From positions 211,854,001 through 211,918,000 of the forward strand of contig OZ024740.1 in NCBI GenBank assembly GCA_964016885.1: a DNA stretch of 64,000 nt. Direction: 5' to 3'. Of the stretch, positions 1 to 64,000 are shown in pieces; the first letter of the stretch is position 1; each line of letters opens with the position of its first letter. Source of the DNA: Eledone cirrhosa. Taxonomy: Eukaryota. A program made the translations under genes and the position numbers. The notes below the pieces were generated by a model that worked only from the letters and a program-made list of their open reading frames with translations, searched no databases and had not been told where the DNA came from.

Positions 1-265
1 AGTACGTATCTGTAAATTAAAAGTGGAAAACTGGGAGAGGGCACTTGCCTTGGTGGTCAGGGTCACTGTGGCCTTTTACTGGGCTTTCTCCACAAATGTC
101 CCTCCGAAGTCTCCCCCCTATTGGGGAATTTTTCATTGTTATTTTTTTGTTACATCCTCTGTTTTTGTTTTTTACACGCAGAAATGCCCATTTGTACCGT
201 CCTGTATTGTCCTGCACTGTCCTTAATGTCTACATTATGTAAACCCTTGTGGTTAATAAAGAAAT
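1..265 (+). mobile_element. 3' UTR/terminus of a Tx1/L1-like LINE ending in an (ATT)n tract
   Basis: Ends CCCTTGTGGTTAATAAAGAAAT and carries CCCCTATTGGGG. Both motifs resemble the 3' UTR of the Tx1-like copy at 50254-50490. Confidence 0.6.
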
Positions 266-364
266 CATTATTATTATTATTGTTATTACTCCTTGAGTCT
301 CAGTCATTGATGTTAGTTAACTGGAAAGTTTGTTGGAATGAATATCAAGCCACTACCTGCAGCC

Positions 365-811
365 TCAGATATTCAGGACGTATCGGAGGGTTCTTGCTGT
401 TCCCAGCAAGCATGCCTTTTGAAGCGTTCCAAAAAGCGTGAAGGAGCCGATTTTCTTTAACCATCCCTGGAAACTTTTTGAGATAGTCCCTAGTGCGCCT
501 ATGACAATCGGGATCACTTTGACTTCATGGCAGTTCCAAATCCTTTTTACCTCCCACTTTAAGCCCTGGTATCGGTTAATTTTCTCCCTCTCCTTCTCTT
601 GCACTCTCGTGTCGAATGGGCAGGCCACATCCACAATCAGGCACGATCTTTTTTCTTTGTCCACAACCACCAGGTCAGGTCTATTGTGTTCCAGTTTCTT
701 GTCCGTCTGTATCCTAAAATCCCACAGAACCTTCACCTGATCGTTCTCTATCACCGCCTCTGGCTTATGCTCATACCATTTCTCAGAATGTGGTAAATTT
801 TTACTTTGCAC
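365..811 (-). CDS. Restriction-like endonuclease domain (PD-(D/E)xK) of the R4-like element
   Basis: WDFRIQTD, NRPDLVV, IVDVACP, KINRY, PIVIGALG. Confidence 0.9.
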   Translation of the reverse strand: MQSKNLPHSEKWYEHKPEAVIENDQVKVLWDFRIQTDKKLEHNRPDLVVVDKEKRSCLIVDVACPFDTRVQEKEREKINRYQGLKWEVKRIWNCHEVKVIPIVIGALGTISKSFQGWLKKIGSFTLFGTLQKACLLGTARTLRYVLNI

Positions 812-2484
812 AGGTGCCAGTGAATCACCCTGCCCATCACATCATGTCTCCAGCCCTTATAGTGGGTTTGGGCTAGGTGTTTACACTCGGATACAATGTG
901 AGCCACAGTCTCCTCTCTCTCTCCACAGATCCTGCACAGTGGGCTAGCCTCCTCCTTGTAAATATGGTGTTTCAACCACTTCGTTTTGAGGGCCTGCTCC
1001 TGCGCAGCCATTAACATTCCTTCTGTAGCCTTTTTAAGGTCTCCTCTTTTCAACCAGTTCCATGTCTGTGGATCTCTAAATTCAGTTTTCTCAAAGAACG
1101 TACTATGAAGGGATTTTTCCTGAAGGCTGCTCTTTCTCCTTGATGTTATTTCCTCCTTGGACATCCCCTGGCCTATTGTCCCCTCCTTCAGTACAGTTCT
1201 GAGCATTGGCTCCTTACTATCAGTCACGTATTTGTGTAGGTTGTTTTTCTCCATCTGAACACAATCCTCTATGCTGATAAGACCTCTTCCACCCTCAGAT
1301 CTCCTTAAGTAGAGTCTATCGACATCACTCCTCTTGTGGAACATGTTGTAGATAGTCAATAGCTTCCTAGTTTTCCTATCCATTTCTTTTTGTTCAGCAA
1401 CATTCCATCCCAGAATTCCCGCACTGTACCTAATAATAGACACAGCTCGGGAATTTACTGCGCTTATGGCATTTCTGCTGTTCAGATGTGACTTCAATAC
1501 GCTCCTTACTCTCCGAATGTATTCAGTTCTTAACAATTCCTTCATTTTTTTGTTCTTTATGCCATCAGCCTCCAGAACGCCCAAATACTTGTATCCTTCC
1601 TCAGAGTCAGAGTCGATTTCCTTTATCATCTCACCTGTTGGTATCTGGATTCCGTTACTTCTGCTCAACCTACCCCTCCTCATCACAATGACTCCACACT
1701 TACTAATACCAAATTGCATACATATATCACTGCTGAAAATACGGACAGCGTCAACAATCACATCCATCTCCTTCTCACTCTTCCCGAAGAGCTTAAGATC
1801 GTCCATGAAGAGGAGGTGATTGATGGTAAGCCCTCCCTTTCCCAACCTGTATCCTGCTCTCACTTTTCGCAGTACACTGGTCAGGGGCATCAGGGCAAGG
1901 ACAAACAACAGAGGGGACAGACTATCTCCCTGGAAGATACCTCTCTTGATCTTCACGCTTCCCAAGGATTCTCCAGTTGATGTCAACTCTGTTTCCCAGG
2001 ACCTCATACTTTTACCCAACAACTGTCTGATGTTATCTGCCACCTTGAAGATCTCCAGGCTTTTGGTGATCCAAGAATGAGGCACCATGTCAAATGCCTT
2101 TCTGTAGTCTATCCATCCCATGGCAAGATCAGTGTGTCTCCTCTTGCAATTCCCCATTACCATCTTATCAATAAGTAACTGGTCCTTTGTACCACGTGAC
2201 TTCTTTCGGCATCCTTTCTGTTCGTCCGGTAACAAGTTGTTTGTGTGGAGGTGATGGTAGATTTCCTCAGACACAATGCTCGTCAACAGTTTCCACATTA
2301 CGGACAGACATGTGATAGGTCTATAGTTGGTAACATCATTACCCTTGATTCGGTCTTTCATTATCAGAACTGTGGTACCTTTTGTCAACCACTCTGGTAC
2401 CTCACCTGACATCAAGCAGTCATTGAACATGGTTGTCAGTTTCGGGTGGAGGGATGTTATATTTTTAATCCAATACCCCTGCAC
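751..2484 (-). CDS. Non-LTR reverse transcriptase plus CCHC zinc finger (frameshifted from the RLE domain)
   Basis: NYRPITCL, DYRKAFD, GIFQGDSLSP, FMDDLKL, YKYLG, GGRGL, CRICGEREETVAHIVSEC. Confidence 0.93.
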   Translation of the reverse strand: MQGYWIKNITSLHPKLTTMFNDCLMSGEVPEWLTKGTTVLIMKDRIKGNDVTNYRPITCLSVMWKLLTSIVSEEIYHHLHTNNLLPDEQKGCRKKSRGTKDQLLIDKMVMGNCKRRHTDLAMGWIDYRKAFDMVPHSWITKSLEIFKVADNIRQLLGKSMRSWETELTSTGESLGSVKIKRGIFQGDSLSPLLFVLALMPLTSVLRKVRAGYRLGKGGLTINHLLFMDDLKLFGKSEKEMDVIVDAVRIFSSDICMQFGISKCGVIVMRRGRLSRSNGIQIPTGEMIKEIDSDSEEGYKYLGVLEADGIKNKKMKELLRTEYIRRVRSVLKSHLNSRNAISAVNSRAVSIIRYSAGILGWNVAEQKEMDRKTRKLLTIYNMFHKRSDVDRLYLRRSEGGRGLISIEDCVQMEKNNLHKYVTDSKEPMLRTVLKEGTIGQGMSKEEITSRRKSSLQEKSLHSTFFEKTEFRDPQTWNWLKRGDLKKATEGMLMAAQEQALKTKWLKHHIYKEEASPLCRICGEREETVAHIVSECKHLAQTHYKGWRHDVMGRVIHWHLCKVKIYHILRNGMSISQRR

Positions 2485-2901
2485 ACCATCTCGGCCTGGT
2501 GATTTCCAGTTGGTTAGTTTTTGGCCTGCCCCTTAAGAGTTTCAACTGTGATACTCAAATCAGTTTGTTGGTGTGCCTGTTCACTAATCTCCTTCTGTAC
2601 TGTCTCAATCCACACTGCCTAGTCATTATGTCTAACATCCTGCTCCCATATTCCTCTCCAGAATGTTTTAGTTTGTTCCGCCTCAGGGATCAAGTCTTTG
2701 CCTCTTTCTTTCCCTTCAAGCTGTCCAAACAGCATCCTCTGGCTGCTGTCGAACATGCGGTTCTGTTTATACTGACTGACTCTGTTCTCGTATCGCCTAA
2801 TCTTTGCACTCTTTGCTACAATGCATTGCTTCAGTTCCTCTATGATAATATTTAGCTTTTTCCTCCTAGTTTTGTACTCTATTATTATTATTATTATTAT
2901 T

Positions 2902-3004
2902 AGTCTTGCCATTGTGCACTTTTACTCGACCTTATTGTAAACCCCCACTGTCCCTGTCTTTGTATTGTCCCCTACATGTCGGCCCTTGTGGCTAATAAAT
3001 GAAA

Positions 3005-3005
<1 letters not shown>
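2902..3005 (+). mobile_element. Very short 3' terminal fragment of a Tx1-like LINE in (ATT)n
   Basis: Ends CCCTTGTGGCTAATAAATGAAAT followed by CATTATT..., as at 245-275 and 50468-50490. Confidence 0.55.
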
Positions 3006-3041
<36 letters not shown>

Positions 3042-3283
3042 AGTTGCATTTATCTTGCTTTATGTTCATACGAGTTATCACCAAGTCACAACCAGTGACC
3101 TCAAGAGACAACAAGGTCCGCCATGTTCAAGAAAGAACATACATACTCACACATGCATCTTTAGTGTTTAGACTTGTGATGTACTTATATTGACAGAATC
3201 TTCCTTAGTATATGGGCAGTTCCCATTAGTACTATCTTTTGTATTTCTCCTATACGCGGGTTTCCTGGGATTTACGATAAGTA
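3042..3283 (-). mobile_element. Short 3' copy of a second R4/Dong-like family, flanked by (TAA)n
   Basis: Near-identical to 3492-3732. Confidence 0.8.
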
Positions 3284-3299
3284 ATCATTATTATTATTA

Positions 3300-3478
3300 T
3301 TGGCAGTATTAGTAGAGAGTCGGACGCCATGCTTTCCAGCATAGTTACGTCCCTTTACAGTCTGTGTTCAAATCCCGCCGAGGTTAACTTTGCCTTTCAT
3401 CCTTACGGGGTCGATAAAATAAAGTACCCGTAATGTACTGGGTAATTGCTGGCCTTGTGCCAAAAGTAGAAACAATTA
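3300..3478 (+). mobile_element. tRNA-derived SINE with (ATT)n tail
   Basis: B-box-like GTTCAAATCC. The body CCGCCGAGGTTAACTTTGCCTTTCATCCTTACGGGGTCGATAAAAT recurs at 19.2-20.0 kb and 34.8 kb. Confidence 0.8.
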
Positions 3479-3491
3479 TTATTATTATTAT

Positions 3492-4235
3492 TTGCATTTA
3501 TCTTGCTTTATGTTCATACGAGTTATCACCAAGTCACAACCAGTGACCTCAAGAGACAACAAGGTCCGCCATGTTCAAGAAAGAACATACATACTCACAC
3601 ATGCATCCTTAGTGTTTAGACTTGTGATGTACTTATATTGACAGGATCTTCCTTAGTATATGGGCAGTTCCCATTAGTACTATCTTTTGTATTTCTCCTA
3701 TACGCGGGTTTCCTGGGATTTGCGATAAGTAGTCGTTAGACCCCTTAGGTATCATTCCCAGAGCGCCTACAACCACTGGTATTGTTTTAGTTCTCAATTT
3801 CCACATTTTTCCAATTTCTATCTCCAGGTCCTTATACTTGCTCAATTTTTCAAATGTTTTTAGATACATTCTTGTCTATTGGAACAGACATATCAATTAG
3901 CAGGCATACCCTCCTTTGAAAGTCCTTCAATATTATATCAGGTCTATTTGCATCTATTTTTCGGTCTGTTTGGATGCTAAAGTTGCACAAGATTGAGATG
4001 TGATCTTTTTCAAGTATGGGAGGTGGTTGATGCTCCCACCAATTCTTTTGATGGGGCAGGTCAAAATGCTTACACATTATCCAATGTATGTATTGTGCAG
4101 CTCTGTCATGCCTGTTTAGGTATTCGGTTGGAGCTATAGGACTGCACATTGAAATTATATGGTCAATGGTCTCTGGTTGTTTTTTGCATACACGGCATAA
4201 TGGGCTGCACCCATTTTTTATTATGTTGGCTTGGT
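3492..4235 (-). mobile_element. 5'-truncated R4/Dong-like element (end of zinc finger + RLE), flanked by (TAA)n
   Basis: ORFs 3850..4149 (YLNRHD, NRPDIIL, LIDMSVP) and 3633..3869 (KYKDL, PVVVGALG). Confidence 0.85.
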
Positions 4236-4237
4236 AA

Positions 4238-4242
<5 letters not shown>

Positions 4243-4295
<53 letters not shown>

Positions 4296-4405
4296 TTTTT
4301 CTTTTTCTTTTTCTTCTTCTTCTTCTTCTTCTTCTTCTTCTTCTTCTTCTTCTTCTTCTTCTTCTTCTTCTTCTTCTTCTTCTTCTTCTTCTTCTTCTTC
4401 TTCTT
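4243..4405. repeat. Compound (TTA)n/(TTC)n microsatellite
   Basis: Directly visible. Confidence 0.98.
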
Positions 4406-4760
4406 GGGCGTTGTGTGCTGAAGACTTGCGTAGATTAGAAAGAAATGAAGCGTGCATGCTCTGATGGATGTGTAATAGTAATGTGCACGAACAGTGAAGC
4501 ATAAACGAATTGAGAGAGAGACTAAGCATAAGAGGTATAGCGTTGGTATGACCATGTGATGCATATGAAGGACGACAGCTGTATAAAAAGGTGCAGGGCA
4601 ATGAAAATTGATGGAAGCTACGGAGTGGGTAGACCAAAAAAAACCTGCCAGAGACACTTCTCATGGTTTTCCAACCACCCCTGCATCAAATGGAACAAAA
4701 CCGTATAGCCCATGCTAGAGTGGAAGATGGACGTTAAACGATGATGATGATGATGATGAA
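4405..4760 (+). mobile_element. RTE-clade LINE 3' fragment with (GAT)n tail
   Basis: LRRLERNEA matches the C-terminal piece at 5978..6316. Ends GTTAAACGATGATGATG. Confidence 0.75.
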
Positions 4761-5244
4761 TTCTAACTTTAACTTGATAAACTCTAAACAAAAATAATAT
4801 CAAAACAATATATATATCCTTGTGGTGAAGGGGCGTATATCTGTTTATCTTTATTCACTCCTCCTACCCACTCAAGATTCACACTACATATAACCCAGAA
4901 AAACTGGGGACTAATTATAGTCTATTGACACATTTCATCAGATTTTGCCACTTTTAAACTTCCCATCACGGGTGTGAATAACTAATAATCGTTTGGTACA
5001 GGCGATGATCCGACGGTTGTGGCAGCTTTCCCGACTGCACACCAGGCGCTCGGGTCGATCAGCCTTCCTAGAGTGCTTGGAAAAATTAAATGTCCCCTTC
5101 TTTCGGTAAACGAAAATACTCGGAACGGCTGTTTCCTCCAGGGACCCTGTCGGACTTGGAATCCGCCGTGCAACCGGTTATTGACCGCCAAACACTACCT
5201 TTAAATTCTAGGCTTAATCATAACTTTTAACTTTATCATGCCTC

Positions 5245-5864
5245 TATAACGGCGGCGAAGATTCGAAACCGAATCTGAGCTTTCCCGCCTCTGGGACAAG
5301 CCGTGGTTACTTGTTTACGCTCAAGAGACTAACCCCTTGGGAGAGGCTAAACACAGGTCAGAGGTGTTTACGCCTGACAGAAAATAGGTCAGAGGATATA
5401 TCCATCTTTCTGACTTGTTTACGGTTGGCAAACTAATCCCTTGGGAGACTAACCAAAGTTCAGAGGATATATCTATCCTTCTAACTTCAACTCTTATAAA
5501 GACAGGGATTGTTTACGCAAAAAACCCCAGAAAAACAGTGGATACAGACAAGACGAGTCTCATTTACAGGCTCTCGTCACGAAAACCAGTCTACCACTTA
5601 TTCTCACCTTCCTGGCTGATCGCTGACTCCTGCAATACAAATAAGTAAATATACTGATACGCCGCACACACGCAATTCATAGTGAGTCCAACATTTGTAC
5701 ACGCACCATTCATTTCTGTTTACACATATTATAATCGTATTCTGTGATATTTGAATTTACGTGGCTCGAAGAGCCACCAAATTATTGTATGAATATTTTG
5801 TGTCAATTATTTTGTCATTCAATATTCAAATTGAATATTGTTGTAATAAAATAAACTTTGTAAC
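5245..5864 (+). mobile_element. Probable solo LTR (second, partial copy at 12701-13020)
   Basis: Starts TATAAC (degenerate TGTAAC), ends AATAAA...TGTAACA, has internal GTTTACG repeats. No clean TSD. Confidence 0.5.
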
Positions 5865-6059
5865 AACACTCCTGGTATTTTTATTTACACCGAAACCACC
5901 ATACCAACAGTTACATCCATCCATCCACTTGTCGTTACAACCACACATAATATTCCGTTACACATATCTAGACACTCTTAGTCTGACAAATACTTTGTAT
6001 ACATATACATGCGCATATGTACTGGCATATATACATACACACTTATATACACACACATA

Positions 6060-8710
6060 CATTCCACCCATGTTTTTCGTGGTCTACCTCTACCACGCCT
6101 TCCTTCAACTGGCATTTCCTGGCACTTCTTCACCCATCGGTCATCCTCCATGCGCATCACATGTCCATACCACCTCAGTCTCCTCTCTCGTACACTACAT
6201 TCCCTCCCTCTCAGACACAGTTTCTCTCTCAACACATTCATGCTGGGTCGTTCACGCACATTGACATTGTACATCCAACGGAGAATGCTTGCCTCATTTC
6301 TCTCCAGCCGTCGCATATCCTATGCAGTTGCTGCCGAAGTCTCACTACAATGCAGCATCGCGCTCCTCACACATGCATCATATAACCTTCGTACGCAGGG
6401 AGAAACCCTTCTTCGTCAGCAGAGGAAGCAGCTCCCTAAACTTCTTCCAACCCGTCCTTATTCTGGATACTATGGCCTCGGAACACCCCCTCCCATGCTA
6501 ATCTGATCTCCTAGGTACCGAAAGCTATCAACCACTTCTATAGCACCCGCTTGCATTTGAAAAATCTGTCTATCAATGTGACTTCTACTGTCTAATTTCC
6601 CTGTACATCTACTGCATACGTATTTCTCCCTACCTGTTAGTTTGCCTGCTATCCCACTCCATCTCTTGTGTACCCAGGATCTGCATTATGTGCATTTTAT
6701 AGAATTTATGCAGTTCCTTTTTTGCATATCGAATATGGCCATTTCCCTGATGGAATCAGAGTTTTGTCCTCTTTTCTACTCATCAACACTTTTGTCTTAG
6801 CTAGGTTCACCCTCAGTCCTCTTGCTTCCAACTGCCGTTTCCATAGCCAGAATTTATTCTCTAGCTCCTCTACTGATTCTGCTATAAGAACCAGATCGTC
6901 AGCATAGGGAAGTTCCCATGGACAGCCAGTCTTAAACTCCTCTGTTATGGCTTGGAGGACTATAACGTACAAGAGCGGACTGAGGACCGAACCTTGATGT
7001 ACTCCTAATTGTTTCTGGAATTCCTCACTAAACTCCATTCCTACCCTGACTTTACTGACAGCACCTCTCTACAAAGTTTGCACTGTCCTCACAAGAAATT
7101 CCTCAGCACCTATTTTCCTTAGGGACCACCAGATGACAGATCGGGGTACCCTATCAAAGGCCTTCTCTAGATCAACAAAGGCTAAGTATAGTGGCTTATT
7201 TTTCTATAAGAATCTCTCTTGTAATTGTCTCACCAAGCAGAGGGCATCTGTTGTACTCTTCCCAAGCACAAAACCAAACTGCATCTCATCTAGTTTGACC
7301 CTTTCTCTAATTAGTTGTGCTAATATCCTTTCTGCCACTTTCATAACCTGATCCATCAGTTTTATACCCCTATAATTGCTCCTCTCCAGATCATCCCCTT
7401 TACCTTTGTAGCAATTTATGAGAATAATGCTGCACCAGTCTTTGGGTATGACACCACCATATATAGCCTGATTGATGATGCGTGCAACCAGTTTAGTGCC
7501 TTCAGCATCTCAGCAACTATCCCCGATGGTCCAGCAGCCTTACCATTTTCCATTTCTTTAATCGTCTCTTGGACCCTATATTCGTCAATCTCAATAGCTG
7601 GTCCTTCTGTCGGATCTACTGAGGGCAATTTCTCTCTCTCCTATTCATTCTCCACATTCATCAGTCTCTCATAATGACATTTCCAGGCCTCCTTTTTTTG
7701 ATCATTCGTGACACTAAGTACATCATTCTGGACACATTTATCTCCAACAACATCCTGATTTTCATTGACACACTGCCTTGCAATGTGGAACACCGCACGC
7801 CTCTGATCTTCCCGTCGCAGAACATTGGCAAACCTCCTACTCTCAGCCTCCCTGCGTGCTAAGTACACCTGACGTCTAGCTTCTCTTTTAGCGGATGTAT
7901 ATCCTTCTCTACTCCCACCCTTTTTCCAAGCCTTCCATGCTAGTCTTTTGTCTTTAATGGCCTTCTCTTCTGTGCTGTTCCACCACCAGGTCACTCTCTG
8001 TCTGGTTGGAGCTCTGCCCCAGCCACACATTTCATCAGTAGCCGGCAGTACGTTGTCACGTAAGAAATTCCAGTTATTATCTGTCATTTGTCTCTAAATC
8101 GTCTTCTTTTTCGTCATACACATCTTGAAGGACTTTCCTAAATTTGTATTTTAGTGAAAGGTCTTTTAGCTTCCAGACCTTTCTTCGCCACACCTTCATT
8201 GTATGTCTCATTCCATCTCTTGCTTACTGAGATATCACTAACGACTAACCTATGCTGTGAGGTACATTCTTCCCCAGGATATGCCTTGGTATTAGACACC
8301 ATCTGCCTGTCCCACTGCCTAACTAGTAAGAAGTCAATCTGGCTTATGTGCTCGCCTGATTTGAAGGTTATTAGGTGGTTGGCAGGTTTCTAGAAGTTAG
8401 TGTTGCAAATAGTCAGTTTACTTGCATCACAAAATTCAAGAAGTGTCACTCCTTCTTCATTTCTTGAGCCGTAACCGTGCCCACCATGTACCCCAGTGTA
8501 ACCATTCTGGAGCTGTCCAACATGACCATTGAAATCCCCTGCTAGCATAAACGATGTCTCCGTCCTCTGTCATTGCGGTTGTTTGTAAAAGTTGCTCGTA
8601 AAAGCAGTCTTTCCCTTCTTTGCCTAGGCCTGCCTGGGGAGCATAGGCAGAGATGATTGTCAGTAGTCTCCTGCCTACAACTAATCTAAGCTTCATTATT
8701 CTATCAAAGA
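6060..8710 (-). mobile_element. Degenerate RTE-clade LINE (APE endonuclease + RT)
   Basis: TIISAYAPQ (8457..8696), KAAGPSGI, QGSVLSPLL and YADDLVL (6706..7038), RLRWYGHVMR and RGRGRPRKTW. Multiple stops and frameshifts. Confidence 0.9.
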
Positions 8711-8719
8711 CCTCCCTGT

Positions 8720-9432
8720 ATAGATAAGAAATGCATAATCTGTAAACTAAGCCCCCATATTAATTGTAAAACTAGAAATGTAGTATATAGCATAAGATGT
8801 ACTGAACGAAAATGTAAAGATAAGAATATAGTGTACATAGGTGAGACAGCTCGTAGTATAGGAGAACGGTTAAATGAACACTGGCGAGAGCTTCAAGATA
8901 AAAAAGAATCATCAATACTCCACCAACATGCTAAAATATAACATAAGGGCAAATTAGAGAACATAGAAATAAAAATAGAATCTACAGTCAATAAACATAA
9001 ATGAACTCCAACCAAAATTAAATAGAAAACATGAATGGAATAGCAACATCACAACTTACAATTAAGGACAAAATGAAAACACACACACACACACATAGAA
9101 CAAACAACCAACCAGTAACATGTATATAAACAAATAAAAACACACACAAACACCTGGATGTAACACATGCGCAAATTAAGCACACAACACACACAAAAAC
9201 AAGATGGCGTAGGACAGAACAAAGGAGAGGCACAAAACAAAGAAAAGAATCCCAGTCACTGAAGAGGTCACAGAATGTGTGACGAAAGAACTTTGACAAT
9301 ATATGAACAACCTTCCGGTTGTGGAACCAACCAACCAACCAACCGGAAATTTATAAATTTATAAATTTAATTTATAATAAATTGGAGTGAAACAACAGGT
9401 GCGTGTGTTTCTCATTGGCAACATGACCCTCC
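8720..9432 (+). mobile_element. Penelope-like element 3' part: GIY-YIG fragment + pseudo-LTR
   Basis: Manual translation NVVYSIRC...VYIGETARSIGERLNEH (~8778-8885). Region ~8990-9430 is repeated at ~11545-11990. Confidence 0.75.
9255..9297 (+). ncRNA. Minimal type I hammerhead ribozyme candidate
   Basis: GTCA-CTGAAGA-gGTCACA..TGTGAC-GAAAG-aa-CTT-TGAC. Confidence 0.5.
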
Positions 9433-9530
9433 CAAAGCATAAAAATATCGATTTCAACACACGTTTTCAGATAAAGAATCTTGCTAAACAAATTCATAAA
9501 CGAAATATATATATATATATATATATATAT

Positions 9531-9918
9531 ATCATAAAACATGCCTATAGTATCACCAGATAAAATATATACCGTTTCCTCTCCCAATTAGCATAATTAA
9601 CCATATAAAAAATCAATTAGACCAAGCTATAAGAATAAAGGCTCTTATGAAGAAATCTCCGACAAATAACCGAAAGCAGCGCTTCGCGGCGGTTGCGACG
9701 GGGTATTTATCGAGTATTTCGACAGCGTGTATAAATCGACCAGATATAGTCAACTAAACAGAATTAGGTGTAAAATAAACTAGAAGAAAGGTGAACATAT
9801 TTAGTTACCTTTATTCTTATAGCTTGGTCTAATTGATTTTTTATATGGTTAATTATGCTAATTGGGAGAGGAAACGGTATATATTTTATCTGGTGATTCT
9901 ATAGACATGTTTTATGAT
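9531..9918. mobile_element. MITE / foldback element with ~110-bp terminal inverted repeats in TA context
   Basis: 9531-9641 is the near-perfect reverse complement of 9808-9918. Confidence 0.8.
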
Positions 9919-10022
9919 ATACAGCTCTGATTATTTAATTTATTAATTCTTCATTGAGAGACAAAGTGACCCGTTGCAAAACACATATATATCTATGACT
10001 TTATATATATATATATGTAAAC

Positions 10023-10056
<34 letters not shown>

Positions 10057-10974
10057 TTCAAGGGTAACCAATCTTAAAGAGAGAGATGGAGATAGGAGAG
10101 GAGAAGAGAGATTGGTGAATTAGTTAGAAGCCAAAGCGTAAAGGCATGTGCTCAATGTGCAATATGCAGTGGAAGGCAGCTAGGTGGCTGGGTTCATGCA
10201 GAGTTGGGTGCACAGAGCTGGAAATATTCATTAGTGAAGCAAAACAAGACCACACATTTCACAAGGAAGACATTATTAAAAGATTGTCACCATATTTTAG
10301 TTTGATGCAAGGAATGTAGAGAATAATAATAATAATAATAATAATATTAATAATAATAATAATAATGTCCGTTTACAATTGTTTAGCTACTCCATATAAT
10401 ATTTCTGGATCAAATGATTATAGATCATTATTGATCTGGTTCAGTTGAAAATAATTAACATATGTAAAAATAGAGCAGCTCATTGGAACTTCAAAGGAAT
10501 ATAAATTAAAATAAGGAGAGAATGTTACATGAATGTAATGTTCCATATATTGGTATTTCACTATGGTGTCCTGGGTATATCCATTGTCTGCCATAGTCGA
10601 GCAATATTCTTCTGTCGAGGCTGCATTGTGTGAGATCTTCCTATGAGTAACAAGATGGCCGCCAATGGACATATTTACCTTACTAATTAGAGGGTGGTTT
10701 CAGGGGAAGTAACTCCGCTAGAGATTAGAAATTGTGGGTAGTTTAAGTTAAGAAGTGCTAATTTTTTAATTTTTTAATTGAGAGACAATGTAAGGGAGGT
10801 AACTTATAATTATCTAAGTTAGCTATAAGTATTTAACTTATTAGCTACAAGTAAAAATGGGGCTAGATAACTATGTTGGGTCAAATATTCTGTTGGCGAA
10901 GGAATTAGCCCTTCGATGTTGACAGCTAATAGTTACCTCCGTTCTATCGTTAATCGGTAGAGGTCGTGATAGAG

Positions 10975-11208
10975 TTATTTAATATGCTTCGGTAAGACAG
11001 ATGTCACAAGAGTTTCTTCGTCCATTGAACGGTTGGGCCCTAACCAAGATATCCCATGTTAGTGGGTGTTCAATGTTGGTTAGTTTAAGGTTTTTAATGA
11101 GCCTAGCCAGAGATGTCAAACATCTGTTGTTAGGGTCTCGTAAGGAAAAAGAGTGCGCGTTATAGCGTACCGTAAAAGGGTTAGAAGTAGAGCCAATATA
11201 GGAGCTGG

Positions 11209-11210
<2 letters not shown>
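10975..11210 (-). pseudogene. PLE GIY-YIG endonuclease fragment
   Basis: [19 protein letters not shown]...TSLA...CDICLTE, homologous to 38686..39393. Confidence 0.75.
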
Positions 11211-11243
<33 letters not shown>

Positions 11244-11249
11244 GTATAT

Positions 11250-11330
11250 ACTTGGTTGGGATATACATACTCGACGAGATCAGGAGAGAAATACCCAACC
11301 TGGGTGGCGGGCTGTACCGAGACGATGCAT
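11250..11330 (+). pseudogene. Tiny PLE RT active-site fragment embedded in (TA)n
   Basis: [26 protein letters not shown] versus LVGIYLIHRLTEEIPGIRGGIYRDDA at 40338..40559. Confidence 0.75.
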
Positions 11331-11334
11331 ATAC

Positions 11335-11376
<42 letters not shown>

Positions 11377-11509
11377 GTATATATATATATGTATATATAT
11401 ATGTATATATATATATGTATATATATATGTATATATATATGTATATATATATATGTATATATATATGTATATATATACGTATATATGTATATATATATAT
11501 GTATATATA

Positions 11510-11995
11510 GAAAAGACACAATGTTTAGACAAATCACAGAAGCAATAAACATGAATGAACTCCAACCAAAATTAAATAGCAACATCACAACTTACAATTA
11601 AAGACAAAATGAAAACACACACACATAGAACAAACAACCATCTAGAAACATGTAAATAAACAAATAAATAAACAAATAAAAACACACACGGACACCCGGA
11701 TGTAACACATGCGCAAACTAAGCACACAACACACAGAAAAACAAAAACAAGATGGCGTATGACAGAACAAGGGAGAGGCACAAAACAAAGACAAGAATCC
11801 CCGGTTACTGATGAGGTCACAGAATGTGTGACGAAAGAACTTTGACAATATATGAACAACCGTCCGGTTGTGGAAATCAACGAACCAACCGGAAATTTAT
11901 GAATTTTTTTTAAATTTATAATTTAATTTATAATAAATTGGAGTGAAAGCAACTGGTGCGTATGTTTGTTATTGGCAACACGACCCTCCCAAAGT
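11510..11995 (+). mobile_element. Second copy of the PLE pseudo-LTR, with hammerhead motif at 11804-11846
   Basis: Homologous to 8990-9430. GTTA-CTGATGA-gGTCACA..TGTGAC-GAAAG-aa-CTT-TGAC. Confidence 0.7.
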
Positions 11996-11996
11996 A

Positions 11997-12153
<157 letters not shown>

Positions 12154-12201
12154 AAAGGATAACAAGGACGATTGGTTACTCCTTCATTACATTTATTGCT
12201 A

Positions 12202-12287
12202 GGTGACACGCGTTTCGCCACTGATCAGCTCAAGGTTCGATCTCTATCGATCTTACCCGACTCAATAATCGGCAGCTCGACGGACCC
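12202..12287 (-). ncRNA. Degenerate hammerhead motif followed by AATAAA (PLE pLTR remnant)
   Basis: Minus strand GGT-CCGTCGA-GCTGC...GTGGC-GAAAC-GCGT-GTC-ACC. Core is mutated. Confidence 0.35.
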
Positions 12288-12700
12288 TTTAAAATGGTAT
12301 AAGAAAATGAATACATGCTATGTGATAAAGTCATAAGTTGTACAATGTGAGTTGTTTTGATTGGTGGAAAAGGATCAAAGGGATGTATTGGCTTGTAGTG
12401 TATGTGGGGTGGGTGTGATGATAAGATGTTGGTGACGGTCGCTGGCTGTGGGTTGGGGGTGGCGGATTGACTTTCGCCTGTAGTGTATGTGGGGGTGGAT
12501 GTGATGATAAGATGGTGGTGACGGTTGCTGGCTGGTGTCGATGTGACGTGGGGGTAGTGGATTGTCGGTAGACAGGTTGGCGTATATTTGTGGCTGGTTA
12601 TTGTGTGGGGTGTAGTTGTGGTGTTGTTGTTTATGGTAGTGGCGTTTGTGGTGGTGTGGTGGATGTGATGGTGGTGTCAAGTCCATGGGGAGATACATAT

Positions 12701-13020
12701 ATAACGGCGGCGAAGATTCGAAACCGAATCTGAGCTTTCCCGCCTCTGGGACAAGCCGTGGTGACTTGTTTACGCTCAAGAGACTAACCCTTGGGAGAGG
12801 CTAAACACAGGTGGAGGTGTTTACGCCTGACAGAAAATAGGTAAGAGAAATATATATATCTTTCTGACTTGTTTACGCTTGGCAAAGTTCAGAGGATATA
12901 TCTATCCTTCTAACTTCAACTCTTATAAATAGAGGGGTTGTTTACGCCTAAAATAGAAAAGCAGTGGATACAGACACGTCTCATTTACAAGCTCTCGTCA
13001 CGAAAAACCAGTCTACCACT
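12701..13020 (+). repeat. Partial copy of the LTR-like repeat at 5245
   Basis: TATAACGGCGGCGAAGATTCGAAACCG...CCAGTCTACCACTT is shared. Confidence 0.85.
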
Positions 13021-13299
13021 TGATTATGTGTTGTATGTGGTCATTTTCTTTTTTTTATTTGTAATATTATTTATACAATAGGGAATAAAATAGTGTTAAC
13101 TCGATAGTGTTAACTCGTTACGGTTGAGTCAATCACTTCAGACATGAAATACATTGTTATCGGTGAAGGAAAGATAAGATTCCAACTGGCTGCGCTCAAA
13201 GTGCACTGTGGGTTTTTTCCATTTTTAGGATTTCAATTACCGGCTAACGTCTCAATTACCGGACATGCCTGCACACCTGCTCACAGCTGCGTCAGACTA

Positions 13300-15720
13300 T
13301 AGTTATGCTGCCCGCAAGCTCATTCAATAACATTAGTTAAACGGACGTCGGAGTCGCAGCAGAAGCGTTTGCACCAGCTCCTCATATCGGAGGAATTAGG
13401 AGATAAAAAGCCGACGCAACTCCTACGGAAAATGAAGCAGCTTCTGGGTGAACATAAACTCCCGGATGAAATTTTCGAGCAACTCTTCCTCCAGCGTTTA
13501 CCTTCTGCCACACAAGTGGTACTAGCATCCACCAGGGAGTCCACCAACATAGAAGAACTTGCCGAGCTGGCAGATAAGATCATGGAGGTACCACATTCGC
13601 ACTCAACTTTAGCGAATGTGACGCCAGCCGTGCCTCCCACCAATCCTTTTCTTCAGCCCTCCAGTGCCACAAAGATGCCCGATCTACACCAGTTACTGGC
13701 ACAACAAGCAACACAGATACAGGCCTTGACGCAACAATTCAGACCTTGTCACTGGGCAACCCTGCCACACGTCGGTCCAACAGCTGAACTCGCCGATTTG
13801 GTGGTCGCTCAAGAAGTCCGAGCGCATCTTGAGATTCACCAGAAATGTGTTGGTACCACCAAAGATTCGGGAGACGAGCGCAAAAGTGCAGCCATCCCTG
13901 TTCATTTGTTTCGAAAACAAATCAGGGAAACGACACAGCCAGAAACTGAATGCGACAGACGTTTCTGGCCCTCATAACCAAAGTCGCCTATTTTTCATAC
14001 AGGATCGCGTCACAGGCACGCGTTTCCTGGTCGACACCGGTGCTGAAGTGAGCATCATCCCGGTTTCCTGCGTTCCTGGAAAAAGGAGAGAGACACCAGC
14101 CTAGCTCCAGGCGGTGAATCACTCACATATTCCGACCTACGGAGAACAGTCCCTGACACTAAATTTGGGACTACGCCGCACTTTCCAGTGGGTATTCGTC
14201 GTGGCTTAGCTGCCGACCCCTATTTTAGGAGCTGATTTTCTTCAGCACTTCTCGCTTCTAGTGGATCTGAAAAATCAACGTCTCGTTGACAACTCCACTG
14301 GTCTCGCTGTGCGCGGCATAGCCGCTAGGACAGCCACAGTCAGTCCAGTCATTTCAAGATCGATAACAACAACTCGGCACAACCACATCATCAACAAATA
14401 CCCAGACGTAGCTCGACCACTATTCAACGCTTGCCCTGTAAAACATGATGTCACACACCACATAAAAACTCACGGCCCACCTGTCGCTACATGACCTAGA
14501 AGGCTACCACCAGACCGGCTGAAGTCCGTCAAACAAGAATTTCAGCACATGCTGGATTTCGGCATCATACGTCCGTCCAGCAGCAACTGGTCCTCACCCA
14601 TACACTGTGTACCCAAGAAGTCGTCGAACGACTGGCGAATCTGTGGCGACTACCGTGCACTAAACAACTGCACCGTTCCTGACTCTTATCCAGTGCCTCA
14701 TCTACAGGACTTCTCTAGCTCGCTGCACGGGGCTCGCATATTTTCGAAGATCGATCTTGTGCGAGCTTACAATCAGACACCCGTTGAGCCCGCAGATATT
14801 CCAAAGACCGCAGTCACAACACCTTTTGGAATGTTCGAATTTCTGCGTATGCCTTTCGGTTTGCGAAATGCAGCGCAGACATTCCAGCGATTCATCGATA
14901 CAGTCACCAGGGGTCTACCTTTTGTATACGCATACATTGACGACTTACTGGTGGCCAGCAGCTCCGATGAAGTACATGAGAAACACCTGGATCTCCTATT
15001 CACACGTTTGCGTGAATATGGAATCGTTATCAACCCCAGCAAATGTGAGTTCGGAGTTGCGTCCCTTCATTTTCTGGGACACATCATTGACAAAGATGGT
15101 ATTCGCCCACTTAAGGAGAAAGTCAAATCCATCATTGATTTTCCACAACCTATATCTCTCCGCAAACTGCGAGAATTTCTTGGCCTTATAAACTTCTACA
15201 GAAGATTTATACCCCACTGTGCAGAGACAGCCCAACCACTCACAGATTTGCTGCGGCAGCGCACAACCATAAACGCAAACATCAAGCTCAGCGAAAAAGA
15301 ATGTACCGCTTTCGCTGAGTTGAATAAAATGTTGTCCGAGGCTACAATGCTGAGTTACCCTAAACCTGACGCCCCAATGTGTTTATTGACTGATGCATCC
15401 GATTTCGGAGTTGGAGGTGTGCTTCAACAACTCTCTGGCGATATTTGGTGACCTGTATCTTTTTTCTCTAAGCGATTAAAACCGCCGAAACTAAGTACAG
15501 CACATTCAGTCGTGAATTATTGGCAGCATACCTTACTGTCAAGCATTTTCGACACATGCTAGAAAGTCGTGTGTTCTCTATATACACCGACCACAAATCA
15601 CTAGTGTACGCGTTCAATGCCAAGCCTGACCGACACTCACCCAGGGAGGTCCGACATCTGGACTTCATTTCTCAGTACACTACTGATATTCGGTACATTA
15701 AGGGTGCCACCAACTCATCG
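13300..15720 (+). mobile_element. Ty3/Gypsy LTR retrotransposon gag-pol remnant (gag, protease, RT, RNase H; integrase absent)
   Basis: LGDKKPTQLLRKM (gag), FLVDTGAEVS (protease), [26 protein letters not shown] (RT), [12 protein letters not shown] and YTDHKSL (RNase H). In-frame stops. Confidence 0.93.
14549..15451 (+). pseudogene. Gypsy reverse transcriptase
   Basis: YIDD catalytic motif, [24 protein letters not shown]. Confidence 0.92.
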
Positions 15721-16374
15721 GAATATTGGAGGGTGTAATAGATGGCAATGGTATTTATAGATACATAGGAGAATCAAGTGAATGAAAACAATAACACCAA
15801 TAATAAAAGATGATAAAATAAGTATAAAGTGGTACAAATGATAAAAAAGTAAAAAATGCGGTTACTGATAATAGTAGTAGTGGTGGTGGTAGTTGAAGTT
15901 CTAATGGTGAGTAAGTGGGTGTATAAAATAGTGATGACACTAATGATAACAATAATATGAAAAGAAATACGATATGTGATGGGCGAAATGATGTTGAGTG
16001 GCCATCGTGCTAATATAGTGTATTGAGTTCATGAATTAGCGAAATAAAAATGCAAAAAATACAAAAAAATAGAGGATTAAAATAAAAAAAAAGTAAGAGA
16101 GAAGAGATAAAGAACAGGAGATAGAGAATAAAGAATAAGGATTCGAGGATGAGGCATAAAGGATAGGACTATTGATCAGAAAACAATAAATAGATAAATA
16201 GAGAATAAAAATTGAAAGCGACAGTGATGATATATGGGTGATTAAGGTCTAGAGCAAATATTTATTAAAATAACAGATTAAAGTTTAAGCAAAGAATCGC
16301 TGCTTTCACCCTTAACCGTTAAGGGTGAAACAATGATTCTTTGCTTAAACGTTAATCTGTTATTTTATTAAATA

Positions 16375-16973
16375 CTAGCAGAATGGCCCGGCGTTGCTCG
16401 GGATTTGCTCTAGGGTTCTTATATATTTGATATATATTTATCCTTATCGACCCTCGTGAAATAAATACGTTTGTTTATATTTTGTTATTGTGTACGCGAA
16501 AATATCTGTACACGAATATCTATATTAAAATAACATATTAAAGTTTAAGCAAAGAATCGCTGCTTTCACTCTTAACGGGATCTTCTGAAACTAAAAAAAT
16601 CAATCTTTGAATGCAGATGTAAATATTTCGAAAAACGTTACAACCGAAGGAAAGCAGGTAGACGATACTTTGGTTCGTGCAGACGTTCCCTGGCATAAGG
16701 ATATATATATATACACACACTATATACACATATATACACACACACATTGATCGCGTCATAATGACGTAAGGTAGACAGTCAGGCATACAGAGAGATATTA
16801 TAAGGGCGCGACATTATATCTATGTATCTATCTAAGGCATTGAAAATTTGAAGTTTTTTTGCTCAAAACACCCACGGAACCATAAGTATTACATTGTGTA
16901 AAGTTTGAAAAAACTTGGTTGGGTGGTTCTCGAGTTTTAGTGATTGGACAGACAGACATTCTCTGTTTTAGTA

Positions 16974-16980
<7 letters not shown>
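16375..16980 (-). mobile_element. Non-autonomous Helitron-like element
   Basis: Minus-strand 3' end CCCGAGCAACGCCGGG hairpin + CTAGT. The same end occurs at 18264 (-) and 24400-24428 (+). Confidence 0.65.
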
Positions 16981-17006
<26 letters not shown>

Positions 17007-17025
17007 GTGATGTGTGTGTGTGTGT

Positions 17026-17077
<52 letters not shown>

Positions 17078-17493
17078 ATCCGGGATTTAACATGATTTAA
17101 CATGTCGATTAATGGTGAAATATATTTCTAGATGTTTGATGTGTTTATTATATATATATATCTAATATATATTTGTGAAATGGGCGGTGGTTGAAATTCA
17201 AATGTGCACGGTTAAATGGTAGTAGACGTGGTCGGACTGACATGGAAATTTACACACCTATGTAAAAAGTGCCAAGGAAGCAAATAGACGAGGTTTCAAA
17301 TCTCTAACTTGAAAAATGTGGTCGCTGGGGCCCCAAAACTATCGCGTTCGGTCAGTTATTTCCCCCTGTTCTAATACTTTTGTCTTATTTACAATTTCAT
17401 CATCCTTCTACATTTAACGATCATACAGTACAGTTTTATGAAATCGATTCTGCAGTACGGTCACTGTTTTCCATCAAAAGAAATAAAACCCTC

Positions 17494-18215
17494 GGCGATA
17501 CTTGGTTTTAGTGTCCTAAATTATCATCATCGACATTCAATTATTAGCTCCACCCACTACACGATACGCCACGAAGGTAAATGTTTCGAAATAATTTTAA
17601 ACTGTATATCTCAACAATATATTGTTTAAAGAAATTTTTTTTCTGTTGTTAAAAGCTGTAAATCTGTTTTAAAAAAAATGTATTTCGCAGCAATTTTTTT
17701 TCTGTTAAAAACTGTAAATAAATATTCATGTAAAAATGAAGCATAGTGTTTCGGTTAAATACATATTTTTAAAACAGATTTACAGTTTTAAACAACAGAA
17801 AAAAAATTTCTTTAAACAATATATTGTTGCGATATACAGTTTAACATTTTTTCGAAACATTTACCTTCGTGACGTATCGTATTTCGCAGCAATTTTTTTT
17901 CTGTTAAAACTAAATAAATATTCATGTAAAAATGAAGCATAGTGTTTCGGTTAAAAACTTAAAAACTCTAAATAAATATTTATTTTGTTCAAAAAATAAA
18001 TCAAAAATCTAATTTTCTCTGTTAATATTTTAATAAATATCTATTCTAAAAATTTAATGTTTTTTCAAGTAAAAATGAAGCATGTAAGAAAATGAACATG
18101 TAAAAATCAAGTCGCAGCAGGAGCTGATGACGTGTCGTGACGTATCGTGTAGTGGGTGGAGCTAATAATTGAATGTCGATGATGATAATTTAGGACACTA
18201 AAACCAAGTATCGCC
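17494..18215. mobile_element. MITE with ~80-bp TIRs (GGCGATACTTGG...) and ~8-bp TSD
   Basis: TIRs 17494-17574 and 18136-18215. Flanks AAACCCTC / AAACCCTT. Confidence 0.8.
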
Positions 18216-18263
18216 AAACCCTTAAATTGCGAAGAAGGGACGCGTGTTTTTATTTTAATTCTA

Positions 18264-18745
18264 ACTAGCATTAAAGCCCGGCGTTGCTCGGGGTCAGTAA
18301 GTTACCAAAGTTAGGTTGCACCACCCATTTTATGGCAGCACTTTTTTGTCTGCCAGGCACTGGGTGAATAAATTGCAGACTTGGACTGCCGAAGCAGGAG
18401 CTGCGTCAGCAGTGACAATTGTAGTTTCACCTATGGATATTATCTTTGTGCAAAAAAGTGTTGAAATTTATTGTTTCACAGTACTTGCGCAACACGCGCG
18501 TAGACGATGCCAGCCGAACAACAGAGCTGCGATGGAGCTGTTCTGCATGGTTGTCTAATGTGTGTTTTCTAAATTTAAGACAGTAGGGAGGGGTGTGATA
18601 TGGGGGAGAGTTAGCTGCTGTTTCTAGCAGGTTTAGTGACCTCATAGAGGATATGTTTTCTAAATTTAAGAAAGTAGGGAGTGGTGTGATATGGGGGAGA
18701 GTTAGCTGCTGTTTCTAGCAGGTTTAGTGACCTCATTGAGGATAT
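18264..18745 (-). mobile_element. Helitron-like 3' end, with an adjacent ~87-bp tandem duplication (18572-18745)
   Basis: CTAG + CCCGGCGTTGCTCGGG hairpin. GATATGGGGGAGAGTTAGCTGCTG is duplicated. Confidence 0.5.
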
Positions 18746-19199
18746 TATTGTGTATAGTAAATGAACTGATACTCTTTCTTCCACGTTCGTTGATAGATGT
18801 TTTAAAAAAGATTTATCGGTATTTTTTTGTTGTTGTTGAATAAATTTATCTGTTGCTTTTGAATAATTGTTGTTTCGTATGAAACAAAAATTATTGTTTG
18901 TAAGTTTAATCGTATATCAGAGAAAGTTGCAGCATGTATGTAGTTATATCGAATTTTAAGGGGAGTAGAGAGAGGTAATCAGATTCTATTATAGGGGGAA
19001 AGCGTCATGTATTTAGTTTTATCGATTATTTCCGTAATTGTTGGTGAATTTGAATGAAATAAATAGTCGTTGACCTAAGTTAGACCATTTACAACATTCT
19101 TACAGACTTTGAGTTGAATTGGTTTGAAATTGTGCAAATGTATAAACATGGAACATGCACACACACACACACACACAACAACAACAATCTGCCTTTTAT

Positions 19200-20025
19200 A
19201 AATAATTGTTTCTACTTTTGGCACAAGGCCAGCAATTATCCCAATGTATTACTGGTACTTTATTTTATCGACCCCGTAAGGATGAAAGGCAAAGTTGACC
19301 TCGGCGGGATTTTATAGATAATGATACATGTTAACCACCACTAACAGTAAGAAATATTTTTCAAATTGCATATCATCGACATTGCTATTTCGCTGTTAAT
19401 AAATAACGCTTTTCACGTCGCTCCACTTCTCATTGTACGCCGTCCAGCCCCAAGTGCATATTTCTATTTTTTTTCCTGAAACTGCTTCTTTATAATAAAC
19501 TTTCAATAATATTTTTCAAATTATTAATTTAATAAAAAGTGGCCCCAGGTGCAACCGGGCTCAGCTGCTAGTATATATATATATATGTCAATCGATTTTA
19601 AACTGTAAACAATGATAGCTGACGCTATTAACGCAGGATCTCTAGCTAATATTATTGTGAATAATAATTGTGTCTGCTTTTGGCACAAGCCAACAATTAC
19701 CCCAACTGGTACCTTATTTTATCGACCGCGTAAGGCTGAAAGGCAAAGTTAACCTCGGCAGGATTTGAACTCAGAACGTAAAGGGCCATAACTCTATGCC
19801 GCAAAACATTGTGTTTGATGCTCTACCTATACTGTTAATGTGAATAATAATTGTTTCTACTTTTGGCACAAGACCATCAATTATTATTGGTACTTTATTT
19901 TATGGACCCCGTAAGGATGAAAGGCAAAGTTAACCTCGGTGGGATTTGAGCTCAAACCGTAAAGGGCCGTAACTATGCTGCAAAGCATGTTGTTCGACGC
20001 TCTACCGATACTGTCAATCCACCGG
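19200..20025 (-). mobile_element. Three minus-strand copies of the tRNA-SINE (about 19200-19315, 19665-19835, 19850-20025), with a + strand Helitron-type end at ~19540-19572
   Basis: Reverse complements of the SINE at 3300. Confidence 0.8.
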
Positions 20026-22350
20026 CAACGAGATCCATATCATATTTACCAATTTCTTTTGCAATTAATGCTGTGCGACGTACATTCGTACACTCCAACA
20101 AACAAACTTCATACTGACCCTAGGTTTCTTTTTCGGTTGATTGTGTCACAGTAGCAAGATGACGACTGGGCCCAGGCTGAGGTATCCTAGAGCACCTGCC
20201 GAGCTAGCCGTGTTCACCAGAAGATCCCAAGCCCTTTCTGCCATTTACTGACTTTATGTGAGACATTTCAATTACAGTTATGGTTACTGCCAACCCCTCA
20301 ATACGATCTTAAATAACGAGGAAAGTGTACAAGTACGTGTGCGAGATATTATTTTGAAAGTGAATGTAGCTAGCACAGTACTACCTCCATCTTTTGGTGC
20401 ATGAAGTTGCTATTCAGTGTGTCAAATAGTATGACAACACTGAATACTTAGTTCCTACTAATCATTATATATATATATGTATATATAAGTCAACTTTCCT
20501 TTCATCCTTTCGAAGTTGATTCTTCCTCTATATCTATTCTCTCTCTTCTTCTGTGAAAAAAATCGACTGCCCCTTTCATCCATTTGAGGTCGACAAAAAG
20601 AAGTACTAATTCAGTACTGGTTTTAATTCTTCCTCTGTATCCCTTTCTCACTTCTTCACTCATATCTTTTTTTCTTTGGGAGAAATCTATTGTATTCCGT
20701 CTTGGTGAGAGAATGGGTTCTACCATCATCTCATTACAAAGACGGTAAATACCATATTTTAAATCATTGCACACACGATTATATCACAACTTAAGTTTTG
20801 TTTTCATTACATTGTCAATGATAGATTCGCAGCAGGCTGTTGACTTAATAAATATATTTTAGTAGCGACCATGTTTTACTTGTTCATTCCTTGGCATTTT
20901 CTCCACAACGCTTATATATGGGACACATTTTACCTTCTTTATAATGACCCAGCAAGCCAACAACTTTACTATAAACTCTGCCACAAGGAACAACAACGAA
21001 CTGAAGCCTATTCATCCCATCACTATATTTCTATTTGTTACATTGGTGACCCTGACTTTTCCAACAGCCTTCTGATGTATTTGCTAATGTTGCATACAAC
21101 CTCACCACATTTCACTTCGAATATTTGTTGACAGTCTCAACAAATATGTCTTTTAAAAACAAAAAGAATACAAGACAAGGAGTATAAGAACCCAATCTTC
21201 TTTGACGAACAGACTTTCAAACAGTAAAAAAAATTACAAATATACTCTGAACTCATGTTCTTTCCCCCACAACTTATTGGCATCATTACAACAAAAATTC
21301 CGACCAATGGCTGCGACAGCAGGCTCATTAAAAAAAGCGCAAACGTGGTATTATTCTATCTAGTATATACTTGCTAATTATGCCTATATCAGATTTTGAT
21401 GGACGTATTAATCGTAGCGTCGGTTTCGAAGTTGCATTTATGATCCTTCAGATTAAAAGTGGGTTTACGAGGGGTTAGAGGTTCGGTTCTATCAGATATT
21501 TTAAGTTTTTTTACTATGTTAAGTCTTTCCTTGTTAATGTTATTGAGTGTAGACTCTGTAGTTTTCTTGTATTTTTTATGTAATTCTCGACATATAAAGT
21601 TGTTGTATGTATTAAGGCTCGTGGTGTTTTGTCTGCCTTTACTATAATACCGTTGGTGTTACGCAATTGTTTTAGTAGTGCATTGATGTTATTTTGTAGC
21701 TTGTTATGATGTGTTAGTTTTTTTAATTTAGTTTCTTTTCTTTCACTTTCTATCTTTCTATTTCTCTCCCTAAATTTATTTCATCTCTTGCATTTTATCT
21801 TATTTTATCTTATATTATTTTCACTTCTAATAGAACTTGCAATTAATTAATCAAATAATAAATTAATTATTTAATTAATTTATTAAAATAACCAATGCAC
21901 ACATAAATATATTTAACATTTTCATGTTTATACCTTCGTATCTCTATATTTTAACCACCAACACCACAGCTACACTCAATCATTTTACTATATTTACTAC
22001 TGTTCTTCGCACATATAAACATTTTTTATTTATTTATTTTCATATTTTGTATTGTGTTGTATCATCCTCGATGTAAATTGTTTATTAGCACTTATTTATT
22101 AGCATTTATTCATTTATTGTTATCATTATTTTCGCTTTATTTTTATTTACCTTTATTTCTTCTCTATCCTTTTCTCTCCACTTTCTCTCCTCTTCTCTCT
22201 CAGTCTTTTTTTCTCTATATCTTTCTCTGTCTTCCTTTCTCCTTTTTCTTTTTTCTTTCTTTCTTCTCTCTATCTCTCTTTCTTTTTTGTTTTTCTATCT
22301 TTATTATTAATATTATTAATGATGCTGTAATTTGAATTCTGAACATATAA

Positions 22351-22463
22351 CAGTTATCTCCGATGATCTGGTTAAGCTAACAACGTATTTAAAATTGAGT
22401 GATACTGCTTCAAGTGTTCAGCAATTTCTAGATAACTTAATCAGTGAAACAATTGTCAGACTG
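22351..22463 (+). ncRNA. Type I hammerhead candidate with CCGATGA core and long stem II
   Basis: CAGT..TCT-CCGATGA-tCTGGTTAAG...CTTAATCAGt-GAAAC-AATT-GTC-AGACTG, then AATAAA. Confidence 0.55.
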
Positions 22464-22511
22464 TAAATAAAACCCTTTTTGTACTATTGACCATGTTATT
22501 CTTCATTTTTT

Positions 22512-22560
<49 letters not shown>

Positions 22561-22563
<3 letters not shown>

Positions 22564-22850
22564 AAAAAGATGAAATCAAAAATGCAACTGGAGTCTTATT
22601 TAAAAAAAAAATATATATATTTATTTGGTTCCTTTACCGGTTTCGCAGTTCTTCTGCTTTTCAAAAGTAGAGTTGAGATGGAGGGTCTGTGGTTTTTCTC
22701 ACATCAGATGTGAGAAAAACCACAGACCCTCCATCTCAACTCTACTTTTGAAAAGCAGAAGAACTGCGAAACCGGTAAAGGAACCAAATAAATATATATA
22801 TATTTTTTTAAATAAGACTCCAGTTGCATTTTCGATTTCATCTTTTTTTC
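22561..22850. repeat. Near-perfect 290-bp palindrome (arms ~145 bp, 1-nt spacer at 22706)
   Basis: Directly visible: ...TTTCTCACATC-A-GATGTGAGAAA... Confidence 0.95.
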
Positions 22851-22973
22851 TTTATACTTTCACTTGTGTAGGACACCTCGGTTATTTTTCATTTTGTAAA
22901 AAATCCCTCACTTTCTAATATAAATATAAATTGTTCCGATGCATCACTGATTCTTCGTTTTCCATATTATATA

Positions 22974-23034
<61 letters not shown>

Positions 23035-23059
23035 ATAATAATAAAATTGAAGACTAAAA

Positions 23060-24428
23060 TCCAAAGAGGGCTCGATAAGGAAAATATATATCAAATATAT
23101 AAGAACCGAAGAGCAAATATTTATTAAGATAACAGATTAAAGTTTAAGCAAAGAATCGCTGCTTTCACCCTTAACGGGATCTTCTGAAACTAACAAAGTC
23201 AATCTGTAAACGCAGAACTGGATATTTCAAAAAACGTTGCAACCGGAGGAAGACAGGAAGACGATACTTTGGTTCATGGTGACGTTCGCTGGCAAAGAAC
23301 GGGAAAAAACGAATAATACGTCATTAATAGGAGCGGTGAAAAACAATTACGCGCAAAGACAGAACCACGTTTATGGTATAAAAGAGGTCGTAGACTAATG
23401 TTCTCTAAGTGGTGCATAGAGACGTTCTCTGGCAATGAACGAAAAAACGAAGATAATAAGTCATATGTGGAGCGTGGAGAACAATAGCACGCAAAGACAG
23501 AACCACGTAAATGGTATAGCAGAAGTTGTAGACTAAAATTCTAACTAGGAGACCGAATGAATCTCCGCTACAGAGTTAAGAACAAAGTAAATAAATACAA
23601 TACAGAAGTAATAGAAACAAATAAATACATACACGCAAACAGATACGTACATACACAAGCATACGCAAAACCTTACCATAGGTATACAAAACCACGCACA
23701 TATAAATATGTGTATGTGTGTATGCTTGTGTACAAATAAATAAATAATTATATAAACGTATATAAGTAAATAAATACGTATATAACAAGCGCACACACAT
23801 ACCTACAAATAAATACATGAAGGTTCGGGGACGTAAGTCAACTAAAACAAGAAGTACACATATACACACACCCACCATACGTACGAACCTGCATACTCAC
23901 GCAGACGCAAAACTCCCATATACACATAACCAAACCCTAAATACCAGAATATGTAAAAATTATACGCCATAACAGTCAAATATACGTACGAGAAGGTATA
24001 CATACCTTCACAAAACATACGGGTAATATATACTTACCTATGCAAATAAGTAAAGGAATAAACAAAACATATACAAAACAGCACTGTACTGCCTTTGTAT
24101 GCTACAACGCTTTAAAAGTTCGGCGAGTTCATTACTTCGTAAGTTATTGATATTTATTTTTTTATTACGACGGTTAGCAAACTTTCCCTATTAAACGTTT
24201 AAATTAATTTTACGGTCTTATAAGGCTGAATTTACTTTAATTCGGGTTATCGTTATGTTTTCTTAACTTCATAAGGCATATTGTTGGTTGAGGGAATATT
24301 AATCAAAAACACCACATGCAAGTCTGCACAGTAGACACTACAGTTTTTAAGCCAAAAAAGAAACTTAACATTGTAACTTTAACACAGCTACTGAGCGACC
24401 CCGAGCAACGCCGGGCTTTACTGCTAGT
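23060..24428 (+). mobile_element. Helitron-like non-autonomous element
   Basis: Shares blocks with 16250-16690. Ends CCCGAGCAACGCCGGG-CTTTACTGCTAGT. Confidence 0.55.
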
Positions 24429-24629
24429 ATATGATATTAGTAAGATATATGCATGTGTATGCGCGAATGTTTGTCTGCGTGTGCATGTATATAAGTTTAT
24501 GTAATGAAAGATGCGTGCGAATATGTATATAATAAAACGGGGAAAATATGTGTGCGATATATGTATGTGTGTGTCTAAGTGTGTGCCTAGTAAGGACATA
24601 GATTTAATTTGAAAGAAAGAAAGAATGAA

Positions 24630-25460
24630 ACTGGCCGCTGGGATGTTGGAATACAGGCTTTTATATTAGCCATTCTGGTGAATTTCTTTCCATTTGATTA
24701 TTGATCCTAGGTTTTAATTGCTTGATTAAGAGGGCTTCCTTATTTGTCAACGTGCTTATACTGCGTTCGGTAGCTAAGATTGTGGTAGTAATGTTGTCCA
24801 GAGTGAGCTACTTTGATATTGATGCCATCTCTTCTTATGGTTTTTACATATGGCGTTGGTGGTTTCCTAGCTGAGATGTGGGAGCTTGAAGAAGCAACTG
24901 TTGTTTGTGTTGGTCCGGTCTCTAGGTCTGGGATTTCATCGTGGGCTGGAGAAGGAAGCTGGGTAGCCGTTAAACTAGTACCTTGTGGAATCGTCTGATA
25001 TGGGTGGCTCTATTAGCAGCATCACTACATCGGTTGCGTATGCAAGTCATTTCGTTGAAGATGTACCCTCTTTTAGAGCTGTTGGGGAGGGCAGATTTGT
25101 AATGAACAAACATGTCCCTGCTGGCAGCTTTGAGGTAGAAATCGGTGTGGATTTCACCGCTGTCAGAGATGTTCAGTCTGAAATCAAGTAGAGCGAGGGA
25201 CCCGGAGTCGGTAGGATGTTCGATGGTGAACTTAATGTTATTGTCAGTATTGTTGAAAGATTCGAAAATCTTGTCATTCTCCTTGTTGGATGTGAGGATG
25301 AGTATATCATCCACATATCTAGTGAAGAAAGCGCAGGTGTCGCAGGAGCTGAATACTCGGCGTTCAAGCCTGTTCATATATGAAATAGCCAGTAAACCTG
25401 AGAGGCTGGATCCCATGAGTAGTCCAGAGGTCTGTCGGTAGATTTGTCTCACTGCAAGAG
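24630..25460 (-). mobile_element. Penelope-like RT fragment
   Basis: YRQTSGLLMGSSLSGLLA, TRYVDDILI, IKFTIE, LLDF in ORF 24970..25692. Confidence 0.85.
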
Positions 25461-25599
25461 AACAGATCGCGGGTGGCGGATAGCGATACAGCCACCAGAT
25501 ATGATGGCTAGTTTCGACATAAGCGGGCAACTGCCAGACGAATAAGCAACCTCGGACCAGCAGCGGTAAACTAATTGAGGAGATGGAGCAATGGGTGAC

Positions 25600-25790
25600 A
25601 ACTGCGGCTCCCAAGAAAAATCGAATCCTGAGACCCCATAAAGGGAGCAAACCGTAATAGTTGGAACCTGGAACATCACAACCTTTACACATAAGGAGCA
25701 GGAACTAGTGGATGAGGCTAGATGCTACCGGCTAGATATAGTAAGGGTTTCCTCAACAAAGTTCCGTGACTCTGACACTGTAGATTTCGA
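25600..25790 (+). mobile_element. N-terminal APE fragment of an RTE-like LINE
   Basis: Manual translation VIVGTWNITT...ELVDEA...LDIVRVSSTK. Confidence 0.55.
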
Positions 25791-25999
25791 TGAAACACTC
25801 TAAGTCCAGAGCTCATTACCATCCCCGCCTCTCACTTTCTTCTACGGCCTTAGTGTCCTTGCTTCCCCCCTCCTTTTCCTCTGATGTATGGCTTTCATAG
25901 TCCTTTCCTCTATTTTCCCATAGAGCCAGATGTGCCCTTCCTTACCCCTAACAGAAAGGTATACCGTCTATTTGATCGTAAGTTTAAAAAGTTAGATCG

Positions 26000-28760
26000 A
26001 TATAATGTATGACAGTTTAATCTTTGTTGACAGAACCATACAATTACAACTAAAACGACATGCTGTTTTGTTGATGTGATTACAGTATGTAATGGAGATT
26101 AGAAATAGTTAAATTTATCATTTTTTTGTTGGTAATTCTCTTCGTTATAGAATAGCCAATGGTCGATTTGGTTTACCTTCAATAACATAGGTCGGGTCCA
26201 AAGCTTCAAGTATCTCTAAATTTGTAAACATATCACATGATATGAAGTATTGCATCATTTGTTTGAAAGGCACACATACAAACTCAATATTTTTACTTGA
26301 ACTTCTTGTAACTCCTTTTGTGAAATGGTGGTAGAGTTTTCTCTGAAAATACTTTCTGCAATGGCATCATGATAGATGTTTTCTATTTTAAGGTATGTAG
26401 AAGGATCGTTGACATTTACTTTACTGACATTAGTTTCAATAACTCTCTTTTGATGAAGTTACTGAAAATAGCTTTCATTTCGGTGTTAATAGACTTTTGT
26501 AATTTATGAATTCTATGTTTCTGCCTAAAACTCCAAATTGAGCTTATCAATGTCCGGTAACATATTAGCCAGAAAAGCAAAATACAGTTTTGTCATGGGG
26601 CTTTATAATTCCATTGGTATTTTGGAAGTCATCATGCAGATACCATCTTCTAATGCTGCCATTGCGGAATATAACAAAAGATCTGGCCACTGTTCCAAAA
26701 TTCAAAGAAAGCCATCTTGTGCAGTTAATATGAAATATTTTGCGAGGACTGATATTTGTAATTTTTCAAAATTCCTTATTTTAACTTTATCATAGCTATG
26801 ATTAGCTTTCTATTTAAGACAGACACCATAGCTTGAAGTCCACTAACTCATTTTTTATTTTCTTTGTTTTCTTTCGTGCTGTTTGTTTTATCATACAAAC
26901 ATTATACCAGCAGAAAGATTTATTTTTTATTTGCACGATCCAACATTTTAAAATGGTACTCTGAATTAAGTCGCGCAAAACCATTTTGATGGTTTGAGAG
27001 CTGATGAAGGTGAAGATATGTGTGTGTGAACTTGACTCGTACATTGCCTTTCTTTATTTCTTTCTTCCAGTCACATTTGTGCGCCAACACACTTCTCCTT
27101 TTCCTCTTCCTTTTTCAATCTTTTCTATATTTCATCTGGCTGTCACGCGCCTTGTGTACTGTCTCTCTGTTGACCACTGGTCGCTGGTCTCTGTCCTGTC
27201 ATGCATTTTCCCCCAAAGCTGTCTGATAGCATTCAGTTGTTTTGACGGCTGTTCTATATGTTCTATATGTATTCAAATACACTCTTGCTTCATCTCAATC
27301 AGATACAACGTAGTTTTAAAATTCGTTATATTTAGCTGGGCACTTTGGATTGTCACTCAGGTACAAAAAAATATTTCTTGCTAATTCATCTAAAAAATAA
27401 GGTTTTAGAAGCGCACGGATGTAAGGAGTGGCAAACACAAGGGTGTTTAAATTTATTCGGATTTTTCTGCTTCAATATACCAGGTGGGTCAGAAAAGTTC
27501 CAGGACTGATGTCACAAAAGATTTATTTCAAACCCAAACTTCACACTAAGAGTTTTCTCCTTCAAAGTAATCCCCCTGGAGTATGTAACTGTAATCTTAG
27601 CTCTCTGCAGCGATCAAACTTTTTTCTACATAATTTTATATACATGTCCTCTGTTTCAGGTCGTCAAGCAATGAGCACAGAGCAACGAACAAACTTGAAA
27701 ACTCCGTCAAAAGCACTGGGATTGCTGCAGCAAGTGTATGGAGATGAGAGGATATCATGCTCACGTGTTTTTGAGTGGTGTAAGAGGTTTAAAGAAGGAC
27801 GCGAGGACGTGGAAGATGACACCAGGAGCGGAAGGCCCTCAACAACCAGGACTGAAGTCAACGTTGAGCGCGTCAGGCAGATGGTGCGTAGCGATCGTCG
27901 GCTGACTGTTCGACTGATGGCAAATGAGCTGGGCATGATTGGCATAGCGTCTGGAAGATTCTCACTGAAGATTTGGACATGCGGAAAGTCTGCGCGAAGA
28001 TGGGGCCAAGACTGCTGAACGAAGGCCAGAAGGGTCGACACATGCAAGTGTGCCAGGACATCCTCGAGCATCTTGAAATCGAACCAGACTTGCTAGGGAC
28101 AGTCATCACCGGTGATGAGTCATGGATCTTCGAGTACAACCCGGAGGGGACCCGTTTTGAAGACGTGGACGACATCAAAAAGGCCGTGACGACGGAACTG
28201 CGGAGATTCCGGAAGAATCCTTCCAGGAGTGCATGCAAGCGTGGCAGAAAAGGATGGAAAGTTGCATTAGATTCCAGGGTGATTACTTTGAAGGAGAAAA
28301 CTCTTAGTGTGAAGTTTGGGTTTGAAATAAATCTTTTGTGACCACAGTCCTGGAACTTTTCTGACACACCTCGTATGTTGAACCCCCTCCCTCGATTCCC
28401 ACCATAACACTGGTATTACCACTGGCAAACCCAATTAAGTTTTTAAGAGAGATATTATTTTCAATGAAAATTAATTGTAGACAATTGTAAATGCCAAATG
28501 AACCGCAGTCTTTAATTTCCAGAAGTGTCAAAAATTGTTCAGTTTTTTGCATTTCAGAGTTGTAATATCTCACTACTAGAACAAGTTTCTTGTTGGTAGA
28601 AATGTCCGTTGTTTCATCTACAATAAAGGAGAACTCTGCTGAATTTAGCTTAGACATTAAATCATTGAAAGCATGGGGACCAATCACATTTGAAAAAAAA
28701 TGCAAGTTCCTTTAGTTTTTGCGCACTTGGTGTCTTTGATGATTTTTGAATCAGAGCACA
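26000..28760 (-). pseudogene. Decayed hAT-superfamily transposase interrupted by insertions
   Basis: FSFIVDETTDISTNKKLVLVVRY and LIGFASGNTSVMVG (28304..28705). CVCHSL (CxxH) at ~27430. ILEQWPDL at ~26690. Confidence 0.7.
27480..28373 (+). mobile_element. Internally deleted mariner (Tc1/mariner) element with ~100-bp TIRs and TA TSD
   Basis: TIRs 27480-27580 and 28275-28373 with TA both sides. VFEWCKRFKEGREDVEDD, RSGRPST, ITGDESWIFEY; second and third catalytic Asp regions deleted. Confidence 0.92.
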
Positions 28761-29299
28761 CATTTGTAATGCATGCATGGTCCCGTAACTCCCGGAGAAG
28801 TCGTAGAAGCGCAGTATTGTCATATGATGTTTCTATGGCATTTTAAAATCTGGTGGAGTCCAATCCTCTCCAGGTCTGAATACAGCAGATTTCTTCCAGA
28901 GAAGAATTTGAGAGTGACAAAATGGAAGTGAGAAAGATATATAGAGGCAGAATCGACCCCAGTACTTGACTGGTACCTTTTTATCGACTTCAAATGGATA
29001 AAAGACTAAATTGACCGTATCGGAATTTGAACACAGAGAACAAGAAACATTTCTAATATAAATCCCAACGTATGGCAGCAGACGCACAACGACAAAGAGA
29101 GATGAGAACAAATCAATCAAACAGTAATCGCTTTACAATATCCCAACCAATTTCTACAAATGTAATTCAGTTAACACACCAACAACAACTTGCAATAAAT
29201 ACACCAAACGTTCAGAGAGGAAGGAACAGGTCAATTGAAGGTCTGGCAAATAATCCTACAGATGAACCTTTCCAAGAGCAAACTGTTCTTTCCATAATG

Positions 29300-32200
29300 C
29301 CACAACATAATGCAGGGAGTCCCTTTGCCTCTGTTTGTCCGCACTGCACAGCTTATCGCTGGCCACATGAACCCAAACCTTTGTGATGCTTCCAGGGAAA
29401 AGTAAAACTCCCTCAACTTCCTCCTCCTCCACCAAATATACTGAAATATTTCGATATCACTCAAGCAGGAAATTCTGTACTCCATAAGATACGTGCATAT
29501 AACAATGTGCTTGCCAAGAGATTAGATTTAGTCCCACATTTAAGATACAAGGTAAGGTTTGTCATATTATTGGATCACTACTTCCAAGTGATGCTTCACT
29601 CAAGTTTGCGCAGCTTTACTTCTATGATACAGATCATGAGTTTCAGAATCGCTTGCATCATGCTAATTTAGATGCTGCTGTCCTGCAGGACCTGCAAGAA
29701 GACTTGCACTACTGCAACACCTATATAAGAAGCTTCAAGGCAGTCATTGAAATGCCAGTCTCTGAAAATGTGAATATTGTCCTACATGCTGACAAAGTAA
29801 AACCCACTGATTTTCATTGTCGCACATATAATCTTCCCATGGCTTCTGAGATTGCTGTTATTCAACCTCATACAGCATTAGATCTCTTGGATGTCATCAT
29901 TCATAAAAGAGATGGTGGTCTTCAGAGGATTCATCAGATTCGCCGTTCTTATGATCCTCTGCATTATGTGCTACTGTTTTCTTGGGGGAATGATGGGTTT
30001 CAGATTGGTTTGAAAAGGACTGACAACAACCACACACTCACAGCCACTGATTTCTACTATTATCGGTTTCAGGTTAGGCAAGGTGACTGTAACATTATCA
30101 TGAAGAGCAGGCGGCTGATGCAGCAATATGCTGTAGATGCCCAGGAAAAAATACAACATTGTCGCCTCAAATGGGCCCACAACAATCAAACCACGATGCG
30201 AGCTGAAAAGTATGAGGGTTTGTATGATGCTGTGGCTGAAGGAGATTTATTAAATGCAGGTCGGAGAATTGCTCTTCCTCCTTCAATCTATGGTTCCCCT
30301 CGCTTCTACAGTGAGTGCTTTCAGAATTCGATGATGTGGTTCGACACATGGGAAAGCCATCTTATTTCATCACGGTAACAACTAACCCTAACTGGGATGA
30401 AATAAAAAATTAGTTTGGACCCTGGTGAAGAACCTAGGAACCGTCCCGATATTTGTGCAAGAGTCTCAAAGATCAAGTATGACAGCCTCATGACATACTG
30501 AAAACAAATGTCCCAGGAAAAGTTGTGGCTCATTCTGCTACAATAGAGTGGCAGAAAAAGAGGCCTCACTCATGTTCATATTCTGCTGATAATAGCTGAA
30601 GTTAGCAAGCCCAAAACTGCAGATGCCATTGATCAGGTAGTCTACTGTGAGATTCCTAATAAAGAGACCAATCCAATTGTGCATAACATCATCATATCCT
30701 GCAACATTCATGGTTCATGTGGACAAGCTAGTATATGCTCATGTATGGAAGGGCTAGGACAACGCCATTGCTCAAAAGGTTATCCTAAGGCATTCAGATA
30801 AATCGCATTTGTTGCCGAAAATTCCTTTCCGGAGTATAGAAGGGATAGACAGCATGGTGGTCACACCCATACAATCCAACTTAAAGGTCAAGAATTTACT
30901 GTTGATAATCGTTGGATTGTTCCATACAACCCTTTCCTCTCATTGAGATATCAGTGCCACATCAATTGTGAGGTTGTCCACAGTGTCAAGGCTGTTAAGT
31001 ACTTATATAAGTACATCACGAAAGGATCAGACAAGATCACTTTCACTATTAAGGATGATCAAGGAAATTGTGTTCATGCCCAAAATGAGATTGAGACCTA
31101 TATCAATGCACGGTACATCTCAGCCAGTGAAGCATTCTGGAGAATCTATAAATTTCCGTTACATCATCGGAAACCGCCATTTGAAAAGTTGCCTTGCCAT
31201 TTACCTGGGGAACAAATGGTCGTGTATGAGCGAGGGCAGGGCAGGAAGAAAATGGTGTTTCTAGGGGACAGCCAATGACTAAGTTGACGAAATATTTTCA
31301 ACTTAATATTAGAGACCCACTGGCACAAAACATATTGTATATTGATACTTAATATTTCATTTGTATCCTAAATATTTCACTTGGACAAGAAGAAAAGTGG
31401 CAAAGATGAAAAAAGGGACATCTGGATAGTGATCAATAATTTATGAGTTAATCTCTTGGACGCATTTCAACAGTATCTCTCACTAGACATCAATCTGAAT
31501 TATATTACCTCAGGATGATCCTACATCACAAGGCTGGGTCAACTTCATACAAAGATTTGAGGACAATTGAAGGAGTTGAATTTCCAACATTCCAAGAAGC
31601 ACGTAGGAAACTTGGTCTTTTGGATGAAGATGGAGAAAAAGACAAAGCTATGGAAGAGGCCTCATCCATTACGCTTGGTCCTCAGCTACGAGAGATCTTC
31701 TGTACCATTTTATTGTACTGCATGCCAAATGACCCTCTGCAGTTCTGGGAGAAATGGAAGAATTGTCTTTCAGAGGACATCATGCATGAACGTCATGAGC
31801 AAGTCATGTCCATGCAAACCGTGCATATTGTTCTACAGAAGATTCAACAAAGACTTCAGCATGATGGCTTGGACATTCATGTCAACTATGGACTTCCTCG
31901 GTCAGACCCAACTATTGTTGCCATACCAGAAATCAACAGGGTTCTTATGGCAGAAACTGATTTCAATACACACCAACTGCAAGCAAACATAATTGAATCC
32001 TGAGCAACTGGTTATATTTCACAAAGTAATCCCCTCTGTAAATGAAAATTAAGGTAGAATTTTCTGCTTGAATGCAAGTGCATGCACAGGAAATACCTAT
32101 GTCAGCAACATCATATTGGATCTAAAAAGAATCCAATCTAATCTAAATCCAATCCAATCTAAAAAGAAATTCCACTTGCCATATATGGAATAGCAACCAC

Positions 32201-33200
32201 AAAGTGCAAGATTCCTCTCAATGTGACTGCTGAATCAACTTGCTTCTTCACAAAGAGGGATGGCACAGGTAAACTTATGCAGCAATCTGACCTGCTAATC
32301 ATTGATGGGATAAGTATGGGACATAAGCATATCTTTGAATGCGTTGACAGGAGCTTCAAAGATGTTCCCGATTGCAAAAAGCTATTTGGTGGTCTAACTG
32401 TATTATTATCTGGTGACTGGAATCAAATTCTTCCAGTTGTACGTCATGGTGTTAGACCACAAATAGTTGAGGCAACCATCAAGAGATATTATCTCTTGGA
32501 CTATGTGGAAACTATAGAGATGACAACCAATCAACGGTTACTTAATGTAGAGGACTCTGGTGGAAGACAGTTTGCAAGCTAACTTCTTGATGTGGGAAAT
32601 GGTAACATTCTAACTGTTCCAACTGTAGATGCATTCACAATTCTTCTGCCAAATGAACTTCGTCTGCAATATAGTAATGTGTCTGAACTGTGTGATTTTG
32701 TGTATACAAATCTTCCAGGAAACTACACAAACCCACTATGGCTTTCAATTATCACTCCAACAAACTTACATACTTAAACTGAAGAAAGGCAGTTGCATCA
32801 CGCTTCTGAGAAATCTGGATCCTCTAAACGGGCATTGCAATGGTACACGCTACACCATCATCAGTTTACATAATCATGTAATTGAAGTTGAAGTGGCATT
32901 GGGTCCAAATGTTGGAACAAGGTTGCTAATCCCAAGGATACCACATGTGTCTCAAGAGCTTGAGTTCACTTTCACCTTTACTCGCAAGCAATTTCCTGTC
33001 AAACCAGCCTTTGCCCTTACATGCAACAATGCACAAGGGCAACACAATTTTTCTCACATGGTCAGATGTATGTTGCATTATCACGAGTTACAAAAAAAAG
33101 AAAATATAAAAATATTAAATGAAGGGGTCTCTTTGCCGACAACTGTGTCTACAAAGAAATTCTACAATGATGTGAAACAGCTATCACTCTCTTTTAGTTG
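29300..33200 (+). pseudogene. Helitron Rep/PIF1-helicase pseudogene
   Basis: SYDPLHYVLLF, LPPSIYGSPR, HUH motif (EWQK-RGLTHVHIL ~30545), KYLYKYITKG, YISASEAFWRI, LLSGDWNQILPVV, CNGTRY, RKQFPVKPAFALT. Confidence 0.92.
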
Positions 33201-33204
33201 AAAT

Positions 33205-33800
33205 GCCACCAAAGCACATTCCACACTGTGACTCCACCAAAGCACACTGTGACACAACTAAAAGACAGTGACGCCACTAAAAACACAGCGACACACTAAA
33301 ACACACTGTGACACCACTAAAACATATTGTAACACCACTAAAATACATTGTATCATCACCAAAGCACACTGTAACACCACTAAAACACACTGTAACACTA
33401 CCAGAGCACACTGTGGCTCCACTAAAACACACTGTGACACCACTAAAACACTGTGACACCACTAAAACACACTGTAACACTACCAAAGCACACTGTAACA
33501 CCACTAAAACATATTGTAACACCACCAAAACACATTGTATCACCACCAAAGCACACTCCACACTGTGACACCACCAAAACACATTCCACACTGTGACACC
33601 ACCAAAACACACTGTAACACCACCCAAGTACACTGTGACACCACCCAAGTATACTGTGAAACCACCAAAGCACACTCCACGCTATGACATCACCAAAGCA
33701 CATTCCACACTGTGACACCACCAAAACACACTGTAACACCACCAAAGCACATTGTGACACTACCAAAGCACACTGTGACACTACCAAAGCATACTACATG
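33205..33800. repeat. ~21-bp minisatellite (CACTGTRACACCACYAAAACA)
   Basis: Directly visible, immediately 3' of the Helitron ORF. Confidence 0.9.
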
Positions 33801-34020
33801 CCGTGATACAACCACCTAAGCTGAACTGATACAGCTGTTTTTCAAGAATTCATCTCAATCTATCTATATATATCAGTGGCGAAGGGTAACCTGGAAAGCA
33901 GGGCATGCAGTCCAATCGCCATGGTGGAAAGTGAGGCTGTGCAACCTTACCCCCCCCCCCCCAAAAAAAAATCCCTATAAATGCCCCTCCCGGTCAAAGC
34001 AGCATGTAGTGTTGTGTTAT

Positions 34021-34098
<78 letters not shown>

Positions 34099-34759
34099 CT
34101 TTTTATGTGTCTACGATTTAGTAAGCAGCCAACATTCTGCTTGCTTCAACCGACGCAATTGATCAACTCAAGATTCTATAACGCATGCATTGCATGCGTT
34201 GCATGCATCCTTCGCCCCTGGTATATAGATGTCCTTGCGGAAACTATTCAAATAAAACTCCACTGGGCGATTTTGAGTGGATAGTGTGTTATTATTGACA
34301 ACCAGGATAGCACAAATGGTTCGCTACCGATTTGAAATACTGCACAGAAGAGTTGTTATTGATGTCAAGTGAGATCTGATGGGCGGCAAATATATTTAAT
34401 TGATAGCTGCTTGACGTAAAAATAGTTATAGTTGATGAGTGGTAAATTTTTAAATAGTGATTTTAGAATCTCAATTAAGCCAAATTCACAAAGAAAGTAC
34501 ACTCTATAAAACGTGCCATAAAATTTGGACATGGTACCAAACGTACAAAAAAGTCAAATTAAGGGCAAATAGTACGAAATTTGTACGAACGTAGCAACTT
34601 CAGCTGGTGCCAAGTTGTATTGGCCTTTGCCAAATCTGGGACATAGAAATGGCGATTAGCAGACATGGTCGACAGCAGGTTTTCCACAAAACAACCTACC
34701 TAGGAATGTTCTTCATACTTAGTCATGACTTGTTAATTTTCAAACCATTATTTCTTTGG

Positions 34760-34945
34760 TGGATTGGCAGTATCGGTAGAGGGTCGGACGCCATGCTTTG
34801 ACGCATAGAGTTACGGTCCTTGCCATTCTGAGTTCAAATCCCGCCGAGGCTAACTTTGCCTTTCATCCTTACGGGGTCGATAAAATAAAGTACCAGTAAT
34901 GCGCTGGGTAATTGCTGGCCTTGTGCCAAAAAGTAGAAACAATCA
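34760..34945 (+). mobile_element. tRNA-derived SINE copy
   Basis: Same family as 3300-3478. Confidence 0.8.
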
Positions 34946-35479
34946 TTTCTTTAGATATTATCAAAATAATGTGCAATTTTCGTCTTATCAGATGCTAGAC
35001 AAATACAAATGTTGCAACATTGTTTAATATGGCGATGGAAGCTTCGATTGCATATATGAGTCTTTCATTTAATTTCATATAAGAATGGTATTTTCCAGAG
35101 TCTAAATCTAAGGGAATATCTAAGAAATTGTCTATTTTAATGTTAGTGTTATCATATTAAATCCTGAGACTGTGATCTGTAATTTGTCTCTTGCAATAAC
35201 ATTTAAATAATAGAAAAGTAATAATCAATTACAATAAGCTGTTTGGAGGTTTTTTGTTTGTTATTCATAGTATTGGACGAGGTTATAACTGAGGCACAGC
35301 TCTTCAAAAAGAGTAGAATTGAAACTCTTAATTTTGAATATATTTTCTTAATTTTTCAATATTCTTATTTCCGTTTTAGTTAGGTTAATTAATCACGAGG
35401 AAATGTTTCGCCTTAAAATGGTCCATAAAAGTAAAACAGGTCAAGTACCATCCAGGAGTGAACCAATAATATTCTGACG

Positions 35480-37703
35480 AACGGGCTTGATTTGAGAAAG
35501 GAGGGAAAAGCCATTGTGCCTCACTGGACAGCTACCACCCACTTCAAGCTGGGCAGCCCACAGCCAGTTATATTCTGTCCCGTCACAACCCAAGTGCTCC
35601 AATGGGCGCGTGGGGCTTGGGGATATTAATGTACTCAATCGTGCGCTGTAAACCCTGCACCAAGAAAATCAATGAAGAAGCAAACAAGCAATGTAAGAAA
35701 CCGGCATTCAGACTTGTATGTAGCAACATAGAGACCATGACTACTGGTCTGTCAGATGATCGTCAAAAGATCAGCGGCACCAGAAATACTGCAGTTATCA
35801 ACAACGAACTGCTATGACTTTAAGGGAACATTGCAGCACTCCAGGAGACGTGGTTCCCAGATTTGGGGACCCTTCGTGAGAGAGAATATATCTTTTTGGG
35901 GTAGGAGAAAGGCATAAATGAAGCCAGAGAGCATGGTGTCGGCTTTGTGGTGAGGAACACACTATTGAATATGGTGGAACTAGGAAGCGACGGACCGAAG
36001 CAGATCCTCACACTCCAATTGCACACTTCAGATGGGCCTGTCAACCTTGTCAGTGCTTATGCATCAACCCTCTATTCTGTCACACAAGATGACAAGGATA
36101 AGTTTTACCATCAGCTCTCAAGAAAAATACAGGCCATGCCAAATGGAGAGATTCTGGTGCTACTTGGCTACTTCAATGCCAGAGTGGGAACCGACCACGA
36201 CTCCTGTACAGGATGTCTGGGACGGCACGAGGTAGGTGACATGAATTACAACAGGCAACGACTGCTTGAGCTCTGTATGTTCCATGGACTATGTGTCATC
36301 AACACCTACTTCCAGGCCAAAGCTCAACACTGGCATCATCCTCGCTCAGGACACTGACATTAGCTAGATCTGCTCCTCACAAGACACAACTACCTGAGAA
36401 AAAGTGCTCCTGATCGATCCTTTCAGAGCGCTGACTGTAACACAGATCCCTTCTTTGTTTGCTGCAATGTCAAACTCCAACCAAAAATAATGCACTACGC
36501 CAAGCCTTTGGGTGGGCAGCGTCTCAACGCTACTGTGACCCAGCAGTAAGACAAAGTAGCTGCATCCCGCAAGTCACTGGAAGACGCCCTCCCTGCAAAT
36601 CCACCAGAAGGTGATGTTCAGCAAAGATGGGACTCTCTCAGAGGCAACATCCATGACACTGTATTGAAGACCTTCGGGAAGAAGCGAAGAATGTCATATG
36701 ACTGGTTTGATGCGAGTGCGGATGAGTTCAATCCGACCATGGAGGAGAAGCGTACTGCCCTGTTGAAGCACAAACAACAACATACCAGGACAACATTACA
36801 AGTATTGAGATCAGCTAGGAACAAGTCACAAAAGATTGCGATACTCTGTGCAAACAACTACTGGTTACAGTCATTTGACACAGGTAACATACGGGGAATG
36901 TATGAGGGCATCAAGAAAGCCATCGGTCGAACCCAGAGTAAGACAGCTCTACTCAAATCCAGAACAGGCGAGGTTATCAAAGGCAAAAGTGAGCAGTTGG
37001 AGAGATGGGCGGAACATTAATCCTAACTCTACGACAAGGAAAACTATCTCCGACAACTTGCTAGACACCGTGGAACACCTACCCGTCATGGAGGAGCTAG
37101 ATGCATTGCCGACTGCTGAAGAACTATGCAGAACCATTGATGGCTTACCAGCTGTGAAGGCACCAGGATCTGACGGCATCCACCAGAGGTCATCAGGTGT
37201 GCAAAGCGGGTTCTACTTAGTTACTTGTTGAAACTACTGTGTCAGTGCTGGGACAAAGCAACAGTCCAGCAGGACATGAGAGACTTCAAAATTGAGAACA
37301 AAGGGCACAGAAGCTACTGCAATAGCTATCGAGGCATTTCGCTGCTAAGTATTGTGGGGAAGGTCGTTGCCCTCGTGGTCTTGAACAGACAACAGAAAAT
37401 CACTGAGAGAGTGAGTATACTCCGAATCCTAGTGTGGTCAGAACGCTCCACCATCGACATGACCTTCCCCCTTCCGACAGCTACAGGAGACGTGCCGAGA
37501 GCAAAGATAACCATTCTACATCACCTTCATCGACCTCACGAAGACATTCGATCTAGTTAGTAGAGACGGCCTGTTCAAAATCCTTGCCAGGATTGATTGT
37601 CCTCCAAGACTTCGTAGGATAGTCCAATCGTTTCATGCAGATATGAAAGGTGTCGTTCAATTTGATGGCTCTTCTTCGGAGACATTTAACATATGCAGCG
37701 GTG
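35480..37703 (+). mobile_element. Degenerate RTE(BovB-like) LINE: APE + N-terminal RT
   Basis: IAALQET, HGVGF, LVSAYAST, GYFNARVG, WHHPRSGH, KAPGSDGI, YRGISLLSIVGK. Confidence 0.88.
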
Positions 37704-38209
37704 AGAGCTCAGACAAATGAGGTTGAAATAAAACCCATCGATGAAGAGAGATCAACCAAGAAATTAACAAAACAAAACTCAAGGCTCCAACCTAGAATAG
37801 ATCTCTAAACTATGGATAGAGGATTGCAACAAGGAGGAACTGAAATCCTTTCAACGTTGGGAAAAAAGCACCACTTGGGTTTTAAACTATGGAACGATCT
37901 TTCAAACAGAATACGCTTCCAACAACCCGTTCATAAAAACAAGAAAATCTCAACAACCAACAAAAAAATCACAACCTCCTCCCTTACCAAAAAAGAAGGC
38001 AACACCTAGCTCTTACCTCGTAACCCAACCGCGCAGCAACTATGCGGACACTCCTGCAACCCACAAAAGGAAATAAGAAAAAATCACCTCCAGGATGGAC
38101 ATTACAACTTCCTTCCCACTAGGAGATACCAAGGAAACCTCCATTCTTGCAACCCCACCAACCACCATACGCAACAAACCCAAACCACTCGATATATTCA
38201 GCAAATATC

Positions 38210-38610
38210 CTCTGGCAAGAAAGTATGGAAAGACTTAATGAATTTAAAACACTTCTAAATGGACTCAACACAAACATTCAATTTACAATGGAATACAACC
38301 ATGAGCAGCTTCCTTTCCTCGATATCCTTATAAAGAAAACTAACAACAAAATAGAAACAGACATACACTATAAGCCCACAGACTCCAAACAGTGTCTTCC
38401 ATTCAATCATGCCACCCGAGACACACTAAAATGAACATTCCTTACAACCTAGCCAAAAGGATCTGTACAATAGTATCTGATAGAAACATCCGCCACATAC
38501 GACTAGAAGAATTAAAGGACACACTCATTATCAGGAATTACCCACTATCTCTAATTAACAATGGATTCCAACGTGCCCTAAAACTCAACATCCAGGAACT
38601 TAGACACCCC
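38210..38610 (+). mobile_element. PLE RT C-terminal/thumb fragment
   Basis: NIQFTME, LPFLDILI, HYKPTD, NIPYNLAKRICTI. Confidence 0.8.
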
Positions 38611-38619
38611 AAATGCGGT

Positions 38620-40610
38620 TTACATATGATTGCTCCACGGGTCGGACACCGTCATCATGGCATGGCGTCAGGTCCCCTACTCCCGCTAGGCCAATCGGGT
38701 CTGTGCGTACTCATTCTCATGCCTCCTGCCTGCGTCACCCGACGGATTCCATGCTGCAAATGTGCATCTTCTCTGGTGTTTGCATGTCATGATAATTTCA
38801 GACTTCAGGTTGACGGCGTCATCCTTCAGTCTGACTCTCTCCATGGCCTTGTGTAGGCACAATCGGCACTTTCTACTTCCGGCCGAATATGCCCTCACGT
38901 GGAGAACGATACTCAATTCCAGGGCGTATGGAGTGCCGTGGTCTTTCATGTCCCACACGAGGTCCGCTAACCTAGTTGAGTGCCTTTTGCTACGGTCCCT
39001 GAAGGAATTCGTGTGATTATACATCCGCGATTTAAAGGTCGTGGATGTTGCGCCGATGTAGGTTCGATGCGCATTTTGGGTTGTAACCACACACTTGTAT
39101 ATTAAGTCTTTCATTAAGCATTTTCCCTGTAGGGGGCACTGGGTGCCCGCTCTACAGTTGCAAGTTCTGCTGTCATTTCTTGTGCGTCCGATGTCTGGGC
39201 CCCGATCTAATATGGCCCTCTCAAGGTTCTCAGGGTGTTGTACAGCCGACACATTTGTCCCCCCCCATGCCACTATTTCCCTCTCGGTGTTGGACCATAT
39301 CGCCTTCGGCGGGCGCTTTGGTCGCCTCGGGGGCCGGGTTGTCATTTGAAGACAGGTCCCTAGGTGGTTCTCCGCGCTCCGAAACATGGTCACTCTGTCG
39401 CCGCGGTTGACGGCCTGTGTGCACCATATTCACCGCGTTAGTTCTAGTCATGTAGTCAGCCATATTTGGCGCCGTGGAGAAGGAGAATTCCACCGTGTGG
39501 CGGTTGAAGATTTTGTGGTACTTATTTGTCGTCGGAAAGCACTCATCCAGCGCTCGGAAGAAAAGTCCTGGCACGTTGGTGCGTACCTGTTTAGAATAAG
39601 GCGCATTGAACCAGGTAACGGCCTTAGATCTGTTCTTTCGTGTGCGTGGATTCTTGTTGGTGTGTCCAGGGCTCGGTGTCCGTCCAGTGCTCTGCCCAAC
39701 CACAATTCGTCTCGTGTGTTGTCCCTGTCTATTTGCCCGCTACGTTCGTCGTGGTTATGTTCTACAGTTATAGATTTACGTCGTGCTATGTGGTCATCTA
39801 TACGTCTATTCCCCTTAGGTCTATGTGATGCTATTGTCGGTGCTGTAGCACTAGAACCAGGCTGGTCGTGCTCCGTGGCGTGTGCCTCGTTCTTATTTGT
39901 CGAAGTCCTGTCAAAGGTCCCAGTTGCCACGGAGTATGCAGTGTGCGTGTCAGCCCCATGCCTCCGCATACTGGGTGGTCTGGCTCCCACGGGTGCCTTA
40001 GTCCTATCTCGGGTCGCTCCTGTGTCATTAAAGTTAGTAGTGTTGCTATTTGTGTTCCTGGCTACTGCTACCGGGTCAATTCTTCTACCTAAGGAGGCGC
40101 CCTCGCTATTGGCATTTCTGCACGCCATATCATTAGGCTCTACTCTATCCGGGGTGTATACTATGGTCTTTGTAACCGGCCCTGCTCAGTGCCTCATTAT
40201 AGTATTTGGCGTGCTGTTTAAACACTTCTGCGTTCGACGACAGGGTGGATACGCGTTTAGTCACCCCTTTAACTATGGCTTCTATGACTGACTCACGGAT
40301 AAGCCGTGTTGATTAAAAAATTGCGATATGCGCTTCCTCATGCGCTCCATCTGACTGGGGTTAAGGGAAGGAAGGTGAAAAGTGCGTCGTCTCTGTATAT
40401 TCCACCTCTGATCCCCGGGATCTCCTCCGTCAGCCTATGGATGAGATATATCCCCACCAGGTCGGTCACCTGCGCCGAGTCACTTGACCCCATGGTGATA
40501 TCGAAACTGTCGGGTCTGTCCCTCCTCTCCCATAACTTGTCTTCGAAACTAATCAGCATCTTTCTGGCTGCTACTATGAGATTGGTCTCGTCATGTTCTC
40601 GCTATTCCTA
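38620..40610 (-). mobile_element. Penelope-like element (RT + GIY-YIG), frameshifted
   Basis: FDITMGSSDSAQVTDLVG and YRDDA (40338..40559). WFNAPYS/IFNR (39230..39703). CNCR..CPL..KC, LIYKC, YIGAT, RMYNH, CRLC (38686..39393). Confidence 0.9.
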
Positions 40611-41059
40611 GATATACCGTCTATGTCCGATTCACTTTTTCAAATTATGCTGCGTATGGCCCTATAGCCATTCCTATTAGTATTGTCTTATTGCGTTGCC
40701 GGCGCTATAACTTTGTCAATGACCCATGTGGTCTCCCTAGGTAGTTTCACATTTTGTGTTGCCCGTATGTTATCGCTACCGCTATCTCTCCTATCCCTCT
40801 GTGTGCTCGTGGGGTGGTTCTGTTTCCGTGTGTTATGCGCCCTAGAGGCTGTCTGACTGTTATGCTATTATCCCTGTCTTTATTTATTTTCTGGGGTTTA
40901 CTATTTCGCGTTTGTTCGCGGTTATTGTATCTGTCTCCAACTATGTTATTTATATATATATATATGGAACGATCGACTTTCGTCAAACCAGACCGAGGGA
41001 ACAATGTTTCCGTTGGTCTTTCCAATTGCTAATACTATCTATCGGTCGCAACTCCAGGT

Positions 41060-41338
<279 letters not shown>

Positions 41339-41379
41339 CCAGCAATTACCAAGTGCATTACTGGTACTTTAATAATAAT

Positions 41380-41453
41380 GCTGTGATATATATTTCAATG
41401 ACGACACTGGCCACACTGTTCTGTGTGCGTGTGTCGTGACATCATCAGACAGC
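41380..41453 (-). ncRNA. Type I hammerhead ribozyme
   Basis: GCTGT-CTGATGA-(ACGACAC...GTGTCGT)-GAAAT-ATAT-ATC-ACAGC. Confidence 0.75.
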
Positions 41454-42678
41454 TTGTTACATAATAAGGTTATGTTTCCGAGGCAATCCAAATTGAATCG
41501 ACATGGGAACGGACGAAGTGTGTGCTTTTGGGTTCTTCATCCGTTCCCCTGTGAGTACCAATTCACCCCCACCGGTCTGCGTAGGCGCATGTCCGAAAGA
41601 AGTTGACCATTAGCTACCGCAGATTTCAACGAAATTCGCTTAGTCACTTCACCCTCTCAGCCAAACAATGACCCACTTAAGCCTGTACCATAGTTTACTG
41701 CTACGCATCCCGACTGTGACAGTCAGCCGAAAGCCAGAGGGGATGGGAGAGTGTTAGTTTTTACAGGTCACAATACTACCTCTCACCAAGCGTGGACAGT
41801 ACGACTGACCATCAACGGCTAAGAGAAAATAAACTTAATTCTAGGTATCATGGTTTTACATTGGAAGTTATGAGTGAGAGTTGGAAATAAAAATTAAAAT
41901 CCTAAATCAAATATCAGAAATTATAAATTAAACAATTAAAAAATTAACAATTAGAAATTAAAAAATTTTTCAAGTGAGAATCCGGATTGAGGTGAGTAAA
42001 AAAATATATAGACTGAAGTGAGTAAATAATATGGAGAGAGATGTTTAAGTAAGAAGTTCTGAGAGGGGTTCTAATGTCACAGTTACACTATCCACATATT
42101 GGACGATAGTGCCGTACATTAGAGCGGAGGGTAACCTACAGTATTCAAGGCAGTAGTCAATCTGGTACACAGTCATAATTTCCATCACATGGAACAAAAC
42201 CAAAGAAAAACAGACATAAAGTACACAAAAGAAAAGAACCAATAATGAATAAATGCAAAAACACAGAGTACATATATGCAAAATGATCCATATCATTGTC
42301 AATTTGTCAATGTATAGATTGAATTGAGGGGGCTTCTGTTCAAATGCGATTTGTTGCAGGAAAATAGGGGTTTATCTTAGTTTTTGTTTCCGCGTGTTTA
42401 TCCTGCCGAAAGTTGCTATTATGTCCGTCCAGTGTCAGGGGTTTCCATCCCCATGGTAGAGGGAATTTCCAGGGGTAGCTCATAGTTGGTTCCTCTCTTC
42501 TCCACCATATCAGTTACATCATAGAGCGCTCAACTAATTGGAGCTAAATTCTTAGGGTAAACATTGATGCAATTCAATTCAAGCATTCAACGTACTTTTT
42601 CCACATAGGAGTGACGGAGTAAATATCGCGTAAGGAAAAGCGAAGTAGTTTCAGATGTTCAAGTCCTTTAATAATAAG

Positions 42679-42752
42679 GCTGTGATATATATTTCAATGA
42701 CGACACTGGCCACTCTGTTCTGTGTGCGAGTGTCGTGACATCATCAGACAGC
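42679..42752 (-). ncRNA. Type I hammerhead ribozyme (second copy)
   Basis: Same core and stems as 41380-41453. Confidence 0.75.
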
Positions 42753-43611
42753 TTGTTACATAATAAGGTTATGTTTCTGAGGCAATCCAAATTGAATCGA
42801 CATGGGAACGGACGAAGTGTGTGCTTTTGGGTTCTTCATCCGTTCCCCTGTTCTCCGGATTCACCCCCACCGGTCTGCGCAGGCGCATGTCCGAAGGAAG
42901 TTGACCATTAGCTACCTCAGATTTCAACGAAATTCGCTTAGTCACTTCACCCTCTCAGCCAAACAATGACCCACTTAGGTCTGTACCATAGTTTACTGCT
43001 ACCCATCCCGACTGTGGCAGTCAGCCGAAAGCCAGAGGGGATGTGAGAGTGTTAGTTTTTACAGGTCACAATACTACCTCTCACCAAGCGTGGACAGTAC
43101 GACTGACCATCAACGGATAAGAGAAAATAAACTTAATTCTAGGTATCATGGTTTTACATTGGAAGTTATGGATGAGAGTTGGAAATAAAAATTAAAATCC
43201 TAAATCAAATATCAGAAATTATAAATTAAACAATTAAAAAATTAACAATTAGAAATTAAAAAATGTTTCAAGTGAGAATCCGGATTGAGGTGAGTAAAAA
43301 AAATATATAGACTGAAGTGAGTAAATAATTGTTTTGTTCCTGTTCAAATTTTTCCATTATATATAATACACGCTCACACGGCTTCCATTCCTTGGAACAT
43401 AACTTAACTACCGGCTCAACCCCGATCTAATCCGCCGTGACCTTTCTCCGAACTTTACACACCTTCCCACACTTGGTCTTTCCTTCCACGCATTACCTCT
43501 GTTCGATTTTGTTACTGTACTTGTTTATTTCCGTATATGATTCTTTACCTGTTCGCTATATGTCTCTCCACCACTCCCCTACACACCCTTTGAACTCTGT
43601 TCCCACACACT

Positions 43612-43650
43612 TCTCACCTGAGGAAGGGCTTATGCCCGAAACGTCGTTCC
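43612..43650 (+). ncRNA. Minimal hammerhead motif within a 380-bp unit bounded by ~33-bp direct repeats (43331, 43711)
   Basis: CTGAGGA-aGGGC-TTAT-GCCC-GAAAC-GTC. Stem I is weak. Confidence 0.55.
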
Positions 43651-43735
43651 CCACCACCACCCCACTCTCCAGAGCATGAAATTAATAAACATTCGTTGTA
43701 CTGCCTCTCTGTTTTGTTCCTGTTCAAATTTTTCC

Positions 43736-43775
<40 letters not shown>

Positions 43776-43923
43776 TATGCGAAGAAATACCTATGAGGGC
43801 TAGTAGACAACTGAAGACGGATATTCCTAACTTCTATTTCTAATTCTTCATTTATTATATATATATATATACATATATATATAGAGAGATTACAGTAATC
43901 AAAGTTCAGTTTAAGTCATATAT

Positions 43924-43972
43924 TTGCTTACAATTGTTTCCTCCAAACCGAGGTTTGGATTCTTCGGAGCAA
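43924..43972 (-). ncRNA. Type I hammerhead with CCGAAGA core
   Basis: TTGCT-CCGAAGA-aTCCAAACC-tc-GGTTTGGAg-GAAAC-AATT-GTA-AGCAA. Confidence 0.65.
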
Positions 43973-44499
43973 CTATTTATAACATACTTGACCTCCTTTT
44001 CAACCCAAGAGACACATAAAACATATGCGCATATTGATCAACAGTGGGGTGACATTCATCAAATGATATAGCATGGCAATTTACATATAAAGGTTACAGG
44101 ATAAAAATAAAATAAAAACAAGAGTGAAAATAAGAGTGAAAATAATGATAAACATGAAGCGTTGGCAGTCTATGAAGATAAAGCAAGAGGAAAACTTAGA
44201 GTAGTCAGTGTATGAAACAATCTCCCGTGCAGCATGCACGCGTGTCTTATTTATACATGATTAGAGTGCGTCAGAATGATATTTGCAGGGTCAGGCAGCT
44301 GAAGCAGGCAGTCGATCTTATTATGTAGGCTGAATTATTAAGTCATTTATTCTCATACATCTGTATGATATACAGTCTCGGATGCGGGGAGACACCAAAA
44401 TATCAAAAACCTTCAACATACTATAAACCTTATTGTAACGTAGGCAAGGCCGTACCACTGTCCTTGCTCACAAAACCACTCACATAATCCATTGCATAT

Positions 44500-46740
<2,241 letters not shown>

Positions 46741-47657
46741 ATATATAGACTCTTGAGTGCTACTGATAACATGTAAACCAGTACAACCTGTCGCATGGTC
46801 GGGTCGTCGGCGACTAAATTGGTAACCCCACCAAGTTTACTTGGTGAGGAGGGTGATTTTGGACACCCTGCAGGACAAAAAACAAAACCTGACAAAGGGC
46901 GGAAGAAGTGATAAGAGTTAACGGCCATCCAAAAATGTGTAAATATGTATATAAACATGTAAATATGTATGTGTATGTATATACGTGTGTATATGCCTGG
47001 AGTGTCAGGGAGGGGCATGTACCTCTGTAGGGGGGGGGGGGGGGGGGCTAGTCATGCCCTTTTCAGAACAGCTCGTCCTGCATTGGGTCCCACCTGACAA
47101 TCAGCTCTCACCTGTGGTCCCAAGAAGCTGTAGCATGCGACAGCGACTACACCCCGGTAAACCACCTTGGCTGGCGGGCCGAACCAGGTTGAGGGTAGCC
47201 GGACGGGTCTGAAACCCCCCGGTGAGTTAGATAGGGGATGCCTGCCCCTGCATGCGAAGACTGGACCCGGAGGAGTGAGTGGAGGAGGACAACATCGTCC
47301 CAACGGTCACGAAGGCGGCGACAGCAAGCGGTGTGGAGCGCTAGGGCACGGCAAGGTACTACAGACGTCTTGGCCATCCACTGCAGCTAAGGAAGTCTCT
47401 GGTCGTGACGGTCCTCCGTACCACCGGATTCTGGCTTCTGCAGCCGAGTGCGTGGGACCGTTACTGTGCACTTTTCTATCGTTCCTCCACGCATTCTGCA
47501 TCACCATGTACTGTCAGAAGTGGTGGTCATGCTATTGAAACCTAAGGTACCGTAATATATGTAATATATATTAAGAAATACTAAAATAGCTCTCATGTAA
47601 TATATAGACGACCCCTGATAACAGCTTTCCTTCAAATAGAACCTAAATGAAACACCA

Positions 47658-47818
47658 TTTCTTCTTCTTCTTCTTCTTCTTCTTCTTCTTCTTCTTCTTC
47701 TTCTTCTTCTTCTTCTTCTTCTTCTTCTTCTTCTTCTTCTTCTTCTTCTTCTTCTTCTTCTTCTTCTTCTTCTTCTTCTTCTTCTTCTTCTTCTTCTTCT
47801 TCTTCTTCTTCTTCTTCT
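47658..47818. repeat. (TTC)n microsatellite
   Basis: Directly visible. Confidence 0.98.
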
Positions 47819-48305
47819 CCAGAGTTTTAACGTACAAAAATATATACGATAAATTAATAAGTTTGAAAGTGAAACTGTGTTTAACTAAGTAACAATGGTG
47901 TATTTACATTAAGTGCCAACAGATCTAGTTTCATTCAATCGATCCAGTAAGAAAACAAAACATATTTATTGAAAAACATATCTTAAACAAATAATAAATT
48001 GTTATATATATTGACAACTGGTATAGGCACGTATATAAATTACACTCGTATATAACTAAAGAAAGATTGTTTGAGACATCTATAAATTGTACTTGACAAA
48101 TTGCAACAGATCTACATTATTTTCTTTAAGTTAGGTAAGTACCCAAGTCTTTATTTATACCTTTTATTAATATATAATACACACACTATTAGTCGAGAAG
48201 TCGAGACACTCAATTGAGTAATATTTTTTTAAAAGCCTTATTGGTTTACATGTAATATATATTCGACCGACAGCTACAAACACATGCATCATCTTTGTTT
48301 TTCTT

Positions 48306-48381
<76 letters not shown>

Positions 48382-48688
48382 ATATCTATCTATACCTTCT
48401 TTCTCTGGGATAGACACATGTGCTGAGCTCGCTCGGTAAGTTTCGTTTAAATTTATCTGGAAATTGTGAACTGTAAACTTTCATTTTTGTACCATTTTGT
48501 AGAGAGACTGCTCTGATCTGATTAGTTTTGGGAATTCTACCTGTTTTTATGTTAAAAAAGTGGCTCCAGCGCTACTTGGTGTTGCAAAAATTCTTGTGGT
48601 CAAAACAATTTTGATTGGTCGGTAGAGGTCATGTGAATGTAAAAAATTGATGTTGCGCCAAGACTGGGAAATGACTCTTTCACAACAA

Positions 48689-48748
<60 letters not shown>

Positions 48749-48833
48749 TAGTAGTGTTCGATGTTGTGATAATGGTTAGCAGGGATGTGTGTGCGGACAG
48801 CAACCTGTTGACAGTTCAAATGGCTATTAAGAT

Positions 48834-48897
<64 letters not shown>

Positions 48898-49004
48898 CAG
48901 AGTAATTCGTGGTAGCGGGATGGTCAGTAGCAATGTGTCTGTAAGGAGTGGGGGGGTATTTTAGCATGTCAAAAGATATTTTTCAGCTTTTGTCTTATAC
49001 GGAG

Positions 49005-49045
<41 letters not shown>

Positions 49046-49294
49046 AGTCTTTTTGTATGTTAATGTACGCGTGTGTATGTGTGTGTGTGTATATATGTGT
49101 GCGTGTGTGTGACAGAATGTGTGTGTGGGGGGACCAGTATTTTTTCCCCCTGGTAAAATGGTGTACATTATTCGATATATTGAGTAAAATCGATTCTCTC
49201 AATTGAGTAATATTTTTTTAAAAGCCTTATTGGTTTACATGTAATATATATTCGACCGACAGCTACAAACACACGCATCATCTTTGTTTTTCTT

Positions 49295-49329
<35 letters not shown>

Positions 49330-49331
<2 letters not shown>

Positions 49332-50490
49332 CATCTGCTGCCAACACCCTTCTAACGGAGGGCTGGGGATGCCGTGGTTGACGATGCGCAAACACGCGCT
49401 CAGGCTGCGGCATCTCTACGTATTCCTCACCGGACAACCGGTGTGGGCCCCGTTCGTGAGGCGAGCCTTCCCACGACTCGTCTCACTGACCGAGCTGCAG
49501 TCCTGGGTCAAGCAGAGACCGAGGAAAATGGGCGACTGGCACATCGAATGTGCTCAGGCGCTCACAGCCCTCTGGCAGGCGGACCCGGCGATCAGTGGAG
49601 ACTCCACTTCGTCATTCTATAGAGGGTTGGTCCGCAGCAAGTGCGACGACGCGCTCGGTGAAACTCTAGGCGTGGAGGAAGATGAACTGGCCAGTCTGTT
49701 CGGTAGGACCTTCCGCCCGGGACCGATGGACAACTTCCAAAAGTCCCTGGCCTGGCAGTGCTACCGAGGAGCTCTACCAGTTCGAGACAAGCTCTACAGA
49801 CATGGGCGCCCGGGCAGGGACCCTGCAAAAAAGATCTGTCCGAGGTGCGTGCGAGACGAAGAAACCGTCGCGCACGCATTCATACACTGCCCGGGCGTCA
49901 CTGACCTGTGGGGATATGTAGAACGACTATTGTCGCGGGTGGGACCAATCCAGTTGACCACCGAGTCCATTGTCATGATCAAACCGCCACCCTCCTTCAA
50001 AAACGAAGGAGAGGCGGTTTTCCTTTGTGTGATAGCTATGGCGAAAGAGGTTGTATGGTGGACAAGGTTGAAAGGGCTGAGGTCAGACACCTTTCTCTCC
50101 GGCCAACAACTGATTCTTTTTTTCAAATACCACTTTGGAAGAAGAATCAGGATGGAGAGAGAGGTGCTGTACCGCAGCAAGTTTTATGAAAGGTGGGTGA
50201 AAGTGGCGAGAATGGCCCGAGTGAATGGGCCTTCTCTCTATATCAGCCTGTAGATTGAGGAAAAGGAGGAGGAGAGGAAAGGAGTACAAGCTCTTCGTAC
50301 TCCTGGAGATGAGGGTTGCACATTTTTTCGGGGGTATGTGTTACCCATATAAACTGTCTCCCTCTATTGGGGAAAATCGACTAACTTTTAAATTCCATCT
50401 GTGATAACATTTTACACGTTTTTATTGTATGTAAACTTCCCCCTTTGTATTTGTCCCCTTCTTTTGTGCCCCTGTGGCTAATAAAGAAAT
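49330..50490 (+). mobile_element. 5'-truncated Tx1/L1-clade LINE inserted in the (TATC)n tract of an array unit
   Basis: GGLGMP, AWQCYRGALPV, CPRC...ETVAHAFIHC (zf-RVT). 3' UTR ends AATAAAGAAAT. TATC tract on both sides. Confidence 0.92.
49369..50253 (+). CDS. C-terminal region of Tx1-like ORF2 (zf-RVT), uninterrupted
   Basis: 294-aa ORF with CCHC motif, GC-rich against its flanks. Confidence 0.85.
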   Translation: MPWLTMRKHALRLRHLYVFLTGQPVWAPFVRRAFPRLVSLTELQSWVKQRPRKMGDWHIECAQALTALWQADPAISGDSTSSFYRGLVRSKCDDALGETLGVEEDELASLFGRTFRPGPMDNFQKSLAWQCYRGALPVRDKLYRHGRPGRDPAKKICPRCVRDEETVAHAFIHCPGVTDLWGYVERLLSRVGPIQLTTESIVMIKPPPSFKNEGEAVFLCVIAMAKEVVWWTRLKGLRSDTFLSGQQLILFFKYHFGRRIRMEREVLYRSKFYERWVKVARMARVNGPSLYISL

Positions 50491-50491
50491 A

Positions 50492-50546
<55 letters not shown>

Positions 50547-50841
50547 ACCTTCTTTCTCTGGGATAGACACATGTGCTGAGCTCGCTCGGTAAGTTTCGTT
50601 TAAATTTATCTGGAAATTGTGAACTGTAAACTTTCATTTTTGTACCATTTTGTAGAGAGACTGCTCTGATCTGATTAGTTTTGGGAATTCTACCTGTTTT
50701 TATGTTAAAAAAGTGGCTCCAGCGCTACTTGGTGTTGCAAAAATTCTTGTGGTCAAAACAATTTTGATTGGTCGGTAGAGGTCATGTGAATGTAAAAAAT
50801 TGATTTTGCGCCAAGACTGGGAAATGACTCTTTCACAACAA

Positions 50842-50877
<36 letters not shown>

Positions 50878-50962
50878 TAGTAGTGTTCGATGTTGTGATA
50901 ATGGTTAGCAGGGATGTGTGTGCGGACAGCAACCTGTTGACAGTTCAAATGGCTATTAAGAT

Positions 50963-51024
<62 letters not shown>

Positions 51025-51405
51025 CAGAGTAATTCGTGGTAGCGGGATGGTCAGTAGGAATGTGTCTGTAAGGAGTGGGGGGGGGTATTTTAGCATGTCA
51101 AAAGATATTTTTCAGCTTTTGTCTTATACGGAGAAGTGTGTGTGTGTGTGTGTATAAGTCTCTTTGTATGTTAATGTACGCGTGTGTATGTGTGTGTGTG
51201 TATATATGTGTGCGTGTGTGTGACAGAATGTGTGTGTGGGGGGACCAGTATGTTTTCCCCCTGGTAAAATGGTGTACATTATTCGATATATTGAGTAAAA
51301 TCGATTCTCTCAATTGAGTAATATTTTTTTAAAAGCCTTATTGGTTTACATGTAATATATATTCGACCGACAGCTACAAACACACGCATCATCTTTGTTT
51401 TTCTT

Positions 51406-51477
<72 letters not shown>

Positions 51478-51798
51478 ACCTTCTTTCTCTGGGATAGACA
51501 CATGTGCTGAGCTCGCTCGGTAAGTTTCGTTTAAATTTATCTGGAAATTGTGAACTGTAAACTTTCATTTTTGTACCATTTTGTAGAGAGACTGCTCTGA
51601 TCTGATTAGTTTTGGGAATTCTACCTGTTTTTATGTTAAAAAAGTGGCTCCAGCGCTACTTGGTGTTGCAAAAATTCTTGTGGTCAAAACAATTTTGATT
51701 GGTCGGTAGAGGTCATGTGAATGTAAAAAATTGATTTTGCGCCAAGACTGGGAAATGACTCTTTCACAACAAATATGTGTGTGTGTGTGTGTGTGTGT

Positions 51799-51840
<42 letters not shown>

Positions 51841-52062
51841 TAGTAGTGTTCGATGTTGTGATAATGGTTAGCAGGGATGTGTGTGCGGACAGCAACCTGT
51901 TGACAGTTCAAATGGCTATTAAGATAAGTGTGTGTGTGTGTGTGTGTGTGTGTAGCAGAGTAATTCGTGGTAGCGGGATGGTCAGTAGGAATGTGTCTGT
52001 AAGGAGTGGGGGGGTATTTTAGCATGTCAAAAGATATTTTTCAGCTTTTGTCTTATACGGAG

Positions 52063-52105
<43 letters not shown>

Positions 52106-52353
52106 AGTCTCTTTGTATGTTAATGTACGCGTGTGTATGTGTGTGTGTGTATATATGTGTGCGTGTGTGTGACAGAATGTGTGTGTGGGGGGACCAGTAT
52201 TTTTCCCCCTGGTAAAATGGTGTACATTATTCGATATATTGAGTAAAATCGATTCTCTTAATTGAGTAATATTTTTTTAAAAGCCTTATTGGTTTACATG
52301 TAATATATATTCGACCGACAGCTACAAACACACGCATCTTCTTTGTTTTTCTT

Positions 52354-52413
<60 letters not shown>

Positions 52414-52708
52414 ACCTTCTTTCTCCTTGATAGACACATGTGCTGAGCTCGCTCGGTAAGTTTCGTTTAAATTTATCTGGAAATTGTGAACTGTAAACTT
52501 TCATTTTTGTACCATTTTGTAGAGAGACTGCTCTGATCTGATTAGTTTTGGGAATTCTACCTGTTTCTATGTTAAAAAAGTGGCTCCAGCGCTACTTGGT
52601 GTTGCAAAAATTCTTGTGGTCAAAACAATTTTGATTGGTCGGTAGAGGTCATGTGAATGTAAAAAATTGATTTTGCGCCAAGACTGGGAAATGACTCTAT
52701 CACAACAA

Positions 52709-52792
<84 letters not shown>

Positions 52793-52877
52793 TAGTAGTG
52801 TTCGATGTTGTGATAATGGTTAGCAGGGATGTGTGTGCGGACAGCAACCTGTTGACAGTTCAAATGGCTATTAAGAT

Positions 52878-52967
<90 letters not shown>

Positions 52968-53187
52968 TAGTAGTGTTCGATGTTGTGATAATGGTTAGCA
53001 GGGATGTGTGTGCGGACAGCAACCTGTTGACAGTTCAAATGGCTATTAAGATAAGTGTGTGTGTGTGTGTGTGTGTGTAGCAGAGTAATTCGTGGTAGCG
53101 GGATGGTCAGTAGGAATGTGTCTGTAAGGAGTGGGGGGGTATTTTAGCATGTCAAAAGATATTTTTCAGCTTTTGTCTTATACGGAG

Positions 53188-53288
<101 letters not shown>

Positions 53289-53398
53289 GCAGAGTAATTC
53301 GTGGTAGCGGGATGGTCAGTAGGAATGTGTCTGTAAGGAGTGGGGGGGTATTTTAGCATGTCAAATGATATTTTTCAGCTTTTGTCTTATACGGAGAA

Positions 53399-53433
<35 letters not shown>

Positions 53434-53684
53434 AGTCTCTTTGTATGTTAATGTACGCGTGTGTATGTGTGTGTGTGTGTATATATGTGTGCGTGTGTGT
53501 GACAGAATGTGTGTGTGGGGGGACCAGTATGTTTTCCCCCTGGTAAAATGGTGTACATTATTCGATATATTGAGTAAAATCGATTCTCTCAATTGAGTAA
53601 TATTTTTTTAAAAGCCTTATTGGTTTACATGTAATATATATTCGACCGACAGCTACAAACACACGCATCATCTTTGTTTTTCTT

Positions 53685-53744
<60 letters not shown>

Positions 53745-54039
53745 ACCTTCTTTCTCTGGGATAGACACATGTGCTGAGCTCGCTCGGTAAGTTTCGTTTA
53801 AATTTATCTCGAAATTGTGAACTGTAAACTTTCATTTTTGTACCATTTTGTAGAGAGACTGCTCTGATCTGATTAGTTTTGGGAAATCTACCTGTTTTTA
53901 TGTTAAAAAAGTGGCTCCAGCGCTACTTGGTGTTGCAAAAATTATTGTGGTCAAAACAATTTTGATTGGTCGGTAGAGGTCATGTGAATGTAAAAAATTG
54001 ATTTTGCGCCAAGACTGGGAAATGACTCTTTCACAACAA

Positions 54040-54144
<105 letters not shown>

Positions 54145-54252
54145 GCAGAGTAATTCGTGGTAGCGGGATGGTCAGTAGGAATGTGTCTGTAAGGAGTGGG
54201 GGGGTATTTTAGCATGTCAAATGATATTTTTCAGCTTTTGTCTTATACGGAG

Positions 54253-54289
<37 letters not shown>

Positions 54290-54540
54290 AGTCTCTTTGT
54301 ATGTTAATGTACGCGTGTGTATGTGTGTGTGTGTGTATATATGTGTGCGTGTGTGTGACAGAATGTGTGTGTGGGGGGACCAGTATGTTTTCCCCCTGGT
54401 AAAATGGTGTACATTATTCGATATATTGAGTAAAATCGATTCTCTCAATTGAGTAATATTTTTTTAAAAGCCTTATTGGTTTACATGTAATATATATTCG
54501 ACCGACAGCTACAAACACACGCATCATCTTTGTTTTTCTT

Positions 54541-54612
<72 letters not shown>

Positions 54613-54907
54613 ACCTTCTTTCTCTGGGATAGACACATGTGCTGAGCTCGCTCGGTAAGTTTCGTTTAAATTTATCTCGAAATTGTGAACTGTAAACTTT
54701 CATTTTTGTACCATTTTGTAGAGAGACTGCTCTGATCTGATTAGTTTTGGGAAATCTACCTGTTTTTATGTTAAAAAAGTGGCTCCAGCGCTACTTGGTG
54801 TTGCAAAAATTATTGTGGTCAAAACAATTTTGATTGGTCGGTAGAGGTCATGTGAATGTAAAAAATTGATTTTGCGCCAAGACTGGGAAATGACTCTTTC
54901 ACAACAA

Positions 54908-54995
<88 letters not shown>

Positions 54996-55215
54996 TAGTA
55001 GTGTTCGATGTTGTGATAATGGTTAGCAGGGATGTGTGTGCGGACAGCAACCTGTTGACAGTTCAAATGGCTATTAAGATAAGTGTGTGTGTGTGTGTGT
55101 GTGTGTAGCAGAGTAATTCGTGGTAGCGGGATGGTCAGTAGGAATGTGTCTGTAAGGAGTGGGGGGGTATTTTAGCATGTCAAAAGATATTTTTCAGCTT
55201 TTGTCTTATACGGAG

Positions 55216-55254
<39 letters not shown>

Positions 55255-55503
55255 AGTCTCTTCGTATGTTAATGTACGCGTGTGTATGTGTGTGTGTGTA
55301 TATATGTGTGCGTGTGTGTGACAGAATGTGTGTGTGGGGGGACCAGTATTTTTTCCCCCTGGTAAAATGGTGTACATTATTCGATATATTGAGTAAAATC
55401 GATTCTCTCAATTGAGTAATATTTTTTTAAAAGCCTTATTGGTTTACATGTAATATATATTCGACCGACAGCTAAAAACACACGCATCATCTTTGTTTTT
55501 CTT

Positions 55504-55607
<104 letters not shown>

Positions 55608-55902
55608 ACCTTCTTTCTCTGGGATAGACACATGTGCTGATGTCGCTCGGTAAGTTTCGTTTAAATTTATCTGGAAATTGTGAACTGTAAACTTTCATTT
55701 TTGTACCATTTTGTAGAGAGACTGCTCTGATCTGATTAGTTTTGGGAATTCTACCTGTTTTTATGTTAAAAAAGTGGCTCCAGCGCTACTTGGTGTTGCA
55801 AAAATTCTTGTGGTCAAAACAATTTTGATTGGTCGGTAGAGGTCATGTGAATGTAAAAAATTGATTTTGCGCCAAGACTGGGAAATGACTCTTTCACAAC
55901 AA

Positions 55903-55960
<58 letters not shown>

Positions 55961-56182
55961 TAGTAGTGTTCGATGTTGTGATAATGGTTAGCAGGGATGT
56001 GTGTGCGGACAGCAACCTGTTGACAGTTCAAATGGCTATTAAGATAAGTGTGTGTGTGTGTGTGTGTGTGTGTAGCAGAGTAATTCGTGGTAGCGGGATG
56101 GTCAGTAGGAATGTGTCTGTAAGGAGTGGGGGGGTATTTTAGCATGTCAAAAGATATTTTTCAGCTTTTGTCTTATACGGAG

Positions 56183-56229
<47 letters not shown>

Positions 56230-56477
56230 AGTCTCTTTGTATGTTAATGTACGCGTGTGTATGTGTGTGTGTGTATATATGTGTGCGTGTGTGTGACAGA
56301 ATGTGTGTGTGGGGGGACCAGTATTTTTCCCCCTGGTAAAATGGTGTACATTATTCGATATATTGAGTAAAATCGATTCTCTTAATTGAGTAATATTTTT
56401 TTAAAAGCCTTATTGGTTTACATGTAATATATATTCGACCGACAGCTACAAACACACGCATCTTCTTTGTTTTTCTT

Positions 56478-56557
<80 letters not shown>

Positions 56558-56852
56558 ACCTTCTTTCTCCTTGATAGACACATGTGCTGAGCTCGCTCGG
56601 TAAGTTTCGTTTAAATTTATCTGGAAATTGTGAACTGTAAACTTTCATTTTTGTACCATTTTGTAGAGAGACTGCTCTGATCTGATTAGTTTTGGGAATT
56701 CTACCTGTTTCTATGTTAAAAAAGTGGCTCCAGCGCTACTTGGTGTTGCAAAAATTCTTGTGGTCAAAACAATTTTGATTGGTCGGTAGAGGTCATGTGA
56801 ATGTAAAAAATTGATTTTGCGCCAAGACTGGGAAATGACTCTATCACAACAA

Positions 56853-56914
<62 letters not shown>

Positions 56915-56999
56915 TAGTAGTGTTCGATGTTGTGATAATGGTTAGCAGGGATGTGTGTGCGGACAGCAACCTGTTGACAGTTCAAATGGCTATTAAGAT

Positions 57000-57076
<77 letters not shown>

Positions 57077-57184
57077 GCAGAGTAATTCGTGGTAGCGGGA
57101 TGGTCAGTAGGAATGTGTCTGTAAGGAGTGGGGGGGTATTTTAGCATGTCAAATGATATTTTTCAGCTTTTGTCTTATACGGAG

Positions 57185-57219
<35 letters not shown>

Positions 57220-57468
57220 AGTCTCTTTGTATGTTAATGTACGCGTGTGTATGTGTGTGTGTGTATATATGTGTGCGTGTGTGTGACAGAATGTGTGTGT
57301 GGGGGGACCAGTATATTTTCCCCCTGGTAAAATGGTGTACATTATTCGATATATTGAGTAAAATCGATTCTCTCAATTGAGTAATATTTTTTTAAAAGCC
57401 TTATTGGTTTACATGTAATATATATTCGACCGACAGCTACAAACACACGCATCATCTTTGTTTTTCTT

Positions 57469-57552
<84 letters not shown>

Positions 57553-57847
57553 ACCTTCTTTCTCTGGGATAGACACATGTGCTGAGCTCGCTCGGTAAGT
57601 TTCGTTTAAATTTATCTCGAAATTGTGAACTGTAAACTTTCATTTTTGTACCATTTTGTAGAGAGACTGCTCTGATCTGATTAGTTTTGGGAAATCTACC
57701 TGTTTTTATGTTAAAAAAGTGGCTCCAGCGCTACTTGGTGTTGCAAAAATTATTGTGGTCAAAACAATTTTGATTGGTCGGTAGAGGTCATGTGAATGTG
57801 AAAAATTGATTTTGCGCCAAGACTGGGAAATGACTCTTTCACAACAA

Positions 57848-57929
<82 letters not shown>

Positions 57930-58149
57930 TAGTAGTGTTCGATGTTGTGATAATGGTTAGCAGGGATGTGTGTGCGGACAGCAACCTGTTGACAGTTCAA
58001 ATGGCTATTAAGATAAGTGTGTGTGTGTGTGTGTGTGTGTAGCAGAGTAATTCGTGGTAGCGGGATGGTCAGTAGGAATGTGTCTGTAAGGAGTGGGGGG
58101 GTATTTTAGCATGTCAAAAGATATTTTTCAGCTTTTGTCTTATACGGAG

Positions 58150-58188
<39 letters not shown>

Positions 58189-58437
58189 AGTCTCTTCGTA
58201 TGTTAATGTACGCGTGTGTATGTGTGTGTGTGTATATATGTGTGCGTGTGTGTGACAGAATGTGTGTGTGGGGGGACCAGTATTTTTTCCCCCTGGTAAA
58301 ATGGTGTACATTATTCGATATATTGAGTAAAATCGATTCTCTCAATTGAGTAATATTTTTTTAAAAGCCTTATTGGTTTACATGTAATATATATTCGACC
58401 GACAGCTAAAAACACACGCATCATCTTTATTTTTCTT

Positions 58438-58533
<96 letters not shown>

Positions 58534-58828
58534 ACCTTCTTTCTCTGGGATAGACACATGTGCTGATGTCGCTCGGTAAGTTTCGTTTAAATTTATCTGG
58601 AAATTGTGAACTGTAAACTTTCATTTTTGTACCATTTTGTAGAGAGACTGCTCTGATCTGATTAGTTTTGGGAATTCTACCTGTTTTTATGTTAAAAAAG
58701 TGGCTCCAGCGCTACTTGGTGTTGCAAAAATTATTGTGGTCAAAACAATTTTGATTGGTCGGTAGAGGTCATGTGAATGTAAAAAATTGATTTTGCGCCA
58801 AGACTGGGAAATGACTCTTTCACAACAA

Positions 58829-58926
<98 letters not shown>

Positions 58927-59149
58927 TAGTAGTGTTCGATGTTGTGATAATGGTTAGCAGGGATGTGTGTGCGGACAGCAACCTGTTGACAGTTCAAATG
59001 GCTATTAAGATAAGTGTGTGTGTGTGTGTGTGTGTGTAGCAGAGTAATTCGTGGTAGCGGGATGGTCAGTAGGAATGTGTCTGTAAGGAGTGGGGGGGGG
59101 GTGTTTTAGCATGTCAAAAGATATTTTTCAGCTTTTGTCTTATACGGAG

Positions 59150-59186
<37 letters not shown>

Positions 59187-59435
59187 AGTCTCTTTGTATG
59201 TTAATGTACGCGTGTGTATGTGTGTGTGTGTATATATGTGTGCGTGTGTGTGACAGAATGTGTGTGTGGGGGGACCAGTATTTTTTCCCCCTGGTAAAAT
59301 GGTGTACATTATTCGATATATTGAGTAAAATCGATTCTCTCAATTGAGTAATATTTTTTTAAAAGCCTTATTGGTTTTCATGTAATATATATTCGACCGA
59401 CAGCTAAAAACACACGCATCATCTTTGTTTTTCTT

Positions 59436-59499
<64 letters not shown>

Positions 59500-59797
59500 A
59501 CCTTCTTTCTCTGGGATAGACACATGTGCTGAGGTCGCTCGGTAAGTTTCGTTTAAATTTATCTGGAAATTGTGAACTGTAAACTTTCATTTTTGTACCA
59601 TTTTGTAGAGAGACTGCTCTGATCTGATTAGTTTTGGGAATTCTACCTGTTTTTATGTTAAAAAAGTGGCTCCAGCGCTACTTGGTGTTGCAAAAATTCT
59701 TGTGGTCAAAACAATTTTGATTGGTCGGTAGAGGTCATGTGAATGTAAAAAATTGATTTTGCGCCAAGACTGGGAAATGACTCTTTCACAACAAATA

Positions 59798-59831
<34 letters not shown>

Positions 59832-59929
59832 TGTGTGTGTGTAGTAGTAGTGTTCGATGTTGTGATAATGGTTAGCAGGGATGTGTGTGCGGACAGCAAC
59901 CTGTTGACAGTTCAAATGGCTATTAAGAT

Positions 59930-59999
<70 letters not shown>

Positions 60000-60109
60000 C
60001 AGAGTAATTCGTGGTAGCGGGATGGTCAGTAGGAATGTGTCTGTAAGGAGTGGGGTGGGGGTATTTTAGCATGTCAAAAGATATTTTTCAGCTTCTGTCT
60101 TATACGGAG

Positions 60110-60146
<37 letters not shown>

Positions 60147-60395
60147 AGTCTCTTTGTATGTTAATGTACGCGTGTGTATGTGTGTGTGTGTATATATGTG
60201 TGCGTGTGTGTGACAGAATGTGTGTGTGGGGGGACCAGTATTTTTTCCCCCTGGTAAAATGGTGTACATTATTCGATATATTGAGTAAAATCGATTCTCT
60301 CAATTGAGTAATATTTTTTTAAAAGCCTTATTGGTTTTCATGTAATATATATTCGACCGACAGCTACAAACACACGCATCATCTTTGTTTTTCTT

Positions 60396-60459
<64 letters not shown>

Positions 60460-60498
60460 ATCCATCTCTGGGATGGACACACGCGTATAACTTGCTGA

Positions 60499-60565
60499 GT
60501 AAGTTCTGTTTAAATTTCTATAGAAATTCTTGTCTGATAACTTTAATTTTTGTACCATTTTGTAG
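60499..60565 (+). promoter_or_regulatory. Putative 67-nt intron in the LINE 5' UTR; a homolog is present in each array unit (e.g. 59542-59608)
   Basis: GTAAGT donor, CTGATAAC branch-like motif, T-rich tract, TTTTGTAG acceptor. Same length in the array copy. Confidence 0.5.
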
Positions 60566-60678
60566 AGGGACTGCCAGGTCAAACTTTGATCTGGTCAGTC
60601 TCTCAAAATATTCTACGCCTTTAGGCGAAATAGTTAAAAAAAAAGTTTTTTCTTGTTGAAAAGTCAATATTTTTTTAA

Positions 60679-61854
60679 ATGGCCGAAGCTTCTTCACCAA
60701 AATTCGAAGGAGGAAAGGGGAAGATGAACTTACAGCTTCCCCCTGCCACTGTCACAGTAGCAGAGGTCAAGAAGATAGGTCAGCCAGAGGAAGGATTTTC
60801 ACCACCTGTTGACCGACAACTTGACGTTGCCATGGCAACAAACCAAAGAACCAGCGGCACCAGCAACAGCAACAACAACAACAATGCGACGGACGAAAAC
60901 AACACCAATAACAATAACAACAACAACAAGACCAATAACTGTGATAACAACAACAATGATAACAACAACACCACCAACTACAACAGCAACACAAACAAAC
61001 AAAAATTTCTCCATCGCCGAGACGGCAAGGAAAACCCTCGACTATCTGCCAGTAGATATAACCAAAGCGAAGAAGCTACTGGCAGATGCCAAAAAATATA
61101 TAGTGTACGGGGAAAATGGTTCATTCACGGTCCATTCCCCCCCCGGGAACTAAAAAGCCAGAGACTCCTAAACACTGTCATGTTTAGGACAATCTCGAAT
61201 AAAAGCAAAAATCCAGCTCAACCATCACAGAGTGAGATAGAGCTGGTTTTAAAAGACGTCATGAAGGACATCACCTTCATTCAGAAGGATAGGCTCTACG
61301 GGAGTCTATCCATTCTCATGAAGGACAGGGACACAGCAGTGAAACTGTCCATCAAACCAATCGCATCCACCGCATACACCTTCTACCCTACGTACATGGG
61401 TAGAAGAAGACAAAAAATAAAAATCCACACCATCCTGCCGATTATGGACATATGGTGGGTTTTGACAGGTTTCCTGGACCTGGATGATGACACGCTGGTG
61501 TCCATGGGAAAGGCATCGGGTGACGCGTTCAGTGGAACGACCCTCGAACTTGTAGTTCAAATGAGGCCCGAAAGGATCGCCCAGATCCCTGAACGCGTCA
61601 TACTGGATGATCAAACTTTCATCAACATTACCGTTGAGGGTAGGCGGCCCTCGTGTTACCTCTGCGGAACCAGAGGTCACCTGAGGGCTGTCTGTCCCCA
61701 ACTTAATAAGAAAACCCCAATCCTGCCTACACGACCAACAACTGCAAAACCAACACAATCACCACAACTACCACTACAAAAACAACCACCACAGCTCAAA
61801 CCAAAACAAAACAATGTCCAACCCATCCCCCCCCCCATTAAAAAAAAAAAATAA
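60679..61854 (+). CDS. LINE ORF1 (gag-like, CX2CX4HX4C knuckle); probably frameshifted at the poly-A near 61850
   Basis: EGRRPSCYLCGTRGHLRAVCP, Asn-rich N-terminus, Pro/Gln/Thr-rich tail. Confidence 0.85.
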   Translation: MAEASSPKFEGGKGKMNLQLPPATVTVAEVKKIGQPEEGFSPPVDRQLDVAMATNQRTSGTSNSNNNNNATDENNTNNNNNNNKTNNCDNNNNDNNNTTNYNSNTNKQKFLHRRDGKENPRLSASRYNQSEEATGRCQKIYSVRGKWFIHGPFPPRELKSQRLLNTVMFRTISNKSKNPAQPSQSEIELVLKDVMKDITFIQKDRLYGSLSILMKDRDTAVKLSIKPIASTAYTFYPTYMGRRRQKIKIHTILPIMDIWWVLTGFLDLDDDTLVSMGKASGDAFSGTTLELVVQMRPERIAQIPERVILDDQTFINITVEGRRPSCYLCGTRGHLRAVCPQLNKKTPILPTRPTTAKPTQSPQLPLQKQPPQLKPKQNNVQPIPPPIKKKK

Positions 61855-62499
61855 TTTCCAAAACACCCGCACCGCAAACACAACCCGAAAATATACCCCT
61901 CCCTTCCAACGCGGAAAATGACCCTAGTTCGTCGTCAGACGAGAGGAGCACTTCCACACAATCAAAAGAAAAAAAAGAAAACACACCTCAGACACACAAA
62001 TGAAAACAACCCCTCCCCAAAACATAACACTGACACCAACACAAAAGAGCTCACAACAACAGCAAACAAAAAACACCACACAAAAACAAAAACAAGCATA
62101 CACATACATAAACACAAGAAACAAAAAACTGTTAAACATTGTGTACAACAACAATCTAATAAAAACCCAAGGGCCTAACTTCACCCAGGCAGGGGATTTC
62201 CCCCACCTCAAAATGATTAAGGCCCCACAGGACAACTATAAACTTTAAAAAACAACTTTAAAGAGGACGTGGGTCCCCCCCTGCGTCGGGCCCATTAACC
62301 GCGTCCTCCTAGAAAACTACCCCACCCCTCCCCAAACACCCACACAACTCCAAACTCCCCAACCACACAACACACTGATGCCCCTACACCTCCACAAACC
62401 ACCACCCCACCCAACAACCCATACCCCACCCTAATGGAAATTGTGCAGCCCGATACCCGGGACGCAGAGGGGTAAGTGCCTTTTCTCTTCACCACCAAC

Positions 62500-63669
62500 A
62501 TGGCCATGCTAAGAGTAGGCTGTTTAAATGCGCGTGGCCTGGGCTCAACTTGGAAGCAAGCAATGCTTCTAAATGACCTCAGGTCACAACGTATAGATGT
62601 GATGGTTATTTGCGAGGCCCGGATCAGCAACGTGCGACAGCTGGCCCCCACCTTTGATGACTTTGAGATGCACGCATCTCTCTGTCAGCCCGGAGGTGGG
62701 GGTGGGGTTGTCGTTCTGCTGCAAAAACATCTGGGTCTCGCAACACAGATGGTACATTTGGACCCGGAGGGTCGACTAGTGGTTCTGGACCTTGGCAGTG
62801 GTAAAGGCGGAGCGTTTAGGTTGGTAGCCGCCTACGGCCCTTTCGGGTCAATGCGGCCGGACTTCTTCCATCGTCTGGAGACTTTTCTAGGGACGTCCCG
62901 CTCCTTGCTATTAGTGGGGGACTGGAATGGTATCCTAGATGCACGCTGGGACTACGTAGGGGCCTGTCCCGATAGAGAGGGGTGTAATAGCCTCAAAGGG
63001 TTAATCGGTCGATTTGACCTGGCCGATAGATATCGACTAGATTTTCCGACTGCGTCAACCTGGACTTGGGCAAATCGTAGCGGATCATCTAGGTCGTACC
63101 TAGATAGGTTCTTATTTAGAATTAAGGATAAGGACTTTTTAAGTTGTCCAAAAATGCGCATGGTTGGCTATTCAGACCACAAGTTAGTGACCTGCATGGT
63201 CAACCTTGACAGAACTCATAGACAGGGACCCGGTTACGGGAAGCTCAACTTGTCCTTACCAGCAAGTAAGGCTTACAGGGACCGGATTAGCACTTTAGTT
63301 AAGGAGCGGTTGACGGGCGCCATCGTCAACAGCAGGTGGTGGGGATCTCTCAAAAGAGAGATTAGAGTAGTCTCTATAGAATTTAGTAAGGAGTTAGCCT
63401 CAAATAGAAATAGGAAGGAAAGGGAGTTGGTAGATAGTGTAGAAGAGGCAATTAGAAGCGGCGACGTGGCCAGAGTGCTAGCGTCGAGAACGGCCCTGGG
63501 CCAGTTCTTCGACGCGAAACACGAAGGCTGCATCGTCCGAAGCAAAATACGTGCTCTGGGAAACGAGGGGACCAAAGTTGTTAGCTGGGCCCGCGTGACA
63601 GAAGCCAAAAAGAGGGAGCAGATCCACTATCCGGTCTTTGCGAGACCAGGAAGGACGGATGATCCTTGA
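62500..63669 (+). CDS. LINE ORF2 N-terminus: AP-like endonuclease (frameshift near 63610-63670 before RT)
   Basis: CLNARGL, ICEAR, GGVVVL, EGRLVV, AAYGP, VGDWNG, SYLDRF, YSDHK. Confidence 0.92.
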   Translation: MAMLRVGCLNARGLGSTWKQAMLLNDLRSQRIDVMVICEARISNVRQLAPTFDDFEMHASLCQPGGGGGVVVLLQKHLGLATQMVHLDPEGRLVVLDLGSGKGGAFRLVAAYGPFGSMRPDFFHRLETFLGTSRSLLLVGDWNGILDARWDYVGACPDREGCNSLKGLIGRFDLADRYRLDFPTASTWTWANRSGSSRSYLDRFLFRIKDKDFLSCPKMRMVGYSDHKLVTCMVNLDRTHRQGPGYGKLNLSLPASKAYRDRISTLVKERLTGAIVNSRWWGSLKREIRVVSIEFSKELASNRNRKERELVDSVEEAIRSGDVARVLASRTALGQFFDAKHEGCIVRSKIRALGNEGTKVVSWARVTEAKKREQIHYPVFARPGRTDDP

Positions 63670-64000
63670 ACCTAAGCAGATGTGCGAGGCTTTTCAAAAG
63701 CACTTTGCCGGATTGTTCGGAAGGGGCGGGGAGCCGGTTGGGGGTGTGGACTTCGGTCCATACCTCGACGGCCTGCCGCGTCTCTCGGACAGGGAGGCGA
63801 AGTCCTGCGAGGAGCAGATTTCAGCCGCTGAGATAGATGACGTGCTGAGCCAATGCGGCAAACGCAAATCCCCGGGTCTCGATGGTCTTCCATACGAACT
63901 ATATCTAGCTATGCCGGACTTGTTCCCCGATCTCCTCGAGGCGGTCTACTGCAACTGGCAACAGAACGGGAGAATTCCCTGTGCTGTGACCAAGGGCGTA

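Follow-up and report, generated by a model that had tools for sequence, protein, structure and literature searches.

A putative 67-nt mini-intron shared by the 5′ head of an L1/Tx1-type LINE and a tandem array in Eledone cirrhosa

Introduction

The RNA of a LINE is itself the template for new copies and, because of this, LINEs are expected to lose introns. Splice sites occur in the 5′ UTR of zebrafish L2 and have reportedly been found in TART. A short 5′-UTR intron is described in Penelope of Drosophila virilis. In the sections of the two papers that deal with it (PMC2377424, PMC8557442), this intron measures 75 nt, begins 46 nt from the start and lies in the region of the internal promoter; its splice sites are conserved at an overall identity of 67%, and it is mostly spliced in RNA, needed for the production of a reporter protein and kept in the DNA copies. 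For the human L1 5′ UTR, the portion of PMC5860796 devoted to splicing reports conserved donor and acceptor sites, transcripts that mostly evade splicing, and spliced DNA copies (SpIREs) that represent 116 of 6,609 full-length L1s (~1.8%).

Several Tx1 families are known to target microsatellites, namely Kibi (TC)n, Koshi (TTC)n and crocodilian families (TTCC)n/(TTTC)n, and the pages that describe them do not mention a 5′-UTR intron (PMC4494074). In O. vulgaris, 13 recently active L1-Tx1 families have been reported in an article whose main text does not contain the term 'intron' (PMC13282606). LINEs can also give rise to satellites, and the relevant part of a review lists the cetacean L1 3′ end, chicken HinfI/CR1, PROsat and 18HT (PMC9659126). 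A search of the open-access literature, with subscription papers and Repbase outside its scope, yielded, among the papers listed, no L1/Tx1 family with a conserved and retained 5′-UTR mini-intron. Here we analyse a stretch of 64,000 nt of the genome of Eledone cirrhosa (the window), in which an L1/Tx1-type LINE and a tandem array carry the same intron-like module.

Results

The full-length LINE lies on the + strand, directly after a (TATC)15 tract (60397-60459) that is probably its target site. ORF1 (60679-61854, +), of 391 aa and open in this copy, resembles eukaryotic RRM/CCHC proteins. It contains a CCHC knuckle, a feature of the Tx1 clade, with a weak PF00098 match below the cut-off (E=0.027) and Atlas CCHC clusters at 0.92. 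ORF2 (62500-64000, +) comprises an N-terminal APE endonuclease (PF03372, E=3.8e-8) and the start of the RT region, changes frame near 63602-63612 and runs off the window; the full-length copy carries frame breaks. A 5′-truncated sister copy (49333-50491, +), inserted in a (TATC)n tract of the array, retains the ORF2 C-terminus with a zf-RVT domain (E=8e-7) and a CxxC-x8-H-x4-C motif, the 3′ UTR and a 3′ AATAAA. A homolog, P0019, is 61-66% identical to both copies and, compared with solved structures, matches L1 ORF2p with E~1e-50 and R2 with 1e-24 or weaker; indirectly, through P0019, the RT thus appears closest to L1 ORF2p. Judging from its APE, RT and CCHC regions, the element is an L1/Tx1-type LINE. 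Both copies (2/2) sit in (TATC)n tracts, both within one array, a location that would fit microsatellite-targeting Tx1 families. Like the Kibi/Koshi-type elements, as these are described in the pages cited above, it is an APE-RT element with a CCHC ORF1 found in simple repeats; unlike them its apparent target, as judged from two copies, is (TATC)n. Searches for relatives gave none among 64 metagenome candidates for the endonuclease and none among 243 candidates for ORF1 residues 140-360.

Several other features of the element and its surroundings were observed. Two 3′ ends related to that of the LINE (TGTGGYTAATAAA..GAAAT), at positions 1-266 and ~2900-3006 of the window, adjoin (ATT)n and not (TATC)n, suggesting sister families with other microsatellite targets. 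At the 5′ junction of the truncated copy (49327-49340), judged from P0019 and a loose end of an X4 contig, the TATC tract passes into ORF2 through a few shared bases (microhomology). A second GTAAGT (62472-62477) overlaps an in-frame TAA of the ORF1 frame, just 5′ of the ORF2 ATG at 62500, and the end of ORF2 in the sister copy (50230-50253) contains what is, by the rule applied here, the strongest acceptor-like site, with 12/14 pyrimidines and AG at 50246. Splicing from the 62472 donor to such an acceptor at the ORF2 end would remove ORF2 and give an ORF1-only RNA, of the HAL1-like kind. Inspection by eye of the open reading frames also revealed remains of other mobile elements: an RT-type LINE (365-2532), Gypsy-like gag/pol (13303-15451), a Helitron-like helicase region (29503-33201) and a GIY-YIG/Penelope-like piece (38686-40185).

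The pattern GTAAGT-N53-TTTTGTAG has 12 exact matches on the + strand of the window, 11 in the array (48436 to 59542) and one in the LINE (60499-60565); with up to two mismatches there are 13 matches, versus a mean of 0.82 in shuffled sequences. A sequence-only reading of this DNA had proposed a 67-nt GTAAGT...TTTTGTAG module common to array and LINE, and we confirmed it in 11/11 array heads and in the LINE. The LINE version (60499-60565, +), with no ATG inside, starts with the donor GTAAGT (60499-60504), ends with the acceptor TAG (60563-60565) and contains two branch candidates (60534-60538 and 60543-60547, +). The array version, in the last unit at 59542-59608 (+), has a single variable column among the 11 copies. 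The two versions are identical at 55/67 positions without any gap and form part of an ungapped homologous block (59508-59617 versus 60465-60574; 86/110 identical) with 23/34 identities upstream of the module and 8/9 downstream. This qualifies the earlier description, the flanks being homologous too and the module not isolated. The block is followed by a 10-nt indel and by ~40 nt of weaker likeness, with a score equalled by 11/300 shuffles, and past that stretch no likeness exceeded that of shuffles (130/300 as good). Since the likeness extends beyond the 67 nt, the shared unit is a head of ~150 nt rather than an isolated module. The head, which begins where the (TATC)n tract stops, represents the 5′ end of the LINE itself. 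Its counterpart in the last array unit (59500-59648, +) has a 10-nt gap and several changes at the place of an 18-bp hairpin of the LINE. Within the module, TTTAAATTT-N5-GAAATT boxes (60509-60528) are kept and the spacer between them varies in three versions; in the LINE versions the boxes make up a TTC-N4-GAA dyad, a possible site of protein binding.

The module has the features of a U2-type intron: a GT donor, a branch A, a pyrimidine tract (modest, with 10/14 pyrimidines) and YAG. Signal positions (+1 to +6 and -14 to -1) are identical between array and LINE in 20/20 cases versus 66/90 for the other positions (Fisher p=0.004, in a post hoc test on one pair of sequences), in agreement with the earlier view that donor and acceptor are kept. 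The longest identical run, of 22 nt, is not significant by itself (permutation p=0.058). In both versions the last 42 nt 5′ of the acceptor are free of AG, and a yUnAy motif with its A at -20 is kept (TTAAT in the LINE, TTCAT in the array). It is this motif, and not the CTGwwAAC put forward by the sequence-only reading, that represents the kept branch candidate: the CTGAT of the LINE (A at -29) is missing from the array and changed in some contigs (60537 A>T, 60538 T>G). Outside the array, only 1/12 GTAAGT is followed by an acceptor-like site 55-100 nt further on. Among the contig variants shown (40 of 50 variant rows), none falls in GTAAGT or in the last 13 nt of the module, and the absence of the main variants from signal sites (0/10) is not significant (P=0.25); variant 60498 A>G improves the donor and variant 60545 falls on the free position of yUnAy. 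Taken at the level of sequence, the splice signals look selected. The 'intron' is putative, a spliced junction being seen nowhere in the window or contigs. An AATTT..AAATT hairpin had also been said to be kept; the palindrome is indeed present, but shuffled sequences fold as well as the 67 nt do (z 0.32 and 0.54), and we rejected the hairpin as an RNA structure.

The layout resembles that of Penelope, with a short 5′-UTR intron of 67 nt at ~39 nt here versus 75 nt at 46 nt there. The resemblance is limited to the 5′ intron, since Penelope is a PLE with GIY-YIG and pseudo-LTRs whereas this element has an APE endonuclease and a two-ORF layout. Splicing and a role in expression have been demonstrated for Penelope; here they are predictions from sequence.

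Four public contig sets (X1, X2, X4 and X6) were aligned to 60448-60863 at 80% likeness, giving 370, 327, 2 and 3 contigs, respectively. X1 and X2 derive from a single sample, which may also be the source of the window; a total of ~1,400 million contig letters suggests that they are genomic DNA. Summed contig depth drops from ~13,000 to 660-850 (about 700-850) below 60462, which agrees with the earlier placement of the 5′ end directly after the (TATC)n tract. Over 60483-60574/5, contigs without any difference from the LINE have depths of 2198 (X1) and 2355 (X2), beside contigs of depth 4-9; this contrast points to many near-identical copies of the head, depth being no copy number. Diverged contigs start at 60464-60467 and, over a length of ~155-160 nt, differ in 17-23 letters and contain 0-1 gaps. 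LINE variants leave the reference as loose ends after 60611 and 60634, about where the array homology ends, and another loose end shows a further in-register version of the spacer before 60539, in which the TTTAAATTT and GAAATT boxes persist. This version differs from the window LINE at 8/30 positions, compared with 9/30 for the array. At four of the ten main head variants (60498, 60533, 60537 and 60545) the variant letter equals that of the array, with the caveat that some contigs aligned to the LINE, as well as some shared alleles, could derive from arrays. The depth edge, the diverged contigs, the loose ends and the spacer variant therefore place the head at the LINE 5′ end, and the head of the array resembles a further LINE variant. 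The module is not covered by any contig of X4 or X6: X6 gave short matches to A/T-rich runs (60636-60676), and the junctions found in X4, located at GATC 60588, look like proximity-ligation products and were set aside; the shares in X4-X6 (0.31, 0.22 and 0.22) are small and were not counted as evidence. No RNA run containing the array head appeared among the matches listed, and the 29-nt acceptor pattern had no match in metagenome and viral contigs.

From the depth edge and the loose ends, the LINE head extends over 60460-60611 (+) and is likely an internal Pol II promoter region, by analogy with L1 and Penelope as far as the cited sections describe them (PMC5860796, PMC2377424). It would begin with a putative first exon of 39 nt (60460-60498, +), in which folding predicts a terminal hairpin of 7 bp (60461-60477) and the ATG at 60473 opens an upstream ORF of 5 codons.

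A search for genomic LINE copies lacking the 67 nt, which the sequence-only reading had envisaged, returned none: the 12 window copies all keep the piece (0/12 intronless) and no joint skipping the module is found among those listed in ~700 contigs (0/3), a dataset that drops rare forms and cannot prove absence. The listed joints lie elsewhere (60632-60693, 60648-60703 and 60764-60804, with depths of 6.7, 56 and 51), and 3 of 22 listed records (683 further ones not listed) bridge both module junctions unspliced with at least 31 letters on each side. Since contigs lose rare forms, spliced DNA copies are limited but not excluded by these data, which say nothing direct on RNA. No indel is listed across the whole head, not just the module. 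Conserved 5′-UTR splice sites in an element of the L1 group recall human L1; the spliced segment of human L1, as given in the splicing portion of its source, measures hundreds of bases, whereas here the length is fixed at 67 nt and no spliced copy occurs among the joints listed.

An 18-bp RNA hairpin (60565-60604, +; -27.9 kcal/mol) is predicted at the acceptor, whose G it pairs. It is kept in its two common variants, one in the loop (60584) and one that shifts a bulge (60574), at -27.9 and -25.8 kcal/mol. The first 150 nt of the LINE fold with z=-4.44 versus z=+1.73 for the array head (compared with shuffles), and the array head, without 10 nt of one hairpin arm, folds at -5.7. The absence of the hairpin would fit decay in the array, although the 10-nt arm could instead be a gain in the LINE; descent from LINE to array is the likely direction in what is an unrooted comparison.

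The array (48198-60459, +) contains 11 heads, in units with (TG)n tracts that end in (TATC)n. The units measure 868-1331 bp (~0.95 kb), mostly 720-724 bp without microsatellites. Its left end at 48198 falls mid-unit, with no TATC tract upstream; this end (48198-48208) is at the start of the palindrome CTCAATTGAG, against unique DNA. The 11 heads vary at only 12/298 columns and, given this near-identity, identical splice sites within the array are uninformative. Haplotypes recur along the array (52456=56600; 53787=54655, near 57595; 55650 near 58576), and the units show duplications and deletions between the (TG)n tracts. Read from these sequences, the recurrence is as expected of unequal crossing-over and apparently shows amplification at the DNA level. 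Head-to-tail homogenised units with a piece of a transposable element and signs of recombination are what characterises TE-derived satellites, and the array is most likely, on this comparison, a satellite seeded by the head of a sister LINE. The proposal that it consists of spliced non-coding transcription units was not supported, the head being the LINE's own 5′ end and the array showing amplification of the recombination type. Its units could be transcribed if the head still acts as promoter. Each of them contains, 3′ of the acceptor, an ATG-started frame of 21 codons (59620-59700, by eye) with no sign of use. We considered and rejected homology of the array with ORF1 or the 3′ end of the LINE, the likeness to the 3′ end being matched by 54/300 shuffles. 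An Rfam search gave 41 weak matches, which scored far under the gathering thresholds and for the most part lay on TG repeats, and among which mir-297, SCARNA7, sno_ZL1, mir-4012 and EBv-sisRNA-1 were rejected. The known LINE-derived satellites, as summarised in the part of the review cited above, likewise hold a piece of a non-LTR element in the tandem unit; they stem from 3′ ends or ORF2, whereas here the unit contains the 5′ head plus the target tract, and the array, unlike them, has been re-invaded by the same LINE family.

Discussion

The explanation that we tentatively prefer, at somewhat less than even odds, is that the module is a promoter-proximal mini-intron in the ~150-nt head of an L1/Tx1-type LINE inserted in (TATC)n, its signals kept for expression and its unspliced RNA copied, and that the array is a satellite derived from the head of a sister LINE left stranded there. 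In the sequence, the edge of the tract marks the start of the head, which has donor, branch-like and acceptor motifs at a fixed spacing. Pol II would start at the head, and binding of U1/U2 ~40 nt downstream would aid transcription or RNA processing, as in Penelope. The RNA that is reverse-transcribed would rarely be spliced, possibly as a consequence of the 18-bp hairpin burying the acceptor G, and new copies would then keep both intron and promoter. An old insertion junction, flank-(TATC)n-head, may have been turned into ~0.95-kb units by unequal recombination, and the TATC tracts of the amplified units may subsequently have been hit again by the LINE. L1-type elements work in cis, and when L1 RNAs are spliced their DNA copies are spliced as well; a reading with little splicing is therefore favoured. 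We rank the alternatives below it, in decreasing order of probability.

Unlikely, but first among these alternatives, is that the 67 nt are never removed. The motifs would be DNA-level promoter elements or would serve for U1 docking only, and the acceptor look would be the by-product of a T-rich box. The unspliced state of the 12 window copies and of the bridging contigs agrees with this, as does the lack of a listed joint at the module (0/3) though one of depth 6.7 is listed elsewhere; the whole head, and not only the module, is without listed indels, and taking out the module would take out no upstream ATG. However, donor, yUnAy at -20, AG-free zone and TAG co-occur at an intron-like spacing that is rare in flanking DNA (1/12). 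The DNA copies of Penelope, in the published sections considered here, keep an intron that is truly spliced, so that unspliced DNA is compatible with splicing, and contigs drop rare forms.

A little less probable is a division of labour between spliced mRNA and unspliced template, which the sequence-only reading had put forward; in the manner of Penelope, most LINE RNA would be spliced and translated and the unspliced RNA would be copied in trans. The 67 nt would then be a true, efficiently spliced 5′-UTR intron needed for translation, and only unspliced RNA would be reverse-transcribed. The geometry is alike, and for Penelope the sections at hand report that most transcripts lack the intron and that its deletion abolishes the reporter protein. 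Conserved signals together with intron-keeping DNA copies, as found here, are what it predicts. Against it, the proteins of L1 work in cis, the spliced RNAs of L1 are known to yield DNA copies that are spliced too (116/6,609, in the portion cited of PMC5860796), the present RT family has its closest match in L1 ORF2p, and the predicted hairpin pairs the acceptor G. If it were true, the L1 cis-preference would be broken and the strategy of Penelope would have been repeated by convergence; a LINE head in a satellite would make an array of spliced transcription units, and use of the second GTAAGT, where the ORF1 frame ends, would give in addition a spliced RNA with ORF1 only.

More doubtful still, in our view, is the idea that the array represents a non-coding gene of the host, present in many copies, transcribed by Pol II and interrupted by a 67-nt intron, with a head that the LINE family captured long ago. 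The splice signals are the same in 11/11 units and also in the LINE, from which the array diverges by 22%; moreover, in the pages cited of PMC4494074, Tx1 elements often target multicopy genes and Tx1-driven SINEs captured snRNA-derived heads. Nevertheless, with units near-identical throughout (12/298 variable columns), conservation within the array is uninformative, no Rfam match comes near gathering scores, internal duplications and deletions disrupt the units, and the spacers of LINE variants differ among themselves about as much as they differ from the array.

It is improbable that the array unit is a non-autonomous retroelement, in which the LINE head is followed by a body unrelated to it and by a tail of (TATC)n, and which inserted repeatedly into its own tract: the order head-body-(TATC)n, the 5′-truncated leftmost unit and the target shared with the LINE would agree with it, but the unit end is unlike the LINE 3′ end (54/300 shuffles as good) and has no AATAAA, no TATC precedes the truncated unit, and the haplotype pattern is of the recombination type. 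Spliced-leader arrays are known to be paired with site-specific elements, and the donor position, an Sm-like run and the ~1-kb tandem layout are seen in the sequence; that the array is such a locus, with a 42-nt leader, a GGTAAG donor and an AUUUUUG Sm-like site, into which a site-specific LINE has inserted, is nonetheless very improbable, given that the donor is followed in cis by a conserved acceptor, shuffled sequences fold better than the array head (z=+1.73), the head belongs to the LINE and Rfam gives no SL match (an undescribed SL would be missed).

Returning to the preferred reading of a rarely spliced mini-intron, each of its ingredients is precedented (microsatellite-targeting Tx1 elements, LINE 5′-UTR splice sites, retained PLE introns and LINE-derived satellites), and the combination is a variant on known themes. 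Without splicing, the locus would hold an ordinary LINE 5′ UTR and a TE-derived satellite. It shows a satellite whose likely origin is the promoter head of a LINE together with the microsatellite targeted by that LINE, and which was invaded anew afterwards. Conserved intron-like signals of fixed length in a multi-copy L1/Tx1 element would offer a compact test both of how introns are kept, a question open for Penelope, and of cis-preference outside mammals.
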